In this document: one piece after another, positions 1 to 64,000 of the stretch
Layout: the number at the start of each line of letters is the position of its first letter
Position numbering within the stretch: position 1 is the stretch's first letter
Source: a virus
Lineage: Duplodnaviria; Heunggongvirae; Uroviricota; Caudoviricetes
Reading direction: 5' to 3' (one strand)
Length of the DNA: 64,000 nt
IMG/VR virus record: IMGVR_UViG_3300002054_000021
Coordinates: 77,864-141,863 of that record
Made by a program: the position numbers and the translations under genes
Notes under the pieces: generated by a model
The model's input: the letters and a program-made list of their open reading frames with translations, nothing else
What the model was told of the DNA's origin: nothing
Database searches by the model: none

Positions 1-258
1 AACGAGAAGGTTTACGGACCTATTCAGTTACACGCTAAGCACGGAGGAAAAATTTGTTCAGAACCCGACTGGCCTGCATTGCGCCAAGCTTTCTATGAGG
101 CTCTTGTTGAGGTTGGCGGCGAAGCGGGCGCGGCTGAATATAAGAATTATGCATTTGATGTAGGCAGTAATGGTAAGAGCGCTGATTCTAACACTCGCAC
201 TCACTACAGACTTCATGGGAATAATTACCCTGAACATATACATCCATGTCATCATTAA
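1..258 (+). CDS. hypothetical protein, C-terminal fragment (gene continues upstream of window)
   Basis: Frame 1 is open from the window edge to TAA at 256-258. Absent from the ORF track because no start lies inside the window. Confidence 0.35.
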   Translation, partial: NEKVYGPIQLHAKHGGKICSEPDWPALRQAFYEALVEVGGEAGAAEYKNYAFDVGSNGKSADSNTRTHYRLHGNNYPEHIHPCHH

Positions 259-271
259 ATAGGTATACACT

Positions 272-922
272 GTGATAACTTCTACAAATACTGGAGGAGC
301 GATAGACGCTTGGTCAATATCGCCTACTTTACCTGCTGGTCTAGCATTCAACACATCAACTGGCGCTATTACAGGAACACCAACAGCAGCTTCAACCAAT
401 ACAACATACACTATCACGGCAACTAACGCAACAGGTAATGATATGTGTACATTTGACATAGAGGTAACATTCACTGCCCCAACAAGCACTATAGGTGCAG
501 ATCCATCCTCAAGTCTACTAACCTTGAGGAGAGGAGCCACAATACCAGCTGATGCGACATTCCTTAGATTCAACACTGACGGTTCTTACAGGTTTGAAAG
601 TCAAGATGGCGACTTCTTGTTTATGGATAGTTTTGGTAACTTTGTAAGTCCAGCTGGAGATGCTGCTGATTGGGATGTTTTATTCGATCCTAACTTCACC
701 AGTGATCCAGCAACAGGTGTAACTATTGATGGTCCAGCAGGTAATAATACTTGGATTAACGTTTCTGGAGCAGACGTAGTATGGGGATTTGGTCAGGACA
801 ATACGTCTAGTAATGTTGTTACTGTAGATGTACACTTTAGGCCTAACGGTTCTGGGTTAAATGTAGGTGACGCAGGTACGACAACTTGGACGGTGACTAT
901 AACTGGCAGAAATATGCTTTAA
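272..922 (+). CDS. Ig-like (He_PIG-type) domain structural protein
   Basis: Motif WSISPTLPAGLAFNTSTGAITGTPT, also found in the fibre at 15598. GTG start. Start codon uncertain. Confidence 0.55.
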   Translation: MITSTNTGGAIDAWSISPTLPAGLAFNTSTGAITGTPTAASTNTTYTITATNATGNDMCTFDIEVTFTAPTSTIGADPSSSLLTLRRGATIPADATFLRFNTDGSYRFESQDGDFLFMDSFGNFVSPAGDAADWDVLFDPNFTSDPATGVTIDGPAGNNTWINVSGADVVWGFGQDNTSSNVVTVDVHFRPNGSGLNVGDAGTTTWTVTITGRNML

Positions 923-1269
923 TGAAAATATTAATAAAAATATTTATTGTTATTTTTCTATTGTCATGTTCACCGTCTTCTGATTCTGTTAATATAGGAG
1001 ACGTTCTAGACCCTCCAGAAAAATTAAAAATATCAGAAGGTCAAGTGCTTATAAAAATGCATGACACTCAAAGTGATATATCATTATTATGTGGTGACGG
1101 TGAAGTTTCTGCGTGTATGATAAAAAAAGATGATATCGTAATTATACATATGCCTAATCCATGTGTTTACAGGGATTCATACTCTAAACTTTTATGTCAT
1201 GAATGGGCGCACTATCAACAATATAGATCTGGTTTAAATTTGGATCATCAAGGATGGAAGAAACCATGA
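922..1269 (+). CDS. putative lipoprotein with HExxH zinc-metallopeptidase motif
   Basis: ATG at 922 gives MKILIKIFIVIFLLSCS (signal peptide plus lipobox). HEWAH motif present. Upstream part of the track ORF is probably not translated. Confidence 0.5.
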   Translation: MKILIKIFIVIFLLSCSPSSDSVNIGDVLDPPEKLKISEGQVLIKMHDTQSDISLLCGDGEVSACMIKKDDIVIIHMPNPCVYRDSYSKLLCHEWAHYQQYRSGLNLDHQGWKKP

Positions 1270-1520
1270 TTCCAAAAATATCTCTTAATTTTAATAATAC
1301 TTATATAAAAAGAATTGGTGAATTTTCTGTTATATTTACTAAAGATAAAGATGCAGTAAATTTTAGTGATGCTACCGATAATGTTTCTGATGTCACTTCT
1401 AGTAATATGGATGCAGTATCGCCAATTAAAAATAACAAAAACAATAAAACTAAATTACTTCTTGCATCGTCTGCGGTTGTGATAGTTTTAGCAATTATCG
1501 CCTTTATAGGCGCAAACTAA
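1266..1520 (+). CDS. small C-terminally anchored membrane protein
   Basis: Hydrophobic C-terminus LLLASSAVVIVLAIIAFIGAN. Confidence 0.4.
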   Translation: MIPKISLNFNNTYIKRIGEFSVIFTKDKDAVNFSDATDNVSDVTSSNMDAVSPIKNNKNNKTKLLLASSAVVIVLAIIAFIGAN

Positions 1521-1614
1521 AGGCTATAATATTTATATAAAAATGTGATAAAAACATTGACATATTATAATATTGTGGTATATTTAATAAATATATAGTG
1601 AGTAAAATTTATTT

Positions 1615-1700
1615 GGTACTGTGGCGGAATTGGTTACGCAGCAGATTGCAAATCTGTCAGTAGGCACAGCCTCATGCTGGTTCGAGTCCAGTCAGTACCT
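1615..1700 (+). tRNA. tRNA, anticodon GCA (Cys-like, U73) with an 18-nt variable arm (type II-like); atypical
   Basis: Hand fold: acceptor GGTACTG/CAGTACC, D-stem GCG/CGC with G18G19, anticodon stem GCAGA/TCTGT, loop TTGCAAA, variable hairpin GGC-ACA-GCC, T-arm GCTGG-TTCGAGT-CCAGT, discriminator T, encoded CCA. Confidence 0.6.
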
Positions 1701-1713
1701 CCAAGATTAATTA

Positions 1714-2571
1714 ATGAAAAAATGGACAGATGATGAATTGTTGATACTATCAACTATGGTTTTCAATGGAAGCAGAGATGATGAAATAGGTAAGGTTTTA
1801 GGTAGGTCTAAAAAATCTGTGTCTATAAAAAGATTTAAGTTAAAATTAAAACTTAAGCCAATAGATCTCAAAGAGATAGTGATTTGTAAAAACTGTTCAA
1901 AAGAGTTTGCTGATCTGATTTCAAGAAATAGGAAATTTTGCTCTAATAGCTGCTCAATAACAGAGTCTAATTTAAATACAACTGTCAATATTACTAATTG
2001 CCCTGATTGCGATAAAGAAATAGAGAGTAAATCTAGAAACAGATTGCAAAAATGTAAAAATTGCCGATATAGCTCAAGGCCAAGATTAATAAAGAAAGAG
2101 TTTCACAGGAAAGTTAAGGTTGATACTTTATGCCCTGATCTTTCATTGCTCGATCTTAATCCTATAATCATTAAAAGGTCAATACCATCTAAGGTTTGCA
2201 AAACTTGCACTAATAAAATACCAAATAAAAATATTTACTGTCTATCATGTTCATTTGAATATTATAGTTTATATAGACCTAAATGCGAATTTAAGTTTAA
2301 CCCCTTAGATTTTAGTCAAAAAATAGATTGCTCATTAATACATGAGTTCGGCAGGTATAGTCCCTCAAACAGAGGTGACAATATTAATGGCGCATCATTA
2401 GATCATATGCTTTCTGTAAGGGATGGATTTAGGTTAAAGGTTGATCCTAAAATAATCAGTCACCCTGCTAACTGCAAGGTCATGATTCAAAATAAAAATA
2501 GCGCCAAAAATGATAGATCATCTATTAGTCTTGATGACCTTTTATTAAAAATAAAAAATTGGCATAATTAA
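1714..2571 (+). CDS. HNH endonuclease with multiple CxxC zinc ribbons (homing-endonuclease-like)
   Basis: C-terminal LDHMLSVRDG...HPANCKVMIQNKN HNH-like motif. Many CxxC pairs. Immediately 3' of the tRNA. Confidence 0.55.
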   Translation: MKKWTDDELLILSTMVFNGSRDDEIGKVLGRSKKSVSIKRFKLKLKLKPIDLKEIVICKNCSKEFADLISRNRKFCSNSCSITESNLNTTVNITNCPDCDKEIESKSRNRLQKCKNCRYSSRPRLIKKEFHRKVKVDTLCPDLSLLDLNPIIIKRSIPSKVCKTCTNKIPNKNIYCLSCSFEYYSLYRPKCEFKFNPLDFSQKIDCSLIHEFGRYSPSNRGDNINGASLDHMLSVRDGFRLKVDPKIISHPANCKVMIQNKNSAKNDRSSISLDDLLLKIKNWHN

Positions 2572-2614
2572 ACATAATCGCTAAAGCGGTTTTACATTAC
2601 ATTGGGAATTAAAT

Positions 2615-3340
2615 ATGAGTGTACGTTACGGTGTATCTGACGCATCTAGATGTGGCGCTAGAGCTGTTGTTTATCAACCAGAGGGTTGTGCAACTTGCCT
2701 AACGTTAAAATTAGGTGAAGTTCAGATTTTTGAAATAGACTTCAGTGATGAAGTAAGGTGTAATCCAAGAAGAATAGGTTGCTCTGTGGATTACGATGAG
2801 GTTGTAAATGTTATTTCTTTTTCAGCCACACCTTTGACTGTTTTCGGTGGCGGAGGTAGTATAACTGCATCTATAGGTGATATAGGAAATAGAACTGGGA
2901 TTGTCCAGATATTAGTGGATGCAACAAATATATCATTACAGCCAGACGAAAAGTGGGCACTTAATATGAGTGTATCACTTGAAAGCGGGAGAATTTTGAA
3001 ACAGTGCTTCAATGTAAGACTTATAGAGTGCGGCGAGGTTTGTTTAGATAATTCACCGAGTTGCTCAGGTCCAATATTGAAATCAATAGCTAATTGCGGA
3101 TGTGGAATATTACATTTAAGTGATGAGGTTCCAGTAGGTACTGTCTGTGCTGAAATAAGCCCAGCATGCGATGTTTTTTACACACTAGACGGAACTGACC
3201 CTCATGGAGATTCAGCAATACCTCTTGCTGCTGGGAATACTGTTAGGATAGTTAATAACTCAGAAATAAATGGCTTTAGAATGGAAGCTGTTCATGATGG
3301 CGACGAGATATGTGTTTCAAGAACATATAGAGGATCGTAA
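2615..3340 (+). CDS. cysteine-rich protein with chitobiase/CHB_HEX_C-like motif (possible virion decoration)
   Basis: Motif FYTLDGTDPHG...AGNTVRIV. Confidence 0.4.
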   Translation: MSVRYGVSDASRCGARAVVYQPEGCATCLTLKLGEVQIFEIDFSDEVRCNPRRIGCSVDYDEVVNVISFSATPLTVFGGGGSITASIGDIGNRTGIVQILVDATNISLQPDEKWALNMSVSLESGRILKQCFNVRLIECGEVCLDNSPSCSGPILKSIANCGCGILHLSDEVPVGTVCAEISPACDVFYTLDGTDPHGDSAIPLAAGNTVRIVNNSEINGFRMEAVHDGDEICVSRTYRGS

Positions 3341-3350
3341 TATTTAGATC

Positions 3351-3938
3351 ATGAATTTTATACAGGAGAATGGAGAAGGATTATCTAATAGTGTAACTTA
3401 CGTATCTTATACAGATGTTGTTGGTTATGCGATGAAGGACTTTTTCTATTATGAATGGTTTTATAAAGATGATGATTGTGTTTTCTCTAAGAAAGAAGTT
3501 GAAAGAGCGGGCGCTACAGCTAGTAAATTAATAGATAGTTTGTGTTGGAAGGGCAGGAGGTCAAACTCTATGCAAAATATGGAGTGGCCAAGATGCGGCG
3601 CTCATAGCGATTGTTATTATGGTGCATGCGCTCCGTCTAATATAATTCCTAAAGAAATAATGGAATCTACTATAATTATGACTTTATTAATTCTTAAAGG
3701 TGAAGTTGTTTCAGGGACAAATCAAACCCCAGCAAAAGTGAAGTCATTAAGTTTAGATAAAATGTCTATAGAATTTAAAGATGGTGCCTATATAGACCCA
3801 AATGCAGGATCATGTGGCGGCGGAATGAACACTACGTCATCAGATAAATTTTATTCTGTCAGACATTTAATAGATTGTTACCTCTCTAGATCGTCATCAT
3901 CTAAGTCAGTGAATGTTAAATTTAAGAGAACTTTATAA
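3351..3938 (+). CDS. hypothetical protein
   Basis: 195-aa ORF in the + strand gene series. Confidence 0.45.
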   Translation: MNFIQENGEGLSNSVTYVSYTDVVGYAMKDFFYYEWFYKDDDCVFSKKEVERAGATASKLIDSLCWKGRRSNSMQNMEWPRCGAHSDCYYGACAPSNIIPKEIMESTIIMTLLILKGEVVSGTNQTPAKVKSLSLDKMSIEFKDGAYIDPNAGSCGGGMNTTSSDKFYSVRHLIDCYLSRSSSSKSVNVKFKRTL

Positions 3939-4231
3939 TGATAATAAATAACACAAGAAAGCATAAAATAACTATAGGTAAGGTGCAGGTAGGAAAAAAG
4001 AAAGTGACATACGACTTCGCTGCTGGAAAAGGTGAAGAAAACACCATAACTCAGTATGACTACCATTGCTTAATGCAGAATATATCATTTGAAAGAATGA
4101 TAGAATCTAAAGTTTTAGTTTTAATTAAAGATAACTCCACTAAAAAGCAATCAACTAAGAAAGACGCCACTGATGCTGCTGATGTTGATAAGTTAAATAC
4201 TTTAAGCATGAAAGATGTTAAAGGAGAATAG
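3938..4231 (+). CDS. hypothetical protein
   Basis: 97-aa ORF that overlaps the upstream stop codon. Confidence 0.4.
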   Translation: MIINNTRKHKITIGKVQVGKKKVTYDFAAGKGEENTITQYDYHCLMQNISFERMIESKVLVLIKDNSTKKQSTKKDATDAADVDKLNTLSMKDVKGE

Positions 4232-4236
4232 TTAAG

Positions 4237-4779
4237 TTGTCTATAACAACTGACGTTTCTACAGAATTAAATTTTTTTGGAACCACTGGTTCCGCCCGTA
4301 AAACTTTTGCAGGATCTAGATTAGATGAATTGCAAAAATTTTCTAGAATTATAAGCACTGCGGAATTTTCTGTTGGGTTTACAAATGATAAGCACCCAGA
4401 TTCTGATCTTAGCTACGCTCAGTTGGCAACTATATTAGAATTTGGATCTCCAAGCAGAGGTATTGTAGCTAGGCCTTATCTAGAAAGGTCATCACGTATC
4501 GTTGTTCCAAGTATAAGAAGAAATCTCATACCTGTTATGGAGAGATTAGGGTCGTTAAGGGTCAAAGTGACCAAGGCTCAAATATTAAATGAATTATCTG
4601 CCGTCTCTAATGATGCTGCAGAAAAGACTAAGTCAGTAATTAGAAGAAGAAGTGTTAGGGTTTCTGAAAATAGAGAGCCTTACAGATCTAGAAAAAGGGC
4701 TGGCGGTTTTGGTGAAAGGCCTTGGATAAAAACAGGTAACTTAGTAGCTAATATACAAGGATTTGTAAGGTTAAAATAA
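4237..4779 (+). CDS. hypothetical protein (head-tail joining region by position)
   Basis: TTG start with AAGGAG RBS. Confidence 0.5.
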   Translation: MSITTDVSTELNFFGTTGSARKTFAGSRLDELQKFSRIISTAEFSVGFTNDKHPDSDLSYAQLATILEFGSPSRGIVARPYLERSSRIVVPSIRRNLIPVMERLGSLRVKVTKAQILNELSAVSNDAAEKTKSVIRRRSVRVSENREPYRSRKRAGGFGERPWIKTGNLVANIQGFVRLK

Positions 4780-4798
4780 TTTAATATCTGGTGGGCTT

Positions 4799-5209
4799 AT
4801 GTCGAGAGTTGGTTTGGAAAGCGGAATTTTTAGCATGTTTTCGAGACTTGGGGGTCAGTCCGTAGTTATATACCGAGAGGATTGCTCAGCAGGTTATGAT
4901 AGAGCTACAGGAAAAAGGATTAGATCTAATAAGATAGACATACAATCTTGCGCTATTATTAAGCCAGCGTCGGAAAGTTCTATCATACAAGATTCTGGAG
5001 GAGAGCGAGGGTCTTCCACTATGGTAATACAAACACCTCCAGAAGTGCCGATATATACTACAGACGAAAGGGACGCTGCAGGAGCTGATATAGTTTTTGC
5101 TAGGGGTAAATTTTGGAAGATAATGAAGGTAACAGATCATTGTTATTATTGGGAAGGGGAGATGATGTTGCTTCCAGATAATATATGTAAGGACTTAGGG
5201 ATAGAGTAG
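4799..5209 (+). CDS. hypothetical protein
   Basis: 136-aa ORF. Confidence 0.45.
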   Translation: MSRVGLESGIFSMFSRLGGQSVVIYREDCSAGYDRATGKRIRSNKIDIQSCAIIKPASESSIIQDSGGERGSSTMVIQTPPEVPIYTTDERDAAGADIVFARGKFWKIMKVTDHCYYWEGEMMLLPDNICKDLGIE

Positions 5210-5212
5210 GAA

Positions 5213-5797
5213 ATGGAATCTATTAGAGAGACCGTTCTTAATGGGGTTATAAAGTTTATAACTGGAGTTTGCGACAACCATGAGGACACGAGAGGTCTAT
5301 ATGTTATAAGAAGATACGAAGATGGTGTCAGGCCAAATTCTTCAAAGTTTGAAAACTCTTGTGAAAACTACGGCGCTTCGGCTTTTATGGAAGTTAATAT
5401 AGAGAACCTTTCTAGGTTAAACACTTGCAAGTCTTTTGAGTTTAATGATCAGGGTCAATATCAGGAAATATCTATAAAGAACTACGAAGTAGAAATAAAG
5501 GTAGATGTTTTTGGGTGTGGATCACTAGATGTGTCAAAGATAGTTTTAGATGCTATAGAATTATTTGAATTAAGAAGATCTTTATTGCCTAATAATCTTG
5601 GGTATTTGAATCACACTGACGTAATTGACGTGACAGCCCTTCAGGAAACCATGCATGAAGAACGTGTGACCTTTTCTTTAAACTTTGAATATTGCTGTGA
5701 GGCTGTTGCTGATATTCCAAAGGTAGATTTTAGCGCATGCTTGAAAAAATTAATTAATAACAAAAAATTAGATTGTGAAGATCTAAATAAAATTTAA
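5213..5797 (+). CDS. hypothetical protein
   Basis: 194-aa ORF. Confidence 0.5.
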   Translation: MESIRETVLNGVIKFITGVCDNHEDTRGLYVIRRYEDGVRPNSSKFENSCENYGASAFMEVNIENLSRLNTCKSFEFNDQGQYQEISIKNYEVEIKVDVFGCGSLDVSKIVLDAIELFELRRSLLPNNLGYLNHTDVIDVTALQETMHEERVTFSLNFEYCCEAVADIPKVDFSACLKKLINNKKLDCEDLNKI

Positions 5798-5814
5798 AAT
5801 ATAGAGGTATTTAA

Positions 5815-6930
5815 ATGGCAGACTGTAATACATGCTTACCGTTAGAATGTCTTGTTAAGGTAGATATAGGCATTGAAAATGTCGTAGACCAAGCTGAGTT
5901 TAATTGCTTAGCTATCCTTACAGACAATCTTACAGGTGGTATAGGTGGGGCTGCATCTCCAGTTAATGCTGGCGATTGCGCTAAAGACTACGTGACTTTT
6001 GATGAAGTTGCTTCGGAATGGGACTCGACTAGTGATGTTTACGCTTCTGCTCAACATGCATTTGCTCAAACTCCGTCTGTAGCAATAGTTAAGGTTATGT
6101 ATGTGGATTTTGGGGCTAACATACAAAATCAACTAAACACCCTGTTTGAATGTGAAGTATGTCAAGGTATAGTGGCACCTTCTTTAAGGGATGACCCAAG
6201 AGTTCTTGAAATTGCTGATTGGGTCGAGGCTAGAGGTGGTAGTAACTTCTTCTTTACGGATAGTAATGATGAATTAACCTTGGATCAAAATGATGGTACA
6301 AGCATGGCCGCTATGTTTCAAGCTGCAGCTTACCAATATTCTGCAGTTTATTATCATTCCGATATTGATGAGCAATTTGCATCTGCAGCAATGTCATTTG
6401 GTCTGGGTCAAGACTTAGATTTAGTAGGATCTGCGTTCACAATGGCATTTAATGAGCTTGCTTTAGTTGCTCCAGACTTTGTCAGTAAATCTGAACTTGT
6501 CGCCATAACAGGGCATCTTCCAGCTACTGGATGTGGGCCACAATTTGGTAAATTCGCATCTTTATATGGGTGTGTAGGTGGTCAAAATATGATGCTTTAT
6601 GGCTCAATGGCAGACGGAAATTTCTTTGATACAGCGCTACTTAGAGAATATATGAAAGCTAGAATACAAGAAGGTGTATCTCAAGTATTTGTCAATGGGT
6701 CGGTTCCTCAAACTCAAGTTGGAGCTACAATTTTAGCCAACAATGTTGATTTTATATTGTCTCAATTTGAAGCTGCTGGATGGATAACAGAATACACAGT
6801 TCTTGCTCCAGTTGTGGCTAATTCCACCACCGCGACTAGAGCATGTAGAATACTTGAGTGTATTGAATGGGACGCAACATTAGCTGGAAGAGTGCATTCT
6901 ACTTGTGTTCTAGGCCGTCTGAACTTTTAG
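5815..6930 (+). CDS. putative tail sheath-like protein (synteny only)
   Basis: 371-aa ORF upstream of the tube, chaperone and tape measure genes. No motif support. Confidence 0.4.
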   Translation: MADCNTCLPLECLVKVDIGIENVVDQAEFNCLAILTDNLTGGIGGAASPVNAGDCAKDYVTFDEVASEWDSTSDVYASAQHAFAQTPSVAIVKVMYVDFGANIQNQLNTLFECEVCQGIVAPSLRDDPRVLEIADWVEARGGSNFFFTDSNDELTLDQNDGTSMAAMFQAAAYQYSAVYYHSDIDEQFASAAMSFGLGQDLDLVGSAFTMAFNELALVAPDFVSKSELVAITGHLPATGCGPQFGKFASLYGCVGGQNMMLYGSMADGNFFDTALLREYMKARIQEGVSQVFVNGSVPQTQVGATILANNVDFILSQFEAAGWITEYTVLAPVVANSTTATRACRILECIEWDATLAGRVHSTCVLGRLNF

Positions 6931-6943
6931 GAGATAAAATAAA

Positions 6944-7567
6944 ATGGCAACAAGACTAACAATAAAAGATCCTAACTGTTTATCAGTTACCTTAATTCCT
7001 TGGAGAAATAGAAATATACCTTCAATAGATTCTATAACTGGGGTAGTTAATTCTGCTGGTGTAGGTGGTAATACTCTGAACGGCGATAGGGCAATATACT
7101 TGCAAGGTGTATTCGCTGAAGATGGCGCTTTCGCGACACTTGAATCAACTCAAGAGGAGGATGAATATATTGAGGCTGCTGATGGCAGTATATGTGTATT
7201 TGTAAAAAACAGAATCAATGAAATACTGACACTTAGATTAAATTCTTGTAATGGATTTATTGAATCATTAATAAACTTAAAAAATATAAGGACTGGGTCA
7301 GATACTCTTGGTAATAATAGATTCGGCGCTGTTCCCATATATGTTCACGTCTGCGACTTATGTACTGGTTATTCTCTTGTTTCAGATTGTGCTTGGATTT
7401 TAAGTAATCCAACACTCACATTTGGTAATGATGATTCTCCAGTTGAAGTTAAGATATTATTATCTGGAGCCAGAGATAATAGACTATCTACAGATAGAGA
7501 TCAGTATAATCTTATAAGGCAAATAGAGGCTAGTGGAGGAAGTTCTCCTCTAGGATTTGGTTCTTAG
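6944..7567 (+). CDS. putative tail tube protein (synteny only)
   Basis: 207-aa ORF directly before the frameshifted chaperone pair. Confidence 0.4.
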   Translation: MATRLTIKDPNCLSVTLIPWRNRNIPSIDSITGVVNSAGVGGNTLNGDRAIYLQGVFAEDGAFATLESTQEEDEYIEAADGSICVFVKNRINEILTLRLNSCNGFIESLINLKNIRTGSDTLGNNRFGAVPIYVHVCDLCTGYSLVSDCAWILSNPTLTFGNDDSPVEVKILLSGARDNRLSTDRDQYNLIRQIEASGGSSPLGFGS

Positions 7568-7588
7568 TAAAAACCATAGGGGGTAAAT

Positions 7589-8083
7589 ATGGAAAATAAT
7601 ACAGGACAACAGGATATAGCTGCAATTTTTGATGCTCCGACATCAGTTCAAGCTCTTCCATCAATGGGTGGTCACTCTCAAAAGGAATTTGGGGGTTCTG
7701 TTTTTGTAAATACGAAAATGAATGTTTACGATTCAAGAGTAATGATGGCTAGAATCGGAAAGATACTAGGTGGGCCTTTAATGCAGTTTTTTGGTGCAGA
7801 AGAGGGCGCTACTGGAGATGAAGAAGTAGATGTTTTTGCTAAAGCATTAGCTTCCTTAGATCCAGAAAAGTCAATCATGATCATAAAAGACCTTTGTGAA
7901 TTGACTATAAATCAATCTAGAGGCAGAAAAACCATTTACATAGAAGACTTTAACGCTCACGAGACAACTGATATAGAGGTTGCTTTGTGGGTAGCCGAGG
8001 AGCAGTTTGGAAATTTTTTCAGCGCGCTCGGAGGGAGCACCCTGAGCGCGGATATGATGCAAATAATAAGTGGACAGACGTAG
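7589..8083 (+). CDS. tail assembly chaperone (G-like)
   Basis: Lies immediately upstream of the tape measure gene. GGGGG RBS. Overlapped by a -1 frame ORF. Confidence 0.6.
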   Translation: MENNTGQQDIAAIFDAPTSVQALPSMGGHSQKEFGGSVFVNTKMNVYDSRVMMARIGKILGGPLMQFFGAEEGATGDEEVDVFAKALASLDPEKSIMIIKDLCELTINQSRGRKTIYIEDFNAHETTDIEVALWVAEEQFGNFFSALGGSTLSADMMQIISGQT

Positions 8084-8274
8084 AGTTAGATGAAATAAAA
8101 AGCATAGCTCCAGATCTAGATTTGTTTATGTATACTCCTATAATATCTGAAGTTGCTACTATGTCAGATCTTAGAAATTGCACCTTAGATGATTGGTGTG
8201 ATTTACATGAAGCGATAAGGTTGAAGTCATTTATTACTAATCGAGAATTTAAAAAGGCGGAGGCTGATATTTAG
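7987..8274 (+). CDS. tail assembly chaperone -1 frameshift extension (GT-like product 7589..8274)
   Basis: Slippery heptamer T_TTT_TTC at 8014-8020 in the zero frame of 7589. The -1 frame continues to 8274. Confidence 0.55.
   Translation: MGSRGAVWKFFQRARREHPERGYDANNKWTDVELDEIKSIAPDLDLFMYTPIISEVATMSDLRNCTLDDWCDLHEAIRLKSFITNREFKKAEADI
8014..8020 (+). promoter_or_regulatory. -1 programmed ribosomal frameshift slippery site TTTTTTC
   Basis: Reads X_XXY_YYZ in the frame of 7589. Confidence 0.55.
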
Positions 8275-8276
8275 TT

Positions 8277-9983
8277 ATGGCAATTTCAGCAACCCGCGTA
8301 GCAGCGTTCGAATTTTTAATACAATTCAGATCTGCTGGGAGAAATCAAGTTCGCGGTGCTGTAAGGCAGCTAAGGTCATTAAATAGAGTTCAAAGAAATA
8401 ATTCTTCGACAGCTGCTGCGTCTGCAAGGTCGGTAAGCGCATATGCTGCAAGCCTAAGAAGATCAAATCGTAGTCTGCTAGCGGCGACAACTCGTGAGGT
8501 CGCCCTAACCACTGCGCTTAGAAGTGGCGCTAGAGCTAGAATTAGGGCTGCAGCGGCTACGAGAATAGCTAACGCTAGGGAAAATAATTCGAGACTAGCA
8601 AGGGCATTTGGCTCAAGGTCTGTTCAATTAACTTCTAGATTGTTTGGTGCTAGAGCAGCGGGAAATCTTGCTGGCTTTAGATCTGGTATAGGTAGTGTAG
8701 CATCTAGGATTGTAAAGTTGGGTAGGGCATTAGGTCCAGTAGGCGCTGCGCTTTCTTTATTTTTTGGTTTGGTCAGAGGTGGTTTAGGGCTTCTGGCGTC
8801 TTGGGCTAAGTTTAATGCTATAGTTCTTGGCGGTATAGGTTTATTATCTGTTGGAATAGCTAAACTAGCAGACTCATTCTCAAACCTAACAAATAGAATA
8901 AGGGTTGCTGGTGATGGAACAACGACAGTAGCTGACACCACTCTAAGATTAAGAAATATAGCAAGAGAGTCTAGAACTGAGTTTTCAAATATAGCTGAAC
9001 TTTATGGTCGTGTTTCTATCAACGCTAAAGAGCTTGGTGTTAATCAGGCTGAGGTGTTAAAGTTAACAGAATTAACAGCAAAAGCATTCAAGATTGCTGG
9101 CATAACATCTCGTGAAGAAAGCCAAACAATTATTCAATTTGCTCAAGCTCTTGGTTCAAATAGACTTTCTGGAGATGAACTTAGGGCCGTCAGAGAGCAG
9201 GCTCCAGAACTTTCGCAGTCTTTAGCAAGAGGTTTGACTGCATTAGGTAATTTCGGAACTGTAACAGTTGGTAGACTAAAAGAGTTGGGTGAAGAAGGAG
9301 TCTTAACTACTAGGGTTATAACTGACGCATTACTTCAACAAGAAAAAGTAATAAACCAAAGATTTAACAGAATTAGGCCTAAGGTTGCAGAGGGCGTACA
9401 GCAATTAAAAAGCTCTTTGTTTATTTTCGCTGGCACAATAACAGAATCTCTGAATTTAGGTCCTAGGATGTTTAAATTCTTCGACGGACTGGCTCAAAGG
9501 TTTGATGCTTTAGGCAAGTCTTCTGGAAGAATAGCGTTAGCTATAAGAAGACTTCCTCAATTATTTAGAGCTTTAGGTTTAAATGGCCTAAACCCATTAT
9601 TTAAATTCTTTGATGGCATAAATTCATTCTTCAGTAATCTTCCAGATAAAATAGTAAGATTAGCAAATAATATAAACAGCTTTGTATCTCAAATAAATAA
9701 CGGGGAAAGCGCCCAAGTTGCCGCCCAAAGAGCATTTGGTCAAGACTTAGCAGATGTTAGAAGGATATTTGAACCTTTTTCAAATATAAGCAGTGGATTT
9801 TTTAAGCAATTAGATGCATTTAAAGATGCAGTAGTGACTATATCTAATGCGTTACTATCACTTGCGGCTATAATAGATGATGTAGCTAAAGTATTTAACA
9901 TTATTAAGTTCGCCGCCAATGCGGCAACTCCATTAGGCAGGGCAAGAATAGCGGCTGGGGGATTCCCAAGGAGTGACCAATAA
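8277..9983 (+). CDS. tail tape measure protein
   Basis: 568 aa, Ala/Arg/Ser-rich and helical, with hydrophobic glycine-rich segments. Follows the chaperones. Confidence 0.65.
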   Translation: MAISATRVAAFEFLIQFRSAGRNQVRGAVRQLRSLNRVQRNNSSTAAASARSVSAYAASLRRSNRSLLAATTREVALTTALRSGARARIRAAAATRIANARENNSRLARAFGSRSVQLTSRLFGARAAGNLAGFRSGIGSVASRIVKLGRALGPVGAALSLFFGLVRGGLGLLASWAKFNAIVLGGIGLLSVGIAKLADSFSNLTNRIRVAGDGTTTVADTTLRLRNIARESRTEFSNIAELYGRVSINAKELGVNQAEVLKLTELTAKAFKIAGITSREESQTIIQFAQALGSNRLSGDELRAVREQAPELSQSLARGLTALGNFGTVTVGRLKELGEEGVLTTRVITDALLQQEKVINQRFNRIRPKVAEGVQQLKSSLFIFAGTITESLNLGPRMFKFFDGLAQRFDALGKSSGRIALAIRRLPQLFRALGLNGLNPLFKFFDGINSFFSNLPDKIVRLANNINSFVSQINNGESAQVAAQRAFGQDLADVRRIFEPFSNISSGFFKQLDAFKDAVVTISNALLSLAAIIDDVAKVFNIIKFAANAATPLGRARIAAGGFPRSDQ

Positions 9984-11371
9984 TGGCTATTTTATTTGAA
10001 AAAAGAAATTTATGTGGATTAATTATAGATGCAGCAATAACTGAATCGCACACTAAAACTGCTGTTGTTACAGAGGAAAATATAGCGTCTGCGGCATCAG
10101 TTGCTGACCACATGAGAGCATCAAATCCAGAGATAAATTTAAGAGCTATAATATCTGATTATCCTCCTTTGCAATATAATAACTTAAATCCTAAGTATAG
10201 ACCTTCTGGTTTAGGTATAGAATCTATGCCTATATTAGATGAATTTGACTCTCAGGACTCTACAGAGTTAACCGATAATGAAATAGCCTTAAATAGACTT
10301 TTAGTAGTGAACAATACAGGTTTAAATCATTTCGGTTCTATTGCTTCAACATTTGATTACAGCAATTCTGGGTCAAGAACAAAAGCTGCTTGGACTAGAT
10401 TAAATGAAATAATGGATGATAAAGAAGTATGTAGACTTGTAACTGACATAAAGGTTTATGATGAAGTTGTTGTAACAAATATCTCCACTGAGAGAAATAG
10501 AGAAAATATTGATAAGTTAGATGTCAATATAACCCTTAAACAAATAAAGAGGGTTTCTGCCAAAGAAGATACAATACAAATAATACAATCCAAGGGAACT
10601 AAAAATCTTGGCACTCAGGAAAGCCAGTGTTTAACATTTAACCAAGTTTTTACACAAAATGTAGAAAGAGGTCAAGGTGGAGAAAGGGCAATACAGAGCG
10701 GTAATATTCAAGCTCAGTCTAGAACTTTATCCTCAGAAGATTATGATCAAATATGCGCAAGGATAGCAACGCGCTATAGTAACTTAAAAATAAATGATAA
10801 CGAAGTTGTAACGAGAGATGTTGATGGCAAGCTTATAGTTAGGGCGACTCCAGATATCAACTTTACTGGATTAACTGGAATAGAGAGTTTCAGGGCAGTA
10901 AGGGAGCAGAGCCGAGAAATAAAGAGAAGAAGATTAATTCTTGAGCTTGAAAACAAGGAGGAGCAGAGAAATCAAGGAGTAGCCACATCTGCGTGTAATA
11001 ACTTTTATGCCGAGTTATCTGACAACCAATTAATTACATGTCGAATGACTGAGGCTTGCGGTGACACTGCGTTCAACCCTCCAACAGAGCAAGAAACTGA
11101 AGCAAAAGATGCTGAAGGCGTTCTTAGTCAAGCTGAGGCAAAAAGAAGGCAAGATAGGGCTGAGTTAGATAGGTATAGGCAGGGCGCTTTAGATCCTACA
11201 ACGCAACAAATAAATCAAATAGTTATACAGAATCAAATTGATGCTAGAAGGGAAATAGAGAGAAGTATAGAAGATTCTAGAGTAAATTGCTATACAGATC
11301 AGGTTTTGAAGTTCTTAACCGAAAACAATAGATTTGATGTAGGTGAAGTATTTAGAAATAGCAGACTTTAA
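9983..11371 (+). CDS. hypothetical tail protein (Mu gp43/DNA-circulation position)
   Basis: 462-aa ORF after the tape measure gene. Confidence 0.45.
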   Translation: MAILFEKRNLCGLIIDAAITESHTKTAVVTEENIASAASVADHMRASNPEINLRAIISDYPPLQYNNLNPKYRPSGLGIESMPILDEFDSQDSTELTDNEIALNRLLVVNNTGLNHFGSIASTFDYSNSGSRTKAAWTRLNEIMDDKEVCRLVTDIKVYDEVVVTNISTERNRENIDKLDVNITLKQIKRVSAKEDTIQIIQSKGTKNLGTQESQCLTFNQVFTQNVERGQGGERAIQSGNIQAQSRTLSSEDYDQICARIATRYSNLKINDNEVVTRDVDGKLIVRATPDINFTGLTGIESFRAVREQSREIKRRRLILELENKEEQRNQGVATSACNNFYAELSDNQLITCRMTEACGDTAFNPPTEQETEAKDAEGVLSQAEAKRRQDRAELDRYRQGALDPTTQQINQIVIQNQIDARREIERSIEDSRVNCYTDQVLKFLTENNRFDVGEVFRNSRL

Positions 11372-11385
11372 TTAAGGGGATTAAA

Positions 11386-11748
11386 ATGTTTATACTTCAT
11401 GTCAGTGAAGACACAAATCAAGTTTTTAATTTTACGTCTCAATACAGAACAACAATTAATATAAAGTTTCCAGACGACTCTTTGGTTGATAAAGATAAAT
11501 ACGTACCAGTTATGGATATATATATAGATGGTTTTTCTCCAATTTATGGAATTCCCATGATTCCTTATTCTGATGTTCTTTCAGAATATGTTAAAGCTAG
11601 ATGTATACCTCTTGATTATGGTGGAATTATAACAATTCCGACTAGAGAGGGGGTTATAAACAAAGAATCTATTGTTAACCAAGACGCTCTTTTAGTTTAT
11701 CTTACTCCGCAAGAAATATTAATGATGTCTATAGATTTTGAGATTTAG
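11386..11748 (+). CDS. hypothetical protein
   Basis: 120-aa ORF with AGGGGA RBS. Confidence 0.5.
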   Translation: MFILHVSEDTNQVFNFTSQYRTTINIKFPDDSLVDKDKYVPVMDIYIDGFSPIYGIPMIPYSDVLSEYVKARCIPLDYGGIITIPTREGVINKESIVNQDALLVYLTPQEILMMSIDFEI

Positions 11749-11754
11749 TTTACA

Positions 11755-12822
11755 ATGACGAGTGGTTTATTTTGGTGCCGAAAAATAAGATTGACCATAG
11801 GGTCAAACGAAACTGGCAGGGCTATAAGAATTGGAAATGAAGAGGTTAACCTAGGTGGATTAAGTTCTGATTATAGAGTTGACTTCAATATATTAAGAAC
11901 TAGGGGAAAGTCCCCCAATAAAGGGACTATATCTGTATACAATCTTTCATCCGAAGAGAGGGCGAATATTGATAGAGAGTACCAAAGAGTAAAGCTTATA
12001 GCAGGATATCAAGGCGATACACCTGTTGAAGATGAAAATGGTTTTTGGGGTGTTATAATAGATGGCTGGATTGATAAGATTACTCACCAAAGGTCAGGTC
12101 CAGACATAATAACAACTATGACCTGCACTGATTCAGCGCCAGCAGAAAAAAGGGCGCGTGTTAACTTTACATATCTAGAAGGTGACACTTATGAAAAGGT
12201 TGTAAATGATATTGTCAGTAAAATGCCAAATGTAAAAATTGGAGACATAAGCGGTATTTTAAATCAAAAAACCATACCCTCTAAAGGTTATGTTGTATCA
12301 GGATCAGCTAGAGATGAGTTAGAAAAAATAGCTAAACTTCATGACTCTAGATCAACTATAAACAACGGTGTAGTGGAAATAATATCCAATGACACAGGAA
12401 TACTTAACGGCTATGCTGTACCTCTTTTTGATCTAGATTCTGGTTTAATATCTGCTTCTAAAACTGAAAAAGGAATACAATTTAAAGCTTTTTTACACCC
12501 TTATGTGGAGCCTAATAAGTTTGTTAAGGTTATTGATGATTTGTTGGAGTCTGGAAGAGATACTAGAAAAACATTAAGTCAGACTGAAAGGGCTAGAATA
12601 GAAAACTTGAAAAAGGAAAACAAACCAATACCTAAAGTCAATGATTCAACAGGCGTTTATAGAGTTAACTCAGTTAGATTTGTGGGCACAAACGGCGTTT
12701 CTGGTGGTGACTTTAGTATAACTGTAGAGGGCCAGAAGAGTAATGGTTATAATGTCGATAGGCCTGAATTGGACAAAAGCCCAGTAGGTAGGGTTTCAAG
12801 AGGAACTGAGACAGTTCCATAG
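11755..12822 (+). CDS. putative baseplate hub protein (P2 gpD / Mu gp44 position)
   Basis: 355-aa ORF. Call rests on synteny only. Confidence 0.45.
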   Translation: MTSGLFWCRKIRLTIGSNETGRAIRIGNEEVNLGGLSSDYRVDFNILRTRGKSPNKGTISVYNLSSEERANIDREYQRVKLIAGYQGDTPVEDENGFWGVIIDGWIDKITHQRSGPDIITTMTCTDSAPAEKRARVNFTYLEGDTYEKVVNDIVSKMPNVKIGDISGILNQKTIPSKGYVVSGSARDELEKIAKLHDSRSTINNGVVEIISNDTGILNGYAVPLFDLDSGLISASKTEKGIQFKAFLHPYVEPNKFVKVIDDLLESGRDTRKTLSQTERARIENLKKENKPIPKVNDSTGVYRVNSVRFVGTNGVSGGDFSITVEGQKSNGYNVDRPELDKSPVGRVSRGTETVP

Positions 12823-12831
12823 GGGGTAATT

Positions 12832-13545
12832 TTGTCAAAGATATATCAAGATAAATTCAGCATAACAGACACTGAAGAAGAGATGTTTAACGAGTGGCTT
12901 GATTATAGGCTGTACGACGTTCACACAGCCCATCCAGCGAGGGTTGTATCTGTAGATACATTTTCAGGCGGCAATACTATACCTGCATTTAATGGTAAAA
13001 GAAGAACTGTCAGTGTTCAATTATGTATACAAAGAGATATAAAGGGATTAGCTCACGCAGTTTCTCCATTGATTAATGTCCCTGTTTGCTATCCGTCGTC
13101 CAAAAGCTTTGGTATGACTTGGCCTTTGGAAGAGGGTGACGAGGGGATGGTTATTTTTAGTGAATCTTCTATGGACAGATGGTGGGAAAAAGAGGGAAGC
13201 GATTTTGTTGTAAATCCAGAAGATACTAGAATGCACAGTTATTCAGATGGTGTATTTATTCCTAATATAATGAGAAAATCTGTAGCTGAAGGTTGTCCAG
13301 AGATAAAAGATAATGAATTAATTATTTATAACAAAGACACAACAATATGTTTGAAAGAAGATAATGTAACTGTTTCCGTTGGGGAATTAACCTTAACTTT
13401 ATGTGACGATGGTAAATTTAGTATAAATACACCCACTGGTGAGTTTGTAGAGGTGTTAGCTAGGGCTTTAGAAGTTATTTCTGCAGTGCCTTTAAATGCG
13501 GCGGCGGCACCTTTTGCCGCCCAGATAAGAACGATGGTAAAGTAA
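12832..13545 (+). CDS. putative baseplate spike (gpV-like)
   Basis: TTG start with GGGGG RBS. Weak resemblance to the gpV N-domain. Confidence 0.45.
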   Translation: MSKIYQDKFSITDTEEEMFNEWLDYRLYDVHTAHPARVVSVDTFSGGNTIPAFNGKRRTVSVQLCIQRDIKGLAHAVSPLINVPVCYPSSKSFGMTWPLEEGDEGMVIFSESSMDRWWEKEGSDFVVNPEDTRMHSYSDGVFIPNIMRKSVAEGCPEIKDNELIIYNKDTTICLKEDNVTVSVGELTLTLCDDGKFSINTPTGEFVEVLARALEVISAVPLNAAAAPFAAQIRTMVK

Positions 13546-13546
13546 G

Positions 13547-13870
13547 ATGTCAACTATAAAATTAGATAATGAAAGTTGGGATATAGTGATATCTGATGGC
13601 GGTGTAGATACAGTTGATGGCTGTGACGAAATAATACAGTGTATAAAGCAAAACATTAATGATTTAGACTTTTCTCAGCTTGTCGGTGTTTACAGGGGTG
13701 ATGAGATTGTTTCAGGGTTAATAAAGTCATCCATAAATTCTGTATCTGGAGTCACTTCCATAAACAGTTTTTCAATAGAAAGAAGTGATTATAACTGCGG
13801 TATAATAACAGGGCTTATAATTAATTTTTCTATATCCACTACTTGTGGAAATATAACAATGGGGGTTTAA
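13547..13870 (+). CDS. putative baseplate wedge protein (gpW/gp25-like)
   Basis: 107 aa. Position between the V-like and J-like genes. Confidence 0.4.
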   Translation: MSTIKLDNESWDIVISDGGVDTVDGCDEIIQCIKQNINDLDFSQLVGVYRGDEIVSGLIKSSINSVSGVTSINSFSIERSDYNCGIITGLIINFSISTTCGNITMGV

Positions 13871-13872
13871 CT

Positions 13873-15597
13873 ATGGCTGGAGGATACGGCCTTACATCAA
13901 CAGGGTTTATAGTCCCTACCAGAGATGATATACTATTTGATGTAATTCAAGATATGCAAGCAACTTTTCCTCAATTATCTTTTGAGGACTCTAAAGTCGA
14001 AACTGCTATAGCTAATACTATAACAAATCAAGTCTATGAGGTTTGGTTGACAGTATTCGATATTTATAATTCTCAGAATCCAAATTTCGCATCTGGATGT
14101 AGGCTTGATATACTTGCTTCTAGATCTGGAATAACTAGGCAAATAGAAGAGGATGATGTAGCGCTAAGGTCAAGATTAATATCAACACAATCTTCTAGTG
14201 GGCAGCTTACTGGCAGCGATTGTTTTAATAAACTATTCTCTGATCTATCTGAAATATCTGATGTTCAGGAAATACAAATAAATCTAAATAGCACCTCCCA
14301 GCAAGAAGGTGTTCTCCCTCCAAACTCTTATGAGGTTATGGTTCTAGGTGGAAATCAAGAGGATGTTGCTAACGCCATATGGGACAATCATCCTGTAGGA
14401 ATAACTTTGTCGGGGAACACATCTGTCCAGATAACTGATTGTACAGGAGTTTGCAGAGATATATTCTTTACAAGACCAAAGCTTGTACCTATTTACTTAG
14501 ACATAAGAGTGATAAGAACGTCTACCAATTGTGGTTGCCCAACCGATGATACAACTATTATAGCTCAATCAATACAGGATTATATAGATTCTGAAGACGG
14601 AGTTTGTTTTACTCGAATAGGTCAGGCAATAAACTCTCAAGATTTCTTTAGGCCTGTATACGAGATACAAGGGCTTGGCGTTTCGTGCATAAAGATGTCA
14701 AGGGACGGTGGAATTGTAGATCAAGATTTAATAACCTTGAAAAGAGATGAGGTTCCATTCTTTTCTGCTGAATGTATAAATATAGAATTTACCTCAGAAG
14801 AAAATTCTCCATGCGTAACTGGTGAATATTTAACACCTCCAGAGGAATGTACTTTCACGCTAGATATAGTTAAAACAGCCGATACATCAGGAGTTAATAA
14901 TGTTGGGTCTATAATAAATTATACTTATGTGGTTACCAATAATGGAAGTGTGGACATAACTCAGGATATAATAATAACTGACGATAAAGCTACTGTGAAT
15001 TGTCCTGCGCTACCTACAGGATCGCTTGGCGCGGGAGAATCGGTGACATGTACATCATCTTATGAATTTACTTACGATGATGGTATAGCTGGAGGCGTAA
15101 CTAATAAAGCTCAAGCTGTAAGCGGAAATATATTTTCTCCTTGTGTGGAGCTTACAGTTCCATATACAGGTGATATACTGTTCCATCAAATGTTATTGGA
15201 GAAAGAATTAATAAGCGGCGAGTGTACCGCATTAGCTAATACATTGACTTATAGATATACAATTACTAATACAGGTACTGTTCCCATAACAGGACAGCCA
15301 ATAATAAACGATGACAGAATAGGTGGTATAATTTGTCCTCCGTTACCTGCGGATGGGTTACTTCCTAATCAGTCAATATTCGCTACTGCTGAATATTCGG
15401 TGACGCAAGCAGATCTTGACGCAGGTGAAGTTTGTAATTCTGCTAGAGCTATAGGCCAAACGCCTCTTGGCAATCTAATATCAAACCCAGTTACAGTTTG
15501 TGTGGATTGTATGGATAATGGAGGAGGCGGCGGCTTAAGTGCACCAAATATAACATGTCCACCAAATCAAGATTTAACTGTTGGAGTTGCTTTATAA
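13873..15597 (+). CDS. baseplate J-like protein with C-terminal DUF11-type repeats
   Basis: ATG at 13873 with GGGGG RBS. Repeats NVGSIINYTYVVTNNGSVDIT and LTYRYTITNTGTVPIT. Confidence 0.5.
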   Translation: MAGGYGLTSTGFIVPTRDDILFDVIQDMQATFPQLSFEDSKVETAIANTITNQVYEVWLTVFDIYNSQNPNFASGCRLDILASRSGITRQIEEDDVALRSRLISTQSSSGQLTGSDCFNKLFSDLSEISDVQEIQINLNSTSQQEGVLPPNSYEVMVLGGNQEDVANAIWDNHPVGITLSGNTSVQITDCTGVCRDIFFTRPKLVPIYLDIRVIRTSTNCGCPTDDTTIIAQSIQDYIDSEDGVCFTRIGQAINSQDFFRPVYEIQGLGVSCIKMSRDGGIVDQDLITLKRDEVPFFSAECINIEFTSEENSPCVTGEYLTPPEECTFTLDIVKTADTSGVNNVGSIINYTYVVTNNGSVDITQDIIITDDKATVNCPALPTGSLGAGESVTCTSSYEFTYDDGIAGGVTNKAQAVSGNIFSPCVELTVPYTGDILFHQMLLEKELISGECTALANTLTYRYTITNTGTVPITGQPIINDDRIGGIICPPLPADGLLPNQSIFATAEYSVTQADLDAGEVCNSARAIGQTPLGNLISNPVTVCVDCMDNGGGGGLSAPNITCPPNQDLTVGVAL

Positions 15598-17166
15598 ATG
15601 GCAGAAAATTTAACATTGGATTTAGATTGTTGTGATTTTCCAGACTTAGATATATGTGATATAGTGGCAACTATGCCTGCTCAATATCAACAGTCAAGTA
15701 AGTTGCAGGATTTATTTCTTATACCTCTCATAAATCAGATTAATTGTGCAAGAAGTACATTTAGGGTAATGTGTGGAGACTCTGATTGTACAACATTGCA
15801 GTCTGGCGTTCTTACAGCTTATGGGGAATCTGTTGGGTTTGGTAGAGTCCACTGCGATGCTGCTTGTAATGTATCAGGCGCTACAAGTATTGATGAGGAT
15901 GAGATATATTGTAGATTTATACAAATACATCTTTTATCCAAAAGAGGCGCTAACATGTCTACATTGTGCGAAGCTGTGACTTGTTTTTTTGGTGAAGAGG
16001 GAAGAATCCTAACGTCAACTGGAGGTGTAACTGAAATAGCTGTAGGTAGAGAGTTGACAGATGTTGAAAAGAAATATCTTCCATTGATACAAAGAATTTT
16101 GCCTCACACTTGCGGAACTGAGATAAGGATATATGCCAACGATGCTGCAATGTCTTATGATATAGATAATATCTTTGGTATAAATTGTGATGGCTGTGAA
16201 ATATGGAATGACGACCTATGCGGAGGCGCTCCATTCTTATGCAGCCAGAGTGTTTGTGGAGACCCTCCAAGTTTAGTTTGTCCTAATCCTTTAGAATTAA
16301 TAGTAAATGGAATCGTAAGTATATCTTTCGGAAATACAAGCGATCCAGTTCAGTTAGGAGGTTGGTCGATATCCCCATCCTTGCCCGCTGGTCTTAATTT
16401 TGATAGCCAAAATGGATTTATTTCTGGGGCTGCTACAGCAGTATTTCCAGAGACAGAATTCACTGTCATAGGAGTAAATCCTAATGGTGAAGATTCTTGC
16501 ACATTCTTACTGTCTGTAATTCCAGCCGCTCCTGAAATAACATGCTCTCCAGAAAGGATATTCTCTGTAGGTGTTCAAGAGGGTGTTGTTATAGCTTCTA
16601 ACACAGGCGGTCCCATACCATTGGGTGGCTGGTCAATATCGCCACCTCTACCTGCTGGACTTACTTTCAATTCTGATACGGCTGAAATATCTGGGGTGCC
16701 GACAGCACCATCACCACAGACTCAATATTTAATTGAGGCCACCAATATCGATGGTTCAAGTCAGTGCTTGTTCACACTAACAGTTACTGCAGATACTTCA
16801 CCTTGTGTCGGTGTTGTAAACTGTCAAGGCGATGATATATTGTTGACAAACTTTAGGGTTATGACTGGGGTTGGATTTGTGCCAGATGGCTTAATAGGAC
16901 AAACAATAGGTAGTTGTTCTGGAGATATAAGCGGAATAAATATAACTCAATCATTCCATATTAGCGGCGGTGACGTTACTGTGACATTCGATACGCCTAT
17001 ACCTTCAAATTGGACTATGGTGACATTCGAGGGTAATGGAAGGACGGCGTCGATAGACCTTACCCCATACACTGGATTGAGATCATTTACCTTAATCCCA
17101 ACAGATTCATTTAACTATCAACTAATATTCTCAGGACAGTTCGATGTAACTGTTGACTGTACATAA
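15598..17166 (+). CDS. tail fibre / receptor-binding protein with two He_PIG Ig-like repeats
   Basis: Repeats GGWSISPSLPAGLNFDSQNGFISGAATA and GGWSISPPLPAGLTFNSDTAEISGVPTAP. Confidence 0.55.
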   Translation: MAENLTLDLDCCDFPDLDICDIVATMPAQYQQSSKLQDLFLIPLINQINCARSTFRVMCGDSDCTTLQSGVLTAYGESVGFGRVHCDAACNVSGATSIDEDEIYCRFIQIHLLSKRGANMSTLCEAVTCFFGEEGRILTSTGGVTEIAVGRELTDVEKKYLPLIQRILPHTCGTEIRIYANDAAMSYDIDNIFGINCDGCEIWNDDLCGGAPFLCSQSVCGDPPSLVCPNPLELIVNGIVSISFGNTSDPVQLGGWSISPSLPAGLNFDSQNGFISGAATAVFPETEFTVIGVNPNGEDSCTFLLSVIPAAPEITCSPERIFSVGVQEGVVIASNTGGPIPLGGWSISPPLPAGLTFNSDTAEISGVPTAPSPQTQYLIEATNIDGSSQCLFTLTVTADTSPCVGVVNCQGDDILLTNFRVMTGVGFVPDGLIGQTIGSCSGDISGINITQSFHISGGDVTVTFDTPIPSNWTMVTFEGNGRTASIDLTPYTGLRSFTLIPTDSFNYQLIFSGQFDVTVDCT

Positions 17167-17181
17167 TTCTTAGGGGGAAAT

Positions 17182-17646
17182 ATGACAATAACTGCATCAG
17201 ATCAGCCGCCAATAATTGGTTGCGGAGTTGCCAATCAGGCATTTTTGGATTTACTCAATGATGAGAGGCAAAACACATTCCAGTGTTTGCTTGACTTAAC
17301 TATAAGGTTAGAGGCTTTAGTGGCTGAACTTCCTGATACAATTTGCAATGCATTTGTTCCTAGGTTTCATACTCAAACATCCTCTGGGCAGAATAATTTA
17401 TCTGTGACCGCTCCAGCTGGAGGCACATGGATGTATATCGCTGTACTTGATGGAGCTGAAGCTGCTGTCAATCAAATAGCTGGCGGCACATTAAGGCCTT
17501 TCACTTGGGCGGAAGGTGATACGGATGATGATAGAGGATTCGGCGGATCTCACACAGGAACTGTTGCTGGTGGAACTTCGATAACCGCTAATGTAGGAAA
17601 CCAATCTTCTACATTATCTGCTTTATTTATAAGGACGGATTGCTAA
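17182..17646 (+). CDS. hypothetical tail-associated protein
   Basis: 154 aa with GGGGG RBS. Confidence 0.45.
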   Translation: MTITASDQPPIIGCGVANQAFLDLLNDERQNTFQCLLDLTIRLEALVAELPDTICNAFVPRFHTQTSSGQNNLSVTAPAGGTWMYIAVLDGAEAAVNQIAGGTLRPFTWAEGDTDDDRGFGGSHTGTVAGGTSITANVGNQSSTLSALFIRTDC

Positions 17647-17960
17647 TGGAAATACTTTCTAAAACAAAAAACCCTAATAGAGGGATAAATATAAGGTATG
17701 TACGTGATGATGGGGTTGTAGCTCCATACAATCTGATTGATACCGATATATCAGAGCTTGGTATAATGTTAAGAAAAATGTCTAGGGAAATAAAATTTAC
17801 TGAAGATGAATCAGAGGTTGTAATAGATATTGGAGTTGACAGGAGGGCTGAAAAGGAATCAGCGAGGGCTGAAAAAATTAAAAGAGCTGAGACTTTTATC
17901 GATATGATATTAGATGGTGATAAAGAAAAAGCGCTTGAGATTTTAATCTCTATAATATAA
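17640..17960 (+). CDS. hypothetical protein
   Basis: 106 aa with a charged C-terminus. Confidence 0.45.
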   Translation: MLMEILSKTKNPNRGINIRYVRDDGVVAPYNLIDTDISELGIMLRKMSREIKFTEDESEVVIDIGVDRRAEKESARAEKIKRAETFIDMILDGDKEKALEILISII

Positions 17961-18035
17961 ACTGGATGCTCTATGAGCTAGGCGGGAGTGGAATTTGCCC
18001 CCGAAGGAAACTCCTGCCGATTATTTGGGGAAAAT

Positions 18036-18209
18036 ATGTGCGATTGCAGTAAGTTTAATACTGAATATAAAATTAAAACTAGGTACAATAATGGCCAAAA
18101 GTCTGAATATTTAGAATATTATTGCTCAAATTGTGATAAAATAAAAGAAACCGTTCTATTAAGGGTCATAAAAAGAAAAAAAGAGAGATTTTTTAAAAAA
18201 AGGTGTTGA
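18036..18209 (+). CDS. small zinc-ribbon protein
   Basis: ATG after GGGG. CDC...C...CSNC motif. The track's 17988 start is GTG. Confidence 0.35.
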   Translation: MCDCSKFNTEYKIKTRYNNGQKSEYLEYYCSNCDKIKETVLLRVIKRKKERFFKKRC

Positions 18210-18234
18210 CTTTTATTTATTAAGTTAATATACA
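18206..18234 (+). promoter_or_regulatory. sigma70-like promoter TTGACT-17-TATACA
   Basis: Flanked by the inverted repeat GTTGAC...GTCAAC. Confidence 0.45.
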
Positions 18235-18266
18235 TTTATTGTCAACTTAACTTAAAGGATAAAACC

Positions 18267-18440
18267 ATGACAGACCCAGTAACAGAAACAACAACAGAAG
18301 ATTCGACTCCTGCATCAGATGCTCCGTTTTACGAAACGGTTATGAATGATGTTAAGTCTTTCTTTTCTGAAAGCTTCGTATCAGCCTCAGTGTATACCGC
18401 TGGAGTCGTTGCTCTAACGCTCATTTTTGCGGCTCTTTAG
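18267..18440 (+). CDS. small membrane protein (57 aa)
   Basis: AAGGA RBS and a C-terminal transmembrane segment. Below the ORF-track size cutoff. Confidence 0.35.
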   Translation: MTDPVTETTTEDSTPASDAPFYETVMNDVKSFFSESFVSASVYTAGVVALTLIFAAL

Positions 18441-18464
18441 AAATTAAACACATATGATGTTTTA

Positions 18465-18493
18465 GGGATGGCTTCGGCTGTCCCTTTTTTTTA
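18465..18493 (+). terminator. rho-independent terminator
   Basis: GGGATGGC-TTCG-GCTGTCCC hairpin followed by T9. Confidence 0.6.
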
Positions 18494-18578
18494 TTTGACA
18501 GCAGGCTATTTTTATGATAAACATATAAAAATTAAAAAAAATATAAAATAAAATTTAAGAATCTGGGGAGATGATAAA

Positions 18579-20150
18579 TTGGGGAAAAATAGAACTATAT
18601 CTCGCGATTTAGCAGAGAGAATAAGAGATTCTTGGGCTGAATCTTCATCATTAAAGGATGCGATAGCAAACGCAGGGTCGTCAACTACTGACGAGAGAAC
18701 TATGCGCAGGTATCGCAGGCAGACTGAAGAGTTGTTAGGTATTGAGCTTCCCGCTCACAATGCAAAATTTTCTACTCACAAAAGAACAGAGTGCGAGAGT
18801 ACTTTGGATATATCTGCAGCTAAAGAAAAAAAATCATTCATTATTACTTATTGTGTAAATAACTGTCCAATAAATTCAAAGTTTTTAGATTCATTGGAAG
18901 TTTTAGCTGAGGAGAATGATTCTCAAATACTTATAATTCCCCAAGCTTATAGAAATCCAGATGATTTGGCAAAGGTGGGATTTAAGGATTATAGGTATAA
19001 ATGGCCAGACAGGGTGAAAAAGTACATTCTGAATGAGGAGTTTAAGTTAGGCAACATGCTTGTTGTGTCTCCTATAGGTATAAAGCCGACAGTGAAAAAT
19101 CCTCTGTCTGGTAAAGATCCAAATGAAGGTAGAAAATCTGCCATATATGGGCACTCACAGGTCTCTATGATAACAGTCCCAACTCCATCGAAAATGGAGG
19201 CAAAGAGAGTGTATACGACTGGTGCTATATCTAGGGCTAGATATCCTAAATTAGATACAGGGAGATCGGCAGCATTCAATCATGTTATGGCGGCTTTATA
19301 TGTTCATATGGATGGCAATAATTTCCATACCTTAAATCTTCACTGGAGTGGCAGTGGATTTCATTTTCTTAACAAAAAAGTAACTCCAGATGGTATAGAC
19401 GATGCAGAGCCTATAAAGGCCCTGATACAGGGAGACTCCCATGCCGTGTGGAGTGATGATAAGGTTCTTAAATCTAGGGATAGGCTGATTGATATGATAG
19501 ACCCGCAGGTGCTCGGCTGGCATGACTTGCACGATCACAAGTATCAATCCCATCATGCTACTGTTACTGATAAAATAAGAATGGCGCTAAATAACGAATT
19601 CTTAGTTGAAAAAGAATTGCAATTATCATTGGACCTAATAAATGAAAAGGGCAAGGGTAGAAAAAATTTAATAATCGGATCTAATCACAATGACCACTTA
19701 GATAAGTGGCTAGATAAGTTTAAGGATAAAGAAGACCCACATAACGCCCTCTTCGCGAAAGAGCTTCACGCTGCTGTCATTAGGTCTGGTAAGCCAGCCT
19801 TTGAAGAATGGATGCATGATAAAGTTGAGGTAGATGTAGAATTTGTTGGTAGAAATGATTACTATACAATATCTGGAATAGATGTATCTCAGCATGGTGA
19901 TGTTGGTGGTAATGGATCTAGAGCTACGGCTAGAGGTTTTTCTAGGTACTCTTACAAGACTATTATAGGTCATTCTCATTCACCAAGAATAGAGAAGGGT
20001 TGCTATCAAATGGGGACATCATCAAAAAAAATGTCATATGTTAAGGGTTATTCTTCTTGGGCTGAGTGTGATTGTATAATATATCCAGACGGTAAAAGGA
20101 CTTTGGTTTTCTATACAAATGGAAAAAATATAGGGGATTTTTATGAATAA
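18579..20150 (+). CDS. protein with C-terminal calcineurin-like metallophosphoesterase motifs
   Basis: Motifs GDSH, GSNHNDH and GHSHSP. The N-terminal 280 aa are unassigned. Confidence 0.5.
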   Translation: MGKNRTISRDLAERIRDSWAESSSLKDAIANAGSSTTDERTMRRYRRQTEELLGIELPAHNAKFSTHKRTECESTLDISAAKEKKSFIITYCVNNCPINSKFLDSLEVLAEENDSQILIIPQAYRNPDDLAKVGFKDYRYKWPDRVKKYILNEEFKLGNMLVVSPIGIKPTVKNPLSGKDPNEGRKSAIYGHSQVSMITVPTPSKMEAKRVYTTGAISRARYPKLDTGRSAAFNHVMAALYVHMDGNNFHTLNLHWSGSGFHFLNKKVTPDGIDDAEPIKALIQGDSHAVWSDDKVLKSRDRLIDMIDPQVLGWHDLHDHKYQSHHATVTDKIRMALNNEFLVEKELQLSLDLINEKGKGRKNLIIGSNHNDHLDKWLDKFKDKEDPHNALFAKELHAAVIRSGKPAFEEWMHDKVEVDVEFVGRNDYYTISGIDVSQHGDVGGNGSRATARGFSRYSYKTIIGHSHSPRIEKGCYQMGTSSKKMSYVKGYSSWAECDCIIYPDGKRTLVFYTNGKNIGDFYE

Positions 20151-20295
20151 AATAGATGATTGTAAAAGCAATAAGTGTGGAACAGAGACAAATATAATAG
20201 ACATTAACGGAGAGCTTGTTGAAGTTAGAGGTTGTTTGACTTGTGGAAAGACGGAAGTTGTAGATACATCAAAAGAAAATAAAAATAATATATAA
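20143..20295 (+). CDS. small zinc-ribbon protein (50 aa)
   Basis: GGGG RBS. CxxxxC...CxxC motif. Overlaps the upstream stop (ATGAATAA). Confidence 0.4.
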   Translation: MNKIDDCKSNKCGTETNIIDINGELVEVRGCLTCGKTEVVDTSKENKNNI

Positions 20296-20361
20296 AAAAA
20301 TTATTGACTATTGATTCTAATTGTGTTAGTTAATTATTATCGGAAAAAAGGGGATTGAAAA

Positions 20362-20616
20362 TTGTCTACAGCAACTAAGAAGTGTCTAGCTAATATGTAT
20401 TCAATATTAGATGAGATGTCTAGAATATGTGAAACAACCGAGGTTGGTGATGATTTCGCATCTATGTTTACGGCTTGCGAGTTTCAACTATCTGAACTTA
20501 AGTCAGAGCTAGATGGTACAGGAAGGTATGGTGCAGGTTGCTCTGATTTAGGTGAATCAGATAGCTTTATAGTTAATTCAGAGTTTGATGAAATGGAATT
20601 AAATCACAGATATTAG
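20362..20616 (+). CDS. hypothetical acidic protein
   Basis: TTG start with GGGG RBS. Confidence 0.4.
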   Translation: MSTATKKCLANMYSILDEMSRICETTEVGDDFASMFTACEFQLSELKSELDGTGRYGAGCSDLGESDSFIVNSEFDEMELNHRY

Positions 20617-20639
20617 CGCTATGCAAAGGGGAGGTATAA

Positions 20640-21380
20640 TTGAAAAATTGTAAAGATGTAACTGAACTCTTACAGAAAGAGTTGGACTACAGAAGAATTA
20701 AAAAACATCCTTATAGTGGGTTCGACTATCTTGAATCTTGGGATGTGATAAATTCAGCGAATCTTATATTCGGGCACTTTGGTTGGGATAGCTCAATAAT
20801 GGATGTTCGCGAGATAAATACTATTAACAATGATGGCAAGTATGAAGTTTTTTACCTTGCTAAGGTGAGAGTTACTGTAACATATCTTGACGAAGATGGT
20901 ATAGAGAAGAGTACATTTAGGGAAGATGCAGCTGTTGGTGTTTCTTTTGGTAGGAAGCTATCTGATTGTCACGACAAGGCTGTAAAGGGCGCTGTTAGTG
21001 ACGCTGAGAAAAGGGCTTTGAGAAAGTTTGGTAATCAATTTGGGCTTCCATTATATGATGACGATAAAGCAAATGTTGACTTTAATCCACAAGAAAAAGA
21101 TCAGGGTGTAAATCAAGAAAACAAAGACATGACTAACTCATCATGCTCAGATGATATATTCGACAAGCTTAAGTCTGCATTGCTAGTTGCCGAGAAGAAA
21201 GCATTCGTAGCCTCTGATATAAAAGGCCTCCTTATAAATGATCAAACATCATCCATGATGGCGAGTTTAAAGGAATCTAATAAAGATAATTACGATGAGT
21301 TTATAAAACTTTGCTCTGATGCTGCGGACAGGCTTTCATCGCAATCGCATTCAGTCAGCGTAAATGATGATTACATGTAA
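20640..21380 (+). CDS. Rad52/Rad22-family single-strand annealing protein
   Basis: Motif KAVKGAVSDAEKRALRKFGNQFGLPLYDDD. TTG start with AAGGGGAGG RBS. Confidence 0.65.
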   Translation: MKNCKDVTELLQKELDYRRIKKHPYSGFDYLESWDVINSANLIFGHFGWDSSIMDVREINTINNDGKYEVFYLAKVRVTVTYLDEDGIEKSTFREDAAVGVSFGRKLSDCHDKAVKGAVSDAEKRALRKFGNQFGLPLYDDDKANVDFNPQEKDQGVNQENKDMTNSSCSDDIFDKLKSALLVAEKKAFVASDIKGLLINDQTSSMMASLKESNKDNYDEFIKLCSDAADRLSSQSHSVSVNDDYM

Positions 21381-21401
21381 ATTACTTAAGGGGGATTAGT
21401 A

Positions 21402-22310
21402 ATGGAAGTGGACGAGGTAGAATTATCTAAGGTTTCTGAAAAGATGGCCTTAACTAGAGATGAGGTTAATGATTTAGTTCAAAGGAGCTTTCCTGACATC
21501 AAATCTTTATCCCCATCAAGCTTAAATAAATGGTGTGGTGAATATGGAGATGAGGGGTCTTGGTGTTTAACTTATATTTACAATAAGAGGTTTCAAGGCA
21601 GTCCAGCAACCATAAGAGGTCAGGTTGTGGAGGATGCTTTCTTTAAAATACTTAAGAATGTTGATGGTGGCCCAAAAAGATTAAAGGAATTTGTAGATAG
21701 GGCATATCAAGAGAGGGTCTCTGAATTGGATAATATATCCGCTAAGGCAAACGATAAAGAGTTTTCATCTTTACACGGATTTGTCGATCAGTGCTATCTT
21801 GCTAGGAAAGAGCTTAAATTAGTTCTGCCAAAGCAGGATGATAAAAGGCCAACTCAAGTGAGGGTAACTGCTGACTTAGGCAGTAATCTACCAATTAAAA
21901 CTAGTGGTTACTTAGACTTTGATTTTGGGGACTATGCTTTGGATTTAAAGACAACACATGCTGTTCCTAGTTCTGATATCAAGCAGGACCACAAGTGCCA
22001 GATTGGCATGTATGCTAAAGCCAGAGGTGATGACACAGCAAAAATATTATATCTAAGCTCTAAGAAGTATAGGATGTTTGCACTTCACGGTAGGGAAATA
22101 GATACAGCGCATGCGTCACTTGTGACTAAAGCTGAGGGGTTATGGTATAGACTTTATGCTGCCTCGATCATGGCTCTTCATAACGACACTGACCCTAAGG
22201 ACGAGATATCTAAGCTAGTTACACCTAACTTCGGTAGTTGGAATTGGGATGATGAGGCTATGTCATTCGCGGCAAGCCTTGGGCTATGGAATATAAAATA
22301 TAACGGATAA
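21402..22310 (+). CDS. PD-(D/E)xK exonuclease (lambda-Exo/RecB-family)
   Basis: Motif DFDFGDYALDLKTT plus QIGMY. Lies next to the annealing protein. Confidence 0.6.
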   Translation: MEVDEVELSKVSEKMALTRDEVNDLVQRSFPDIKSLSPSSLNKWCGEYGDEGSWCLTYIYNKRFQGSPATIRGQVVEDAFFKILKNVDGGPKRLKEFVDRAYQERVSELDNISAKANDKEFSSLHGFVDQCYLARKELKLVLPKQDDKRPTQVRVTADLGSNLPIKTSGYLDFDFGDYALDLKTTHAVPSSDIKQDHKCQIGMYAKARGDDTAKILYLSSKKYRMFALHGREIDTAHASLVTKAEGLWYRLYAASIMALHNDTDPKDEISKLVTPNFGSWNWDDEAMSFAASLGLWNIKYNG

Positions 22311-22325
22311 AAAGGAGATAGTTAT

Positions 22326-22895
22326 ATGAAAAGAGAAAGAAGAAATGGTGACGCCACCATGAATAGAAATCAATACAAACAGAACGTTGGTGACGCCAAT
22401 GCTATTGTAAAAATTTTTATAGATGGTGACGATTACACTGGATCGATCTGGAGATTTAATGAATACTCAGATCCTAAAAGGCCTGCAGACAGACAGCCTA
22501 ATCCTAATGACCCCACCTATTTAGGGGATCTGGACTATAATGGAAGGAAGTGTAGGATAGCTCTATGGCTTAACTTTAAAGGTAAGGACGTTGAGAATTT
22601 AAATGCAGGTAAAGGCCCTAGACCAAATGTTACAGGCAGGGTTAATTTTGCTGGTTACTCTAGATCTATATCTATGTGGGAGAGGGTCAATTCCAACACA
22701 AATGAGATATTTTGGTCTGGGAGCTTAGATATGAGGGATGAGTATAAAAAGGTTTATAATCCACCCCAAGGACATCAGGGCGGAAGTTCTACAAGAGGAG
22801 ACTCTTACTCTCAATCACAATCTCAAGGCGGCGGTCAAAATCAAAAAGCGGCTGAAAATAAGGCATTTGATATTGAGGAAGACCTTCCTTTTTAA
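22326..22895 (+). CDS. ssb: single-stranded DNA-binding protein
   Basis: Gly/Gln/Ser-rich tail ending in DIEEDLPF. Confidence 0.55.
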   Translation: MKRERRNGDATMNRNQYKQNVGDANAIVKIFIDGDDYTGSIWRFNEYSDPKRPADRQPNPNDPTYLGDLDYNGRKCRIALWLNFKGKDVENLNAGKGPRPNVTGRVNFAGYSRSISMWERVNSNTNEIFWSGSLDMRDEYKKVYNPPQGHQGGSSTRGDSYSQSQSQGGGQNQKAAENKAFDIEEDLPF

Positions 22896-22927
22896 CTAAC
22901 AATAACATTTAAAACAGGTACTCTTTT

Positions 22928-23275
22928 TTGCCCTTATCTGATCTGCAAAAGTTTTTTTATAAACATATAAATATCATAAAGTCGGAAAGGAGAACCTGCT
23001 CTGAATGTGGGTGTGACTTGATGGGTGATTTTGGCGAAGTCGCCCATATTATTCCTAAAAGTAAATTTAAATCTGTGGCAACTAATGATTTAAATGTAAT
23101 TTACCTGTGCGGCTGGAGTTCAAAAAACAACTGCCATGCAAAGTTTGATAACTATTCTCTTGATAAAGTTAAGTCTATGAATTGTTATAAAGAATGCCGT
23201 GATAGGTTCGCGGAAATTGAAAGTGATATAGAAGAAAATATATCTTACAAATATTACGATAAATGGGGAGATTAG
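22928..23275 (+). CDS. small HNH endonuclease
   Basis: Motif CSECGCDL...HIIPKS...NCHAKFD. TTG start is uncertain. Confidence 0.45.
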   Translation: MPLSDLQKFFYKHINIIKSERRTCSECGCDLMGDFGEVAHIIPKSKFKSVATNDLNVIYLCGWSSKNNCHAKFDNYSLDKVKSMNCYKECRDRFAEIESDIEENISYKYYDKWGD

Positions 23276-23276
23276 C

Positions 23277-24305
23277 ATGGCTAAGCTTGAAGAGGTTTTA
23301 AGAAAGCTAAATAAAGGAAAATCAGAAGAAGATAAGTATTCTGGTGTGGTTGGCGACAGGAAGATAGAGAGAAAATTTTTATCAACAGGAAGCCCGTTCA
23401 TAGATAAATTAACAGGTGGTGGATTTGTAAAAGGCGCGTACAACTGTATAGTTGGAGCAGGTGGCGCGGGAAAGACTTCTATAGCATTGTTGGCTTGCGC
23501 TGAAGCAACTAGAAATAAAGAGCTTGCTGTATTCATAGATGGCGAGGCTACTGTAGAGGATTCTTATATAGGAAGGATGGGAGTTGACAGGGAATATTTC
23601 GTTCATGAAAGAATAAGAAACCTTGAAGCTATGTTAGATTATGCAGAAGCGATGTCAACCGTTGATGATGTGGGTGTTATTGTTATGGATTCAATTGCTA
23701 TATTCACATCAACCGCAGCTGAGAATAAGGGTGCAGATGAATATACGATGGCAGATGAGGCGAGAAGATTTAGTCAAAGAATGTGCATAATAGAGGGGAA
23801 TTGCATAAAAAGAGATATAGCTATAATTGGACTAACTTCTTATAAAACAGACCTGTCTGTTAGAATGGGGGACAATCGCACATTGCCTAGAGGTATATGG
23901 CAAATACAAATGATGAATACATTTCTTGATTTTACGAGGAAGTCATTTATTTTTGGAAGCGGGGATACTCCTATAGGTCACGAGATTGACGTTAGAATTA
24001 AGAAAGCTAAGACCAGCGCTTACGACACAAAAAAGGCCTATAGGTTAAATTTTTATTATGACAGAGGATTTGATAAAAGTGAACAGCTATGTGAGCTTTT
24101 CTTAAAGGCTGGTCTTATAGAGCAGTCTGGAGCTTGGATTAAGTTCAATGATCACAACGGCGTTGAACAGAAAGTCCAAGGAAAGTCTAAATTGGTAGAC
24201 TACATGGATGATAATAAAGAATGTTTTGATTATTATACTTCAATGATGACGTCTGAAGATAATCATATATTTATTGAGGGTGATATTGAAGAGGGAGATG
24301 GTTAA
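23277..24305 (+). CDS. RecA-fold ATPase (Sak4/RadA-like)
   Basis: Walker A GAGGAGKTSIAL and Walker B VIVMDS. Confidence 0.55.
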   Translation: MAKLEEVLRKLNKGKSEEDKYSGVVGDRKIERKFLSTGSPFIDKLTGGGFVKGAYNCIVGAGGAGKTSIALLACAEATRNKELAVFIDGEATVEDSYIGRMGVDREYFVHERIRNLEAMLDYAEAMSTVDDVGVIVMDSIAIFTSTAAENKGADEYTMADEARRFSQRMCIIEGNCIKRDIAIIGLTSYKTDLSVRMGDNRTLPRGIWQIQMMNTFLDFTRKSFIFGSGDTPIGHEIDVRIKKAKTSAYDTKKAYRLNFYYDRGFDKSEQLCELFLKAGLIEQSGAWIKFNDHNGVEQKVQGKSKLVDYMDDNKECFDYYTSMMTSEDNHIFIEGDIEEGDG

Positions 24306-24306
24306 T

Positions 24307-24729
24307 ATGAAGCTTAATGACTTAATATCAGACTTCGATAACCTTAGAGATAACTTTAATAATTACACAAGAACTCAGTCCCTGACAAAAACTTCACTTA
24401 ATGAATACCAACATAGATTTATGGATATTAAGTCGAAGCTTAGACCTTGGAAGAAAGAGGTTCAGGGAGAATGGATGAAGAGAGACGATAAGGCTGCTAC
24501 AGCATACAAAGGCAGGTTGGCTATTTCTTTATCGAGAGGTGAAATTGAGGGTTATGATAAGATGAGCTTAAATCAAGCTAACAATTACGCATCTTCAACT
24601 CCTCATTACGAAAAGTTTGTGGAAGAAAGGGCTTTTTACAAAGAGAGTCTCGTTAATTTGCAAGACATGAGAGATGATTGTCAGGGTTATATAAACTTGT
24701 GTAAGGATTATTTAAAGGATGTTTATTAG
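24307..24729 (+). CDS. hypothetical protein
   Basis: ATG at 24307 after GAGGGAG. The track's 24274 start overlaps the upstream gene. Confidence 0.45.
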   Translation: MKLNDLISDFDNLRDNFNNYTRTQSLTKTSLNEYQHRFMDIKSKLRPWKKEVQGEWMKRDDKAATAYKGRLAISLSRGEIEGYDKMSLNQANNYASSTPHYEKFVEERAFYKESLVNLQDMRDDCQGYINLCKDYLKDVY

Positions 24730-24737
24730 GGGTTGTT

Positions 24738-25022
24738 ATGTCAGGTTTAGATAAAATTGATGAGGATACTAAGAGGTCAATAATTGATGAGTTAATAATA
24801 GATGCAAACCATCAAAAAGAGAGAGTTAATCACCCAGACCATTATAATCAAGGGTCTATGGAAGTTATTGATGCTATAGATGGCCTTGGATTTGCTGAGG
24901 GGTTTTGCGTCGGAAATATAATAAAATATGTTTCAAGGCATGAGTATAAAAACGGGAAAGAGGATCTAGATAAAGCGCTTTGGTATTTAAAGTGGCTTAT
25001 AGATAATAAATATAATGACTAA
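24738..25022 (+). CDS. DUF3310-like phage protein
   Basis: Motif PDHYNQG...IDAIDGL...GNIIKYVSRH...KDLDKALWYLKWL. Confidence 0.5.
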   Translation: MSGLDKIDEDTKRSIIDELIIDANHQKERVNHPDHYNQGSMEVIDAIDGLGFAEGFCVGNIIKYVSRHEYKNGKEDLDKALWYLKWLIDNKYND

Positions 25023-25548
25023 AAGAAGTAATTTTAAACGTAGAAAAAATGATGCGTATGACACACCTGTCAAAGCCATGACTCCACTACTTCCTTATCT
25101 TCCAAAAAAATGCAGGTTTATTGAACCTTGTGCTGGAAACGGTCAGATGGTTGATTATTTCGTAGAGCAGGGTCATGAGTGCGTTGATTACTTCGACCTA
25201 GAGCCAAGAAGGGACGATATAAAAGAATTTGACGCATTCGATTATAGCGTGGCTAATTATTATGATTGTGATTTTATAATAACCAACCCTCCTTGGACAA
25301 GGCAATTGTTACACCCAATGATAGAGCTTTGGGCAAGTGTAAGGCCTACTTGGGTTTTGTTTGATTCTGATTGGATTTTCACTAAGCAGGCGATACCTTA
25401 TTTAGAATATTGTCATAAAATAGTTTCTATAGGTAGAGTTTCTTGGATGGATAATGGTGTTTCAGGAAAAGATAATTCAGCATGGTTTTTATTTGATAAA
25501 ACCACGACAAGAGTTACTGACGGTCCTGTAATTTATGGAACTAAGTAA
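25015..25548 (+). CDS. small phage Dam-like N6-adenine methyltransferase
   Basis: Motif I-like CAGNGQ and motif IV NPPW. Overlaps upstream by ATGA. Confidence 0.45.
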   Translation: MTKRSNFKRRKNDAYDTPVKAMTPLLPYLPKKCRFIEPCAGNGQMVDYFVEQGHECVDYFDLEPRRDDIKEFDAFDYSVANYYDCDFIITNPPWTRQLLHPMIELWASVRPTWVLFDSDWIFTKQAIPYLEYCHKIVSIGRVSWMDNGVSGKDNSAWFLFDKTTTRVTDGPVIYGTK

Positions 25549-25579
25549 AAATTTTTTAACAAAAAAAAATAAAAAACCC

Positions 25580-25608
25580 TTGACTTGACAGTGTTGTTAT
25601 GTTATAAC
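25580..25608 (+). promoter_or_regulatory. sigma70-like promoter TTGACT-17-TATAAC
   Basis: Follows an A-tract. Confidence 0.45.
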
Positions 25609-25618
25609 AATACTTACT

Positions 25619-26422
25619 ATGAGTGAGATATCTCACCATCAAGGGGAAAGATTAATGAGTCATCTAAATTACCACACCCAAGGCAAGGGTAGACCTAAGA
25701 AAGAGGGTGGCGTCTATACCGATGTTTATACTCAGAAAAAGAAAGTTCTGCTAAGAGATGGTGACGGGTCTCCTGATTGTCCTATAGATGTGCTCAAAGC
25801 TCAGAGAATAATAACTGATGAAGAATCTATGGCCATAAAGCTTTACAGAAGTATATGGTCATCAGCCTATGGTTCACCAATAGGATATTGTGGTAGTATA
25901 TGGTCTGGAATACTTGGCGGATCTGGACCAAGAAGTGGTGATCAAAATGAAGAATATTATCAAAATAAGAAAAAGAAGATAATAAAGAAATATCACGAAC
26001 TAGATGAATATGTATTGAATTGCTCTAAGGAGGGAAGGAAATGTATAAGAGATTTAGCTCAAGGAGTTTTGCCTAGCTATCTTCGTAGTGTTATATGGGC
26101 GGCTTCAAAAAACTTCAAATACGTAACTCGTATAGAGGCTATAGATGAAGCTATAAGTGATTTAGGGGTAGAGGATATAAAGCCTAAAGAGCTAGCAAAG
26201 GCAGTAAAAAAATTAAAAGATAGTGGAACTTTAAAAAAACCTATAAGTTACTACGCCTCAAAAAGAAAGTTAGTTGACGACCTTATAACCGAGAAAAGAA
26301 ATTTAGATAAAAAACTGTCGGCAATAACAACAGACAAAGAGCCTAGTTTTGATATATACGCTCGTGACCAATTTAGATTGTCTCTTAGGTGTTTAATTAG
26401 ATATTTTAATAGCTCTTCTTGA
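25619..26422 (+). CDS. hypothetical protein
   Basis: 267-aa ORF. Confidence 0.5.
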   Translation: MSEISHHQGERLMSHLNYHTQGKGRPKKEGGVYTDVYTQKKKVLLRDGDGSPDCPIDVLKAQRIITDEESMAIKLYRSIWSSAYGSPIGYCGSIWSGILGGSGPRSGDQNEEYYQNKKKKIIKKYHELDEYVLNCSKEGRKCIRDLAQGVLPSYLRSVIWAASKNFKYVTRIEAIDEAISDLGVEDIKPKELAKAVKKLKDSGTLKKPISYYASKRKLVDDLITEKRNLDKKLSAITTDKEPSFDIYARDQFRLSLRCLIRYFNSSS

Positions 26423-26449
26423 CATTTTAGTAAACGGTGGTATAATTAA

Positions 26450-26782
26450 ATGGTAGGAAAAATATTTATTCATGCTGAAGAAATATATTCTGACAGCTCC
26501 ATGTCAGAGATTGTAGATTATATAGAGCATGATTATCCAAGGGGTAAAACTAATCAGGATAGAGGGTGGTTTTTTATTCACTCTGAGTGCGAATCTAACA
26601 TAAATGAATATCAACAAGATTACATGCTGGTTAATAATTCTAGAATGTATTGCGTGGATAGATGCTTTTGTGGGCTTTATAGAATAAAGTTGTGGGAAAG
26701 TATAAAACAATTAAAGATAAAAAGAAGTTGGGTGTTATTAATTGCTGGATTTAAGCGAATGGTAATAAACTTCAGGGAATAA
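26450..26782 (+). CDS. hypothetical protein
   Basis: 110-aa ORF. Confidence 0.4.
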   Translation: MVGKIFIHAEEIYSDSSMSEIVDYIEHDYPRGKTNQDRGWFFIHSECESNINEYQQDYMLVNNSRMYCVDRCFCGLYRIKLWESIKQLKIKRSWVLLIAGFKRMVINFRE

Positions 26783-26785
26783 AAT

Positions 26786-26944
26786 ATGGCGTGTTCATCA
26801 TGTGAAAAAAGAAAAAGAGAAATGGCCGCTAGAATAAAGGCCACACAAAGAAATGCTAATGGGCTTAGAACGCCTCCTTCTAGACCTAGAAGAAAAACTC
26901 AGAGTGTGATAAGGTCTGTAAGGCCTAGCGCTAGGAGGTCTTAA
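26786..26944 (+). CDS. small basic Cys-containing protein (52 aa)
   Basis: AGGGA RBS. CSSC motif. Arg/Lys-rich. Confidence 0.35.
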   Translation: MACSSCEKRKREMAARIKATQRNANGLRTPPSRPRRKTQSVIRSVRPSARRS

Positions 26945-27409
26945 GTGTCTAAGTCAACAAAGTTAGAAGAATTAAGGGCTTTTAGGGGGTCATCTAGTAA
27001 GTCATCTGGTCTTGAGTTTGGTAATGTTGCTGCTGCTCTGGACAGATCTGCAGGAATAGTACTTAAAGCCGCTAGGTTGCTTCAGGTATCACCCTATGAA
27101 TTAAATAAATTTATAAAAGATAATCCTGATATTGAACAGGTCGTCATGCAGTCGAAGAGAAATACAGTAGACTTAGCTAAAGAAAAGCTTATTGAAAAAA
27201 TAAAAGAGGGCAACTTAAGAGCTATAACATATTACCTTTCCACTGTTGGTAAAGATGAATTCTCTACTCGGCAAGAACTCACTGGCGCTGATGGAGAAAA
27301 GTTGTTTGAAGCTACTGAGGATGATAAAGACCAGATAATAGCTCACCTTTTAAACGTGAAACAGATACAAGTTCCAAATACAGATGAGAAAGACACGTCT
27401 ATACATTAA
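26945..27409 (+). CDS. DNA-binding regulator with Fis/NtrC-type HTH
   Basis: GTG start after AGGAGG. Motif KAARLLQVSPYELNKFIK. Confidence 0.5.
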   Translation: MSKSTKLEELRAFRGSSSKSSGLEFGNVAAALDRSAGIVLKAARLLQVSPYELNKFIKDNPDIEQVVMQSKRNTVDLAKEKLIEKIKEGNLRAITYYLSTVGKDEFSTRQELTGADGEKLFEATEDDKDQIIAHLLNVKQIQVPNTDEKDTSIH

Positions 27410-27491
27410 GTATGCTGTAGAAGTCACTCTTTAGAAACAACTGCAGACTGGTAGATATTCACGACAATTAATATCTCGCGATTATCGATTT

Positions 27492-27521
27492 CCCTGACCC
27501 TATGGGTCGGGGATTTTTTTT
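27492..27521 (+). terminator. rho-independent terminator
   Basis: CCCTGACCC-TAT-GGGTCGGGG hairpin followed by T8. Confidence 0.55.
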
Positions 27522-27573
27522 GTTTAAAAATTATCTTGACTTACATCTTTAGTTATGATAACTTCATTGCAAT

Positions 27574-27903
27574 ATGAATAAGGGGAATAAAGTGGAAAAT
27601 GAAAATGAAGTACCTGTTGAGTCTAATGATTCCTCAGGAGGCAATCTTGTCACCAATGACAACAATGCAACAGTTGAAAAATTAAAGCAATTTATTGCGC
27701 GTATAGAAAGATTAGAGGCTGAGAAGGCTGAAATATCTGATGATATAAAAGAGGTTTATTCAGAGGTTGGTGTTTTTGGGTTTGATAAGAAGATTGTAAG
27801 AAAGGTTATATCTCGCAGAAAGAAAACAAAAGAAGAATTAGCTGAAGAAGATATGATGATTCAGAATTACACTGATCATATAGAGGGGAATAATAATGGA
27901 TAG
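27574..27903 (+). CDS. hypothetical coiled-coil protein
   Basis: 109-aa ORF. Start could be GTG at 27592 instead. Confidence 0.45.
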   Translation: MNKGNKVENENEVPVESNDSSGGNLVTNDNNATVEKLKQFIARIERLEAEKAEISDDIKEVYSEVGVFGFDKKIVRKVISRRKKTKEELAEEDMMIQNYTDHIEGNNNG

Positions 27904-28228
27904 AATGCCAAGTGCAGTTACACTAATAACTGATAATTCAGATAAAATTGACGTGGATAGATTTAGGAATAGGGTTCAAGATATGACTAAAGCATTCATG
28001 GATTTTACTGCTAATGAAATTGACGGTATAGAAGGTGCTGTAAATCTTGAAATGCCCCTTACCTTAGCTATGGCCCTAACGCATATAAACTCAATACCTT
28101 TAAGGCTTGGGATTAACGGCGCTAGTGATGATTTTGTTAAGGTTGTGAAGAATTCTATATTGGAAGCCGTTTCAGAAGATTTTGACATTTGCTTAGATAT
28201 GGCGAGACAGGATGTCTTGGATGGCTAG
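27896..28228 (+). CDS. hypothetical protein
   Basis: 110-aa ORF. Confidence 0.45.
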   Translation: MDRMPSAVTLITDNSDKIDVDRFRNRVQDMTKAFMDFTANEIDGIEGAVNLEMPLTLAMALTHINSIPLRLGINGASDDFVKVVKNSILEAVSEDFDICLDMARQDVLDG

Positions 28229-28583
28229 TTCTTATAAATTTATTTATCCTGAAAACTATTTTGGCGATAGGGAGTTTTTAAACGAGCAAGATTCTATACA
28301 CACAGGATCTGCCAAGGTTGGCATGTATGTGTCTAAAGTTAGAAAGAAAAAAGGTGACCCCAAATATCATAAACCTTTGACGATAGACGGCACTGTAGAA
28401 ATACGGGACTGTATTAAGAGGATAGATTTAATACTAGATGGCTCTACTTCAGATCAAGATGGGGCAGAAAAACTGCTTAACTCTAGAGACAAGCTTATAA
28501 GATTGATAGGCGTGTGTCAGACAGGCGTTGATGTTATAGAAAGTATGTTTAATCAAAGTAAATTTAAAAAAATGATAGAATAA
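28212..28583 (+). CDS. hypothetical protein
   Basis: 123-aa ORF. Confidence 0.45.
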   Translation: MSWMASSYKFIYPENYFGDREFLNEQDSIHTGSAKVGMYVSKVRKKKGDPKYHKPLTIDGTVEIRDCIKRIDLILDGSTSDQDGAEKLLNSRDKLIRLIGVCQTGVDVIESMFNQSKFKKMIE

Positions 28584-28595
28584 TTTTCGCATCTT
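28584..28595 (+). repeat. TTTTCGCATCTT motif copy
   Basis: Exact match, 27 nt upstream of the ATG at 28623. Confidence 0.6.
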
Positions 28596-28622
28596 TGCGC
28601 ACTAATATTTGTAGGCTTTATT

Positions 28623-29309
28623 ATGAAAGTTGGAATAATATCTGACACTCACAACAGGTTGTCTAAAGAAAATCTTTCTGGAGAGGAAGAGTTTATAATA
28701 TCTGCTGGCGATATATGTGATGCGTATGATTATGAGTCAGTCATGGATTCTTTAGGCTTGCCTTATGTGGGGATAGCTGGGAATCATGAGTATTATGGGC
28801 ACGAGTATGAAAGCGTTAATATAGATGTTTTTAACAACAGTGGCAGAATGTTTGAAAACTTCACTGTAGAAGTTGGTGATACTAGTGTTCATATGTGTAC
28901 TTTGTGGACTAATATTGAAAATGAATTTTTATGGTACAAGTACAAGAATGGCTTAAATGACTGCAGGTTTATACGTGGGTGGACTTACGATAAATATAAA
29001 AATGCATACGACGATTCTGTAAGGTTTATAAATGAAAATGTTAAGGAAGGCGACGTTGTTGTGACTCATCACTCACCCTCATCGCAAAGTGTCGATCCTA
29101 AATTTATAGGAAATGACTTAAATTTCTGCTTCCATTCTGATTTAGATGATGTTATACTTAATCTTAAGCCATCCATTTGGGTGCATGGCCACATGCATGA
29201 TGCGTGTGATTATTTGTTAGGAGATACAAGAATTATATGCAACCCTATGGGTTATCGCTTTGAACGAAGTGCCAGTAATTCTTATAAAGCTAAGATTGTT
29301 GATTTGTAA
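28623..29309 (+). CDS. calcineurin-like metallophosphoesterase
   Basis: Motifs DTHN, GDICD, GNHEY, THHSP and HGHMHD. Confidence 0.65.
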   Translation: MKVGIISDTHNRLSKENLSGEEEFIISAGDICDAYDYESVMDSLGLPYVGIAGNHEYYGHEYESVNIDVFNNSGRMFENFTVEVGDTSVHMCTLWTNIENEFLWYKYKNGLNDCRFIRGWTYDKYKNAYDDSVRFINENVKEGDVVVTHHSPSSQSVDPKFIGNDLNFCFHSDLDDVILNLKPSIWVHGHMHDACDYLLGDTRIICNPMGYRFERSASNSYKAKIVDL

Positions 29310-29638
29310 TGAGAGATGTTTCTGATTTATACTACGACTGCCACGTAACGATAGACCCAGTCTTTGATGAGTCTAGAGACATTCTGAGGGAATTAATTCA
29401 TCCATTCGGATTTAAGTTGGCAAAATTGGCTATGAAGAAGAGTAAAGGAGGGTCGTGGGAAGATTCTAAGTTAGACACCTTTTTCACGGCTCATGGTAAA
29501 AATTATAGCGATCTACAACAAAGGATGGTTGATTGTATAAGGACTGTCAAGTCAAATGGTTATGCAGTAAGAAGATACAAAATTGAAAATACAATCATTG
29601 ACTCTAGAGGTGAAGATATTTTGAGATTAATACAGTAA
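29309..29638 (+). CDS. hypothetical protein
   Basis: 109-aa ORF. Confidence 0.45.
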   Translation: MRDVSDLYYDCHVTIDPVFDESRDILRELIHPFGFKLAKLAMKKSKGGSWEDSKLDTFFTAHGKNYSDLQQRMVDCIRTVKSNGYAVRRYKIENTIIDSRGEDILRLIQ

Positions 29639-30108
29639 TGACGCCAGCCCAAAAGTTAGTACAAGAAACATCTAATCTTGAAGTATTACCATATTCTTGT
29701 ATATTATGGCCATTTTGCCTGTCTTCTGCTGGTTATGCTATATATAAAGATAAATCTGTAGGCGAAAATAACATCTATGCTCACAGGGAGGTTCTGCGCA
29801 GGTATCATGGTTTGGATGAATGTCCAGATGAAATGAATTGCCTGCACAAACCTCTGGTTTGTAATAACCCGTCTTGCATAAATCCTCGTCATTTAAGATG
29901 GGGAACTCAAATGGAAAATTGTAAAGATAGGGCAATTGATGGGTTTAGCTATGTCGGAGAGTCTAACAAAAATGCGTCTTTGACGGAGGCTGATGTTTTG
30001 GAAATACGATCATCTAACTTAAAGGGAGTTGAGCTAGCTGATATTTATGGTGTTAAAAAGTCTTGCATAAGTAAGATTTTAAATAACAGAACTTGGAAAC
30101 ATATATAA
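29638..30108 (+). CDS. HNH homing endonuclease (HNH_3-like)
   Basis: Motif NPSCINPRHLRWGTQMENCKDR. Confidence 0.55.
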   Translation: MTPAQKLVQETSNLEVLPYSCILWPFCLSSAGYAIYKDKSVGENNIYAHREVLRRYHGLDECPDEMNCLHKPLVCNNPSCINPRHLRWGTQMENCKDRAIDGFSYVGESNKNASLTEADVLEIRSSNLKGVELADIYGVKKSCISKILNNRTWKHI

Positions 30109-30109
30109 T

Positions 30110-30355
30110 ATGACTAGATCTGAAAGATCTCAAGTTGAAGCCATTAACGCTTATTTGTCCAATCTAGGGCTTAAGGAGGGGGTCTTTGTTGCTGGTAAAA
30201 AACACGGAAAATTTGTTTATGAGGATGACGTTATAGGTAAAATAACCTGCACTATAGCATGCACTCCTAGGTCTGAAGAAAGGTCCACAACAATAGCTCT
30301 GGGAAATTTTAAGAGAATTTTTAAAATACGGCTTTCAGAAATGACATCTAAATAA
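30110..30355 (+). CDS. hypothetical protein
   Basis: 81-aa ORF. Confidence 0.4.
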   Translation: MTRSERSQVEAINAYLSNLGLKEGVFVAGKKHGKFVYEDDVIGKITCTIACTPRSEERSTTIALGNFKRIFKIRLSEMTSK

Positions 30356-30422
30356 AAATTTATCGTTGACAATACCATTTTATTACTTATTAGGGGTTAA
30401 GATCAAAAATAAGGTAATAATT

Positions 30423-31580
30423 ATGGCAGACGATGTTAAAGAAGTTGCTTCAAATAATACAAAATACAACTACAGTGGCGGCACGGTTAGGATTAGCTCT
30501 GGTAAGTCTGTTGAAGATTTTCTTCTTCCTGATTTTTATAAGCTTTGCTTATGTCCTCTTACGGGCTTCTATCTTGAAATCGTCCCTCCTTTTAAAGTTC
30601 CATCAAAAGTTTATGGTCAAGTCGAGGGGAGAATAGATACTATCTTAAACACATATGACGCTGTTAAAGATAAGAATCTTGGCGTACTTCTTGACGGTAT
30701 AAAGGGTTGTGGAAAAACTTTATTGATGAATTCTCTATGTGATAAAATGGTTAATTATAATAATGTCCCAGTCATATCTATATCTGACAGATTTGGCGGC
30801 GGTAATTTTGTAAGTTTTATAAACTCCATAGATCAAGATTGCGTTATAGCGTTTGATGAGTTTGAGAAAATATATTGCACAAGCGACAAAGACCACCTGC
30901 CAAGCATTCTTGAGCTTCTAGATGGCCAAAGCAGGTCCCATAAAATGTTCCTATTTACTTGTAATGATTCATATAGGATGACCCAGTACCTGCAAAATAG
31001 ACCTAGTAGGATAAGGTATAGGTATAGGTATGGTTATCTGGATGCAGAAATTGTCAATGAGATTGTTGGCGATATGATTATCGAAAAGAAAAGACTAAAT
31101 GAAGTCTCTACATTTATCAACTCTATAGGCAATGTAACTTTTGATATAGTAATCGCCATGATATCTGAGATTAATCTATATCCTAAAGATTCACTTTCCG
31201 ATATATTCTCAAGAATGAATGTTGAAATGTCTAACGAAAGAGAGAATTTCACTATTGTTGGATTCAACAAGGGTGAGAAGATTAAATCTGAAGATATTGA
31301 TTTTCCAGACTTTTCTTTGCAGGATAGTAATAAAGATTTATATTATGGTAGAGTTAGGGGCTTAAGTGAATTCGATATGAACCACTGTGTAATAGATCCT
31401 AACGACGAGGAGAATGTTCTGCTTGATGAGGAAATGATCTTTACTTGGATGGACGCAGACTTAAATCGTAGCGATTATTCTAAGCACAAATATGTGTTCA
31501 AGAAAGGTCATTATTCTATGATTATACAAAAAAATGAAAATACAGCATTTACATTTGCTGATGCTTACTTCAAACTGTAG
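30423..31580 (+). CDS. AAA+ ATPase
   Basis: Walker A GIKGCGKT and Walker B VIAFDEFE. ATG at 30423 preferred over the track's 30366, which overlaps a TTGACA -35 element. Confidence 0.55.
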   Translation: MADDVKEVASNNTKYNYSGGTVRISSGKSVEDFLLPDFYKLCLCPLTGFYLEIVPPFKVPSKVYGQVEGRIDTILNTYDAVKDKNLGVLLDGIKGCGKTLLMNSLCDKMVNYNNVPVISISDRFGGGNFVSFINSIDQDCVIAFDEFEKIYCTSDKDHLPSILELLDGQSRSHKMFLFTCNDSYRMTQYLQNRPSRIRYRYRYGYLDAEIVNEIVGDMIIEKKRLNEVSTFINSIGNVTFDIVIAMISEINLYPKDSLSDIFSRMNVEMSNERENFTIVGFNKGEKIKSEDIDFPDFSLQDSNKDLYYGRVRGLSEFDMNHCVIDPNDEENVLLDEEMIFTWMDADLNRSDYSKHKYVFKKGHYSMIIQKNENTAFTFADAYFKL

Positions 31581-31606
31581 GCATCTTAAACGAAAAGGAA
31601 AAACTT

Positions 31607-32443
31607 ATGTCTATTAAAAGATTAGCATTATCGGCTTTTGCTGCGATCACCCTAGCTGCTTGTACTCAAATCGGTACTGGTGAAGTCGGAGTTAAAACTA
31701 CAATTGGCGGGAAGGTCAGCCCAGAAGAGCTTACTCAAGGCTTCCATTTTGTGCCTCCTGTATTTATGTCTGTTCAAAAATTCACAGGAAAGGAACTTAA
31801 GGTTAACATCACTGACAAACCTATGCTTCCTGTGTCTGTGGAAAACCAAGAGCTTGAGAAGTTTGATGCTGAGGTTTATTACTATGTTATCAATAGTGAA
31901 ATCGCTGACATCGATATTAAATATGAAAACAACCATGAAAAGGTTGATGGCATTTGGGCACCATCCCGCGACCTTGTTTATTCCACGAGTAGATCTGCCG
32001 CTAGGAATACAGTATCTAAAATTAAGTCTTTAGATATTACAAGTAGTAGAGATCAAATTGTTGAAGACATGAAGAGGACTATACAGGCCGCTTTAGACCA
32101 ATCAGACCCTGACACTTTCGTTATCACAAAGGTTATTATTCGCGATATTAAGCCAAACAAGAGTGTTGCTTTGTCGGCGGCTAAAAACGTCAATAAGCAA
32201 AACGAAGCCGAAGCTATTGAGAAAGAGGTTGGTATTGCCAAAACTCAAGCCTCAATTAACAGAGAGCTTTCACCGTCTATTACTCCAGAGTTATTGCAGA
32301 TGCGCAAACTTGATATTGATGAAAAAAGAATCGACATGATGCTTCAAGCTTGCTCAAAAGGACCATGCACATTCTTCATTGACAGTGGCGCTTCTGATGT
32401 ATCGCCTATACTTCCAGTTGCTCCAACATCGCCATCTCAATAA
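31607..32443 (+). CDS. putative lipoprotein
   Basis: N-terminus MSIKRLALSAFAAITLAAC (lipobox). Confidence 0.5.
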   Translation: MSIKRLALSAFAAITLAACTQIGTGEVGVKTTIGGKVSPEELTQGFHFVPPVFMSVQKFTGKELKVNITDKPMLPVSVENQELEKFDAEVYYYVINSEIADIDIKYENNHEKVDGIWAPSRDLVYSTSRSAARNTVSKIKSLDITSSRDQIVEDMKRTIQAALDQSDPDTFVITKVIIRDIKPNKSVALSAAKNVNKQNEAEAIEKEVGIAKTQASINRELSPSITPELLQMRKLDIDEKRIDMMLQACSKGPCTFFIDSGASDVSPILPVAPTSPSQ

Positions 32444-32466
32444 GAGGTTGAAAATAAAGACAATTA

Positions 32467-32490
32467 TGGGGCTTACGCCCCATTTTTTTT
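32467..32490 (+). terminator. rho-independent terminator
   Basis: GGGGC-TTAC-GCCCC hairpin followed by T9. Confidence 0.55.
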
Positions 32491-32556
32491 GCCAAAAAAC
32501 TATTGACTAAATCTGTATTTGTGCTAATACTTCATTAAATAAATTAAGAGGATGAA

Positions 32557-33078
32557 ATGAAAAAAGATTCTAAAACCGCTCCTGCGATTTCTACGATGAC
32601 TATCAAGGAAAACATTACACACAAAGATATAGGCGAGTCTTTTTCTGTAATGGTAAATCCTTCACACAAAAGAAAATTCATGCAAACTAAGAAGGCACTG
32701 AAGTCATATATAAGAACAATCTCATACTCATCTGGAAGGTATATTGAGATATCTGAGTCTAGAGTTAGAGGTAAGGATGTTTTAACTTCTACTATTATAG
32801 GAAAAAAGCTAGAAGGAAAAATGGTTGGTCAAAAAATTGGCTCAGGAAGATCTGTCTCATCTAAGAACAAAAGACTATCTGGAAGAATTAACAATCTTGA
32901 CGTTGGTGGTGAGTTTAGGTTGAGGTCTAAAGTTGATAGCAATTTAATGAATGAAACTGACCCAAAAAGCATGAGGCAGAGAGTTTATTCTCTCAAAGAT
33001 AGGGGTTTGGTTAATAATGGGTTGACTTTCTCTGTATCTATTGTTAAGAATGGCGTTAAAATAAAAAGAACGGCTTAG
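32557..33078 (+). CDS. hypothetical basic protein
   Basis: 173-aa ORF. Confidence 0.45.
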   Translation: MKKDSKTAPAISTMTIKENITHKDIGESFSVMVNPSHKRKFMQTKKALKSYIRTISYSSGRYIEISESRVRGKDVLTSTIIGKKLEGKMVGQKIGSGRSVSSKNKRLSGRINNLDVGGEFRLRSKVDSNLMNETDPKSMRQRVYSLKDRGLVNNGLTFSVSIVKNGVKIKRTA

Positions 33079-33087
33079 GAGTTTGTA

Positions 33088-33465
33088 ATGTTTAGTAGGT
33101 TTTTCTGTGCAATAATGACTTATTTTTCTGGCGCTTTAGTCGCTGGGTCGTTAGTGGCTTATAATTCCCAAAAGGCCTCTGAAACGTCTTGGATAACACT
33201 TCTTCTAGTCATCGTGTCTATAGCTCTCACGGTTTTCTTTCTTCCACAATCCGCTTTCAGGTCATTTGTTAGTAAGGACTCCAAGGTCAAGAAAGCCACA
33301 AAGATAAGAGAGGCCGCAAAGAAGGATGTTGAGGAAGAAAAAATTAGGCAAGCAAAAGAGAAGGCTGAAATAGAATCTAAAATAAGAGATGAAGTGAAAA
33401 AAGAAATACGTGGATCTTCGCCAAAATTAGGTTTTTTTAGCAAAGGGAACAAAAGCAAGAGTTAG
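33088..33465 (+). CDS. membrane protein with charged C-terminal tail
   Basis: Two N-terminal hydrophobic segments. Confidence 0.45.
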   Translation: MFSRFFCAIMTYFSGALVAGSLVAYNSQKASETSWITLLLVIVSIALTVFFLPQSAFRSFVSKDSKVKKATKIREAAKKDVEEEKIRQAKEKAEIESKIRDEVKKEIRGSSPKLGFFSKGNKSKS

Positions 33466-33469
33466 ACCG

Positions 33470-33802
33470 ATGGAATTTATATCAAAAACAAAACTTCAGT
33501 TAATGCAGAATGAGATAGAGACAGCTGTAAGAAGTGCATCATGGACAACGGTTGAAGATGTCGAAAAGGTATTTGCTAATGCCGTCACAAGATCTTCTGA
33601 TGCTAGGTTCGAGAATCCTTATATAAGGATTGAGCCATTGGTAAAAGGCTCTCCGTGTACAGTTCTAATAAAAGCTGATATACCAACTGATAGAGAGGGT
33701 GTTAATAGGCTTGAGTGTGATAAACCCGCTCAACTTTCCCATAACCTATCCTTTAGACTAACCTTTAAGAGAAAGACCTTTAAAGAGGCTCAAGAGAGTT
33801 AA
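33470..33802 (+). CDS. hypothetical protein
   Basis: 110-aa ORF. Confidence 0.4.
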   Translation: MEFISKTKLQLMQNEIETAVRSASWTTVEDVEKVFANAVTRSSDARFENPYIRIEPLVKGSPCTVLIKADIPTDREGVNRLECDKPAQLSHNLSFRLTFKRKTFKEAQES

Positions 33803-33848
33803 TAACATCTCATCGAAGCAAAAATATACAGATGAACTTCTTTCAGAG

Positions 33849-34451
33849 ATGTCTGAGTGTTGGATTAAGGGTGATTTATCCTTAAGGCAGTTGGCAGATA
33901 AGTTTGACCTAACTAGTGGGCAAATGTCTGGCCTAACTAGAAGGAAGAGGGATCTCTTTCCAATGAGAACAAAAGAATACAATAGAGTATCCTCTCACGC
34001 CTCAAAGTCAGAAGAGATTCAAAAGATGCTTAATGTCGGAAGGACTATAGTAAGCATAGCTAAGCACTTTAGCATATCAAGAGAGTCTATTTATAAGGTG
34101 ATAGAGGACTGTAATCTTGATTACAGTTTTAAGAAAGTTGCGGTTAACGCAGGTAAAGCCTCTCTCTCGAAGAAAAATAGGAAGTATTCAAAAACAAGAT
34201 CACACAACACGACCACATCTATAAGCAAGGGCAGAGTCATAAGGGTTGCTAGGGTTGGGGAGGGGTACAATATACTGTCATCAGGAAGATTCCTTCACAT
34301 GTCTGGTGGCTGTCTATCTGATAAAAGATCTTACGCTTGGAGAGGGACTTATCATCAAGCTGAAAATATGATTAAGTTCGCATCAGAGAAGATAGGTGTT
34401 GATTTTATTATTATAAAAGAACGATCTTACGATAAAGGTTTTTCATCATGA
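33849..34451 (+). CDS. hypothetical protein with putative HTH
   Basis: Motif VGRTIVSIAKHFSISRESIYKVIED. Confidence 0.4.
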   Translation: MSECWIKGDLSLRQLADKFDLTSGQMSGLTRRKRDLFPMRTKEYNRVSSHASKSEEIQKMLNVGRTIVSIAKHFSISRESIYKVIEDCNLDYSFKKVAVNAGKASLSKKNRKYSKTRSHNTTTSISKGRVIRVARVGEGYNILSSGRFLHMSGGCLSDKRSYAWRGTYHQAENMIKFASEKIGVDFIIIKERSYDKGFSS

Positions 34452-35272
34452 TTAGAGACAGGTATAATTATGATTACCAAGAGATTTCATTACTAAATGT
34501 TGAGGATTTTGTAATAGATTATATGCCTCCTTATAGTGATAGTGAGGCATTCAGGTACATTGAGAGTGAATTTTATAGGTCAAGAGTTCATAGAGGTTAT
34601 ACTGGGGACCCAAAATTCATACATCAAAGAGACGGTAAAAGCGCTTGGTATGTTTGGGAGGTAGATTTTTTCTCAAATTACTTCAAAGGTCCAAACAGAG
34701 GGGCTTTTAGGTCCAAAAGAGATTTTAATTCTATGCACCAGTATGATAAAAACTCTTATTCAACAAACAAAAATGATGTAATATCATCTTCTTCATACTT
34801 TAACATTATGTCAGATTATGTTGTTATTAAGATATCAGAATCTTTTGTAAACTCTGCAGTAATGTCAGTTGTTCCATCTAAAATATCTAGAGATTGCTAT
34901 AGATTTCCAAGGTCTTTAGATGATTTATTTTCTGAGGTTGGGTATTATTTCACTGAACGAATAAGAGGAATAACTGAATGCAATGATGTTTACAAGATAA
35001 TTGGCAGTACATTTATGCCTGCCGTTCCAGAAAACAGAATAAATATGAGATTAAGGACAGAAGATTATTTCAATCATGGATATCCAGTTTTATTTAAAAA
35101 CATAGATATGGCAGTTGATCAAATGAGTTGTATATATGAAATATTTTGCAGCAATATAGAAGGATGGGTTAGGAGTCACATTGATAGAAATCTCGGAAGA
35201 ATAGAGAGAAGTGTCGCTCAGATGGCATCAAATAATGATGGCTTTACTAAAATTCCAAGACTTGATAAATGA
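34448..35272 (+). CDS. hypothetical protein
   Basis: 274-aa ORF. Confidence 0.5.
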   Translation: MIRDRYNYDYQEISLLNVEDFVIDYMPPYSDSEAFRYIESEFYRSRVHRGYTGDPKFIHQRDGKSAWYVWEVDFFSNYFKGPNRGAFRSKRDFNSMHQYDKNSYSTNKNDVISSSSYFNIMSDYVVIKISESFVNSAVMSVVPSKISRDCYRFPRSLDDLFSEVGYYFTERIRGITECNDVYKIIGSTFMPAVPENRINMRLRTEDYFNHGYPVLFKNIDMAVDQMSCIYEIFCSNIEGWVRSHIDRNLGRIERSVAQMASNNDGFTKIPRLDK

Positions 35273-35532
35273 ATAAGGTGAATAATTACGAGGATTACTT
35301 AAAATTCGTTGTTGAAAATATAGAGCTTACCAAGAGCTTTGATATGTGGATATCAGCTATTGGTTCACATAGATATGTCGCATTAGTCAAAATTGGAACT
35401 AGGTATGAGGAGTATTCAGGATTCGTTGAAAACGAGTCGTTTTGCATATGCGGAGATATATTAGGTGATATTTGCAGAGAATCAGTAAGAATGGCAAATG
35501 ATTATTTATTAGAAAAAGGTAAAATCTCTTGA
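35269..35532 (+). CDS. DLW-motif small protein family, paralogue 1
   Basis: N-terminus YEDYLKFVVENIELTKSFDMWISAIG. Confidence 0.55.
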   Translation: MNKVNNYEDYLKFVVENIELTKSFDMWISAIGSHRYVALVKIGTRYEEYSGFVENESFCICGDILGDICRESVRMANDYLLEKGKIS

Positions 35533-35831
35533 CAGTAGGGCTAAAATATATAGATTATCTAAGTTTCGTTTGTGAAAATAAAGACATAATAGATGGAAAC
35601 GGATTATGGATATCGCTTGTAAATAACCATGTTTACTTTATAATTGGTGATGATTATATTGACGGAGAACATAGATGTTTAGAATCAGAAGATAAACATG
35701 TATTCTCTGGTAAGGTGTCATCAATTGGGAATAATATTTCACACGCATCGACTTTGATAAGTAGATTTAGGTCAAGGTTTGAAGATGAAAATTTATCTTA
35801 TGGAATATCATCAATGGAATATTATTTATAA
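35529..35831 (+). CDS. DLW-motif family, paralogue 2
   Basis: N-terminus YIDYLSFVCENKDIIDGNGLWISLV. Confidence 0.55.
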   Translation: MTVGLKYIDYLSFVCENKDIIDGNGLWISLVNNHVYFIIGDDYIDGEHRCLESEDKHVFSGKVSSIGNNISHASTLISRFRSRFEDENLSYGISSMEYYL

Positions 35832-36139
35832 TGACCGCTAAATATAAATATGAAACATACCTCACGAAAATGTCCATGCTTTTTGATATGGATATGTGTA
35901 CAGATGTTTGGGTTGATATATCTTCATTTAATAAACCGCATAGAGCTGAGTGTGTATATTTAATTAGAACTGATAGTAAGCATACTAGATTCCTAAGAAA
36001 CCGGAGAGATGGAATGGCAGCTCCTTGCGCTAGAGATATTTTATATTTAAACCAGAAGAATGTCGGTTTAGTAAATGGTAGGCTTTTAATGAAAACAAGT
36101 TATGATCTTGGCACTTCTTGCTTTTACAGTAATTATTGA
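35831..36139 (+). CDS. DLW-motif family, paralogue 3
   Basis: N-terminus YETYLTKMSMLFDMDMCTDVWVDIS. Confidence 0.55.
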   Translation: MTAKYKYETYLTKMSMLFDMDMCTDVWVDISSFNKPHRAECVYLIRTDSKHTRFLRNRRDGMAAPCARDILYLNQKNVGLVNGRLLMKTSYDLGTSCFYSNY

Positions 36140-36140
36140 T

Positions 36141-36464
36141 ATGGCGCATTACTTTGATTTACTACAGCTCTGTGACAAGATAAGGCGTATGAATTTGAAT
36201 AATGACTTATGGATTGAAGTGCTGCCAAATAGGGACGAGTTTCTTTTTGTGGCGCTAGTAGGCGTTGATTGTTCACTATCCAGAGGTTGGCATTGTAAAG
36301 AGGTTGAAGATTATGAAACCTTTGACATTATAATTAATCCAAAAAAATACATTCAGAACGGAAGAATGTTAGAGGTTGATAAGAGGCTACACGATTCTAT
36401 AATTGCGTCTAAATTAAGTGCTCTAAATACGGTATTGGGCGACAAATATTACATTAAGAAATAG
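36141..36464 (+). CDS. DLW-motif family, paralogue 4
   Basis: ATG at 36141 gives MAHYFDLLQLCDKI...NDLWIEVL. Overlaps upstream by TGATATG. Confidence 0.5.
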   Translation: MAHYFDLLQLCDKIRRMNLNNDLWIEVLPNRDEFLFVALVGVDCSLSRGWHCKEVEDYETFDIIINPKKYIQNGRMLEVDKRLHDSIIASKLSALNTVLGDKYYIKK

Positions 36465-36535
36465 TTGTATATCATTGATATATAAGGATATTTATAATTA
36501 TTACCTTTTAAGTTGGTTGCTTTAGGAGTTACAAA

Positions 36536-36787
36536 ATGTTTTCATCTTTGGAAAAAAAGAACATAAAAAAAGAAGTCTCTAGTTGGACAGAGGATCAAAG
36601 ATCTGAAGCTATGTCTTGGCTAAATAACGCATCTGCGTCTGCAAGGTCGAAAGCTTATGCATTCGAAAGAAATGGCTTTACTCACTCATATAATTCATGT
36701 ATAACAGAAGCTGTTAGGCTTGCAGATTTGAGAGAGCTTATATCTAAAGTGACACTTAAGAAGGGTAGTAAAAATGTCGGAAAGTAA
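36536..36787 (+). CDS. hypothetical protein
   Basis: 83-aa ORF. Confidence 0.4.
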   Translation: MFSSLEKKNIKKEVSSWTEDQRSEAMSWLNNASASARSKAYAFERNGFTHSYNSCITEAVRLADLRELISKVTLKKGSKNVGK

Positions 36788-37094
36788 ACTCAAGGGACCG
36801 ATAAGTCCAAGTGATATTGCTGCAGCAAAAGCAGAATTTATACCAAATTGTGTTTTCGATGCGTTTAATGAACTTATAGCTAAAAACTACACTAACGGAA
36901 GGGCGAAGGTTGAGCAGAGTGATGTTAAGTCTTTACTTGCCGCCAATATGGGTGAATCTTGGATGGAAGATAACTTCTCTTTTAACATGTTGAATGTTGA
37001 GGAGTCTTATCGTGAAAAGGGTTGGAGTGTTACTTATGATAAACCAGCGTATAATGAGTCATATTCAGCTTCATTTTTATTTAAGGCTCAGTAA
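36774..37094 (+). CDS. hypothetical protein
   Basis: 106-aa ORF. Confidence 0.4.
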   Translation: MSESKLKGPISPSDIAAAKAEFIPNCVFDAFNELIAKNYTNGRAKVEQSDVKSLLAANMGESWMEDNFSFNMLNVEESYREKGWSVTYDKPAYNESYSASFLFKAQ

Positions 37095-37286
37095 TTGAAA
37101 AGATACACTTATACTCAACTTCTAGAATTTTGTGTTAAATTTTCAAATGTAACGTCTAACAGGGATTTATGGATAGGGACATACAAAATAAAAAGCGGTT
37201 TGTCTGTTGTCAATTATTTGCTTATTTGCAACCCAAAGATTGGACATTTAAGACACCCAAGTTCGTCAGAGTCACCCCCTTTTTGA
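37095..37286 (+). CDS. DLW-motif family, paralogue 5 (short, possibly decaying)
   Basis: TTG start. N-terminus YTQLLEFCVKF...RDLWIGTY. Confidence 0.4.
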   Translation: MKRYTYTQLLEFCVKFSNVTSNRDLWIGTYKIKSGLSVVNYLLICNPKIGHLRHPSSSESPPF

Positions 37287-37445
37287 TATGAATACTAGAA
37301 TTGCACTACCAGATATAACGATTACCTCTATAAAGAGGTATAGCTCTATGATGAATGAAAGCAATGGGAGATTTTTGGATAATTTGTGATTATAATAATA
37401 CAAAATATTGGCTTATTGTAGGGCTCACTATTATGGGATATCATT

Positions 37446-37769
37446 ATGTCAGGTAGACGCTTAAAAAGTAAGTATGAATATATAGACTATTTGTCTTTTT
37501 GCAATGATTTTCATGAGGAAAATCCAAATACTGAATTGTGGATCATAACAAATCTTAATAGACCTCATCCAACTAATGTCGAGACTGTTTTATTGTGTCA
37601 GGAGGGTTTAAGGCACCTCTACTCTAATAGCTGTATGGGCTTCTTGACTTTTGTTCAAATAAAGAAAGATATTAAAAACTGCAGTAGAAAAGAGATAAGC
37701 CAATCTATAGATAAATTAAAATTAGATATTGAGGCTTCAGAAATTAGAAGGTTAAATCGTGAGGTCTAG
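37446..37769 (+). CDS. DLW-motif family, paralogue 6
   Basis: N-terminus YIDYLSFCNDFHEENPNTELWIITN. Confidence 0.5.
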   Translation: MSGRRLKSKYEYIDYLSFCNDFHEENPNTELWIITNLNRPHPTNVETVLLCQEGLRHLYSNSCMGFLTFVQIKKDIKNCSRKEISQSIDKLKLDIEASEIRRLNREV

Positions 37770-37989
37770 CGTAAATTATCAGAGACTTCTTGAAAATATA
37801 ATCAGGATATCTGATGAAAATATGGGTTGCGATCTATGGATTGATACTAGTGGATGGGGAGGGAATATTGCGTTAGTTGCAATAGAAGATCTAGATTGTA
37901 GCACACCTATTCCAGACAGAGATAGACGTAAATGGATGCCATATTTCAATAAAGACGGACCTGTAAGGATGTCTAGTTTTAGTCTGTAA
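37759..37989 (+). CDS. DLW-motif family, paralogue 7
   Basis: N-terminus YQRLLENIIRISDENMGCDLWIDTS. Confidence 0.5.
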   Translation: MRSSVNYQRLLENIIRISDENMGCDLWIDTSGWGGNIALVAIEDLDCSTPIPDRDRRKWMPYFNKDGPVRMSSFSL

Positions 37990-38003
37990 AGTAGGAGTTA
38001 ATA

Positions 38004-38288
38004 ATGCTAAATACATCATATACATTAAATATAATATCGTCATTTATAATGGGCATTGTGCTCGGAGTTATCATATATTCTAAATTTGGGTACGTAGAAA
38101 ATTCTGAAATCATTAACCCTCCCTTAGTTGACAGGCTTATAAAAGAGTGCCAAGATATGCCTTGGAAGTACGAGCCTCCTATAAGGCCAAGTTGCAAAGA
38201 TATGTCCTATCTTAAATATAACGAGCTTATGTCAAAAGACTGCATTATGTGCTCATTGTACAATATTGATATTGAGGGTAATCAATGA
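38004..38288 (+). CDS. small membrane protein
   Basis: N-terminal transmembrane segment IISSFIMGIVLGVIIY. Confidence 0.45.
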   Translation: MLNTSYTLNIISSFIMGIVLGVIIYSKFGYVENSEIINPPLVDRLIKECQDMPWKYEPPIRPSCKDMSYLKYNELMSKDCIMCSLYNIDIEGNQ

Positions 38289-38575
38289 CATTAGATAGTG
38301 ATAAAATAGATTCTTTTATATCAAAATTACAACTAAGGTCTGATGATTTTAAGTCTCAAAATATGAGAAAATTTAGCCAAGCTAGAGACTCTTATAGAGT
38401 AGAGTTGGATCAGGCAATAAAGCTGTTAACGCAACTCAATATTGAGTATAAAAAAGATTTGGCGATCAATCATTATTTAGATAGTACTTGGTGTTGCTCT
38501 GGACATGATTGCGGATGCATGGGTGTGTCAAGAAGAGAAGTTATTATGCATCGCGCAAATCTATCAGATCTATGA
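38285..38575 (+). CDS. hypothetical protein
   Basis: 96-aa ORF. Confidence 0.4.
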   Translation: MTLDSDKIDSFISKLQLRSDDFKSQNMRKFSQARDSYRVELDQAIKLLTQLNIEYKKDLAINHYLDSTWCCSGHDCGCMGVSRREVIMHRANLSDL

Positions 38576-38922
38576 ATAATAAGATACCATATATAAAAAT
38601 TCTTGAGCTAATGTCTGACTATTATAGGGAGGGAAATGCCGTAAATGTTTGGGTAAAATATATATGCATAAGGTCAGCAAGTAGGTTTAATTATTGCGCG
38701 GAGATTTCTGTTCAAAGATCTTCCCCTAATCCGCTACCTTTAAAATTTTCAAGGCAAGCTTCTAGGCCAGCTAATATACCAGAAGTCATGATGAAGGGGT
38801 GTGCTGGATTTGAGGTAAATACAGTTGCATATGACGAAGTTAATGACGGGTTAGTAAGTGCCAATCAGTTCATTGCGTCAGCTAGGCGTAGAGCTAGAAA
38901 AACATCTTATAGACTGAGGTGA
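38572..38922 (+). CDS. DLW-motif family, paralogue 8
   Basis: ATG at 38572 gives MNNKIPYIKILELMSDYYREGNAVNVWVKY. Overlaps upstream by ATGA. Confidence 0.5.
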   Translation: MNNKIPYIKILELMSDYYREGNAVNVWVKYICIRSASRFNYCAEISVQRSSPNPLPLKFSRQASRPANIPEVMMKGCAGFEVNTVAYDEVNDGLVSANQFIASARRRARKTSYRLR

Positions 38923-39043
38923 TGTGATTCACCTTTTCTACCCCCAAATTATGCGATTTTTAACCACCCTATAGGTATAAAAATAATAACACCTTGACAT
39001 TAGGGCAAATATGGTGTTATAGAGTTGAAAATATCAAGATAAT

Positions 39044-39316
39044 GTGTTTATTCTGGGGGTTGATATAGACATGGTTTCTATAGAGAATAGGTATATTGAG
39101 CTATTAACTTTCCTAGTTGGCCATAAAGGTAATAACGAGGGTTTGGATATTTGGATTGATTATGACGCTGATAGCAAAAATATTAAAATTATAACAGAAA
39201 AAATTGATGGATCAAAGCCTAATTGTTGGCAGAGAAGGCTAGATTGGGTTTACTATATGGACGTTACAAGTTGCACAAGTTTTGATTTTAACTATGATCA
39301 TAAGGAGATATTTTAG
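39044..39316 (+). CDS. DLW-motif family, paralogue 9
   Basis: N-terminus YIELLTFLVGHKGNNEGLDIWIDYD. Alternative start at 39071. Confidence 0.5.
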   Translation: MFILGVDIDMVSIENRYIELLTFLVGHKGNNEGLDIWIDYDADSKNIKIITEKIDGSKPNCWQRRLDWVYYMDVTSCTSFDFNYDHKEIF

Positions 39317-39592
39317 ATGTCAGATAAAATGAGAGACGCCTTCATAGCTTACAGTAAAGATGAGGATGAAAAAAACAGGATTTCCTCGATACATGATTTT
39401 AGTGCAGGTTGGAAATATTGTAGAGAGTTAGGGGTGTCTGTTGATAGTGCCAGACTTACCAAAAGAGAGATGTTTGCAGTTATGGCTATGCAGGGTTTTT
39501 GTGCTAAAGATACAGGTCTTGACAGCAATATTTCTAGTAGGGCATTACGCATCGCAGACGACCTTATTAAAGAGTTGGAGAAGGTTGATTAA
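39317..39592 (+). CDS. hypothetical protein
   Basis: 91-aa ORF. Confidence 0.45.
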   Translation: MSDKMRDAFIAYSKDEDEKNRISSIHDFSAGWKYCRELGVSVDSARLTKREMFAVMAMQGFCAKDTGLDSNISSRALRIADDLIKELEKVD

Positions 39593-39779
39593 CTCTTACA
39601 AAATTATATTGGAAAAGATATGCGAGCTGTCAGATCAAGAAGATGATATGTGGGTGCATATAGATCATGATGGGCATTACTTTTTCATCTTTCGTGGATC
39701 AGCTTTTTCTAAACTAACGCAAGAAGAAAAAAGGCAGGGAATGCTTGCTTCCCCCGTCTGTTTCAGGAAAAATATCTAA
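39585..39779 (+). CDS. DLW-motif family, paralogue 10 (short)
   Basis: TTG at 39585 after GGAGAAGG. N-terminus INSYKIILEKICELSDQEDDMWVHID. Confidence 0.4.
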   Translation: MINSYKIILEKICELSDQEDDMWVHIDHDGHYFFIFRGSAFSKLTQEEKRQGMLASPVCFRKNI

Positions 39780-39830
39780 TCCAGAGAAAGTATCAATACG
39801 AGTAAAGCTATCAGATAGACCAATAGATAA

Positions 39831-39842
39831 TTTTCGCATCTT
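39831..39842 (+). repeat. TTTTCGCATCTT motif copy
   Basis: Ends 5 nt before the ATG at 39848. No Shine-Dalgarno sequence. Confidence 0.6.
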
Positions 39843-39847
39843 TACAC

Positions 39848-40174
39848 ATGAATAACGTCATGAACATATACAGAGAAATATTGTGTGGAATAATGGATAA
39901 TAATGACGGCATTAATGATATGTGGGTGCAAGTCCATAAAAGTTTTTTTCTTATCCACCACGAACAAGGATACAAAGACGTAGCAATTAAAAGGCTCGAT
40001 CTCCCAATGAGAAATCAAATGCGTATTAAATTAGTCAATGGAGTTCCGTATAGGTCCAATTATATAATCTCTGATGACGGTGTAAAATTGTCTTCAAGAT
40101 CCATGCAGGAAGATGACATGGGGAAAATAGTTTCAATATCTTACAAGAAAATTGCTACTTCAAATGAAAAGTGA
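39848..40174 (+). CDS. DLW-motif family, paralogue 11
   Basis: N-terminus YREILCGIMDNNDGINDMWVQVH. Confidence 0.55.
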   Translation: MNNVMNIYREILCGIMDNNDGINDMWVQVHKSFFLIHHEQGYKDVAIKRLDLPMRNQMRIKLVNGVPYRSNYIISDDGVKLSSRSMQEDDMGKIVSISYKKIATSNEK

Positions 40175-40496
40175 AGAAATAAAATATATCGATGTATTGA
40201 GCAAAGTTGTCGAGCTTAGTAATGATCCGCAAGTAAAGGATGTGTGGGTGAGGTACGGATTAGATAAAAAGTATTTATCGACTGAAGAATTTTTAACTGT
40301 AATTGAAATGCACGACAATGAAGATATGATAATTGGGGATAGGAGGAGAAGTTTTTTAAATACGGCTGTATTGATAAGTAATAGAGGCTCCTTTAAAAGA
40401 GGGTGCCTTTTCTCAGATCATAAATTGTGGAAAAAAATTCCACAAAAAAACAAAATACTTGGCATTTTAGAGTTAAAAGATATCACTGAGGGGTGA
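40164..40496 (+). CDS. DLW-motif family, paralogue 12
   Basis: ATG at 40164. N-terminus YIDVLSKVVELSNDPQVKDVWVRY. Confidence 0.5.
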   Translation: MKSEEIKYIDVLSKVVELSNDPQVKDVWVRYGLDKKYLSTEEFLTVIEMHDNEDMIIGDRRRSFLNTAVLISNRGSFKRGCLFSDHKLWKKIPQKNKILGILELKDITEG

Positions 40497-40497
40497 G

Positions 40498-40779
40498 ATG
40501 AAATTTAAGTATATTGATATATTGAGTTTAATGGTTGAAAATTTTGACCCAAATTATGATTTATGGGTGTCTATAAATCATTACCATGTAAGCGTTTACT
40601 ATGAGAGGGGATTCACAGAGATATCAGATTCTGAAAGACGGATGGATTCGCTAGTTACAGCTACTCGCTTCACCAATCTTTCTAAAGATCATTATTATAA
40701 AAAAATATATAAACCAACAAATCAAGGAAGTCTAACTAAACATGAAGTATTGAGCTATTCGAAGTTAATCAGCGATTGA
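40498..40779 (+). CDS. DLW-motif family, paralogue 13
   Basis: N-terminus YIDILSLMVENFDPNYDLWVSIN. GAGGGGTGAG RBS. Confidence 0.55.
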   Translation: MKFKYIDILSLMVENFDPNYDLWVSINHYHVSVYYERGFTEISDSERRMDSLVTATRFTNLSKDHYYKKIYKPTNQGSLTKHEVLSYSKLISD

Positions 40780-40836
40780 CATCAGGTTAAATCACATGTA
40801 ATAATATTTTCTATATTTATTCAAATTGAGTTCGAT

Positions 40837-41820
40837 ATGCCAGAAGAAGAAAAAGAGCGTGTACGCATTGATCATATGACTATAGATTACAGTTCGCATA
40901 ATGTAGGTCAAGGTAGGCTTATAGGTTATGATATGGGTATTCGAGACAGGACTATGATAGCTACTAGTACAATAGGTGCATACACATCTCAAATGGCTCA
41001 CTATCAAAGGTCTATGCATGAGGCAGCTCAGCAATTTTCAATGACGATGAATAGTGGTATGCATGAACGCCTCATAGAGATTTTTACAAACAGCACAAGA
41101 AATCATAACAGTGTATCAAGTGAGGGCCAAAATACATTCAAACGAAATAAGGGTTATTTTTCTAATTCTAATCTTATTTGGGAAGAGTATAGAAATCATA
41201 TAAAAAGAAATAAACCTGAAGATCTAGATTTTAAAACTATTTCAGAGGGCATAACGAGTAAAGACTATATACCATATGTCAAAAAAAGAATAGATTATAT
41301 GACTAGCGCGTCCGATGTCAGGTCGCACATTAACGGACTTAATAGTTCTATTAAATATATCGGTCATAGTAATGGTTACATCACGACAGACATGAAAAAT
41401 ATTTGGGAAGAACTAATAGCATCTTCTGATAATGCAATTGATGACTTAAAAAAATCTTTTGGTATAGATATTTTACCCATTATTAAAATGGTGAGGGCTA
41501 TAACCCCAATACCATCATATGCAAGTTTGTTAAACTTAACTAATTTTGTTCAACATCTGATAGGTGCGAGGTTTTACAATGAGGACTATAACTTCAAAAT
41601 AAATCCTTCTGCAAGCGGAAAGTTCTCATTTAAACCTCACAAGCCTCACATGTATTTAAATATTGAAATAGGAAGTCTGCTTGTAATTATAGACTGTAAG
41701 TCTTCAATTAGTAATTGGGAGCCAGTAGGGCTTTATGTTGCTCACGATAAAGATCCTGAAAAACACAAGAGTGAGGACAAAGCAAGGTCTGAACGAGGGC
41801 TTCTTGCAATGTACCCCTGA
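40837..41820 (+). CDS. hypothetical protein
   Basis: 327-aa ORF. Confidence 0.5.
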   Translation: MPEEEKERVRIDHMTIDYSSHNVGQGRLIGYDMGIRDRTMIATSTIGAYTSQMAHYQRSMHEAAQQFSMTMNSGMHERLIEIFTNSTRNHNSVSSEGQNTFKRNKGYFSNSNLIWEEYRNHIKRNKPEDLDFKTISEGITSKDYIPYVKKRIDYMTSASDVRSHINGLNSSIKYIGHSNGYITTDMKNIWEELIASSDNAIDDLKKSFGIDILPIIKMVRAITPIPSYASLLNLTNFVQHLIGARFYNEDYNFKINPSASGKFSFKPHKPHMYLNIEIGSLLVIIDCKSSISNWEPVGLYVAHDKDPEKHKSEDKARSERGLLAMYP

Positions 41821-41973
41821 GGCAGAAACCATAGGACAAAGTTCATGAATAAACACAGTATTGAAAATTACGAAAAAAAAATAGAGGAAGAAGATGTCAG
41901 CTAAGTTAGATGAAAGGCCTGTTAATTGTAGGTTTAGATTTAAGGACGAAGGTAAGCCTTATGGAAAGTCTGG

Positions 41974-42192
41974 GTGCAGAGTTGTAAATTGCGGCGGGTC
42001 TTTAACCCCAAATGCAATTATAGTAATGTAAAATTCAAACCCCCAACGACAGCACAAACAAAAAACCAAATTCAAGACTTGATAGATCGTCACAAGTCGG
42101 ATGGGAAAAATTCAGAAAAATGGCAAGATGAATATAGACAGCTACATTTAGATACACTTGAAGCTTTGAGGAGATATAAGGAGCTATTGTGA
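41974..42192 (+). CDS. hypothetical protein (start uncertain)
   Basis: GTG start. Overlaps an alternative 45-codon ORF at 41894. Confidence 0.3.
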   Translation: MQSCKLRRVFNPKCNYSNVKFKPPTTAQTKNQIQDLIDRHKSDGKNSEKWQDEYRQLHLDTLEALRRYKELL

Positions 42193-42473
42193 CAATAATT
42201 CCATACAAAAATATATTATCTGTTATGGTTGAATTATCTAAAGATGAATCTGTTGAGGATGTGTGGTGCGATTTGACTAATAAATCTTGTCTTTATGGCT
42301 CAATTCCAATTATTAGACAGATGGGGTCGTCAAGGTTATTAGATGATGAGCATAAAAGAAGACATTATCTAAGTAATTATATAGTGCATTCATCAGGGTA
42401 CACAGTGCAAAAGAGCGGCATACACATTGAAGGTCAAGCGCCTTGGTTAAATATGTCTAGGATTATATTTTAA
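42189..42473 (+). CDS. DLW-motif family, paralogue 14
   Basis: GTG after AAGGAG. N-terminus YKNILSVMVELSKDESVEDVWCDL. Confidence 0.5.
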   Translation: MTIIPYKNILSVMVELSKDESVEDVWCDLTNKSCLYGSIPIIRQMGSSRLLDDEHKRRHYLSNYIVHSSGYTVQKSGIHIEGQAPWLNMSRIIF

Positions 42474-42489
42474 ATACGATTAATAAATT

Positions 42490-42843
42490 ATGATAAATGA
42501 ATATAGATTGATACTTGAGAAGATATGTAGCATTGAGGGCAGTCAAGACCTATGGGTAGTGCCTTATAAGAATAAAGGGTGCGAAGATTTAAAAGTAACC
42601 ATATACAACGAAAATGGAATTAATAATATGCCATATTCTGCAAGAAGGCAAGATACACCATTTTTTTATTCTGAGACAAAGGCAAAATATAATGTGGCAT
42701 ATAGATTAGATTATGACGTTTCCGAAGATGGTCTTAATTTGGTTTCTGTAAAATATAGAGGTATAATACATAATGGAATGAATTTTGATGAAGAAGATTG
42801 CTATAAGGGTATATCTCCTATTCAATTACCAAATAAAAGATAG
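42490..42843 (+). CDS. DLW-motif family, paralogue 15
   Basis: N-terminus YRLILEKICSIEGSQDLWVVPY. Confidence 0.55.
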   Translation: MINEYRLILEKICSIEGSQDLWVVPYKNKGCEDLKVTIYNENGINNMPYSARRQDTPFFYSETKAKYNVAYRLDYDVSEDGLNLVSVKYRGIIHNGMNFDEEDCYKGISPIQLPNKR

Positions 42844-42851
42844 TGATTTAA

Positions 42852-43370
42852 ATGATAAACCTGTATAAGTACACACTTCAGAAGATAGTTGAGTATGACT
42901 TAGACGGAGATTTGTGGGTTTACCTCGACAAGGAAAGGGGAATTGTGTCAATATACAATGAGGATTGCCTATATTCTGTAAGGGAGCAGGATAGAAGGAG
43001 GGCTATAGCTACACACTCTCTGAGGCATAATAGGAGAAAACAATCTAATTCATTTAGATCTGATAGGCATCCAGAAGAGTATGATTATCATGACGAGGAT
43101 TTCAAAGCGGGGTATGAGGCAAAGTCACAAGAAGTGAAGTGGTATGAGATCAATGATCCTATAGTTGAAAAATGGAAAGATGGGCGCAAAGTTGACCTAA
43201 TGATTAACAACATATCCCCCAATAACACAAAAATAACCAAAAGAAGAGTTGTTGATATGTATTATTGTCCAAAAATTAAAGCATGGAGAGGTGATTATTA
43301 CATACCGTCATATATAGATATAACACACATCATGCTTCCTATGTTATTAAGTGATAATAATGCCAAGTGA
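42852..43370 (+). CDS. DLW-motif family, paralogue 16 (long basic C-terminal extension)
   Basis: N-terminus YKYTLQKIVEYDLDGDLWVYLD. Confidence 0.55.
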   Translation: MINLYKYTLQKIVEYDLDGDLWVYLDKERGIVSIYNEDCLYSVREQDRRRAIATHSLRHNRRKQSNSFRSDRHPEEYDYHDEDFKAGYEAKSQEVKWYEINDPIVEKWKDGRKVDLMINNISPNNTKITKRRVVDMYYCPKIKAWRGDYYIPSYIDITHIMLPMLLSDNNAK

Positions 43371-43764
43371 AATATCTAAAAAACTAACAAACATATCTAA
43401 AAAGATGAGAGTTGAACTCCTGCCAATAGTCATACCTGCTAAGAATTACTGGGAATATGAATATAAGGACTTATTGGCTTTAGTGGTTAATGTAAAGAAT
43501 TATATCGAAAATGCTGGTTTTTTATTAAATGATATTATATTTGTTGAATCAGAATATGGTCATGCTGATCGCGGGAATCCTGTTGTCATAATAAGGTTCA
43601 ACCATTATTACGTATTGGACTTCTTTAACGGAGGGGGTCAAGTTCACATAGAGATATCACAATATGACGATAACTTGTCTCACAACCGTATAGCTATGAG
43701 AAATTGTCAATTACAATATGTAAGTGTCGGAGATAAGTTTGAATTAAGGCTTATCAAGTATTAA
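43351..43764 (+). CDS. family-B small protein, paralogue 1
   Basis: Motif NYWEYEYKDLLALVVNVKNYIENAGFLLNDIIFV. Related to the genes at 46295 and 46642. Confidence 0.5.
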   Translation: MIIMPSEISKKLTNISKKMRVELLPIVIPAKNYWEYEYKDLLALVVNVKNYIENAGFLLNDIIFVESEYGHADRGNPVVIIRFNHYYVLDFFNGGGQVHIEISQYDDNLSHNRIAMRNCQLQYVSVGDKFELRLIKY

Positions 43765-43803
43765 AGCTATTGATTTATATAAATAACAGTATATAAGTCT
43801 CCC

Positions 43804-44142
43804 ATGACACATATTAATAAATTAGACAAAGACCTAAGAGGCGCGGCGGAATCCCTTAAGGGAATAATGGACAATATTGAAATACACATAGAATCCATGA
43901 GGCAATACATATTAGATTTAAACCTACACCCCGATACAATGACAGAAGTCAGTATAGGAGAGTTTAACCTAAGCGGATTTACAAAGTATAAGATACCTTT
44001 CCTAAGATTCGAAAAAAACAAAATCATATTTGACAATCCTAATGGATATCACAAAGACACATTGGAAGTTCCTATGGTTGATATGTCTATAGAGGGTATA
44101 AATAAACTTATAGAAGAATATGAGGACGGCAATAATGAGTAA
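43804..44142 (+). CDS. hypothetical protein
   Basis: 112-aa ORF. Confidence 0.45.
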   Translation: MTHINKLDKDLRGAAESLKGIMDNIEIHIESMRQYILDLNLHPDTMTEVSIGEFNLSGFTKYKIPFLRFEKNKIIFDNPNGYHKDTLEVPMVDMSIEGINKLIEEYEDGNNE

Positions 44143-44286
44143 GATGACTAAGATATATAACCTATTCTGTTATTGCTGTGTATATAGGAATAACTATGGA
44201 CTTTGTTCTAATGACAGAGTTTAGTGGATTGGGCGTTACACTTACATTATTAACTATATTAGGATTAACATACCTATGGCGGGGAA

Positions 44287-44532
44287 TTGATAGTGATTAA
44301 ACAAAAAGAAATAAAAGAAAGTCAATGTGATCACTGCCTTGAGACAGAAAAGACGAGCACTAGAAAGCCTTTTAATATATATAGGATAACTGTTAACTTC
44401 GATCATGCTGGAAAACTTGAAGAGTTTACAAAGGATTTCTGTGGAAGATGTTGGGTAGAGAATAACAGACTGTTTTATACAGGAGATAAGACAGTAATAA
44501 TGAGAGATGGCGGCAGTGTTAGTAAGGTGTAA
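44287..44532 (+). CDS. small zinc-binding protein
   Basis: Motif CDHC...CGRC. Confidence 0.45.
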   Translation: MIVIKQKEIKESQCDHCLETEKTSTRKPFNIYRITVNFDHAGKLEEFTKDFCGRCWVENNRLFYTGDKTVIMRDGGSVSKV

Positions 44533-44537
44533 TAATA

Positions 44538-44789
44538 ATGAAAACAGAATACACATTTGAAACAACTCTCAATATGGGAGATTATCAGCATATAGTCACT
44601 ATGAAGATATATAATTGTCGTATGCATCCGAATAAATGGTCATGGCAAGTTGATGGGTTAAGTAATGGATACCTTATACATATAGCAAGGACAAAAGGAA
44701 GGGGTTCGGCGGGACCATTTAACTCAGCCAATAATGCTATGAAAAATGCAGAAAAGCACGGAGTAATAGCTCCCGAAGGATTCTATTAA
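44538..44789 (+). CDS. hypothetical protein
   Basis: 83-aa ORF. Confidence 0.45.
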   Translation: MKTEYTFETTLNMGDYQHIVTMKIYNCRMHPNKWSWQVDGLSNGYLIHIARTKGRGSAGPFNSANNAMKNAEKHGVIAPEGFY

Positions 44790-44822
44790 GCAATAATACT
44801 GTTTTATAAAGGAAACAATAAC

Positions 44823-44969
44823 ATGATAGATATATTAGAAGAAGATGATGTAGAGATAACAATAGATCAATTTGGTAAATTATGGGTCAATACAAAGGAT
44901 GGATGTCAATTACGTATTGGTAAATGTAAGAATATTGTTATAGATGACAAGTTTAATAATAAGACTTAG
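44823..44969 (+). CDS. small protein (48 aa)
   Basis: AAAGGAAA RBS. Below the track's size cutoff. Confidence 0.35.
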   Translation: MIDILEEDDVEITIDQFGKLWVNTKDGCQLRIGKCKNIVIDDKFNNKT

Positions 44970-44987
44970 TATAGCAATTGGATATAA

Positions 44988-45338
44988 TTGGGTATTGTTA
45001 TGAGTGATAATTTAATGAGGTTAATATCATCAATAGAGGATATATTGAAACATGACATCAATTATGAAGATATAGACTTAATAGGGAATGAAGCTAAAAG
45101 GGAAAGGGTTACTTCGGCACATAAGGCTATATTGGATTATAAGGATAGTGTTAATGATGAAAAAACTCAAGAAGCTATCGACTACTTTAAGGATATGGCA
45201 AAAAGTAAGAGGATGAATGCACAATATAATCGCAAAACACCTAGACGGGGTAATCCGAGGGAAGATTTAGCGAAGGTTAATGATAAGCATGCTCTATATT
45301 ATGACTTAGCTGTTGTGAAATTGTCGAATATTGGGTAA
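44988..45338 (+). CDS. hypothetical protein
   Basis: 116-aa ORF. Confidence 0.45.
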   Translation: MGIVMSDNLMRLISSIEDILKHDINYEDIDLIGNEAKRERVTSAHKAILDYKDSVNDEKTQEAIDYFKDMAKSKRMNAQYNRKTPRRGNPREDLAKVNDKHALYYDLAVVKLSNIG

Positions 45339-45341
45339 GAA

Positions 45342-45890
45342 TTGGTGGTTATGAAGGAATTGGGTAAAAATATTGATGAAAAGTGGGAGATTGCCAAAAA
45401 GAGTACTTTAGTGTCTATCTATGACCTAATTTATATTTTTGACGTCGATATTACTGGGTTTTTGGATTTGATTCCAAGTTTTCGCAATAAGATTACATAT
45501 TTGCAATTTTTACAGATTTCCAGAATATTTAATGATATTATCGATAAACGATATGAAGACTACGATTGCAATCTAAAATTCAATCATAACTCAAGCGCCA
45601 AGATTAATATCTTAGGTGATCCAGAATGTATGTCCGAGATATATATAAACATGGAGTTCTCTAACCTCCTTGTAGTGATAGAGCTTAACTGTGTTTTCGA
45701 GAGTCCTAATGTAAATTGGTTTGTCAGCGATGTTTCTGCGTGCTATCTATATGGGGACGATTTGAAAGATAGTGTGCCTTATTATGGTTATAAGGACAGA
45801 ACGCTTTGGCCTATGTATGATTCGTATCACAATAAGGAAAATGATGGCGGTATGACTGTAGATTATAAAAGATATTATGAGGCGAAGTAA
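45342..45890 (+). CDS. hypothetical protein
   Basis: 182-aa ORF. Confidence 0.45.
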   Translation: MVVMKELGKNIDEKWEIAKKSTLVSIYDLIYIFDVDITGFLDLIPSFRNKITYLQFLQISRIFNDIIDKRYEDYDCNLKFNHNSSAKINILGDPECMSEIYINMEFSNLLVVIELNCVFESPNVNWFVSDVSACYLYGDDLKDSVPYYGYKDRTLWPMYDSYHNKENDGGMTVDYKRYYEAK

Positions 45891-46298
45891 ATGAGATATC
45901 CCAACTCAAAAGACACCGCAATTCTAGATATTATGGGAAAAGACCTTATTTTCTCTATTTTATCTATAAAGGATCATGGAGAATTGTCTTATATCTACAT
46001 GTTGAGCGTTATAAATGCAGCTGATATTCATACTAATGGAGAGGTGGGTGTAAAAGTTAATAAGTTTGTAGATAGCTCGTTCATTAATATTGTCTATCCT
46101 TATCATGTAGCGGAGGTTAACTTTTCAGCAAGTTCTGATAGAAAGTCGTGGAATTTTGCTTATGTGAGATTTATGGAGTGTACTAAATGCTGGTCAAAAA
46201 TGGATACTAGAGCTGAGATGACTATAAATATCAGTGAGCATGGAATCAACAATTCTGTAATATATAGAGAGTCTGACTTAAAAGGTATGATGTCATGA
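45891..46298 (+). CDS. hypothetical protein
   Basis: 135-aa ORF. Confidence 0.45.
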   Translation: MRYPNSKDTAILDIMGKDLIFSILSIKDHGELSYIYMLSVINAADIHTNGEVGVKVNKFVDSSFINIVYPYHVAEVNFSASSDRKSWNFAYVRFMECTKCWSKMDTRAEMTINISEHGINNSVIYRESDLKGMMS

Positions 46299-46651
46299 AC
46301 TCCGAAAAGCTTAATACAATTAGGGATGAGCTTAATTTAAAAGACCTTATAAAGATATTTCCTGTTGGAGAACCTGCAAACTATATGCAATCTCTAATGT
46401 TAACTGTAAATTTAAAGAAATTTTTAGAATCAAAAGGCGTGAAGGTTAACGATATATTTTTCTGGGGTGGTAATTATGAAGTCTTAATTATAAGAATAGA
46501 TGATAGTTTTTTAATTGAATATGATCATGAGAGAGTGTGTTTGACATGGAGTTATAGTTATGATGCGATTAAAAAGATTTTAAGAGACTGTAAATCTGTT
46601 TATGAAACAGGATCTGTTATCCATGCTAAACTAGGACAAAAATGTATATAG
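46295..46651 (+). CDS. family-B small protein, paralogue 2
   Basis: Motif NYMQSLMLTVNLKKFLESKGVKVNDIFFW. Confidence 0.5.
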   Translation: MNSEKLNTIRDELNLKDLIKIFPVGEPANYMQSLMLTVNLKKFLESKGVKVNDIFFWGGNYEVLIIRIDDSFLIEYDHERVCLTWSYSYDAIKKILRDCKSVYETGSVIHAKLGQKCI

Positions 46652-47118
46652 ATAGCTCTAAGACAAAGAAAGCCACTGACCGTTGTCATAAATTTATCCT
46701 TAAATATTATGATAGGACAGCATTTGCGTTTAATTTTGATGATTATCGTATTGATACAAGTATGATAATTGATACAAGTATGATAAATAACAGAAAGATA
46801 ATAATTCCTAATTACACTCAAGCTCTTAAGTCGCTTTTATTTATTATGAATAAATTTGAAGAGCTGAACATGCCAGTTTATGATATAATATATGATATAG
46901 AGCATTATATAGTGGTTTGCTGTATTACCGAGCACGAGGGTATTTATCTATCTCTCACAAAAGAAAGAAGCCCAATGATGTATTTTAGCATATACAATCT
47001 GAATGAACTGGGCAGAAATATGTGGTTTAGATACCCTGAGCTTGAAATTGATGATGTAGTGGAGATGAAAGGTATAAATATTATAAATAAATTCGCATCT
47101 TCAGCCGTGTCCACTTGA
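46642..47118 (+). CDS. family-B small protein, paralogue 3
   Basis: Motif NYTQALKSLLFIMNKFEELNMPVYDIIY. Confidence 0.45.
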   Translation: MYIDSSKTKKATDRCHKFILKYYDRTAFAFNFDDYRIDTSMIIDTSMINNRKIIIPNYTQALKSLLFIMNKFEELNMPVYDIIYDIEHYIVVCCITEHEGIYLSLTKERSPMMYFSIYNLNELGRNMWFRYPELEIDDVVEMKGINIINKFASSAVST

Positions 47119-47154
47119 CAGGGTTTAAATAAGGGTTTACACAATCATATAATT

Positions 47155-47418
47155 TTGGAGTCTATCATGTTACTATCTTTACTTTCTTTCATTTTCATCA
47201 TTGGCCTTATTTGGTTTGGTGCGGGTTACGTTGCTATTAAAATTGTTGTCAAATATGATGAAGACCCCATTGACCGTGATGATGTTAGGACTTTGCTCTT
47301 GCTTGGTATATTTTCATTGGCTCTAACAGTCTGGGAATATATTCTAAAGCTTGAATTTGAAAAGATTGTTGGCCGCGTACTTAATAAAGTTCAACCCACA
47401 GACAAAGAAGATAGATAA
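47155..47418 (+). CDS. small two-transmembrane protein, family C paralogue 1
   Basis: Tandem homologue of the gene at 47418. Confidence 0.5.
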   Translation: MESIMLLSLLSFIFIIGLIWFGAGYVAIKIVVKYDEDPIDRDDVRTLLLLGIFSLALTVWEYILKLEFEKIVGRVLNKVQPTDKEDR

Positions 47419-47699
47419 TGCTTAAGTCATTTATATCAGTTTTATTTGTATGCTTACTGTGCTGGGCTGCTTGTGGTTTTATCGCGTGTAAACTAGCCAC
47501 TATGAGTGGTAGGTATAGAATTGACAGGCAAGAGGCTAAATTTTTGCTGTCTTTGGGTCCGTTTGGTATATTTATAGCTTTGATCATAATGGCAGATATA
47601 GGTGATTTTAAATTTATTGGAGAATTTACTGACAGGATTGGCCAGAGGATTGCTGATGCAGTAAATAAGGATGAACCCCCTACTTCTGAGGATAAATAA
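47418..47699 (+). CDS. small two-transmembrane protein, family C paralogue 2
   Basis: Shares its transmembrane architecture, the R-D/E...LLSLG stretch and an acidic C-terminus with the gene at 47155. Confidence 0.5.
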   Translation: MLKSFISVLFVCLLCWAACGFIACKLATMSGRYRIDRQEAKFLLSLGPFGIFIALIIMADIGDFKFIGEFTDRIGQRIADAVNKDEPPTSEDK

Positions 47700-47711
47700 T
47701 TTTCGCATCTT
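47700..47711 (+). repeat. TTTTCGCATCTT motif copy
   Basis: 33 nt upstream of the ATG at 47745. Followed by CACCCGTCTCCATTTT. Confidence 0.6.
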
Positions 47712-47744
47712 CACCCGTCTCCATTTTTACACAAGAATTTTTAT

Positions 47745-47981
47745 ATGCTTAAAGGTGAATACAAGATAAAAAGATCCATTACTCTAGATAATGGTGACGA
47801 ATATGTCGGATATGTCTTTACTGATCAATATAGTTACGGCATAACTCTTGATATAGATAAAGCAACTATATATACTAAGCACCCTAAGGATATTTTTAGA
47901 GGATCAAAAACCCTGCATGGTTATATTAGCAAAAAGAACCCTCTTGTTAAAACAGAGAAGTATAGCTTTATTGCGCCATAA
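47745..47981 (+). CDS. hypothetical protein
   Basis: 78-aa ORF. Confidence 0.45.
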   Translation: MLKGEYKIKRSITLDNGDEYVGYVFTDQYSYGITLDIDKATIYTKHPKDIFRGSKTLHGYISKKNPLVKTEKYSFIAP

Positions 47982-47982
47982 A

Positions 47983-48023
47983 TTTTCGCATCTTCACGAG
48001 TCTAGTTACAATATTCGCATCTT
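47983..48023 (+). repeat. two TTTTCGCATCTT-type motif copies (47983-47994, 48013-48023)
   Basis: Tandem pair upstream of the ATG at 48039. Confidence 0.6.
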
Positions 48024-48038
48024 TAACAGGTTATTATT

Positions 48039-48545
48039 ATGGATATGAAATTAGATTTCTATATTAATAAAATTGGCAAAATACTCCCTATGCTGAAAGA
48101 CTTTCCAACAACTGGGAAGGTTGAGCGCAGTTATAAGGAGATGATCGAAACATCCATGATGGCAGAGAAGATATTTAAAGACTTGGGATATGATTACATA
48201 GATATTATAGACACTAAAGGCTCAGCTCTTATTTTATGTCACCTTGGCAACGGATTCTGCGTATCCATAAATACATCTGTTCAAACTAGAGTTATAATGG
48301 TTGTTTATCAATTTGACAGGCAGTGTGATTTGGATCACCTAAAGAAGATAAGTAGGCAGTCTTTCGGAATGTTAAATGGTAATGGTGACGTTATTAGGGT
48401 AACGGGTGGTTATAAATTTGATGGTGTTCATGAACCTATCATAAGGACTGCCCCTAGGGACGAATATGATGACCTTATAGAGGGTTATAATCGCAGACTG
48501 GATATAGAGTTGGACTTTCCTTTAGACTGGGATGCCCCTCTATAA
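48039..48545 (+). CDS. hypothetical protein
   Basis: 168-aa ORF. Confidence 0.5.
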   Translation: MDMKLDFYINKIGKILPMLKDFPTTGKVERSYKEMIETSMMAEKIFKDLGYDYIDIIDTKGSALILCHLGNGFCVSINTSVQTRVIMVVYQFDRQCDLDHLKKISRQSFGMLNGNGDVIRVTGGYKFDGVHEPIIRTAPRDEYDDLIEGYNRRLDIELDFPLDWDAPL

Positions 48546-48557
48546 TTTTCGCATCTT
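48546..48557 (+). repeat. TTTTCGCATCTT motif copy
   Basis: Followed by GACATGTCTCCATTTT, the same extension as the copy at 47700. Confidence 0.6.
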
Positions 48558-48680
48558 GACATGTCTCCATTTTCATATAAAGATATAATATCTGAGCAAA
48601 GGGTTCGACTCCCTTATTGGTGAACAATACATGTTAAGTAACTTATTCGACTTAAGGCGAAGTTGTGGAACTGCTCAGTT

Positions 48681-48728
48681 TTTTCGCATCTTCAACCGTG
48701 TCTAGTTTTCGCATCTTCAACCGTGTCT
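48681..48728 (+). repeat. tandem direct repeat 2 x TTTTCGCATCTTCAACCGTGTCT, then T8
   Basis: Two 23-nt units at 48681 and 48706. Confidence 0.65.
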
Positions 48729-48960
48729 GTTTTTTTTGAAAAAAGTGAGGCTCGAACAAGAATACATGAACGAGCCTCTGGCCCGTTTTGAGAAAACGCA
48801 ATTAGGGCCAATAATTTATATAGGGATAATTTTGTGATTTGTCAAGATGGAGCGAGTGACAAGAAAAACTAATGACTAAAAAACCTGCCACTCGCTGTCA
48901 CCATCTGTGCGACACTATATATAACCACAAAAAAAATTTGAAGTCAATGCAAAATAACTG

Positions 48961-48989
48961 TTGACGTATTATTTTATTTTTGTTATGAA
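48961..48989 (+). promoter_or_regulatory. sigma70-like promoter TTGACG-17-TATGAA for infC
   Basis: Lies 47 nt upstream of the IF3 start. Confidence 0.4.
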
Positions 48990-49035
48990 TGAGTCGTTCA
49001 ATAAAGAAAAGGTAAAACATGTTGAAAGTAAAACG

Positions 49036-49518
49036 ATGAGCAAGCCGCTTATTAATGAGATGATTACGGCGCGGGAAGTGTTGTTAATTCAAGAAGATGG
49101 TAAAAGCGATGGGGTGTGCTCTATCTTAGACGCATTAGAATATGCTAAAAGTGTCGAGTTAGATCTTGTTCAAGTGAACAATAACGCAACCCCTACATGC
49201 CGAGTTATGGATTATTCTCGCAAAAGCTTTCAGAAGAAGAAAAACAAAGGTGGTGGCCGCAAAATTAAATTGAAAGAAATTAAACTGCGTCCTAATATCT
49301 CTCAACATGATCTAGACACTAAGTTTAGAAGCATGGATAAGTTTTTCAGTAAGGGAGACCGTGTTAAAATTAGCGTTCAGTTCCGTGGCCGTGAAATATC
49401 TCATATCGAAAAAGGCAATGAGCTTATTGAAAAAATAAAAGAGAGATTCTCTGAAATCAATATTCATGCCGACTCTAAGCGTGATGGAAAAACTATCACA
49501 ATGGTTCTATCTCCATAG
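49036..49518 (+). CDS. infC: translation initiation factor IF-3 homologue
   Basis: INEMITAREV, CRVMDY and IKLKEIKLRP...VQFRGREISH...TITMVLSP align with the N- and C-domains of bacterial IF3. ATG at 49036 is the first in-frame ATG after the promoter. The track's 48961 start includes the promoter. Confidence 0.7.
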   Translation: MSKPLINEMITAREVLLIQEDGKSDGVCSILDALEYAKSVELDLVQVNNNATPTCRVMDYSRKSFQKKKNKGGGRKIKLKEIKLRPNISQHDLDTKFRSMDKFFSKGDRVKISVQFRGREISHIEKGNELIEKIKERFSEINIHADSKRDGKTITMVLSP

Positions 49519-49696
49519 GAAAAATTATGTTTAAGAATTTTATTAAAAGAATAAACACTCCTAAAGATGATTCCTTGGGAATGACTCCATTTTAAGAATT
49601 TCAACTCATGGCGGCTATTGTTATTCCTGCAATTGTTATTATTGTTGTCGGAGTGGCTGTAGTCTGGGCTATAATTGCGGGACTAATATACATTCT

Positions 49697-49972
49697 TTAA
49701 TTAAACGGTGACTCAGGGACGCCTCTTTGAGTCATCGATGCTAACATGCCTTGCATATCTTGAAATATTTTCTTTTCGGATATTATTTCCACCGCATAAG
49801 CGTCAATGAAAGATTCGAATACGGATTGATCGTCAAAATCCCATATCACCTCTTCATCGTTAGACAAGAAGAATGATATTGATTGCTCTACTCCACTAAC
49901 CCTAACATTCTCAACCTTATGGGTTGGCAATAGATCATTGTCATATGGTCTCTCTGGGTGTCTTATAATCAT
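49697..49972 (-). CDS. hypothetical protein (- strand)
   Basis: AGGAGAGGG RBS on the - strand. Has its own promoter. Confidence 0.5.
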   Translation of the reverse strand: MIIRHPERPYDNDLLPTHKVENVRVSGVEQSISFFLSNDEEVIWDFDDQSVFESFIDAYAVEIISEKKIFQDMQGMLASMTQRGVPESPFN

Positions 49973-49990
49973 ATCCCTCTCCTATTATTT

Positions 49991-50019
49991 TTATATATCA
50001 TATTTTTATTGTATTGTCA
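49991..50019 (-). promoter_or_regulatory. sigma70-like promoter (- strand) TTGACA-17-TATATA
   Basis: Divergent from the + strand promoter at 50074. Confidence 0.5.
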
Positions 50020-50073
50020 ATAATTACATATGAAAAAATATTTATCACTTGACAAACTTTTTTATTTTTCTTG

Positions 50074-50102
50074 TTGACTCTGGGTTCTAATGATGTATTT
50101 AG
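50074..50102 (+). promoter_or_regulatory. conserved early-type promoter cassette (TTTATTTTTCTTGTTGACT)
   Basis: First member of the 8-copy cassette class. Confidence 0.5.
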
Positions 50103-50133
50103 GATGAAATTGATATTGAAAAGGTGGATTATT

Positions 50134-50457
50134 ATGAAAGATTTTTATATTGGTACTGTTAATGCTAGTGGCGGTTGGCAAAGGACTTATGGAGTTCATG
50201 CCGAATCTCCAGAGCAAGCTTTAGAATTAATGAAGAATGGAAATTCAACTCACTTTTACGACGATCTTTTAGAGGCGGACTGTCAATATGAAGATTCTAT
50301 GAGCATAGATGATATAGAGCTGGGAGATGAGATTCGCATGGCAGACACTCAAAAAGAAGCTCCGCAAGCAGCTTGGGATACTCTTCGCAAATTCAAAGAT
50401 AAGTGGTATTGCCCTAAAGCAATCCGTAACGCTATAAATCAGATAGCTTACATTTAG
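50134..50457 (+). CDS. hypothetical protein
   Basis: ATG after AAGGTGG. The track's 50071 start lies inside the promoter. Confidence 0.5.
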   Translation: MKDFYIGTVNASGGWQRTYGVHAESPEQALELMKNGNSTHFYDDLLEADCQYEDSMSIDDIELGDEIRMADTQKEAPQAAWDTLRKFKDKWYCPKAIRNAINQIAYI

Positions 50458-50465
50458 GAATAATT

Positions 50466-50597
50466 ATGTCTAATAATATTATTAAAAATCATGTCCCAGA
50501 ATGTCCTGAGTGTGGACAAAACACTAACATTGATTGTGAAAATGGAGGTCAAGAGGTCATTTGTCCTTGTGGTCTTGGGTGGGAAAACGAGGAATAA
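50466..50597 (+). CDS. small zinc-ribbon protein (43 aa)
   Basis: Motif CPECG...CPCG. AGGA RBS. Confidence 0.4.
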   Translation: MSNNIIKNHVPECPECGQNTNIDCENGGQEVICPCGLGWENEE

Positions 50598-50599
50598 TT

Positions 50600-50860
50600 A
50601 TGTCTAGAATTTATGTATATGTTACAGACACTGATGACGGCGTTGATATTAATCACTATCTTTCCAAAGATGAGTACTTAAAGCAGGTCAAAGCAGATTT
50701 AACTGAGGTCTGGAGTGTTGACAATCTTGGCGATATGCCTGAAGATTTATCAGCGGCATATGAAATTTATTCTGAAGATAGAAATAATGGAGACCTTGAC
50801 AATCCTTATTTTTGGTTTGAACATATTATTGAATTAGACGCTGGGATGCTAGAGGATTAA
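50600..50860 (+). CDS. hypothetical acidic protein
   Basis: ATG after GAGGAA. Confidence 0.5.
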   Translation: MSRIYVYVTDTDDGVDINHYLSKDEYLKQVKADLTEVWSVDNLGDMPEDLSAAYEIYSEDRNNGDLDNPYFWFEHIIELDAGMLED

Positions 50861-50864
50861 TAAT

Positions 50865-51074
50865 ATGCCAGATGACAAAAAAGACGAATTCAAGTTCAAA
50901 AAAGACGAACACGGATTAACCAAGATAGAATCAGCTCAGGCTGTTGTTGAAGAGGTTTGCCGCAAAGTTAAAGCAGGTGAGTATAAGCGCGATTCTGTAT
51001 TGCGCGAAATGTTTGTTGCTATTGACTTGCTAGACGAAGCCTGTCAGGAAATAGAAGAAAGTGAGGAAAAATGA
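50865..51074 (+). CDS. hypothetical protein
   Basis: 69-aa ORF. Confidence 0.45.
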   Translation: MPDDKKDEFKFKKDEHGLTKIESAQAVVEEVCRKVKAGEYKRDSVLREMFVAIDLLDEACQEIEESEEK

Positions 51075-51160
51075 GAATATTTTGGGGGTTTGTAACCCTA
51101 ATGGTTTTAGGTGTAATTAGCTTAATCGTGCCAGATAGAAATTAATTTTATTTTTTACTG

Positions 51161-51189
51161 TTGACTCTTTTGTTTTTCACATGTAGGCA
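51161..51189 (+). promoter_or_regulatory. conserved early-type promoter cassette
   Basis: Sequence TTTTATTTTTTACTGTTGACTC. Confidence 0.5.
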
Positions 51190-51217
51190 AATCCTGCATT
51201 TAAGAAAGGAATCAACT

Positions 51218-51580
51218 ATGCAAATGTATTCATTCCCCGAAGAGGTAGATTATGAACCCGAATATACAGGGTCTTTTGATGAATGGCAAAAGAGAGAGGA
51301 AGATCCCAAAGCTAGGCTAATTAAATGGCTTAAAGAAAATGATTTTAATGGCCCTAACACTGGTAAGATATATTATACTCCAAGAGGCGATGGGTCAGCT
51401 ATGTATATGATAGCTCATGCGACTCATGGCTCTGGCAGGAAATCTGGATTAATGCATTTGCCTTATGGTGATGCGTGGGATTGTCCTAATATTCAATATA
51501 TCCCGCAAAAGGTTATATTTGAATCTGTCAATCAGCCAAGTATTGCAGACATGCTTGCAAAGCATAAAGAAAGCACATAG
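51218..51580 (+). CDS. hypothetical protein
   Basis: ATG after AAAGGA. Confidence 0.5.
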   Translation: MQMYSFPEEVDYEPEYTGSFDEWQKREEDPKARLIKWLKENDFNGPNTGKIYYTPRGDGSAMYMIAHATHGSGRKSGLMHLPYGDAWDCPNIQYIPQKVIFESVNQPSIADMLAKHKEST

Positions 51581-51627
51581 AATTTCTTGCGGGTAGTTTT
51601 CAAACTTTCCAGTACCGCAAGCGATAG

Positions 51628-51660
51628 CGGCTCCGTAATGATGCGGGGCCGTTTTCTTTT
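51628..51660 (+). terminator. rho-independent terminator
   Basis: CGGCTCCG-8nt-CGGGGCCG hairpin followed by TTTTCTTTT. Confidence 0.5.
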
Positions 51661-51688
51661 GTCTTAATGATATTTTTTATTTTTCTTG

Positions 51689-51717
51689 TTGACTCTATAT
51701 TTAATTCATGGTTTAAC
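51689..51717 (+). promoter_or_regulatory. conserved early-type promoter cassette plus CAACAAAACAAAAGGA leader
   Basis: Directly follows the terminator at 51628. Confidence 0.5.
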
Positions 51718-51743
51718 AAGGTAACAAAACAAAAGGAATTGAT

Positions 51744-52547
51744 ATGTCAGTATTAAACGGAATTCGTGAACGGGCTATAGAGCGCTTTAATAATGGTGAG
51801 CGCAACAAAGTCTTAACGTCACAAAATGCTAAGATTATGAAAAGTGAGAAGCTTGGATATCTTACAACTGGCATTCATTTGTCACCCGCAAAATTGGTTA
51901 GCAAGAAAACTTTATGTCCGCATGCGTCAAAAGGTTGTGAGGCGGCTTGCTTGAATCAGGCAGGTCAAGCGCAATTACACTTTGTACGCAAAACGGGCAG
52001 ATTTACAGGCTTGAATATTCCACAAGAGAGTCGCGCCCTTCGCACGATATGGTATGAATTAGACCGCCCTTCATTCATGGCTCAATTACGCAAAGAATTA
52101 AAAGCGTTTGTAAAAAAAGCGGAACGTGAAGGCCTTAACCCCGTTGCAAGACTCAACCTTACATCGGATATTGCTTGGCACAGAACGGGCATTATGCAAG
52201 AGTTTCCAATGATTCAGTGGATGGACTATACAGCAAATCTCTATAATGACAAATTGCCAGAAAACTATCATCTTACATTCTCTAAAAAAGAGGATAATGA
52301 TTTACGTGTTCAAGAGGCAATAAATCGCGGAATGAATGTAGCTATCGTATTTGCAGATATGCCAGATACTTATATGGGACTCCCTGTAATTGATGGAGAC
52401 AATGACGATTTGAGATTCTTGGATAATAACGGCGAACAATGTATAGTAGGACTAAAAGCAAAAGGCCCCGCTAGAAAAGATAATAGTGGATTCGTTGTTC
52501 AAGATAATAAAAAGACTTACACACTTATTGATAAATTAGCGGCGTAA
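51744..52547 (+). CDS. hypothetical Cys-containing protein
   Basis: 267-aa ORF with motif CPHASKGCEAAC. Confidence 0.5.
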   Translation: MSVLNGIRERAIERFNNGERNKVLTSQNAKIMKSEKLGYLTTGIHLSPAKLVSKKTLCPHASKGCEAACLNQAGQAQLHFVRKTGRFTGLNIPQESRALRTIWYELDRPSFMAQLRKELKAFVKKAEREGLNPVARLNLTSDIAWHRTGIMQEFPMIQWMDYTANLYNDKLPENYHLTFSKKEDNDLRVQEAINRGMNVAIVFADMPDTYMGLPVIDGDNDDLRFLDNNGEQCIVGLKAKGPARKDNSGFVVQDNKKTYTLIDKLAA

Positions 52548-52650
52548 ATTAACGCCCTTAATATCCTCAGTGATTAAAACACCATCCTTTAAATGTTTCT
52601 TTATAGCCTGCCTTGATATATTGAAGTGTTTAGAGGCTTGGTGCCAGTTA

Positions 52651-53253
52651 TTAAAAAAACATACCGTTTATTTTTATTTGCTCATGATCTTCACATCTGT
52701 AATAATCTTTATTTGAAACAGAATATATTCTGGAAGTCAATGTAGCAATATTAATACCTTCTGCTTCTGCTGCAAGTCTTATTGTTTTGAATTTTCCATA
52801 GGGAGTTATGACAGGGTTTCTGTTCTGCTTAGATCTTCTCCCTTTTTTAGATACTCCAGTCATCCACCTGTTAATCGTCCCTTTAGATAAACCTAAATCC
52901 TTAGCTGCGGCTTTCTGTGATATATATGTGACTCCGTTTATAGTACATTCTTTATTGGTGCCGCTTAATTCTGGAGTTAAGCAACCTTTACCACCGCAAA
53001 CTTTATTATAACAGTCCTCTTGATTAACAACATTTTGAGTTACGATCTTGGACTCATATTTATAGGCGTCGTCAGCATTATCAAACTCAGATAATATTTT
53101 CATATGAAAATTTTCTTTACCGTATTCTTTTAATGCTTTTTTGAAATCTTTACCACTACCCAGATACGTGCACGGAGAGCAGTTACAAGAATGCTTTCCA
53201 ATATAGTATTTACCATTGACAAGGTTAGTAGTTTTATAGACAATATGTTTCAT
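52651..53253 (-). CDS. GIY-YIG homing endonuclease with IENR/NUMOD-type C-terminal DNA-binding helices
   Basis: N-terminus KTTNLVNGKYYIGKHS...YLGSG. GGGGAA RBS. Paralogue of the gene at 63181. Confidence 0.65.
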   Translation of the reverse strand: MKHIVYKTTNLVNGKYYIGKHSCNCSPCTYLGSGKDFKKALKEYGKENFHMKILSEFDNADDAYKYESKIVTQNVVNQEDCYNKVCGGKGCLTPELSGTNKECTINGVTYISQKAAAKDLGLSKGTINRWMTGVSKKGRRSKQNRNPVITPYGKFKTIRLAAEAEGINIATLTSRIYSVSNKDYYRCEDHEQIKINGMFF

Positions 53254-53377
53254 GCTGAATTCCCCAACGAATTTAGATTTGGCGGAGTCTGATCACTCGC
53301 GGCCAATATTTTTATATATGAAATAATTATACCATATAGAACGCTATAAATCAACTGAAAATAATTTATTTTTCCTG

Positions 53378-53406
53378 TTGACATAGCCAATTCATTGTCG
53401 TAAAAA
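53378..53406 (+). promoter_or_regulatory. conserved early-type promoter cassette plus CAACAAAACGAAAAGGA leader
   Basis: -35 element TTGACA at 53378. Confidence 0.5.
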
Positions 53407-53434
53407 GAATCAACAAAACGAAAAGGAACACATC

Positions 53435-53956
53435 ATGGGTCAGTATTACTCTCCAGTTATCTTAAGCGATAATAAAAAAGAAGTCTTAAAGACAATTTAT
53501 TCACATGACTTTGGCAACGGGTTAAAGTTGATGGAGCATTCATATCTTGAAAATGAATTTGTCGCCACATTTGAAAGTGAAATTATTGATAGCCCAAAGC
53601 GTATAGTTTGGGCGGGTGATTACGCCGATGAAGAGAATGGTGAGGATTATAATCTTTATAATCTTGCGGATGACGCGCCTAAACTTACAAAGCTTAATAC
53701 ATCTTCTATGGAGACTAACTTTCTCATTAACCACGACAAAAAATTATATGTTGATAAAGCAAAAATTAAGGTTGGTATGTTTGACCTTAGAATCCACCCT
53801 TTGCCATTATTAACTTGTGAGGGCAATGGTCGCGGTGGTGGTGATTATCGCGGTGACAGTGATTTAGTCGGCACATGGGCGCGTGACAATATTAGTTGCT
53901 CAAAAGAAAAACCAGAAGGCTTTGAAGAGTTAATCTTTGATTTAGTCGAGGAATAG
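53435..53956 (+). CDS. hypothetical protein
   Basis: 173-aa ORF. Confidence 0.5.
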   Translation: MGQYYSPVILSDNKKEVLKTIYSHDFGNGLKLMEHSYLENEFVATFESEIIDSPKRIVWAGDYADEENGEDYNLYNLADDAPKLTKLNTSSMETNFLINHDKKLYVDKAKIKVGMFDLRIHPLPLLTCEGNGRGGGDYRGDSDLVGTWARDNISCSKEKPEGFEELIFDLVEE

Positions 53957-53957
53957 C

Positions 53958-54401
53958 ATGATAGATTTTTCTGAAAACGAAAAAATTATAATCAGTAAGT
54001 TTGACAATCTTTTAGAATATCAGAAAAAAAGACTTGCAATTATTCTTATAGGAGACACCTTAAACGGGTTGGCACTTAGTGATATTGGAAAACATTTTAT
54101 TGAGAAGCATCAAGATCAAGTCGCTCAAGAGCACTCTGTTACTTGCTCAATTCATAATGAACGCAGAAATAGTGACGGCACTTGTGATAGCTGTGAGTTT
54201 AATGAAAAGTGGGAAGGCCCTACGGATCATAATGGCGAACCCATTTTATTTCTAAATCATTATACGTGTCCGACATGTAAACATAAATGGGAAGATGAAT
54301 ACTCTTGCCAAGTTGATGGTGAATGTCCACAATGTAGCGCGGGGCCTATTGAACCCCATACGTCAGAAGATATAAACCAAGAGTTTTTACCAAAGGATTA
54401 A
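53958..54401 (+). CDS. hypothetical Cys-rich protein
   Basis: Motifs CPTC and CPQC. Confidence 0.45.
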   Translation: MIDFSENEKIIISKFDNLLEYQKKRLAIILIGDTLNGLALSDIGKHFIEKHQDQVAQEHSVTCSIHNERRNSDGTCDSCEFNEKWEGPTDHNGEPILFLNHYTCPTCKHKWEDEYSCQVDGECPQCSAGPIEPHTSEDINQEFLPKD

Positions 54402-54403
54402 AA

Positions 54404-54607
54404 ATGAGTGAGCATTCAAGAAGACAAGTCAGTGATAAAATAAATTGGAAGCTTCTCAGAGAGCAAAAGGACTGGCTACTTTCTCAGACTGATGAGCCAG
54501 ACTTGACAATGGCTACAGGTCTTATTGGTTTAATTGATGAAATTCAAGATATAGCTGTTGACTATGAGGGAATACCAAGTGAAACTGTTTTTGGTTTTGC
54601 TAAATAA
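54404..54607 (+). CDS. hypothetical protein
   Basis: 67-aa ORF. Confidence 0.4.
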   Translation: MSEHSRRQVSDKINWKLLREQKDWLLSQTDEPDLTMATGLIGLIDEIQDIAVDYEGIPSETVFGFAK

Positions 54608-54796
54608 AATATGGAGAGTAAATCTGCATGCCTGTCACCTACGTTTCGTGGTAAGAGACATAGGACTAGTCTGGGTGACTATGGGCAGAAGTTGGTATGA
54701 TTTGTTGTTATCTAGCTATGGTGCACAAGTAGCTTTTTAATTCCGTTGGTTCAAATCCTTCACTCTCTACCAAAATTTTTATATAAGGAATAAATT

Positions 54797-55057
54797 ATGA
54801 AAGTCTCAGAACTAATAAAAAAATTGAGTGGTCTTGATGGAGACCTTCCAGTTATAATGTCGAGAGACCCAGAGGGCAATGGATTCTCAAAACTTGCAAG
54901 TGACGGCATTACTGTTTACATGGCGGATGTGACTGATAACTTTATTGATGAAGTTAAAATATGTGAGATAACGGATCAACATAGAAAAATTGGTTACACT
55001 GATGAAGATGTGGGAGACCCAGAGACTATGACAAAATGTCTAGTACTTTGGCCATAA
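54797..55057 (+). CDS. hypothetical protein
   Basis: 86-aa ORF. Confidence 0.45.
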   Translation: MKVSELIKKLSGLDGDLPVIMSRDPEGNGFSKLASDGITVYMADVTDNFIDEVKICEITDQHRKIGYTDEDVGDPETMTKCLVLWP

Positions 55058-55092
55058 TTTTCGCATCTTTATATATGCATGATTCGCATCTT
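55058..55092 (+). repeat. two TTTTCGCATCTT-type motif copies (55058-55069, 55082-55092)
   Basis: Upstream of AGGAG and the ATG at 55106. Confidence 0.6.
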
Positions 55093-55105
55093 TAGGAGAC
55101 GTATA

Positions 55106-55348
55106 ATGAACGCCTTTAAAAAACTTATAGATAAAAATTTAACAATAACAAAGCGTGAAAACTTTGAAAAAATGGTGGAGTTCGCCGTACATGAGAAGCA
55201 ATTATCTGAAATTAAAGGCGACTACGTACTGCACAATGTGTTCCTTGTTAGTGAAGATCAGTATATTTATATAAGCGATTCTTTAAGCCATCTTTTAACG
55301 TTTGCTGATTTAACTTATGATGAAAACGGTATACACATAGGAGAGTGA
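55106..55348 (+). CDS. hypothetical protein
   Basis: ATG after AGGAGAC. The track's 55079 start would translate the motif repeat. Confidence 0.5.
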   Translation: MNAFKKLIDKNLTITKRENFEKMVEFAVHEKQLSEIKGDYVLHNVFLVSEDQYIYISDSLSHLLTFADLTYDENGIHIGE

Positions 55349-55350
55349 AT

Positions 55351-55440
55351 ATGAGAATTTTAATGTTTGGAATTTTATATATGATGATCAATGTGGGAAA
55401 ATTTGTTGCTTTTGCAGCGCTAATGATGGGTGGTGAATAA
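55351..55440 (+). CDS. 29-aa hydrophobic peptide
   Basis: GGAGAG RBS. Confidence 0.3.
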   Translation: MRILMFGILYMMINVGKFVAFAALMMGGE

Positions 55441-55454
55441 ATTTTATTTTGTTG

Positions 55455-55483
55455 TTGACATTAAATAATCAATAGCGTAATAC
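55455..55483 (+). promoter_or_regulatory. conserved early-type promoter cassette plus AACAAAACAAAAAGGA leader
   Basis: -35 element TTGACA at 55455. Confidence 0.5.
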
Positions 55484-55512
55484 AGTCCTAACAAAACAAA
55501 AAGGATTGCACT

Positions 55513-57795
55513 ATGCGAATCGAAGAAAGAACTAATGATTTTGCTTACAGTAATACAGTAGGTATTAAAGCACATGTTGGTAATGCAAGAGCTATTATCG
55601 CCATGCTTGCCAATATTTATGAAAACCCTGCGCTAGCCTTTATTCGAGAGATGGCATGTAATGCTTATGACGCTCATGTCATGGCAGATAACCTAGATAA
55701 GTCTTTCGACTTGCACTTTCCCACAAAAGATAATCCTAATCTTATTATCAGAGATTATGGAACTGGACTCTCAAAAGAGTTTATGGAAACGCGCTATACA
55801 TCTGTTGGCGATTCAACAAAAAAGAATAGCGATGATGAAATTGGCGGATTCGGTATCGGGCGACTTAGCTTCCTTTCAGTAACTGAAATGGCTATTGTCA
55901 CTTCTTACTATGAAGGCATGAAATATGCTTATAATGTAAGCCGTGACGAGAATCTTGATTTGTGCTTTTTTCCAATGGGTGAAGAGGAAACTGATGAACC
56001 TAACGGCCTTGAAATTATATTCACGCCTACGCAAGACGTTATTTACAAAACTATCGAGGCGTCAAAAGATTTTTTCAAAAGATTTAAAATGATGCCTAAC
56101 CTAACTGGCGCTGTTGTTCCGTTAGTTAGTATGGATTATGCTTTCGAGAATGAAAAATGGGGTGTTAGAAACGGGCCTTCATACGAGAATCAATTGAATG
56201 TGGTTATGGGTGGTGTTGCTTATCCTGTTAATCGGACACTAGCAGGTAATGATATATTTTCAGGTGTTGAAAATTTGATCGAGTCAAATATAGATTTATT
56301 CTTTAACATAAGTGATATTCAGCTTGCCCCTTCAAGAGAAGGTGTTATGCAAACTGACGACACTCTTAAAAAGATTGCCTCAAGACTTAATGAGATTAAA
56401 GATTATTATTTAGAATCATATCGCGATGGGCTGTCTAAGATTAATTTCTTACATGAAAAAAAGATATTCTTTTCTAAGTTTATTGTAGGTTTGCCAAATG
56501 GTGTAAATTCTCTTATCCGCTCTATTGCACGTAAAGAGGATTGCGGAGATTTAACGGAAATTAGCGTAAAGTTTCAACCGCACCGTATGAAGCTTAAGCA
56601 ATTTTATGAAACAAGAAAATTAGACAAGGCGGGTAACGTAGTAAGAGATTCTAATGACGAACCTGTTATGGAAACAAAGTCTAGAATAGTTGATGGGGAT
56701 TATGCCTATCGCTTTCATGAAAAAAGCTCATACCGCACTAGGTCTTGGAATACTGCGCACCGTTGGGATAAATCAACAACAAGCATGATTAAGATCAATT
56801 CGGAATTATTACATAGACAAAAATTTATCCTTATGGATATAGAGGATAGGTCTTGGAAGGCTACTATTGAACATAATTATGGCGATGATGACGGAGTTAG
56901 AGCCATCTATATGGGTAAAAGACAGAGTGACTTTAAGGCTATATTAAAACATATGACTAAGTTTGGTTTTAAGCCTAGTCAATTCACTAGACTTTCTGAA
57001 TTAGAAAAAAAGCCGCGTGTTAGGAAATTGCTTAACGGACGTAATTTTAGACGTAACAATATTAGCGACTCAACGTCTGGATCATTTTCCTCTTATAGTG
57101 AGGTTCCATTCACTTCGATATCTGAATCAGATGTTGTCTTTGTTGAAACAAATCGCCATGAGGTTGTCTGTCAAGAGTCCATCGAAGCTTTAAGGGACGC
57201 TAGGTTTGCTCATGCGGTGGGATTGTTGAAAAACTTTTCAGTTTACGCTGTGAGTAAATCTTACCTGTCTATGGTTCCTGATAACTGGATTAATATTGTT
57301 GACTATATGAGTGAGATAGATTTGCGGAGTATGAAAAAACTTATTAAATCTCAATACCGCTCTATGGTTATCTGTGAAGGATTAAAAAGTATAAGTTATA
57401 AATTTAAACCCACAGAAGACACTGATGTCCCATATAAAGACGAACATGGCCATGTAAAAATTCTTGCTGTAAGAGAGTATGAATCAAAGCACATGAAGTT
57501 TTTACGTATGGGAAAAAACCTGTCTGTCAATATGCTTAATGATTTAGAGTTCCTTTATGAGCGACATAAAAATGTTCGTGATATGTTCAAAGAAACTAAC
57601 GTAGAAGTTTCAGATGCGCGTGAATGCCTTGACTTGACAAAAAGCAAGATGTCTGCTAACAATATATTAGACCAGAATTATGCTTTTTCTAAAATTCAGG
57701 GCTTTCTGGGAAGTGATGTTCACAATTTCCTATCATCCAAGAAAGACCCCATTGCATTTATCGTTAAGGTCAACAATTTTGTAAGAGGACATTAA
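55513..57795 (+). CDS. GHKL-superfamily ATPase (Hsp90/MORC-like HATPase_c) with 560-aa uncharacterised C-terminal region
   Basis: Bergerat-fold N-box REMACNAYDA, G1 box IRDYGTGLS and G2 box IGGFGIGRLS. Confidence 0.6.
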   Translation: MRIEERTNDFAYSNTVGIKAHVGNARAIIAMLANIYENPALAFIREMACNAYDAHVMADNLDKSFDLHFPTKDNPNLIIRDYGTGLSKEFMETRYTSVGDSTKKNSDDEIGGFGIGRLSFLSVTEMAIVTSYYEGMKYAYNVSRDENLDLCFFPMGEEETDEPNGLEIIFTPTQDVIYKTIEASKDFFKRFKMMPNLTGAVVPLVSMDYAFENEKWGVRNGPSYENQLNVVMGGVAYPVNRTLAGNDIFSGVENLIESNIDLFFNISDIQLAPSREGVMQTDDTLKKIASRLNEIKDYYLESYRDGLSKINFLHEKKIFFSKFIVGLPNGVNSLIRSIARKEDCGDLTEISVKFQPHRMKLKQFYETRKLDKAGNVVRDSNDEPVMETKSRIVDGDYAYRFHEKSSYRTRSWNTAHRWDKSTTSMIKINSELLHRQKFILMDIEDRSWKATIEHNYGDDDGVRAIYMGKRQSDFKAILKHMTKFGFKPSQFTRLSELEKKPRVRKLLNGRNFRRNNISDSTSGSFSSYSEVPFTSISESDVVFVETNRHEVVCQESIEALRDARFAHAVGLLKNFSVYAVSKSYLSMVPDNWINIVDYMSEIDLRSMKKLIKSQYRSMVICEGLKSISYKFKPTEDTDVPYKDEHGHVKILAVREYESKHMKFLRMGKNLSVNMLNDLEFLYERHKNVRDMFKETNVEVSDARECLDLTKSKMSANNILDQNYAFSKIQGFLGSDVHNFLSSKKDPIAFIVKVNNFVRGH

Positions 57796-57796
57796 G

Positions 57797-58759
57797 ATGG
57801 TTAGCATGAAAGAAGGTTCCAAAGTATTAAAAGCGCAACCGACTCGCGGCGCTGTTCCACCTATTATTTTTGATGGAGCGGGAAATATCTTATCGTTTTA
57901 TTTTGACGGAAATCCTTATATGGTAAGAAGTGAGAATATGAATTTCTTGCTGATTAAAGATTTAGTTAAAGAGGGTGAAACATTAAAGCGCGAAGGCAAG
58001 GATGAAGAGTCCGCCCAAAAAATGCAGGATGCAATTAACCTTATTGACCATAAGAAAGCAATGCAGTCACTAACGTATGGACGTATTCAGGTTGTAGGAA
58101 AAGAATTGTATTATTCTGGCGTCCGTGTTGATGATAGATTGACTCAGTTAATGGTTAAGCTTGCAAGACAGAGAGAGAAGTTTGAGCCTCTTGGCAAATT
58201 CCTTGAAAACCTTGCTAACAATGTTAGTGATAGATCGAGAGAGCAACTATTTGATTTTATTGAAAGGCATTTATTTTCTATTACACCAGATGGAAAATTC
58301 TTAGCGTATAAAGTTGTTCGTAGTGATTATACGGATTGCCATACTGGAACATTTGACAATAGTGTTGGAATTACTGTTGAAATAGACAGAAGTGAGGTTG
58401 ATGACAATCCTAACAGGACTTGTTCTCATGGATTGCACGTATGTGGAAAGAGCTACATTAACTCATTTAGGCGCGGTAGTAATAGACTATTGCTAGTCGA
58501 GGTTGACCCTAAAGATGTCGTGTCTGTTCCAACTGATTACAACGGCGCTAAAATGAGAGTTTGTAAATATCGAGTAATAGAAGAGCTTGATGATGTTTAT
58601 GAAAATGACAATGTTGGTATTGTTATTGACACTAACAAAAAGACTCGCCGCGATGCAAAGGGAAGATTCCTTCCTGCTAAAGTCTATACCCCATTGCGTG
58701 GTGAGGATGGGAAATTTATTCCAGACACAAATAATTTAAACAAATGTTTGATTTGGTAA
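57797..58759 (+). CDS. hypothetical protein translationally coupled to the GHKL ATPase
   Basis: TAAGATG overlap with the upstream gene. Contains CSHGLHVCGKSY. Confidence 0.5.
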   Translation: MVSMKEGSKVLKAQPTRGAVPPIIFDGAGNILSFYFDGNPYMVRSENMNFLLIKDLVKEGETLKREGKDEESAQKMQDAINLIDHKKAMQSLTYGRIQVVGKELYYSGVRVDDRLTQLMVKLARQREKFEPLGKFLENLANNVSDRSREQLFDFIERHLFSITPDGKFLAYKVVRSDYTDCHTGTFDNSVGITVEIDRSEVDDNPNRTCSHGLHVCGKSYINSFRRGSNRLLLVEVDPKDVVSVPTDYNGAKMRVCKYRVIEELDDVYENDNVGIVIDTNKKTRRDAKGRFLPAKVYTPLRGEDGKFIPDTNNLNKCLIW

Positions 58760-58860
58760 TAGAACATCGTCACCGAGAGGATTTGTTACCCTTGAAGACG
58801 TGACGGCACAGAGGGGCGGTGTCTAGGTTTAATCGCCATGTTGGATACTGCCCCTTGAAA

Positions 58861-58872
58861 TTTTCGCATCTT
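58861..58872 (+). repeat. TTTTCGCATCTT motif copy
   Basis: 28 nt upstream of the ATG at 58901. Confidence 0.6.
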
Positions 58873-58900
58873 TACAGGTGCGCACATATGGAGAAGTGAA

Positions 58901-59344
58901 ATGAAGTATATATGTTTTCTTGCTTGGGCTTTCTTATTTATAAGCATGTCTTTTGATTTTGGCGGCAATATGCTTTCGATTGTAGGATCACTTACAAGTG
59001 ATAAGGATTCTGCGATTGACTCTATAGATATAGTGACTTCATTTGTCGGGTTTATTGCTATCATTTACCCCATTATTCTCATGGTTGAATCAGAGAAAAT
59101 TAATAGTAAATGGAAAAAGTCTAAAAAAACTGTTAACGAACTGATAGACGAGCGGGATAATATTGAGGCGGATTTAAATACACTCAAAAAGAAAACTGAT
59201 AGTCAAATTGAAGACTTAAGAGGAAAGCTTGAACATGCAAATTCTCAAACGATAGAATCTTATGAGACGTTCACTAAGCTTAGAGATTTTGAGGAAATAG
59301 AGAAGCTTGCTTTAGCTGAAAGAAAAGCCGTTGACGAGGGTTAA
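58901..59344 (+). CDS. membrane protein with coiled-coil C-terminus
   Basis: GGAGAAG RBS and two transmembrane segments. Confidence 0.5.
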   Translation: MKYICFLAWAFLFISMSFDFGGNMLSIVGSLTSDKDSAIDSIDIVTSFVGFIAIIYPIILMVESEKINSKWKKSKKTVNELIDERDNIEADLNTLKKKTDSQIEDLRGKLEHANSQTIESYETFTKLRDFEEIEKLALAERKAVDEG

Positions 59345-59359
59345 TTTTTATTTTTGTTC

Positions 59360-59388
59360 TTGACTCCCTTTATTGAATATTGTAATTT
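59360..59388 (+). promoter_or_regulatory. conserved early-type promoter cassette
   Basis: Sequence TTTTTATTTTTGTTCTTGACTCC. Confidence 0.5.
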
Positions 59389-59415
59389 TAATGCAGTATT
59401 CAAAAGGGAATCAAA

Positions 59416-59898
59416 ATGACTAAAAAAGCACATATTCATACGCACACATTATCTATTGAGGGCGATGTTCCAGATCATGTCTTTAAGGACATAATAAAAA
59501 CTGGCAACAAAATTATCAAATCATTCAATGAAGAGAATAGATATTCTGGCATTGTTGTAAATTGCGGTAAAGAAAAATTTAAAAAGAAAAAGAAAAAGAT
59601 ACAGGTTAACGGCCTAGGTATTAGGTCTTATGAAACATTCTACATAAAACCTGAATTAATGATTAACGGCACTGTTCACACCTGCAAAACTAACGATGAG
59701 ACATATGATGGTGCTGTTGGCGCTATATGTATGATGGCAGAAGCGCTTTCTGGTGGTCTTATTAAGTACACTGGTGGTAATTTTCGCAATAAACGCCCAA
59801 AATACGAGAGAGTTTTACATAAATCTATAGGATTCGCCACAAATACCGCTTTATGGCCTAATAAAGAAGGTGAAATACGAGCAATATCAACAACATAG
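59416..59898 (+). CDS. hypothetical protein
   Basis: 160-aa ORF. Contains an (AAAAAG)x3 tract. Confidence 0.5.
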   Translation: MTKKAHIHTHTLSIEGDVPDHVFKDIIKTGNKIIKSFNEENRYSGIVVNCGKEKFKKKKKKIQVNGLGIRSYETFYIKPELMINGTVHTCKTNDETYDGAVGAICMMAEALSGGLIKYTGGNFRNKRPKYERVLHKSIGFATNTALWPNKEGEIRAISTT

Positions 59899-59929
59899 AT
59901 AAAAAATGCATTATTTTTGCTTTTTATTG

Positions 59930-59958
59930 TTGACACCTAGGATTTATTATTCTATAAA
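59930..59958 (+). promoter_or_regulatory. promoter TTGACA-17-TATAAA
   Basis: Best-fitting consensus promoter in the window. No ORF follows it. Confidence 0.55.
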
Positions 59959-59963
59959 ATGAA

Positions 59964-60078
59964 CATCGGCAAAGTCCTCCCCTGATTAGCCGATCCGCGA
60001 TCCCCGACCTCCCCTTTGGGTTGATCGCACACCTTGGCTCCTTCTGGCTCCCCCTTTGCCAGTTGGGGCCATTTTTTT
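59964..60078 (+). ncRNA. candidate small non-coding RNA 1 (about 114 nt)
   Basis: Promoter, then a C/U-rich GC-enriched segment with no ORF, then a hairpin plus T7 terminator at 60047-60078. Confidence 0.4.
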
Positions 60079-60081
60079 ACA

Positions 60082-60110
60082 TTGACTAAAGGTTAATAAA
60101 ATTGTATATA
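60082..60110 (+). promoter_or_regulatory. promoter TTGACT-17-TATATA
   Basis: Sits immediately after the terminator of candidate sRNA 1. Confidence 0.5.
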
Positions 60111-60116
60111 TAAGAT

Positions 60117-60266
60117 CCAGTCACACTCCATGCACAGCTTTATGTTAGAGAGGCTTGCAAGAGACTATGATGCTACTTCGTGTCTGGAAGTTGGTTATGG
60201 CCATTTGGGAAGTGAATAGTCTCAATCTAACGTAAACTAGGTCGCTCTTTGAGCGGCCTTTTTTAT
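60117..60266 (+). ncRNA. candidate small non-coding RNA 2 (about 150 nt)
   Basis: Only a 29-codon ORF without RBS. Ends at the GGTCGCTC-TTTG-AGCGGCC plus T6 terminator at 60240-60266. Confidence 0.4.
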
Positions 60267-60274
60267 TTTTCTTG

Positions 60275-60303
60275 TTGACAATCTATGTAAACTATGCGAA
60301 AAG
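60275..60303 (+). promoter_or_regulatory. conserved early-type promoter cassette plus CAACAAACGAAAG leader
   Basis: -35 element TTGACA at 60275. Confidence 0.5.
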
Positions 60304-60330
60304 AGAATCAACAAACGAAAGATTATTAAT

Positions 60331-60630
60331 ATGCCAAAAAACTCTTTACAGAAACTTATTGATAGGGCGATAGAAAGCACTGGAGATAAAGCAGAGGATT
60401 TTCTTGTTATAGCTCATGATATATCATTGGACGCAAAGCATAAATCTGGCACATCGGAAGGTATTAGACTTTTCGGAGATGACACCCTTTCTGACTTTTA
60501 CGAGCTTGTCAGCAATACAGTTAAAGATGTTAGCGGCAAATCAAGAATGAAGTTTCATGAGTATGTCGAGGACAGTAATTTTAACATAAATATTTTCTTG
60601 CAAGAACTGAAAGACAGAGCCGAGGCTTGA
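60331..60630 (+). CDS. hypothetical protein
   Basis: 99-aa ORF. Confidence 0.5.
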   Translation: MPKNSLQKLIDRAIESTGDKAEDFLVIAHDISLDAKHKSGTSEGIRLFGDDTLSDFYELVSNTVKDVSGKSRMKFHEYVEDSNFNINIFLQELKDRAEA

Positions 60631-60631
60631 G

Positions 60632-60766
60632 ATGGTAGAAAAGAATGTCCCTATAACATTTTATGATTTTTGCACACAGCAAAACAAATCAAACGATAAG
60701 TTTAAAGATATGAGTTGGGGTGAAAAACAAGCCGCTTATGTAAAGCATGTAAAAGGATTATCATAA
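60632..60766 (+). CDS. small protein (44 aa)
   Basis: GAGG RBS. Overlaps the next gene by TAATG. Confidence 0.35.
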   Translation: MVEKNVPITFYDFCTQQNKSNDKFKDMSWGEKQAAYVKHVKGLS

Positions 60767-61233
60767 TGCCTGTCAAAGATGTGAAAGATACCAACAATCA
60801 ATTACAAAGATTTGTTGACGCTCAAGATAGATTGCAGGGCGGAAAATATGGCGATGCTACTATTTTCGAGGTTGCATGTTTAGAGATGCTTCAAGAGCAA
60901 AAAAGGACTCACTGGATGTGGTTTATATTTCCACAATTAAGAGGCCTTAGCCCTAGCACAACAGGAACCCATTATGGATTGCGAGGAATTGAAGAAACTA
61001 TTGCCTTTATGTGCCATCCTGTATTGCAAAATAGATATAGAGCTTGCGTTGGAATTGTTAATAATCCAAAAACTATAGAATCATTTAGTGAGATCGATAA
61101 AATGAAGTTAAGGTCTAGCTTAAGTCTGTTTTATGTCGCCAACGGCTCTCCAGAAAATATTTATTTGGATGTATTGGATTGCATGGGTTGGGACTTATGT
61201 GATAAAACTTTAGAATTGTTAGGAATGATTTAA
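60766..61233 (+). CDS. DUF1810-family protein
   Basis: Motif LQRFVDAQ...HWMWFIFPQLRGL...HPVLQNR. Confidence 0.5.
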   Translation: MPVKDVKDTNNQLQRFVDAQDRLQGGKYGDATIFEVACLEMLQEQKRTHWMWFIFPQLRGLSPSTTGTHYGLRGIEETIAFMCHPVLQNRYRACVGIVNNPKTIESFSEIDKMKLRSSLSLFYVANGSPENIYLDVLDCMGWDLCDKTLELLGMI

Positions 61234-61234
61234 A

Positions 61235-61441
61235 ATGGTTACTTTAAAAAACGGAACAACGATTAAATTTCGTGAAGTGTTATCCCTTCATCAGGTTAAT
61301 GTTATAGTTAATAATACACCTATGAAAGGGTTCAGTGAATATACATCTGCGGCTAAGTGGGCACAACAAAGATACGGTTTGACAGATGGGCAGTTAATGC
61401 AAATATATAGAGATTATAAAGAAGACTACGACAGTCTTTAA
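61235..61441 (+). CDS. hypothetical protein
   Basis: 68-aa ORF. Confidence 0.45.
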   Translation: MVTLKNGTTIKFREVLSLHQVNVIVNNTPMKGFSEYTSAAKWAQQRYGLTDGQLMQIYRDYKEDYDSL

Positions 61442-61496
61442 TTTGGAAATTGACAAATCACTTCATTTAGTGTATTTATAATTAAAAGGAATAATT

Positions 61497-61688
61497 ATGT
61501 TTAGATTTATTTTAGCGCTATTCGTCATTGCTTTTGGCATAGCATGTTTTTATGTTACTTGGTTTGAGATAGCGCCCTTCTATGAGCAAGAGCAGCTTCA
61601 ATACGCCCCCATAGTTGTAAGGATTGGGGCCGTCCTCTCTTTAATCTATGTTATATGCGTGGGCGCTAAAATAACACTTGAAGATTAA
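61497..61688 (+). CDS. small membrane protein
   Basis: Two hydrophobic segments. Confidence 0.45.
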
Positions 61689-61694
61689 AATTAC

Positions 61695-61768
61695 GCATCC
61701 GTAGCTCAATTGGATAGAGCAACTGCCTTCTAAGCAGTAGGTTACAGGTTCGAGTCCTGTCGGATGTG
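61695..61768 (+). tRNA. tRNA-Arg (anticodon TCT)
   Basis: Acceptor GCATCCG/CGGATGT, G18G19, anticodon loop CTTCTAA, T-arm ACAGG-TTCGAGT-CCTGT, encoded CCA. Confidence 0.75.
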
Positions 61769-61786
61769 CCATTTTTGGAAATTATT

Positions 61787-62032
61787 ATGTCTATAAATTA
61801 TTACTTGACAGATGGTGATAACGAGGAGGTTATAGCAACAGCTCTAAACTCTACTATCCAATTAGAGTTATCTGAGAAAGAATATAAATCATTCAGTGGA
61901 CACCTTGTCTATGGGGTGGATCAAAACAATGATATAACTGAGACGGCAGTCCTTGAAATGGCGGTGAGACTTTCGATTATATTTATAATAATGAATGGAC
62001 AACCGAAGAATTGCTTGATAGGATGGGTATAG
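61787..62032 (+). CDS. hypothetical protein
   Basis: ATG at 61787. The track's GTG start at 61766 lies inside the tRNA. Confidence 0.4.
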   Translation: MSINYYLTDGDNEEVIATALNSTIQLELSEKEYKSFSGHLVYGVDQNNDITETAVLEMAVRLSIIFIIMNGQPKNCLIGWV

Positions 62033-62046
62033 AGGTGGAAAAATAG

Positions 62047-62565
62047 TTGAGTTCAAAGATAAAATTAGAATATCCATATAATCAAGATTGGAAATGGGGA
62101 TACCTAACTGAAAAAACAACTGGGCGCGATAAGGGCCGCAAGAATATAAGCTTAGTAAATTCTCGCAATAATAGAAGTAGCGTTAGTTACGCTCGTTATT
62201 TAATGTCTGTTCATTTAGGTAGATATCTTACAGATGATGAGCATGTAGATCATATCAATGAAGACAAAGCAGATGATAGAATGGACAACTATCAGATACT
62301 AACTAATGCTGAAAATACCAAAAAGTCACAAGCATTTGCAATTTATGTTGATTTGAAATGTCCTCAATGTGAAAGTAGATTTCTAAGAAGGCGCAAACAC
62401 ACTCACTTATGCGTTAAGAAAAAATTTGTTGATTTCTGCTCTAGAAGCTGTTCTTCAAAGTACTATTCTAGAAAAGACAAAATTAAGTTTACAGAAGAGA
62501 ATAGTAATGCTATAAGTGAAGTCATACTTCATGTGAATGAAGTGGAAGATTATGTATTTGATTAA
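62047..62565 (+). CDS. HNH homing endonuclease
   Basis: Motif HVDHINEDKADDRMDNYQILTNAEN. GAGGTGG RBS. Abuts the tRNA-Met gene. Confidence 0.6.
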   Translation: MSSKIKLEYPYNQDWKWGYLTEKTTGRDKGRKNISLVNSRNNRSSVSYARYLMSVHLGRYLTDDEHVDHINEDKADDRMDNYQILTNAENTKKSQAFAIYVDLKCPQCESRFLRRRKHTHLCVKKKFVDFCSRSCSSKYYSRKDKIKFTEENSNAISEVILHVNEVEDYVFD

Positions 62566-62578
62566 TTTAGGGCGTGAA

Positions 62579-62650
62579 GCTAAACGGTTAAGCCACCTCC
62601 TCATAAGAGGTTGATAGTAGGTTCGATTCCTACCGCGCCTACCAAATTTC
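62579..62650 (+). tRNA. tRNA with CAT anticodon (Met or Ile-lysidine)
   Basis: Acceptor GGGCGTG/CGCGCCT, anticodon stem ACCTC/GAGGT, loop CTCATAA, T-arm GTAGG-TTCGATT-CCTAC, encoded CCA. Confidence 0.7.
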
Positions 62651-62654
62651 GCAT

Positions 62655-62703
62655 CTTTATACGCATCTTCATACATATACACTTTTCGCATCTTCACATG
62701 TAA
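62655..62703 (+). repeat. three TTTCGCATCTT-type copies (62655, 62670, 62692) plus a degenerate fourth at 62756
   Basis: Lies between two tRNA genes. No + strand ORF downstream. Confidence 0.6.
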
Positions 62704-62783
62704 AGAAACTTAAATATTCTTTGCATGATTGTCTAATATGTAAATATTTTTCGCATTTTCATAAGTATTAATGAACGCGCCTA

Positions 62784-62856
62784 GCAGGATGGTGAGAATC
62801 GAACTCACGAAATTCGGGTTCTAAGCCCGACGACCTTCCAACAGATCAACATCCAC
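62784..62856 (-). tRNA. tRNA-like gene, anticodon TAG (Leu-type) but type-I short variable loop and mismatched 1-72 and 2-71 pairs
   Basis: Reverse-complement fold: U8, G18G19, anticodon stem TCGGG/CCCGA, loop CTTAGAA, T-arm GTGAG-TTCGATT-CTCAC. Acceptor GTGGATG versus CATCCTG. Confidence 0.45.
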
Positions 62857-63180
62857 TAACGAATTCGGAAGCTATCCGTATAAGTTAGCTGCTAGACTGA
62901 ACTACGCTAGGATCAGCTTAATCCTTGGCATAGAACCGATGTCTTAGTATTATCATCTGTTTATTATGTCAAGTACTAACTTATTTTTTATTTTTCTATA
63001 TCACTATTGACTCACGTCTTATTTTATGGTATACAATAATTATCATTGGGTTCATTTGCCCCGATTACTAAATGTTTGTTAAATGCAGACAACGATAATT
63101 TCGCTCCTGTAGCGGTTGCTATCGCGGCTTAGTCCACGAAAAGCTGAGTTGGTTCAATCTGACTTGGAAACAGAATTAAA

Positions 63181-63912
63181 TTAGAGTGTAGCGTTCTTCG
63201 CTACACTTTCATTTTTGATTTTAGGTACTCTTCCAGAATTTACACACTTTACTATAGTTGTGCGGTGAACTTGAAAATATTCAGCAGCCTCTTTTGTTGA
63301 TTTAAATAAAATTCCACCTAAGGTGAAATTCTTCATATTTTTCCTAAGGTAATTTGATCTTCCATTATTTTTTGCCCATCTTTTAATTGTGTTAGTGCTA
63401 ACCTTAAAATGCCTAGCGGCATCGCTATAAGATTTAAATACAATACTATCTATCACAACTTGTATAGCGTCCTTACCTCCCTTTTTTAAAGAAAGTGATT
63501 TTCCTCCTTTAGATATCCATCTCGCTATAGTTTTATTACTGACACAAAAATGTCTAGCGGCGGCTCCGTATGACTTAAAATATATGTCATCTATAGTACA
63601 TCCTATAGACCTCCTGCTTTCATTAACGTAGCAACCCTTGCCTCCGTTTATCCCGTTGTAACATTCATTTGAATCTATCATCTCTTTAGTTATAATATCG
63701 GACTCGTATTGGTAAGCCTCTTCTTCTGTCTCAAAATGCAATAAGACTTCTTTGCAAAAGTTATGCTCTCCGTATTTTTCTATTGCTTTCAATAAAGCAT
63801 AACCAGACCCTAAGTACGAACATTGATCCCCGCACCTATTAGAACAAGAATGCTTTCCAATATAGTATTTACCATTGACCAAGTTAGTAGTTTTATATAC
63901 TGTATGTTTCAT
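63181..63912 (-). CDS. GIY-YIG homing endonuclease with three or four IENR/NUMOD repeats
   Basis: N-terminus MKHTVYKTTNLVNGKYYIGKHS. GGGG RBS. Upstream cassette is shared with the gene at 52651. Confidence 0.65.
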   Translation of the reverse strand: MKHTVYKTTNLVNGKYYIGKHSCSNRCGDQCSYLGSGYALLKAIEKYGEHNFCKEVLLHFETEEEAYQYESDIITKEMIDSNECYNGINGGKGCYVNESRRSIGCTIDDIYFKSYGAAARHFCVSNKTIARWISKGGKSLSLKKGGKDAIQVVIDSIVFKSYSDAARHFKVSTNTIKRWAKNNGRSNYLRKNMKNFTLGGILFKSTKEAAEYFQVHRTTIVKCVNSGRVPKIKNESVAKNATL

Positions 63913-64000
63913 GCTGATAACCCCTAACGGTTTTTAGATTCAGGGGAAGTTACCGCTTCGCGCCTGATATTTTTTATATATGAATTTATTATAGCACGAA

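What the first reader, a model, noticed from the sequence alone, without database searches (positions are those of the whole stretch)
1615..1700. tRNA combining Cys identity elements (GCA anticodon, U73) with a long type-II variable arm
The hand fold gives a canonical cloverleaf with a 7-bp acceptor stem, G18G19, U33, anticodon GCA, A37, a TTCGAGT T-loop and an encoded CCA. The variable region, however, is 18 nt with a GGC/GCC stem. This architecture is normally restricted to Ser, Leu, Tyr and Sec tRNAs. The anticodon loop TTGCAAA differs by one base from a Ser(GCU) loop (TTGCTAA). It could be a Ser-derived tRNA captured to read Cys codons, an allo-tRNA-like recoding element, or a Cys tRNA with an unusual arm. 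An HNH endonuclease gene sits immediately 3'.
Basis: seen in the sequence. Interest (0 to 1): 0.55.

Follow-up and report, generated by a model that had tools for sequence, protein, structure and literature searches.

The report
Phage cysteine tRNA with extra arm
A large phage encodes a genuine cysteine tRNA with an extra hairpin arm normally seen only in Ser, Leu and Tyr tRNAs; the same design recurs in many phages and in one bacterial class, apparently undescribed, and most likely does not change which amino acid is carried.

Summary
ARAGORN and Rfam both call a full-length tRNA at 1615-1703(+). It has anticodon GCA, discriminator U73, an encoded CCA, a normal 7/5 acceptor/T branch, and an 18-nt variable region with a 4-bp stem (AGGC/GCCU).

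It is not unique. Pattern scans found 79 distinct phage or metagenome tRNA-Cys(GCA) genes with 9-23-nt variable arms; 78 parse with U73. Four are in cultured phages (E. coli EcS1, Pseudomonas D6, Rhizobium B1VFA, Vibrio phiKT1024). A further 91 are in bacterial genome contigs, mostly chromosomal genes of Phycisphaerae.

With the arm removed, the window tRNA is 84-86% identical to marine-phage tRNA-Cys genes of both short-loop and long-arm types. Identical bodies occur with variable regions of 4, 5, 13, 15 and 16 nt, so the arm is a hairpin indel inside a true tRNA-Cys lineage. It is not a captured Ser tRNA and not an allo-tRNA.

Most likely host CysRS charges it and it serves a Cys-rich phage proteome (2.0% Cys). 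The arm's function is unknown.

The 3' ORF matches no HNH profile but shows weak HNH-like fold similarity. Its full-length homologs all sit just downstream of a tRNA-Cys gene.

I found no paper describing 7/5 long-arm tRNA-Cys.

The parts
1557..1584 (+). Sigma-70-like promoter: -35 TTGACA (1557-1562), 16-nt spacer, extended -10 TGgTATATT (1576-1584). It lies about 30 nt upstream of the tRNA 5' end.
   Evidence: Best consensus match in 1200-2800, 11 of 12 positions with TG. The number of promoter-like sites in the region is not above shuffles, so this is a consensus match only, not shown to function.
1615..1703 (+). tRNA-Cys(GCA) gene with a 7/5 cloverleaf, U73 and an encoded CCA.
   Evidence: ARAGORN. 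Rfam RF00005, 56 bits, E 2.2e-9, full length. In the related family the cloverleaf helices are 98.3% paired, and 14 of 20 pairs show compensatory changes.
1648..1650 (+). Anticodon GCA, which reads UGU and UGC. It sits in loop UUGCAAA with U33 and A37.
1658..1675 (+). 18-nt variable region. 5' linker CAGU; stem AGGC (1662-1665) paired with GCCU (1669-1672); loop ACA; 3' tail CAU. The last base is U48, which faces A15.
   Evidence: Sequence. The hairpin alone folds at -3.5 kcal/mol. In relatives the equivalent hairpin reaches 3 bp or more in 88% of 56 distinct variable regions, against 59% in shuffles (0 of 1000 shuffles reach the observed value), with 36 different stem sequences. The 15:48 pair is A:U or G:C in 90-95%.
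1700..1703 (+). Discriminator U73 followed by the encoded CCA end.
   Evidence: Sequence. U73 is present in 78 of 79 phage and 91 of 91 genome long-arm tRNA-Cys genes, although position 73 was not part of any search pattern.
1714..2571 (+). 285-aa Cys-rich (5.6%) ORF starting 11 nt after the CCA. N-terminal helix-turn-helix, CxxC zinc ribbons, and a conserved C-terminal domain (invariant G226, D230, P251, A252, N253; H231 in 90% or more). Probably a free-standing homing-endonuclease-like gene linked to tRNA-Cys.

Best explanation
This is a functional phage-encoded cysteine tRNA. It is probably transcribed from its own sigma-70-like promoter about 30 nt upstream and trimmed by host RNase P and 3' exonucleases to the encoded CCA end. 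Host cysteinyl-tRNA synthetase probably charges it with cysteine, using U73 and the G34-C35-A36 anticodon, which are the two dominant Cys identity elements. It then reads UGU and UGC, supplementing the host tRNA pool for a phage whose predicted proteins are about 2% cysteine. The two ORFs that follow it are 5.6% and 5.8% Cys.

The 18-nt variable arm is a small hairpin inserted into the variable loop of an otherwise ordinary marine-phage tRNA-Cys body. It projects from the core without disturbing the A15:U48 Levitt pair or the G9 / G13.A22 core, and most probably does not change amino-acid identity.

Shown here: the gene, its fold, its family, the covariation, and the indel nature of the arm. 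Inferred: promoter use, charging by CysRS, the supply-and-demand role, and neutrality of the arm with respect to identity.
For: Gene and fold.

Family:
- 79 distinct phage or metagenome tRNA-Cys(GCA) genes with 9-23-nt variable regions; 78 parse with U73, and 89% of the 72 tabulated encode CCA.
- Four are in cultured phages infecting E. coli, Pseudomonas, Rhizobium and Vibrio. To my knowledge, not checked here, these hosts have ordinary short-loop tRNA-Cys.
- 91 distinct long-arm tRNA-Cys genes, all with U73, come from bacterial genome contigs, mostly Phycisphaerae. One such gene lies next to glutamine synthetase.

The arm is an indel within a Cys lineage:
- Bodies with identical acceptor stem and D arm carry variable regions GUAU, ACAAU, GUCGAAAGACUAU, AACACCGAAAGGUAU, CAGUCCGAAAGGCAU and AACACCGAAAGGUAAU.
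- The window tRNA core is 84-86% identical to both forms.
- Its D arm differs by one extra U from that of the short-loop tRNA-Cys of Pelagibacter phage HTVC019P.

Structure under selection: cloverleaf 98.3% paired with 14 of 20 pairs compensatory. Variable hairpins exceed shuffles, with 36 stem variants. The 15:48 pair covaries.

Identity: U73 and GCA are the major CysRS determinants (PMC9976931). CysRS charges selC* tRNA-Cys, which also has a long variable arm (PMC5389517).

Demand: 373 Cys codons in about 18,500, or 2.02%. Phage fragments carrying tRNA-Cys are richer in Cys than those without: medians 1.76 and 1.54 against 1.34%, p = 0.004 and 0.046.

Promoter.
Against: - No aminoacylation or expression data exist for this or any 7/5 long-arm tRNA-Cys that I could find.
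- The host is unknown, so the codon-supply argument is one-sided.
- The Cys percentages come from crude ORF calling.
- The window tRNA has G1:C72, G2:C71 and C11:G24. These are shared with phage tRNA-Ser, where G2:C71 occurs in 116 of 116. In addition, 12% of phage tRNA-Ser genes have U73. Some serylation therefore cannot be excluded from sequence alone.
- The E. coli-type G15:G48 element is absent (A15:U48 here).
- The unconstrained minimum-energy fold is not the cloverleaf (-29.0 against -25.9 kcal/mol), as is common for unmodified tRNA sequences.
- If the arm were purely neutral, its recurrent gain and the maintained pairing would need explaining.
Confidence: 0.7

Rival explanations
1. Dual or mis-identity. 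The long arm recruits seryl-tRNA synthetase, so the tRNA carries Ser, alone or alongside Cys, to Cys codons. This would be deliberate mistranslation or an allo-tRNA-like recoding device.
For: - The variable region is 18 nt, the modal length of phage tRNA-Ser arms.
- G1:C72, G2:C71 and C11:G24 match the phage tRNA-Ser consensus, and U73 occurs in 14 of 116 phage tRNA-Ser genes.
- Mukai et al. consider a long arm plus G73 or U73 compatible with SerRS (PMC5389517).
Against: - The arm geometry is unlike Ser: a 4-bp stem with 4 nt 5' and 3 nt 3' unpaired, against 5-7 bp with 1 and 1 in 46 phage tRNA-Ser genes.
- A3:U70, present in 102 of 116 phage tRNA-Ser genes, is replaced by U3:A70.
- The branch is 7/5 rather than 8/4 or 9/3, and the D arm is ordinary.
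- The same tRNA body exists with a 4-5-nt loop, so the arm is not needed to define the tRNA.
- In Phycisphaerae the long-arm form is a chromosomal tRNA-Cys.
- The phage's own proteins contain many CxxC zinc motifs that Ser insertion would damage.
Confidence: 0.08
2. The tRNA is a normal Cys decoder, but the arm itself is adaptive. Either it makes the phage tRNA, or its gene, different from the host or competitor version so that it escapes a tRNA-targeting nuclease. Or it destroys the recognition site of the homing endonuclease encoded next to it, giving self-immunity.
For: - Hairpin insertions recur independently, with many stem sequences in one tRNA-Cys lineage.
- In my phage and metagenome loci, which were mostly selected for carrying tRNA-Cys, normally short-loop isotypes also carry such hairpins: Trp, Asn, Lys, Ile, Met, His, Thr, Gln, Gly and others.
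- The window tRNA and all four distinct full-length homologs of ORF 1714-2571 form a tRNA-Cys-then-ORF cassette, and 3 of the 5 tRNAs have long arms.
- The ORF's C-terminal domain resembles HNH nuclease folds.
- The window is rich in homing-endonuclease-like genes.
Against: - The association between the arm and this ORF family is weak overall. A family member lies within 1.2 kb downstream of 5 of 86 long-arm genes and 1 of 87 short-loop genes.
- Two of the five cassettes have ordinary 4-5-nt loops.
- No nuclease known to me discriminates by variable-arm length.
- The variable loop is simply the tRNA site most tolerant of insertions, so drift is a sufficient explanation.
Confidence: 0.15
3. Non-functional relic: a decaying tRNA gene, or a passenger carried along by the neighbouring mobile endonuclease gene.
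For: - It is a solitary gene between structural modules, next to a putative mobile gene.
- The window also holds a degenerate tRNA-like sequence at 62784-62856(-).
Against: - Every helix is intact, with all universal positions present (U8, A14, G18G19, U33, T-loop UUCGAGU, CCA).
- The Rfam score is well above threshold.
- A strong consensus promoter lies upstream.
- Family-wide compensatory changes show purifying selection on the fold.
Confidence: 0.04

Closest known systems
Canonical class I (short variable loop) bacterial and phage tRNA-Cys(GCA)
   Same: GCA anticodon in loop UUGCAAA, U73, a 7/5 branch, a 3-bp D stem with a 13.22 mismatch, and an R15:Y48 pair. The D arm differs by one extra U from that of the 4-nt-loop tRNA-Cys of Pelagibacter phage HTVC019P. 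The core is 84% identical to the short-loop phage tRNA-Cys genes in L375 and L444.
   Different: An 18-nt variable region with a 4-bp helix instead of 4-6 unpaired nt. It lacks the G15:G48 pair used by E. coli CysRS (PMC9976931).
selC* tRNA-Cys (Mukai et al. 2017, NAR 45:2776; PMC5389517)
   Same: Cys identity elements (U73 with GCA) combined with a long variable arm. That paper shows that a CysRS can charge a long-arm tRNA.
   Different: selC* tRNAs are tRNA-Sec mimics: an 8/4 branch, sometimes with an A51a bulge, longer acceptor and anticodon stems, often a UCA anticodon, linkage to selB*/cysS*, and occurrence in anaerobes that have Sec machinery. The window tRNA is 7/5 with ordinary stems, and no Sec-related gene appeared among the window ORFs I scanned.
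allo-tRNAs (same paper)
   Same: A long variable arm with G73 or U73, and occurrence in metagenomes and phages.
   Different: allo-tRNAs have 8/4 or 9/3 branches, a long D stem with a tetraloop and highly diverse anticodons, and are thought to accept Ser. None of these structural features is present here.
Bacterial class II tRNA-Tyr(GUA)
   Same: Across the class, long-arm tRNA-Cys arms have Tyr-like geometry: a roughly 3-bp stem with 3 unpaired nt on the 3' side. tRNA-Tyr is the nearest non-Cys tRNA for 28 of 47. L288, L089, phage EcS1 and the Phycisphaerae genes have Tyr-like D arms. Only U35C plus A73U separate the two identity sets.
   Different: The window tRNA has the short Cys-type D arm (16 nt), U73 and C35. 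Its own nearest non-Cys neighbours are not Tyr. For this lineage, insertion into a Cys body fits better than descent from Tyr.
Free-standing homing endonucleases in phage tRNA regions, such as T4 SegB (from my own knowledge, not retrieved here)
   Same: ORF 1714-2571 and its relatives sit next to or inside phage tRNA gene clusters. They combine a conserved nuclease-like domain with variable DNA-binding modules.
   Different: No GIY-YIG or HNH profile matches. Nuclease activity and target are untested. The specific linkage of the full-length subfamily to tRNA-Cys (5 of 5) is not something I know to have been described.

Membership tests
tRNA (Rfam RF00005) | Covariance-model score above the gathering threshold over the full length | tested here: met
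   56 bits against a threshold of 29, model positions 1-71, E 2.2e-9. ARAGORN agrees.
tRNA-Cys (CysRS substrate) | Anticodon G34 C35 A36 | tested here: met
   GCA at 1648-1650.
tRNA-Cys (CysRS substrate) | Discriminator U73 | tested here: met
   U at 1700. U73 is present in 78 of 79 phage and 91 of 91 genome long-arm relatives, without being part of any search pattern.
tRNA-Cys (CysRS substrate) | Short (4-5 nt) variable loop, class I architecture | tested here: not met
   The variable region is 18 nt with a 4-bp stem.
tRNA-Cys (CysRS substrate) | G15:G48 tertiary pair (determinant for E. coli and H. influenzae CysRS only) | tested here: not met
   A15:U48 here. G:G occurs in 10 of 90 short-loop phage tRNA-Cys genes and in none of the long-arm ones.
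tRNA-Cys (CysRS substrate) | Aminoacylation with cysteine | not testable with these tools
   Needs a biochemical assay.
   All features are present (last line). The core is 84-86% identical to members L318, L170, L251 and L319.
allo-tRNA | 8/4 or 9/3 acceptor/T branch | tested here: not met
   Seven acceptor pairs and five T pairs. Position 8 would face U and position 9 would face G, so no longer acceptor stem can form.
allo-tRNA | tRNA-Sec-like D arm (long stem, tetraloop) | tested here: not met
   3-bp D stem plus G.A, with an 8-nt loop containing G18G19.
selC* tRNA-Cys | Modified 8/4 branch, extended stems, linkage to the selB*/Sec system | tested here: not met
   7/5 branch and a 5-bp anticodon stem. 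The neighbours are phage structural genes and a nuclease-like ORF.
tRNA-Ser (SerRS substrate) | Variable arm with a 5-7-bp stem and about 1 unpaired nt on each side | tested here: not met
   4 bp with 4 and 3 unpaired nt, against the distribution in 46 phage tRNA-Ser genes.
tRNA-Ser (SerRS substrate) | G73 (sometimes U73), G2:C71, A3:U70, and a Ser anticodon | tested here: inconclusive
   U73 and G2:C71 are compatible. A3:U70 is absent, and the anticodon is Cys, though SerRS ignores anticodons.
Bacterial tRNA-Tyr | A73 and a G34 U35 A36 anticodon | tested here: not met
   U73 and C35.
HNH / His-Me finger endonuclease (ORF 1714-2571) | Match to an HNH sequence profile | tested here: not met
   No match in Pfam even at E up to 5, NCBIfam, PHROGs or PDB sequences. 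None of the 36 homologs carries an HNH Pfam hit.
HNH / His-Me finger endonuclease (ORF 1714-2571) | beta-beta-alpha metal-finger fold with a catalytic His and Asn | tested here: inconclusive

The most novel reading that the evidence does not exclude
Canonical-branch (7/5) cysteine tRNAs with a true helical variable arm form an unrecognised class. It would break the rule that class II architecture belongs only to Leu, Ser, Tyr and Sec. It appears to be the chromosomal tRNA-Cys of Phycisphaerae and has arisen repeatedly in phages. In phages, inserting a hairpin into the variable loop would be an adaptive device rather than drift: it would mark phage tRNAs or their genes as 'self' against tRNA-targeting nucleases, or against the tRNA-Cys-linked homing endonuclease encoded right beside this gene. 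Such hairpins are seen here for Cys and for at least nine other isotypes.
Probability: 0.2. Interest if true: 0.7.

Novelty: new variant of a known kind. Interest (0 to 1): 0.5.

Why it matters
Textbooks and recent reviews restrict long variable arms to tRNA-Leu, tRNA-Ser, bacterial tRNA-Tyr and tRNA-Sec. The arm is treated as an identity feature for SerRS, and for TyrRS in bacteria.

A widespread set of tRNA-Cys genes with a normal 7/5 branch and a covarying variable helix has three consequences:

- CysRS would tolerate, and SerRS and TyrRS must reject, a class II body that differs from tRNA-Tyr identity only at positions 35 and 73.
- The set offers natural paired variants, the same body with and without the arm, for testing how the arm affects charging, EF-Tu and ribosome use, and nuclease sensitivity.
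- Annotation pipelines label these genes simply 'tRNA-Cys'. The examples in cultured phages (EcS1, D6, B1VFA, phiKT1024) appear to have gone unremarked: I found no paper describing the arm, though I did not read the papers on those genomes.

For this particular phage the practical message is modest. It most likely carries an ordinary Cys decoder that suits its Cys-rich proteome.

Tried and rejected
- Exact-pattern search for the window's anticodon arm plus a long arm in IMG/VR: 0 hits.
- Nucleotide search of window 1-6000 against cultured phages: no match. The phage is new, and only distant protein relatives exist.
- Relatives of the 3' ORF in IMG/VR: 4 loci, none carrying a tRNA.
- Unconstrained RNAfold does not give the cloverleaf and is not better than shuffles (z = -1.6). 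I relied on covariance models and comparative data instead.
- MAFFT could not put the 5' strands of variable arms of different lengths in register. I therefore measured arm pairing without an alignment, using shuffles, and ran the count of structure pairs only on the four canonical helices.
- Tyr-derived origin was considered for the window tRNA. It fits other subgroups but not this one, whose nearest non-Cys neighbours are uninformative and whose body matches short-loop tRNA-Cys.
- Self-immunity to the homing endonuclease as the general cause of long arms: 5 of 86 against 1 of 87, not convincing.
- A phage-encoded aaRS in the window: none among the 20 larger ORFs scanned.
- Six literature searches found no description of 7/5 long-arm tRNA-Cys. 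The library holds open-access papers only, so this is not proof of absence.
I cannot say whether Phycisphaerae is the only bacterial group with such a tRNA, or whether those genomes also carry a short-loop copy elsewhere.

Full report
**1. Is the feature real?**

Yes. ARAGORN reports tRNA-Cys (anticodon gca) at 1615-1703 on the + strand. The Rfam tRNA model RF00005 aligns end to end to 1615-1700 at 56 bits (gathering score 29, E = 2.2e-9), with a 15-nt insertion in the variable region.

Read against the sequence, the tRNA has these features:
- A 7-bp Watson-Crick acceptor stem (GGUACUG/CAGUACC).
- U8 and G9.
- A 3-bp D stem closed by a G13.A22 mismatch.
- G18 G19.
- Anticodon stem GCAGA/UCUGU and loop UUGCAAA (U33, GCA, A37).
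- T arm GCUGG-UUCGAGU-CCAGU.
- U73 and an encoded CCA.

The variable region is 1658-1675 (CAGUAGGCACAGCCUCAU, 18 nt). An 8/4 or 9/3 alternative cannot form.

A consensus promoter lies about 30 nt upstream: TTGACA, a 16-nt spacer, then TGgTATATT, matching 11 of 12 positions. No intrinsic terminator separates the tRNA from the next ORF, which starts 11 nt after the CCA.

**2. Context**

The window is part of a new, large myovirus-like phage. It encodes a tail sheath, tape measure, baseplate proteins, rIIA/rIIB, a T5 A1-like protein, RecA-like and Rad52-like proteins. It is 36% G+C. It has no nucleotide match among 50,697 cultured phage records.

The same genes lie on a 208-kb metagenomic contig (ENA ERZ27298441 k119_147156) and on contigs from run SRR4188651.

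Only three other tRNA calls lie in the window: Arg-UCU, Met-CAU and a degenerate Leu-UAG-like sequence. No aminoacyl-tRNA synthetase was found among the 20 larger ORFs scanned.

**3. The tRNA is one of many**

A pattern demanding only UUGCAAA, a long gap and a T-loop consensus found about 18 long-arm tRNA-Cys genes among the first 120 IMG/VR hits.

Tighter patterns gave 63 viral loci, not capped, and 53 metagenome loci.

After removing duplicates there are 170 distinct tRNA-Cys(GCA) sequences with variable regions of 9-23 nt. Of these, 79 come from phage or metagenome DNA and 91 from bacterial genome contigs.

Position 73 was never part of a pattern, yet it is U in all 91 genome sequences and in 78 of the 79 phage sequences. 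The one exception may be a parsing error.

Of the 80 genome record titles displayed, 75 are Phycisphaerae, Phycisphaerales or Planctomycetota. One such gene, in a complete chromosome, lies next to glutamine synthetase.

Four cultured phages carry the same design, annotated simply as tRNA-Cys:
- Escherichia phage EcS1
- Pseudomonas phage D6
- Rhizobium phage B1VFA
- Vibrio phage phiKT1024

**4. The arm is a real helix**

Among 56 distinct phage variable regions, 88% can form a hairpin of 3 bp or more. Shuffles give 59%, and 0 of 1000 reach the observed value. There are 36 different stem sequences, for example GUC/GAC, GAC/GUC, ACC/GGU, GAG/CUC, CUCC/GGAG and the window's AGGC/GCCU.

The last nucleotide of the region behaves as position 48. 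The 15:48 pair is A:U or G:C in 90% of phage and 95% of genome sequences.

In a 32-sequence alignment of the window's subfamily, the four canonical helices are 98.3% paired. Compensatory changes occur at 14 of 20 pairs, far above both controls.

**5. Where the window's tRNA comes from**

With the variable region removed, its closest relatives are all tRNA-Cys genes from marine metagenomes and phage contigs, at 84-86% identity. They include long-arm forms (L318, L170, L251, L319) and short-loop forms (L375 and L444, 5-nt loops).

Its D arm differs by one extra U from that of the 4-nt-loop tRNA-Cys in Pelagibacter phage HTVC019P.

Bodies with identical acceptor stem and D arm occur with these variable regions:
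- GUAU (4 nt)
- ACAAU (5 nt)
- GUCGAAAGACUAU (13 nt)
- AACACCGAAAGGUAU and CAGUCCGAAAGGCAU (15 nt)
- AACACCGAAAGGUAAU (16 nt)

The arm is therefore a hairpin indel inside a genuine tRNA-Cys lineage. L270 has the same base motif as the window: CAGU-stem-CAU. This rules out the 'captured Ser tRNA' reading for this gene.

Other subgroups look different. L288, L089, EcS1 and the Phycisphaerae genes have Tyr-like D arms. Across the class, the arm geometry (a roughly 3-bp stem with 3 unpaired nt on the 3' side) resembles phage tRNA-Tyr, not tRNA-Ser (5-7 bp, 1 and 1 unpaired) or tRNA-Leu (4-5 bp, 0 and 1 unpaired). tRNA-Tyr is the nearest non-Cys tRNA for 28 of 47. Only U35C and A73U separate the Tyr and Cys identity sets, so some members may be recruited tRNA-Tyr genes. 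That is inference.

**6. How it most likely works**

U73 and GCA are the dominant determinants for CysRS; U73 alone confers Cys identity on minihelices (PMC9976931). A CysRS charges selC* tRNA-Cys, which also has a long arm (PMC5389517). Cultured phages of E. coli, Pseudomonas, Rhizobium and Vibrio carry long-arm tRNA-Cys genes. To my knowledge, not checked here, those hosts have ordinary tRNA-Cys.

I therefore conclude that host CysRS charges the window tRNA and that it decodes UGU and UGC.

The phage's predicted proteome is 2.02% Cys (218 TGT, 155 TGC). The two ORFs just downstream are 5.6% and 5.8% Cys.

Across phage fragments in my sample, those carrying a tRNA-Cys are richer in Cys than those without: medians 1.76% (long arm) and 1.54% (short loop) against 1.34%, p = 0.004 and 0.046. 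This fits the usual supply-and-demand rationale for phage tRNAs. The ORF calling is crude, and the host is unknown.

**7. Rivals**

*Serylation.* It cannot be fully excluded. The tRNA has G2:C71 and C11:G24 like phage tRNA-Ser, and 12% of phage tRNA-Ser genes have U73. However, the arm geometry is un-Ser-like, A3:U70 is missing, and the same body works without an arm.

*An adaptive role for the arm.* Evasion of tRNA-targeting nucleases, or of a neighbouring homing endonuclease, is attractive for two reasons. Hairpin insertions recur, and they also occur in Trp, Asn, Lys, Ile, Met, His, Thr, Gln and Gly tRNAs in my phage and metagenome loci. The one test I could run was not convincing: 5 of 86 against 1 of 87.

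*A pseudogene.* This is unlikely given the intact fold and the promoter.

**8. The 3' gene**

ORF 1714-2571 matches no HNH profile, and none of its 36 database homologs has one.

All four distinct full-length homologs (about 40% identity) lie directly downstream of a tRNA-Cys(GCA) gene, two with short loops and two with long arms. Homologs sharing only the C-terminal domain sit inside phage tRNA clusters.

This is the pattern of a free-standing homing endonuclease whose DNA-binding module targets a tRNA gene. Activity is untested.

**9. Comparison with what is known, and novelty**

The tRNA works like an ordinary tRNA-Cys. It fails the class I membership criterion of a short loop. It is not an allo-tRNA or a selC* tRNA, because the branch is 7/5, the D arm is ordinary, and no Sec-related gene appeared among the window ORFs I scanned.

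Reviews of non-canonical tRNAs and of tRNA identity (PMC7609411, PMC9976931) list long-arm Cys tRNAs only as selC*. Six full-text searches found no description of 7/5 long-arm tRNA-Cys.

I therefore rate it a new variant of a known kind. The caveats are that only open-access literature was searched, and that examples already sit unremarked in GenBank.

Interest is moderate. The function is probably mundane, but the architecture breaks a textbook rule, recurs widely, and supplies natural with-arm and without-arm pairs for experiments.

Noticed in passing
L129-L248 (genome-contig hits), e.g. L137 6198-6280(-), L232 3383-3463 and 3611-3684: Chromosomal tRNA-Cys(GCA) genes of Phycisphaerae/Planctomycetota have 12-18-nt variable arms with covarying stems, a Tyr-like D arm (CCCGAGUGGACUAAGGG), U73 and no encoded CCA. 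L232 and L210 carry a 5-nt-loop copy of the same body next to a long-arm copy. L137 lies beside glutamine synthetase.
   Followed up: partly
L012, L053, L061, L087, L249, L255, L258, L263, L265, L267, L278, L285, L289, L303, L304, L338, L347: Many of the phage and metagenome contigs that carry long-arm tRNA-Cys also encode normally short-loop isotypes with inserted variable hairpins, each keeping its usual discriminator: Trp-CCA, Asn-GUU, Lys-CUU/UUU, Met-CAU, His-GUG, Thr-GGU, Gln-UUG and Gly-UCC. They also encode tRNA-Ile(UAU) genes with 22-24-nt variable regions that share a conserved CCAGAUUAG motif.
   Followed up: no
window 1615-2571; L356 3687-4595; L357 126-1076; L358 540-1473; L360 44-1084: A conserved two-gene cassette: a tRNA-Cys(GCA) gene followed directly by a homolog of ORF 1714-2571 (helix-turn-helix, zinc ribbons, HNH-like C-terminal domain). 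It is present in all 5 distinct loci, although the tRNAs differ greatly in sequence and in variable-region length (4, 5, 15, 18 and 23 nt).
   Followed up: partly
window 62784-62856 (-): The 'tRNA-Leu(UAG)' call (Rfam 43 bits) has a short class I variable loop and two mismatches (G.G, U.U) at the top of the acceptor stem. It is probably a degenerate tRNA or a remnant. On the same strand it lies just downstream of an ORF with an I-TevI-like DNA-binding domain (63181-63912).
   Followed up: partly
L354 19581-19657 (same phage genome, about 7.7 kb beyond the window end): ARAGORN calls a tRNA with a four-base anticodon (gatt), implying an 8-nt anticodon loop. It could be a frameshift-type tRNA or an artefact.
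   Followed up: no
window 52651-53253(-), 62047-62565(+), 63181-63912(-); L005 1449-2345: The phage is rich in homing-endonuclease-like genes: a SegE-type GIY-YIG, an ORF with a faint HNH_3 hit between tRNA-Arg and tRNA-Met, an ORF with NUMOD1 and I-TevI DNA-binding domains, and a GIY-YIG gene upstream of the window.
   Followed up: partly
whole window: The predicted proteome is unusually rich in cysteine: 2.02%, median ORF 1.7%, several structural proteins at 4-6%. Examples are 15598-17166 with 25 Cys and 2615-3340 with 14 Cys.
   Followed up: partly
L126 1495-1568 (Pelagibacter phage HTVC019P, KC465901.1, reverse complement of about 8946-9019): A complete 74-nt tRNA-Cys(GCA) gene lies in the primase-lysozyme intergenic region. 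It is not annotated in the GenBank record, and the equivalent match is unannotated in most related pelagiphage records. Its D arm differs from the window tRNA's only by lacking one U.
   Followed up: partly
phage and metagenome loci, tRNA-Ser genes: 14 of 116 phage-encoded tRNA-Ser genes have U73 instead of the usual G73, and 6 have A73. G2:C71 is invariant.
   Followed up: no

What the first reader, a model, noticed from the sequence alone, without database searches (positions are those of the whole stretch)
35269..43370. Array of 16 divergent small paralogues sharing an N-terminal DLW motif
Sixteen ORFs of 64-172 aa lie within 8 kb, in 5-6 runs broken by a few unrelated genes. All share an N-terminal block of about 40 aa with the pattern [YF]-x-x-[IL]-L-x-x-[IVM]-(6-12 residues)-D-[LMV]-W-[IV]-hydrophobic strand. 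Examples are YIDYLSFVCEN...GLWISLV, YQRLLENIIRI...DLWIDTS and YRLILEKICSI...DLWVVPY. The C-termini are unrelated or strongly diverged. Many members are translationally coupled to the next gene by ATGA or TGATATG overlaps, and two are short or decaying. A family this expanded and diversified inside one phage suggests a diversifying selection arms race. Candidate roles are host-takeover, anti-defence or superinfection-exclusion effectors that each target a host protein variant. I do not recognise the motif as a described family. This is the strongest candidate in the window for an undescribed system.
Basis: seen in the sequence. Interest (0 to 1): 0.85.

Follow-up and report, generated by a model that had tools for sequence, protein, structure and literature searches.

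The report
Sixteen-gene orphan paralogue array in phage
An uncultivated 208-kb phage carries 16 small neighbouring genes that share only a ~40-residue N-terminal helix-plus-hairpin module and match nothing in about 15 billion public proteins; the family is real and undescribed, but its function can only be guessed.

Summary
Sixteen + strand ORFs (63-172 aa, 35269-43370) share an N-terminal module: Y-x3-L on a helix, then [D/E/N/G]-[LMVI]-W-[VIC] on a strand. Y, L and W are invariant, and Y-to-W spacing is 20, 18 or 17 residues. Iterative and leave-one-out profile searches of the window's 519 six-frame segments recover all 16 and nothing else. The motif regex hits 14 times, all in the array, against 0.04 in shuffles. 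Conservation is at the protein level.

The C-terminal halves are statistically unrelated, except m11-m15. Pfam, PHROGs, NCBIfam, PADLOC, PDB sequences, INPHARED and an exhaustive HMMER scan of 1.84 billion representatives give only self-hits from one 208-kb metagenomic phage. This is limited: left-out true members score only 12-33 bits.

The genes are tightly packed among recombination genes, IF3, rIIA/B and tRNAs. Similarity falls with distance along the array, and no recent duplicates exist.

Best guess (confidence 0.35): old tandem duplications produced cytoplasmic early or middle accessory proteins, with a common scaffold or adaptor module and different C-terminal parts that bind host targets. 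An arms race, anti-defence activity and packaging into the virion are all untested.

The parts
35269..35532 (+). m01, 87 aa, family member (YEDYL...FDMWI)
   Evidence: ATGA overlap with the upstream 274-aa gene
35529..35831 (+). m02, 100 aa, TTG start, member (YIDYL...NGLWI; Gly replaces Asp)
   Evidence: closest paralogue is m01
35831..36139 (+). m03, 102 aa, member (YETYL...TDVWV)
   Evidence: TAATG junction with m02
36141..36464 (+). m04, 107 aa, member (YFDLL...NDLWI); start moved to the internal ATG
   Evidence: (seed m06)
37095..37286 (+). m05, 63 aa, TTG start, short member: the module plus a 19-aa tail
   Evidence: not called as a gene in the public collections; decay not demonstrated
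37446..37769 (+). m06, 107 aa, member (YIDYL...TELWI)
37759..37989 (+). m07, 76 aa, GTG start, member (YQRLL...CDLWI)
   Evidence: 11-nt overlap with m06
38572..38922 (+). m08, 116 aa, most divergent member (YIKIL...VNVWV), pI 9.8
   Evidence: seed m06; E 1.9e-4; ATGA overlap with the upstream gene
39071..39316 (+). m09, 81 aa, member (YIELL...LDIWI)
39585..39779 (+). m10, 64 aa, TTG start preceded by GGAGAAGG, short member (YKIIL...DDMWV)
   Evidence: not called as a gene in the public collections
39848..40174 (+). m11, 108 aa, member (YREIL...NDMWV); the only member preceded by the TTTCGCATCTT motif (39832-39842)
   Evidence: (weakest, E 6e-3); its C-terminal hairpin resembles that of m15
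40164..40496 (+). m12, 110 aa, member (YIDVL...KDVWV)
   Evidence: closest paralogue is m14
40498..40779 (+). m13, 93 aa, member (YIDIL...YDLWV); first AlphaFold model
42189..42473 (+). m14, 94 aa, GTG start, member (YKNIL...EDVWC)
   Evidence: GTGA overlap with the upstream gene
42490..42843 (+). m15, 117 aa, member (YRLIL...QDLWV); best AlphaFold model (pTM 0.58)
42852..43370 (+). m16, 172 aa, longest member (YKYTL...GDLWV) with a long unrelated C-terminal extension
36536..37094 (+). two interspersed non-member genes (83 and 106 aa)
   Evidence: no family signal and no annotation
38004..38575 (+). two interspersed non-member genes: a 94-aa protein with a hydrophobic N-terminal stretch, and a 96-aa protein with a CCSGHDCGC motif that weakly matches phrog_19268
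39317..39592 (+). interspersed non-member gene (91 aa, weak match to phrog_2201, function unknown)
40837..42192 (+). interspersed non-member genes: a 327-aa orphan whose C-terminal part is paralogous to 45342-45890, plus two small ORFs
39832..39842 (+). single copy inside the array of the over-represented intergenic motif TTTCGCATCTT, a candidate phage promoter or regulator site, ending 5 nt before the m11 ATG

Best explanation
The array is a lineage-specific multigene family of small, soluble, cytoplasmic accessory proteins of an uncultivated ~208-kb tailed phage. It arose by old, local tandem duplications followed by deep divergence.

Shown:
- All members keep an N-terminal module of about 40-45 residues.
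- This module is predicted to be an amphipathic helix (Y, L and hydrophobic residues at i, i+3/4, i+7/8) packed against a β-hairpin that starts with D-[LMV]-W.
- The conserved residues are almost all hydrophobic or aromatic.

Inferred: these residues are core-forming, so the module is a folding scaffold, a dimerisation unit, or a common docking unit rather than a catalytic site.

Shown: the C-terminal halves are mutually unrelated and vary widely in charge (whole-protein pI 4.8-9.8) and length.

Inferred: the C-terminal halves carry the individual specificities.

Shown: the genes are arranged so that they could be co-translated from long polycistronic messages.

Inferred:
- They are expressed early or middle in infection, together with the flanking recombination genes, IF3 and rII genes.
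- Each protein acts stoichiometrically by binding a different host (or phage) macromolecule. This would modulate host takeover or counter-defence.
For: - The family is real and under protein-level constraint.
- The N-terminal module is conserved while the C-terminal halves are unrelated.
- AlphaFold gives helix 2-14, β 21-27 and β 34-40 at pLDDT 83-88 in both models. In m15 a C-terminal hairpin (residues 71-89, pLDDT 83-88) completes a four-stranded sheet.
- The invariant residues are aromatic or aliphatic; the near-conserved Asp (13 of 16) is the only conserved polar position, so no catalytic-type motif is evident.
- No long hydrophobic stretch is visible in the translations, GRAVY is negative in all 16 and pI spans 4.8-9.8.
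- 15 of 25 junctions overlap or abut.
- Neighbours are non-structural: T5 A1-like, UvsX-like, methyltransferase, HNH, AAA ATPase, SPFH and HTH proteins upstream; IF3, rIIA, rIIB and tRNAs downstream.
- Sequence distance rises with physical distance (Mantel r 0.295; 10 of 5000 permutations reach it). The nearest paralogue lies within three array steps for 11 of 16 members.
- Small phage proteins that act by binding a host defence component are an established class. Examples are T4 internal protein IPI* and T4 TifA (PMC3012670, PMC9391042).
Against: - There is no direct evidence of expression, timing, target or phenotype.
- Only 3 of 16 members have a strict Shine-Dalgarno core, against 20 of 39 long ORFs. 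Expression could therefore be low.
- The whole 32-52 kb region is orphan sequence from one genome, so there is no comparative support.
- Sigma-70-like promoter matches in the region are barely above the shuffle expectation (71 against 57 ± 8.5).
- The model rests on only 16 sequences (mean pLDDT 66-68).
Confidence: 0.35

Rival explanations
1. These are packaged (internal or ejected) virion proteins. The shared N-terminal module would be a capsid- or scaffold-targeting signal that loads 16 different small cargo proteins into the head for co-injection. This is the logic of the T4 internal proteins, which share only a capsid targeting sequence.
For: - The architecture is the same: conserved N-terminus, unrelated C-termini.
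- The module always sits at the extreme N-terminus, with Tyr at residue 4-8 in 15 of 16 members.
- By my reading of the sequences, 11 of 16 members have a [LIV]-x-E tripeptide within the helix. From memory, this resembles the T4 prohead-protease site.
- The array is on the same strand as the tail genes at 1-18 kb.
Against: - The conserved block is about 40 residues and is predicted to be a folded helix plus hairpin with an invariant Trp in a strand. It is not a ~10-residue peptide followed by a conserved cleavage site.
- The [LIV]-x-E tripeptide is absent from 5 members and is not at a fixed position.
- The array is separated from the structural block by about 17 kb of DNA-metabolism genes and lies next to IF3, rII and tRNA genes.
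- Sixteen internal proteins would be unprecedented.
Confidence: 0.13
2. These are nucleic-acid-binding regulators: small RNA- or DNA-binding proteins that tune phage or host gene expression. [quoted passage not shown]
For: - The topology is an N-terminal helix followed by antiparallel strands.
- Several members are basic (pI 8.7-9.8 for m03, m05, m08 and m11).
- Many have an R-R or K-R pair about 20-25 residues after the Trp (visible).
- A phage IF3 and tRNAs lie nearby, showing investment in translation control.
- A family of dissimilar T4 early proteins with an LSm-like fold has been proposed (PMC12152347).
Against: - Five members are acidic (pI 4.8-4.9).
- The R-R feature has no statistical support at family level.
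- There is no HTH, zinc-ribbon or other known nucleic-acid-binding signature.
Confidence: 0.12
3. This is largely dispensable, slowly decaying duplicated sequence: the remains of an ancient amplification with little present function.
For: - Two members are truncated to the module plus about 20 residues (m05, m10).
- Shine-Dalgarno sequences are weak.
- There are no recent duplicates.
- The family is found in only one genome.
Against: - All 16 reading frames are intact in an AT-rich genome where stop codons are frequent.
- The three invariant residues and the fixed 20/18/17 spacing persist although synonymous sites are saturated. This requires continued purifying selection.
- Overlapping start and stop codons are maintained.
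- The putative frameshift remnant after m05 is not significant.
Confidence: 0.1
4. These are superinfection-exclusion or immunity-type proteins, for example immunity proteins against diverse toxins or competing phages. Tandem arrays of divergent paralogues are typical of that class.
For: - The array is a tandem set of divergent small paralogues.
- It lies near rIIA/rIIB, which from general knowledge are linked to exclusion phenomena.
- A small ORF with a hydrophobic N-terminal stretch is interspersed at 38004-38288.
Against: - No member shows a long hydrophobic stretch or signal-peptide-like N-terminus in the translations (GRAVY negative in all), whereas, from general knowledge, most known exclusion proteins act at the envelope.
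- There is no match to any immunity-protein family in Pfam or to any defence family in PADLOC.
- No toxin genes are adjacent.
Confidence: 0.08

Closest known systems
T-even phage internal proteins (IPI, IPII, IPIII and their polymorphic relatives) with a shared capsid targeting sequence
   Same: Several small proteins in one phage share only an N-terminal element and have unrelated, fast-evolving remainders. At least one (IPI*) is an anti-restriction protein (PMC3012670).
   Different: From memory, the T4 element is about 10 residues and is followed by a protease site. Here the shared block is about 40 residues and is predicted to be a folded helix plus hairpin. There is no sequence similarity, no evidence of packaging, and the array has 16 members lying among non-structural genes.
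Adaptive gene amplification ('genomic accordion'): T4 dmd-tifA segmental amplification and poxvirus K3L
   Same: Tandem multiplication of a small accessory gene in a virus. In those cases it is driven by a host defence (PMC9391042).
   Different: Those arrays are recent and nearly identical at the DNA level, and they are flanked by microhomologies. Here there is no DNA repeat longer than 31 nt, paralogues are about 20-30% identical and synonymous sites are saturated. If an accordion ever operated, it is ancient and fixed.
T4 LSm-like early protein family (GoF, MotB.1, Frd.2)
   Same: Small early phage proteins with dissimilar sequences, a common predicted N-terminal β-rich domain and variable C-terminal parts. 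Their function is also unknown (PMC12152347).
Cystatin-like / NTF2-like α+β rolls, including small phage inhibitors such as Ugi-2 and AcrIIA11

Membership tests
Any curated protein family (Pfam-A, PHROGs v4, NCBIfam 20, PADLOC 2.0) | A profile-HMM match at or near the curated threshold | tested here: not met
   Pfam gave no hit with E below 0.01 for any of the 16 members. PHROGs, run on the first ten members, gave nothing better than E 0.085. PADLOC gave no family at all. The best NCBIfam hit was E 0.087, for one member.
Proteins with a solved structure (sequence level) | A profile match to any PDB chain | tested here: not met
   hmmsearch with the A1 profile against 177,635 distinct PDB sequences gave 0 hits at E of 10 or less.
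T4-type internal proteins (CTS-bearing) | Shared N-terminal element with otherwise unrelated sequences | tested here: met
T4-type internal proteins (CTS-bearing) | A short targeting peptide (~10 aa) followed by a conserved prohead-protease cleavage site (L/I-x-E in T4; recalled from memory) | tested here: inconclusive
   The conserved block is about 40 aa and is predicted to be folded. By my reading of the sequences, a [LIV]-x-E tripeptide occurs in the helix of 11 of 16 members but not at a fixed position. The phage's protease and its specificity are unknown.
T4-type internal proteins (CTS-bearing) | Presence in the virion and ejection into the host | not testable with these tools
   This needs particle proteomics. 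The phage is known only from metagenome assemblies.
LSm-like phage early proteins (GoF/MotB.1/Frd.2) | A five-stranded, strongly bent antiparallel sheet with Hfq/Sm/SH3-like structural neighbours | tested here: not met
Recent adaptive gene amplification (accordion) | Near-identical tandem DNA repeats | tested here: not met
   The longest direct repeat is 31 nt at 71% identity. Third-codon-position identity is 0.325 against 0.286 expected by composition.
Anti-CRISPR / anti-defence loci | Homology or a confident fold match to a known inhibitor, or an adjacent Aca-type HTH regulator in the same operon | tested here: inconclusive

The most novel reading that the evidence does not exclude
The ~40-residue helix-hairpin module would be a common delivery or docking domain, and the array would be a cassette library of 16 different C-terminal effector peptides sent to one destination. 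That destination could be the capsid interior for co-injection, or a single host hub protein. This would be a phage counterpart of polymorphic effector systems, built on a fold-orphan adaptor and so far seen in one phage lineage.
Probability: 0.15. Interest if true: 0.75.

Novelty: new variant of a known kind. Interest (0 to 1): 0.45.

Why it matters
Large phages carry many orphan genes, and lineage-specific paralogue expansions are one of the few sequence-only clues to where a phage is investing in host interaction. This array is an unusually clean case. It has sixteen intact copies, and one conserved 40-residue module is joined to unrelated tails. It has no relative in about 15 billion public proteins at detectable similarity.

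If the module proves to be a targeting or docking unit, it would give a compact, transferable tag and a set of natural effector cargos. If the proteins are inhibitors, each is a probe for a host process or a defence system. In either case the family can be synthesised and screened.

The limits are severe. There is one metagenomic genome, the host is unknown, and there is no expression data.

Tried and rejected
1. Near-DNA search of the 8.1-kb block against INPHARED: no match. tblastn with the module consensus found nothing; tblastn with m15 gave only two chance hits at E = 3.
2. Word-indexed searches of 5.8 billion clusters with the full profile and with the N-module profile, and exhaustive HMMER over 1.84 billion representatives: only self-hits. 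Cluster 'variants' were only alternative start calls in three assemblies of the same genome.
4. IMG/VR search with the flanking 274-aa gene and the embedded 327-aa gene: no relatives. The 327-aa protein is also an orphan in the 5.8-billion-cluster collection.
5. Search for the array in distant relatives: 23 IMG/VR jumbo-phage loci carrying the AAA-ATPase homologue (about 26-36% identity) were translated in six frames and scanned with the family HMM. The best hit was E 0.31.
8. Hypothesis that downstream genes (43360-43764, 46295-46651, 46642-47118, 48039-48545, which look like Y-x-x-L-L...D-I-I-F) are distant members: hhalign E 0.22, rejected. ORF 45891-46298 is repeatedly the best non-member (E 0.0016-0.25) but never significant.
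9. Hypothesis that the C-terminal halves share an R-R motif and a β3-β4 hairpin across the family: not supported statistically, except for m11-m15.
11. Hypothesis that the shared block reflects a DNA or RNA element rather than a protein: rejected by codon diversity, the codon-position profile and the lack of DNA repeats.
12. Rfam scan: only tRNAs, and nothing in the array.
13. Literature search for the sample accession: nothing found.

Full report
WHAT IS THERE

The window comes from a tailed phage.
- The first 18 kb encode tail proteins: sheath, tape measure, and baseplate hub and wedge.
- Next come a T5 A1-like protein, RecA/UvsX-like proteins, a DNA methyltransferase, a metallophosphoesterase, an HNH endonuclease, an AAA ATPase, an SPFH/Band-7 protein and an HTH protein.
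- From about 32 to 52 kb there is a long run of small orphan genes. After it come IF3, rIIA, rIIB and tRNAs.
- Public assemblies containing the same sequence are 208,360 nt (JGI) and 208,476 nt (ENA), plus a 23-kb Logan contig that is 100% identical to window 32189-52473.
- No cultured phage matches the array at the DNA level, and proteins from elsewhere in the window find only distant relatives (about 27-35% identity).

Sixteen + strand ORFs between 35269 and 43370 share an N-terminal block.
- After I corrected four starts (m04, m08, m10 and m12), the invariant Tyr lies at residue 4-8 in 15 members and at residue 12 in m06.
- Tyr, the Leu four residues later, and a Trp are invariant. The Trp is preceded by Asp in 13 of 16 members.
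- The Tyr-to-Trp distance is exactly 20 residues in 11 members, 18 in m10, m11 and m13, and 17 in m15 and m16.

Tests against chance:
- jackhmmer over all 519 stop-to-stop segments of the window collects all 16 members from three seeds. It collects nothing from the other 503 segments.
- Profiles built from 15 members find the omitted one at E 2.7e-9 to 6e-3. In 15 of 16 cases it ranks directly after the training set.
- A regular expression for the motif matches 14 times, all in the array and on the + strand. The mean in shuffled sequence is 0.04.

The signal is at the protein level.
- The invariant Leu is encoded by five different codons.
- Pairwise nucleotide identity in aligned module columns is 0.373, 0.455 and 0.325 at codon positions 1, 2 and 3. 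Composition alone predicts 0.287, 0.311 and 0.286.
- The longest DNA repeat in 14 kb is 31 nt at 71% identity.

THE C-TERMINAL HALVES

My first impression from the alignment was that a basic R-R pair and a second hairpin were shared. I tested this directly.
- Leave-one-out profiles of the C-terminal parts never find the omitted member.

m05 and m10 are short (63 and 64 aa). The idea that m05 is a frameshifted remnant did not survive a shuffle test.

ORGANISATION AND HISTORY

- Members occupy 4.8 of the 8.1 kb. They form five runs, interrupted by eight non-member ORFs, mostly orphans.
- Fifteen of 25 gene junctions overlap or leave at most 1 nt. They include ATGA, TTGA, GTGA and TAATG junctions.
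- Only 3 of 16 members have a strict Shine-Dalgarno core, against 20 of 39 long ORFs of the window. This fits translational coupling, or possibly low expression.
- Sequence distance between N-modules increases with physical distance (Mantel Spearman r 0.295; 10 of 5000 permutations reach it). The nearest paralogue lies within three positions for 11 of 16 members.
- Together with the absence of DNA-level repeats, this points to old local tandem duplications. It does not point to an active amplification.

REGULATION

One GC-containing motif, TTTCGCATCTT, is strongly over-represented in the window.
- It has 21 matches with at most 1 mismatch, against 1.9 expected, and 19 are on the + strand.
- Its extended consensus is AATTTTCGCATCTTCA.
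- Exact copies lie in intergenic gaps of the non-structural part: 28585, 39832, 47701, 47984, 48547, 48682, 48707, 55059, 58862, 62647 and 62684. None lies in a gap of the tail-gene block.
- Inside the array there is one copy, ending five bases before the ATG of m11.

I read the motif as a candidate early or middle promoter or a regulator site. This is inference only. Sigma-70-like matches are not clearly above expectation.

HOMOLOGY

- There is no Pfam, PHROGs, NCBIfam or PADLOC family, and no PDB sequence match.
- The family profile found only this genome's own proteins in the 5.8-billion-cluster collection and in the exhaustive scan of 1.84 billion representatives. The N-module profile gave the same result in the 5.8-billion-cluster collection.
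- Cluster 'variants' are alternative start calls.

An important caveat applies. Genuine members score only 12-33 bits when left out. That is far below what a database of this size needs for significance. Equally divergent relatives in other phages would therefore be invisible.

A targeted search with a small search space also found nothing. It covered 23 IMG/VR jumbo-phage loci around the ATPase homologue, and the best hit was E 0.31. Those phages are only about 26-36% identical in the ATPase. The embedded 327-aa gene is also an orphan. The phage simply has no sequenced close relative.

STRUCTURE

- For m13, AlphaFold with the 16-sequence alignment gives mean pLDDT 66 and pTM 0.38. For m15 it gives mean pLDDT 67.8 and pTM 0.58.
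- Both models agree on the module, at pLDDT 82-88: helix 2-14, strand 21-27 and strand 34-40.
- In m15 a confident C-terminal hairpin (residues 71-89) completes a four-stranded sheet. A low-confidence 30-residue loop lies between the second and third strands.
- The conserved residues follow an i, i+3/4, i+7/8 spacing on the helix, and the Trp opens the first strand. Apart from the Asp they are aromatic or aliphatic, so I infer that they form a hydrophobic core.
- BFVD gives nothing. There is no Hfq/Sm-like neighbour.

INTERPRETATION

The most economical reading is a lineage-specific family of small soluble proteins.
- Their common head is a folding, dimerisation or docking module.
- Their different tails carry individual specificities.
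- They are expressed from long polycistronic messages in the non-structural, probably early or middle, part of the genome.
- They act by binding host or phage macromolecules.

My confidence is 0.35.

The most interesting rival is suggested by the head-conserved, tail-variable architecture. [quoted passage not shown] Against it, the module is four times longer, is predicted to be folded, lacks a fixed cleavage motif, and lies far from the structural genes.

Other rivals are nucleic-acid-binding regulators (compare the T4 LSm-like early family, PMC12152347), immunity or exclusion proteins, and decaying duplicates. The last is contradicted by sixteen intact frames and invariant residues despite saturated synonymous sites.

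An ongoing gene accordion of the T4 tifA type (PMC9391042) is excluded by the lack of DNA repeats.

'Diversifying selection' cannot be tested without orthologues or population data.

VERDICT

This is a real, statistically robust and undescribed protein family, arranged as a 16-member array in one uncultivated 208-kb phage. The phenomenon of paralogue expansion of small accessory genes in large phages is known. The family and its head-conserved, tail-variable architecture are new. Function is unknown, and the evidence available here cannot go beyond context. Interest is moderate (0.45).

Noticed in passing
window 28585, 39832, 47701, 47984, 48547, 48682, 48707, 55059, 58862, 62647, 62684 (exact copies); 21 sites with at most 1 mismatch: The intergenic motif TTTCGCATCTT (extended AATTTTCGCATCTTCA) is over-represented about 11-fold: 21 sites against 1.9 expected, 19 of them on the + strand. 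It often follows a stop codon directly and lies 5-40 nt before the next start. It is absent from the gaps of the tail-gene block. It is a candidate phage-specific promoter or regulator site. The 16-mer gave only single matches per locus in IMG/VR.
   Followed up: partly
window 48985-49518 (+): Phage-encoded translation initiation factor IF3 (Pfam IF3_N + IF3_C; phrog_9787, E 5.8e-37). It is preceded by a 415-nt gap (48546-48960) that carries three copies of the motif above and a T-arm-like GGTTCGACTCCC. Neither ARAGORN nor Rfam calls an RNA there.
   Followed up: partly
window 43351-43764 and 46295-46651 (+); possibly 46642-47118 and 48039-48545: A second paralogue pair (jackhmmer E 1e-26 to 3e-29). 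Its Y-x-x-L-L...G...D-I-I-F pattern looks superficially like the DLW family. Profile-profile comparison with the 16-member family is not significant (hhalign E 0.22).
   Followed up: yes
window 40837-41820 (C-terminal third) and 45342-45890 (+): A third paralogue pair (jackhmmer E 8.5e-47). The 327-aa gene that interrupts the array has a shorter copy 4 kb downstream. The 327-aa protein has no homologue in 5.8 billion clusters.
   Followed up: partly
window 45891-46298 (+): This 135-aa ORF is repeatedly the best-scoring non-member for the family profile (E 0.0016-0.25 in leave-one-out runs) and lacks the Trp. It could be a very divergent seventeenth member or chance.
   Followed up: partly
window 38285-38575 (+): A 96-aa interspersed protein with a Cys-rich motif WCCSGHDCGCMG that matches phrog_19268 and phrog_28167 (unknown function) only over that motif.
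   Followed up: no
window 1615-1703 (+), 61695-61771 (+), 62570-62644 (+), 62784-62856 (-): Four tRNA genes: Cys-GCA, Arg-TCT, Met-CAT and Leu-TAG. The Cys tRNA is unusually long (89 nt) and sits alone upstream of the tail genes. The Leu tRNA is on the minus strand, in a window that is almost entirely + strand.
   Followed up: no
window 18579-20150 (+) and 55513-58759 (+): A T5 A1-like protein (phrog_1745, E 3e-102; best relatives at about 32-35% identity in Xanthomonas and Stenotrophomonas jumbo phages) and an rIIA/rIIB pair. The host of this phage is unknown. About half of the long ORFs have a Shine-Dalgarno core, so the host probably uses SD-dependent initiation.
   Followed up: partly
whole window: GC skew is positive in 31 of the 32 2-kb bins, turning negative only in the last bin (62-64 kb). 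Nearly all genes are on the + strand. GC drops to 0.33-0.35 across the orphan-gene region (34-48 kb), against 0.36-0.41 in the tail block.
   Followed up: no

What the first reader, a model, noticed from the sequence alone, without database searches (positions are those of the whole stretch)
47700..48728. Oriented TTTTCGCATCTT(nAC) element repeated at least 14 times, densest at 47.7-48.7 kb
Copies of the core TTTTCGCATCTT lie at 28584, 39831, 47700, 47983, 48013, 48546, 48681, 48706, 55058, 55082, 58861, 62655, 62670 (partial) and 62692. All are on the + strand, like the genes. Most sit 5-45 nt upstream of a start codon. In one case (39848) they leave 5 nt and no Shine-Dalgarno sequence. Several are tandemly duplicated (47983/48013, 48681/48706, 55058/55082, and 62655/62692 with the partial 62670 copy between them). 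Extended versions share more sequence: TTTTCGCATCTT-CACCCGTCTCCATTTT, TTTTCGCATCTT-GACATGTCTCCATTTT, and 2 x TTTTCGCATCTTCAACCGTGTCT. It does not resemble a sigma70 -35/-10 pair. It fits a promoter for a phage-modified or phage-encoded transcription apparatus (middle or late class), an operator for a phage regulator, or iterons. The copies at 62655-62703 have no downstream + strand ORF and lie between tRNAs, so a pure gene-start signal does not explain all sites.
Basis: seen in the sequence. Interest (0 to 1): 0.75.

Follow-up and report, generated by a model that had tools for sequence, protein, structure and literature searches.

The report
Phage-specific promoter-like motif, second class
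An uncultured 208-kb phage carries about 30 copies per 93 kb of a 21-base, one-strand-only signal between its genes; it most likely marks start sites for a phage-controlled class of transcription, which is a normal kind of phage feature, though this sequence is new and the protein that reads it is unknown.

Summary
TTTTCGCATCTT occurs 10 times exactly and its core CGCATCTT 17 times in the window. All copies are on the + strand, against fewer than 1 expected.

Joining neighbouring contig pieces gave 93 kb of the same ~208-kb uncultured myophage. That stretch holds 31 + strand cores and 1 - strand core, and 26 of the 31 lie outside genes.

The conserved block is a contiguous 21 nt, AATTTTCGCATCTTYAnnYRT. 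It has no conserved upstream element, no sigma70-type -10 at any fixed spacing and no RNA fold.

Position 18 is a purine in 24 of 25 sites and usually follows a pyrimidine. No start codon lies upstream of it, and one ATG begins exactly there.

I also found a separate, conserved sigma70-type early promoter class (AT-rich UP element, GTTGAC, TGn) in the same region. The motif therefore marks a second class.

The best reading (about 0.55) is a core promoter for phage-redirected or phage-encoded RNA polymerase, probably middle class rather than late. The main rival (about 0.2) is a stoperator-like, oriented regulator site.

No sigma, activator or polymerase gene was found, and no relative carries the motif. 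I rate it a new member of a known kind, of moderate interest.

The parts
28582..28602 (+). Motif copy with exact 12-mer at 28584. It starts right after the TAA stop of gene 28221-28583. The ATG of the Metallophos gene (28623) is 22 nt after the predicted start. A TGCGCA palindrome sits at motif positions 13-18.
39829..39849 (+). Motif copy with exact 12-mer at 39831. Motif position 18 is the A of the ATG of ORF 39848-40174, so a leaderless mRNA is predicted.
47088..47108 (+). Motif copy AATTCGCATCTT at 47090, inside the last 29 nt of gene 46642-47118 and 60 nt upstream of gene 47167.
47698..47718 (+). Motif copy with exact 12-mer at 47700, abutting the TAA stop of gene 47418-47699. Gene 47745 starts 28 nt after the predicted start.
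47981..48001 (+). Motif copy with exact 12-mer at 47983, 1 nt after the stop of gene 47745-47981. It is the first of a pair spaced 29 nt apart.
48010..48030 (+). Motif copy TATTCGCATCTT at 48012, the second of the pair. The predicted start is 10 nt before the ATG at 48039.
48544..48564 (+). Motif copy with exact 12-mer at 48546, abutting the TAA stop of gene 48039-48545. It opens the 439-nt ORF-free stretch 48546-48984 upstream of the phage IF3 gene.
48679..48724 (+). Two tandem copies (48681 and 48706) of the 25-nt unit TTTTCGCATCTTCAACCGTGTCT(A/G), followed by a structured ORF-free stretch.
55056..55099 (+). Pair of copies: an exact one at 55058 abutting the TAA stop of gene 54797-55057, and GATTCGCATCTT at 55081. 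They lie upstream of gene 55106-55348, two genes before rIIA.
58859..58879 (+). Motif copy with exact 12-mer at 58861, downstream of rIIB. Gene 58901 starts 23 nt after the predicted start and has a GGAG Shine-Dalgarno sequence. It belongs to the subclass with the palindrome TGCGCA at positions 19-24.
62644..62766 (+). Array of four copies (62646, 62658, 62683 exact, 62748 variant TTTTCGCATTTT). It begins 1 nt after tRNA-Met and opens the ORF-free stretch 62646-63180.
6549..6569 (+). Intragenic copy AATTCGCATCTTTA at 6551 inside the tail-sheath gene. It scores 21 bits on the matrix and may be an internal site. Weaker intragenic matches at 14084, 20453 and 24584 score 9-13 bits and are doubtful.

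Best explanation
The element is the core promoter of a phage-specific transcription class in an uncultured ~208-kb myophage. It is a contiguous, asymmetric ~21-nt sequence, A-A-T-T-T-T-C-G-C-A-T-C-T-T-Y-A-n-n-Y-R-T.

I infer that RNA polymerase starts at the purine at motif position 18. The polymerase would be either the host core enzyme redirected by an unidentified phage sigma-like factor or activator, or a phage-encoded polymerase. That start puts the invariant CGCATCTT at about -13 to -6 and the AT-rich tract at about -19 to -14. No -35 element is needed.

This class works alongside a separate set of sigma70-type early promoters (UP element, GTTGAC, TGn) in the same region. It is therefore most likely a middle, or otherwise phage-controlled, class. 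Single copies serve protein genes through leaders of 0-60 nt. Tandem arrays of 2-4 copies open ORF-free regulatory hubs.

Shown by the analysis: the enrichment, strand bias, intergenic placement, motif boundaries, the pyrimidine-purine step, the distances to start codons, the lack of -35/-10 partners, the lack of an RNA fold, and the second promoter class. Inferred: promoter function, the start site, the timing class and the reading factor.
For: - Enrichment and polarity. The window has 10 exact 12-mers against 0.02 expected. In 93 kb there are 31 + strand and 1 - strand copies of CGCATCTT, against 0.66 and 1.5 expected. Matrix hits of at least 8 bits number 35 on + and 0 on -.
- Placement. 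26 of 31 cores lie outside called genes, although only 12.8% of the DNA is intergenic (P = 5e-19).
- Motif shape. Conservation starts abruptly at position -1 and ends at position 19. Nothing upstream is conserved, and the block holds 27 bits.
- Start-site signature. Position 17 is a pyrimidine in 20 of 25 sites, and position 18 is a purine in 24 of 25.
- Gene starts. Called start codons lie 0, 8, 10, 22, 23, 28, 29, 31, 39, 43 and 60 nt after position 18 and never before it. The ATG of ORF 39848 begins exactly at position 18.
- Compact intergenic spaces. Whole intergenic spaces of 39-57 nt hold only the motif plus a leader of normal length, and the motif often starts on the upstream TAA stop.
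- Selection within arrays. Positions 3-12 are 98% identical between copies, but positions 20-31 are only 38% identical. The element is therefore conserved by selection, not by recent duplication.
- A distinct early class exists. Thirteen or more copies of AATTTTTATTTTTCTT-GTTGAC(T/A)-N14-TGn, most with a shared leader, lie in the same region, so the motif is a different class.
- No RNA role. There is no consensus RNA secondary structure.
- Terminator followed by motif. At 69509 the motif directly follows an intrinsic-terminator-like hairpin and precedes an early promoter, as tandem promoters of two classes would.
Against: - No sigma, MotA/AsiA-like, gp55-like or RNA polymerase gene was detected. 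I scanned 50 ORFs with PHROGs and read the precomputed Pfam calls for 93 kb.
- The nearest relatives are about 30% identical in rIIA and lack the motif, so conservation across relatives cannot be checked.
- Array spacings of 12-33 nt are too tight for several multisubunit polymerases at once. They look like arrays of protein-binding sites.
- The second copies at 48012 and 55081 would give leaders of 8-10 nt. The predicted start at 55081 falls inside the Shine-Dalgarno sequence.
- Placement right after stop codons, combined with strict orientation, equally fits an elongation roadblock.
- There are no transcript data.
Confidence: 0.55

Rival explanations
1. Stoperator-like site. On this reading the motif is an asymmetric binding site for a phage regulator, possibly a monomer. 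The bound protein blocks or gates elongating RNA polymerase in an orientation-dependent way, or modulates adjacent early promoters. This would resemble the L5-type repressor sites of Cluster A mycobacteriophages.
For: - The formal features match those reported for L5: more than twenty asymmetric 13-mers, short intergenic spaces, and orientation tied to the direction of transcription (PMC9283540).
- Six or seven copies abut the upstream stop codon.
- Arrays spaced 22-33 nt suit cooperative protein binding.
- The copy at -9282 lies just downstream of a sigma70-like promoter, and 69509 lies just upstream of an early promoter's UP element.
Against: - Most single copies sit directly upstream of genes that have no other recognisable promoter between motif and start codon, so a block there would silence them.
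- No copy overlaps the -35 or -10 of the 13 early promoters.
- A well-matched copy lies inside the essential sheath gene.
- No integrase or repressor was seen in 93 kb. The only hint is a weak resolvase-type HTH protein.
- The conserved pyrimidine-purine step and the rule that start codons never precede position 18 are left unexplained.
Confidence: 0.2
2. Replication or partition iterons. A weaker version is that only the tandem arrays act as origins, with a promoter-driven R-loop next to an AT-rich unwinding region.
For: - Arrays of 3-4 direct repeats are spaced 22, 31 or 33 nt, roughly whole helical turns.
- The array at 73462-73559 is followed by about 300 nt of AT-rich DNA with inverted repeats.
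- From my own knowledge: the T7 primary origin and T4 oriF/oriG each combine phage promoters with an unwinding element.
Against: - Copies are spread over at least 90 kb as six arrays plus about 12 singles, not gathered at one locus.
- Singles sit at fixed short distances from start codons.
- Other spacings (12, 23, 25, 29 nt) are not in helical phase.
Confidence: 0.07
3. RNA-level signal acting within the transcripts: an endonuclease processing site, a translational operator or enhancer, or a hairpin-independent termination or pause signal.
For: - The motif is strand-specific and lies in transcribed intergenic spaces.
- It is U- and C-rich and G-poor.
- From my own knowledge: the CATCT part is reminiscent of the T7 class II pause signal ATCTGTT.
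Against: - There is no conserved secondary structure.
- The distance to the start codon ranges from 5 to more than 400 nt, and several copies have no downstream ORF, which argues against a translational role.
- The information content of 27 bits is far above that of known RNase sites.
- Tandem arrays are not expected for processing sites.
Confidence: 0.07
4. A strand-specific mark on the DNA that is unrelated to transcription. Candidates are programmed single-strand nick sites (as in T5, tf or phiKMV-like phages), or recombination or homing hot spots spread together with mobile cassettes.
For: - All copies are on one strand.
- Homing endonuclease genes lie nearby: GIY-YIG at 52651-53253, an I-TevI-like gene at 63181-63912 and an HNH gene at 62047-62565.
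- The region is a mosaic of small ORFs.
Against: - Such sites have no reason to avoid coding sequence or to keep set distances to start codons.
- The flanks of the copies are unrelated, so the motif did not spread as part of a larger cassette.
- Only one array adjoins a homing endonuclease gene.
Confidence: 0.05

Closest known systems
T4 middle promoters (MotA box plus sigma70 -10, sigma appropriation)
   Same: - Both are a second, phage-controlled class interspersed with very strong UP/-35/TGn early promoters.
- Both sit upstream of rII-region genes, tRNAs and recombination genes.
- The 3' half of the motif, CTT(C/T)A, matches the MotA-box centre CTT(t/c)a (PMC2988021).
   Different: - T4 middle promoters need an excellent -10 element 11-13 bp after the box. 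Here only 3 of 25 sites have even nAnnnT there, against about 7 of 25 expected by chance.
- A start site about 40 nt into the motif numbering would lie beyond several start codons.
- The core here is invariant, whereas MotA boxes tolerate changes.
- No MotA or AsiA homologue was found.
T7-type single-subunit RNA polymerase promoters
   Same: - Both are contiguous ~20-bp asymmetric elements with an AT-rich 5' part, an invariant specificity block, a (C/T)A-rich stretch and then a purine start.
- Both have information far above what is needed to find the sites (27 bits).
- Both occur in tandem, follow stop codons, and coexist with sigma70-type early promoters. The T7 architecture is from my own knowledge.
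   Different: - There is no sequence similarity to T7, T3 or SP6 promoters.
- No single-subunit polymerase gene appears in the 93 kb examined.
- The element is nearly absent from the structural module, whereas T7 class III promoters drive structural genes.
T4 late promoters (TATAAATA read by gp55/gp33)
   Same: With the start at position 18, the geometry is the same: one short invariant element at about -13 to -6 and no -35 (geometry from my own knowledge).
   Different: - The sequence is different.
- TATAAATA itself is not enriched: 11 copies against about 9.5 expected.
- The motif is rare among tail and lysis genes.
- No gp55 or gp33 homologue was found.
Stoperators of Cluster A mycobacteriophages (L5 gp71-type repressor sites)
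   Same: Both are more than 20 asymmetric sites, lie in short intergenic spaces often at gene ends, and have orientation locked to the direction of transcription (PMC9283540).
   Different: - Stoperators belong to temperate phages with an identified repressor, and one copy is the operator of the early lytic promoter. Here no repressor, integrase or promoter-overlapping copy was found.
- This motif is longer (21 against 13 nt) and ends in a start-site-like pyrimidine-purine step.
Start-associated sequences (SAS) of Cluster K mycobacteriophages
   Same: Both are conserved oriented 13-mers just upstream of a subset of start codons (from my own knowledge).
   Different: SAS lie at a nearly fixed 3-8 nt from the start codon and include the ribosome-binding site. 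Here the distance ranges from 5 to more than 400 nt, and several copies have no ORF downstream.

Membership tests
sigma70 -35/-10 promoter (TTCGCA taken as the -35 element) | A -10 hexamer (TAnnnT) 16-18 bp downstream of the -35-like hexamer | tested here: not met
   Hexamers starting at motif positions 25-27 fit nAnnnT in 4, 0 and 1 of 25 sites, against a background of 10.6% per position. The generic promoter scan found no enrichment over shuffles, 81 against 72.9.
T4 MotA-dependent middle promoter | A good sigma70 -10 element 11-13 bp downstream of the box | tested here: not met
   Only 3 of 25 sites have nAnnnT starting at positions 26-28, against about 7 of 25 expected by chance. The requirement is stated in PMC2988021.
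T4 MotA-dependent middle promoter | A MotA-box sequence (a/t)(a/t)TGCTT(t/c)a | tested here: inconclusive
   The motif shares CTT(C/T)A but has GCAT in place of wwTG.
T4 MotA-dependent middle promoter | MotA and AsiA homologues encoded by the phage | tested here: inconclusive
   There were no such PHROG hits in 50 ORFs scanned and no Pfam hints in 93 kb. About 115 kb of the genome was not seen.
T4 late promoter (gp55 class) | Association with late structural genes | tested here: not met
   The roughly 30 kb of tail, baseplate and lysis genes (-9.7 to 20 kb) hold one intergenic copy (-9282) and one good intragenic copy (6551). The 47-83 kb stretch holds 24.
T4 late promoter (gp55 class) | A single short element centred near -10 with no -35 | not testable with these tools
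   The geometry fits if the start is at position 18, but the start site is inferred, not measured.
T7-type single-subunit RNA polymerase promoter | A contiguous, highly conserved ~20-bp asymmetric element ending at a purine start | tested here: met
   The block is 21 nt and 27 bits, with an invariant 8-mer and a purine at position 18 in 24 of 25 sites.
T7-type single-subunit RNA polymerase promoter | A phage-encoded single-subunit RNA polymerase gene | tested here: inconclusive
   No RNA_pol Pfam hit appears among the called genes of 93 kb. The rest of the genome was unavailable.
Stoperator (Cluster A mycobacteriophage repressor sites) | Many asymmetric sites in short intergenic spaces, oriented with transcription | tested here: met
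   31 + strand against 1 - strand cores, and 26 of 31 intergenic. The definition is from PMC9283540.
Stoperator (Cluster A mycobacteriophage repressor sites) | A cognate immunity repressor, and a copy acting as operator at the early lytic promoter | tested here: inconclusive
   No repressor or integrase was found in 93 kb. No copy overlaps the -35 or -10 of the 13 early promoters; the nearest, 69509, ends about 25 nt upstream of a -35.
Replication iterons | Direct repeats clustered at one origin locus | tested here: not met
   There are six arrays and about 12 singles spread over more than 90 kb.
Structured RNA element | Conserved base pairing across copies | tested here: not met
   RNAalifold on 16 copies predicts 0 pairs. 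There are no Rfam matches at the sites.

The most novel reading that the evidence does not exclude
The 21-mer is read by a transcription protein of a kind not yet recognisable by sequence. This could be a phage sigma or activator, or a polymerase, that recognises a T7-like contiguous promoter. The phage otherwise starts infection from T4-like sigma70 early promoters. On this reading the phased 3-4-copy arrays at the head of ORF-free hubs also act as transcription-primed replication origins, and at least one transcript (ORF 39848) is leaderless in a phage that carries its own IF3.
Probability: 0.12. Interest if true: 0.7.

Novelty: new member of a known kind. Interest (0 to 1): 0.4.

Why it matters
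If it is a promoter class, the motif gives a ready map of one temporal transcription programme in a deeply divergent, uncultured ~208-kb phage whose genes are mostly orphans. It also gives a 21-nt bait for DNA pull-down or DAP-seq to find the factor that reads it, which may be a new type of sigma, activator or polymerase. Together with the sigma70-type early promoters found here, it splits the small-gene region into units that can be tested directly. A highly specific, compact promoter could also be useful as an orthogonal expression part. If it turns out to be a stoperator-like roadblock instead, that regulatory principle would extend beyond temperate actinobacteriophages.

Tried and rejected
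- Motif searches in public collections. A 14-mer scan of IMG/VR returned only single chance matches. Tandem-pair patterns in IMG/VR and in the metagenome collection returned coding tandem repeats and unrelated DNA. The phage's own contig is not in those collections.
- Similarity to known phages. Megablast against GenBank phages found nothing. tblastn with the tape measure, RecA-like and sheath proteins found only 25-30% matches.
- A search for related loci with the 523-aa protein found nothing.
- Relatives via rIIA. The best non-self hits are about 30% identical. Their loci L162-L166 have neither this motif nor any comparably repeated one, so comparison across relatives was impossible.
- Population variation. 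All overlapping assemblies are identical.
- Looking for the reading factor. PHROG scans of 50 ORFs gave no transcription factor.
- Genome walking. One downstream step worked.
- Rejected readings. These were a sigma70 promoter with TTCGCA as the -35 and a MotA-type box plus -10, an RNA hairpin, a shared ncRNA in the ORF-free hubs, which have only the two promoter elements in common, and T4-type TATAAATA late promoters, which are not enriched.
- Literature. The motif string occurs only in unrelated primers and guide sequences, and the sample identifiers were not found.
Full report
**Observation**

The 12-mer TTTTCGCATCTT occurs 10 times in the window, always on the + strand, against 0.02 expected from shuffles. 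The 9-mer TTCGCATCT occurs 17 times on + and 0 on -, against 0.68 expected. It is by far the most repeated 9-mer in the window. With up to two mismatches, the only excess over chance comes from this family.

The 62.6-kb copies are about 9 nt off; the true positions are 62646, 62658 and 62683. The copies listed as 48013 and 55082 are one- and two-mismatch variants at 48012 and 55081.

**Source and context**

The window is part of a ~208-kb contig assembled independently three times (ENA ERZ27298441 k119_147156, ERZ23497532 scaffold_15 and Logan SRR4188651_26). The assemblies are identical wherever they overlap.

It is a contractile-tailed phage. It encodes a sheath, tape measure and baseplate, rIIA/rIIB, Rad52 and RecA-like recombinases, GapR, an IF3 gene, tRNAs and free-standing homing endonucleases. 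No GenBank phage is close.

By joining neighbouring loci I obtained window coordinates -9728 to 83456, 93,185 bp in total. Nearly all genes in this stretch are on the + strand.

**Anatomy of the motif**

In the 93 kb, the core CGCATCTT occurs 31 times on + and once on -, against 0.66 and 1.5 expected. Of the 31, 26 lie outside called genes, although only 12.8% of the DNA is intergenic (binomial P = 5e-19).

I aligned 25 sites. The result is a contiguous block from position -1 to position 19, counting the first T of the 12-mer as position 1:
- Consensus: a-a-T-T-T-T-C-G-C-A-T-C-T-T-c/t-A-n-n-C/t-G/a-T.
- CGCATCTT is invariant.
- There is no conservation at all upstream, so no -35-like partner exists.
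- Nothing is consistently conserved beyond position 19.
- Position 17 is a pyrimidine in 20 of 25 sites, and position 18 is a purine in 24 of 25.

A matrix built from 28 sites holds 27 bits. It gives 35 hits of at least 8 bits on the + strand and none on the - strand. There is a gap between family members (15-34 bits) and the rest.

A subclass of four sites carries the palindrome TGCGCA at positions 19-24, and a fifth site carries it at positions 13-18. That accounts for 5 of the 17 copies of this hexamer in 93 kb.

**Position relative to genes**

- Stop codons. Six copies start 0-1 nt after, or overlap, the upstream TAA stop codon, which supplies the preferred AA. At 39831 the TAA before the motif is not a stop codon of any sizeable ORF, so the AA preference belongs to the motif itself.
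- Start codons. For the 11 copies directly upstream of a gene, the called start codon lies 0, 8, 10, 22, 23, 28, 29, 31, 39, 43 or 60 nt after position 18 and never before it. The ATG of ORF 39848 begins exactly at position 18.
- Small intergenic spaces. Whole intergenic spaces of 39-57 nt (28584, 47700, 47983, 55058) contain nothing but the motif and a leader of ordinary length.
- Arrays. The remaining copies form tandem arrays with spacings of 33/33/31, 33/33, 22/33, 12/25, 25, 29 and 23 nt.
- ORF-free stretches. The larger arrays head ORF-free stretches of 350-520 nt at 48546, 62646, 64986, 73457 and 81039, and single copies bracket a sixth at 69348-69853. These stretches share only this motif and the early-promoter element described below.
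- Selection on each copy. Between copies in an array, positions 3-12 are 98% identical but positions 20-31 only 38%. Each copy is therefore kept by selection rather than by recent duplication.

**A second promoter class**

K-mer enrichment in intergenic DNA revealed a second repeated element. It consists of an AT-rich UP-like tract AATTTTTATTTTTCTT, then GTTGAC(T/A), about 14 nt, TGn and an A-rich -10 region. In most copies the leader (G)AATCAACAAAAC(G/A)AAAAGGAA follows, just before the ATG.

Copies lie at 50073, 51160, 51688, 53377, 55454, about 59345, 59929, 60274, 64312, 66042, 69551, 70046, 73862, 74844, 76530 and 80428. Some directly follow intrinsic terminators at 51626 and 60239.

This matches the description of T4 early promoters as UP/-35/TGn/-10 promoters read by unmodified host sigma70 polymerase (PMC2988021). 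The phage therefore starts on host polymerase, and TTTTCGCATCTT marks a different class.

**Tests of specific models**

- Sigma70 promoter with TTCGCA as the -35. No -10 is enriched at a 16-18-bp spacing, and the generic scan is at shuffle level. Rejected.
- T4 MotA-type promoter. The 3' half CTT(C/T)A resembles the MotA-box centre. But the -10 element that T4 middle promoters strictly require 11-13 bp downstream is found in 3 of 25 sites against about 7 expected by chance. A start that far downstream would also lie beyond several start codons. Membership not met.
- RNA element. RNAalifold finds no shared pairs, and there are no Rfam hits. Rejected.
- Late class. The 30-kb tail and lysis module has only one intergenic copy, and TATAAATA is at chance level. 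Unlikely.
- Iterons. The copies are dispersed, not at one locus. Unlikely as the general role.

**Most likely mechanism**

The features most economically describe a core promoter that spans about -19 to +2. These features are the sharp 5' boundary, the lack of any upstream partner, the terminal pyrimidine-purine step, the rule that no start codon precedes position 18, normal leader lengths from that point, strict co-orientation with genes, and coexistence with a host-type early class.

With initiation at position 18, the invariant 8-mer sits at about -13 to -6. That is the geometry of T4 late promoters, and the overall layout resembles T7-type promoters: an AT-rich tract, a specificity block, a (C/T)A-rich stretch and a purine start. 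Both comparisons rest on my own knowledge of those systems.

The motif's location suggests a middle, or otherwise phage-timed, class. It lies among small early-region genes, around rIIA/rIIB, next to tRNAs and ahead of a recombination/nuclease block at 28.6 kb. This parallels what T4 middle promoters serve. At 69509 a terminator-like hairpin, the motif and an early promoter follow one another ahead of a strongly structured ORF-free stretch (z = -5.4), as tandem promoters of two classes would.

**Weaknesses**

- No sigma, activator or polymerase gene was found in 50 ORFs scanned with PHROGs, nor in the precomputed Pfam calls for 93 kb. About 115 kb of the genome could not be reached.
- The nearest relatives are about 30% identical in rIIA and lack the motif. 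The motif was not found in any related phage in IMG/VR or the metagenome collection.
- Array spacings of 12-33 nt suit binding-protein arrays better than several multisubunit polymerases at once.
- The second copies at 48012 and 55081 would give very short leaders.
- The formal features also match Cluster A mycobacteriophage stoperators: more than 20 asymmetric sites, short intergenic spaces and orientation tied to transcription (PMC9283540).

I therefore put the promoter reading at about 0.55 and an oriented roadblock or operator at about 0.2. Origin or iteron, RNA-level and nick or recombination readings each get 0.05-0.07.

**Novelty and verdict**

Conserved, oriented intergenic motifs that define a phage-specific transcription class are a well-known kind of feature. 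This sequence is new, belongs to a lineage with no close relatives, and fails the membership tests for the sigma70, MotA-type and gp55-type classes. Its reader is unknown.

I rate it a new member of a known kind, with interest 0.4. The most novel reading still open (probability about 0.12) is a T7-like contiguous promoter read by an unrecognised phage factor or polymerase, with the arrays doubling as transcription-primed origins.

Noticed in passing
window 50073, 51160, 51688, 53377, 55454, ~59345, 59929, 60274 (also 64312, 66042, 69551, 70046, 73862, 74844, 76530, 80428 in L121/L255): A second, highly conserved promoter class: AATTTTTATTTTTCTT-GTTGAC(T/A)-N14-TGn plus an A-rich -10 region that lacks the usual final T. 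Most copies are followed by a shared leader, AATCAACAAAAC(G/A)AAAAGGAA, before the ATG. Some sit right after intrinsic terminators (51626, 60239), which resembles T4 early promoters and PeSL cassettes.
   Followed up: partly
window 48985-49518: The phage encodes a translation initiation factor IF3 (Pfam IF3_N and IF3_C). It is preceded by a 439-nt ORF-free stretch that holds three motif copies and strong hairpins (48723-48960, z = -4.4). The IF3 is 33-40% identical to IF3 genes in various phage records.
   Followed up: partly
L121 4113-4335 (- strand of the locus) = window coordinates 69578-69800, outside the window: A roughly 220-nt ORF-free transcript candidate downstream of early promoter 69551. 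It is closed by a long stem (CUAUUUUCCGAAAGGG...CCCUUUCGGAAAAUAG), with MFE -74.9 and z = -5.4. It has no Rfam match and may be a phage ncRNA.
   Followed up: partly
window 59929-60262: A roughly 300-nt ORF-free unit with its own early promoter (TTGACA-19-TAAAAT) and an intrinsic terminator at 60239-60259 (z = -2.8 on the + strand). It is a second ncRNA candidate.
   Followed up: partly
window 52651-53253 (-), 62047-62565 (+), 62784-62856 (-), 63181-63912 (-): Free-standing homing endonuclease genes: SegE-like GIY-YIG, HNH, and one with an I-TevI-like DNA-binding domain. Two of them are among the very few - strand genes. A tRNA-Leu(tag) also lies on the - strand just downstream of the I-TevI-like gene, as if both were inserted together.
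   Followed up: no
window 28596, 58879; also -9264, 69527, 69826 outside the window: The palindrome TGCGCA, often as TGCGCAA, sits at motif positions 19-24 in four sites and at positions 13-18 in one. That is 5 of the 17 copies of this hexamer in 93 kb. It may be a second regulator site or a conserved transcript start.
   Followed up: partly
window 48598-48620: A tRNA T-arm-like fragment (AAGGGTTCGACTCCCTT) lies 40 nt after motif copy 48546. Neither ARAGORN nor Rfam calls a tRNA there, so it may be a decayed tRNA.
   Followed up: no
L255 18287-18306 and 18387-18407 = window coordinates ~81161 and ~81262: Two copies of the palindrome ATAGGAAT(A/T)TATACCTAT, 100 nt apart, lie in the ORF-free hub that follows the motif array at 81068-81134. 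They look like operator sites.
   Followed up: no
L121 2210-2286 (-) = window coordinates ~71627-71703: ARAGORN reports a tRNA with a four-base anticodon (gatt). Rfam's tRNA model does not reach its threshold there, so the call is doubtful.
   Followed up: partly
L162-L166 (relatives found via rIIA): Distant relatives (about 30% identical in rIIA) share the order rIIA-rIIB-GP88-KTSC-HTH-SNF2 helicase-exonuclease-DNA polymerase A. Two of them come from the same samples as this phage. L164 has a repeated palindrome, GTTTACCAAGGTAAAC, present three times.
   Followed up: no
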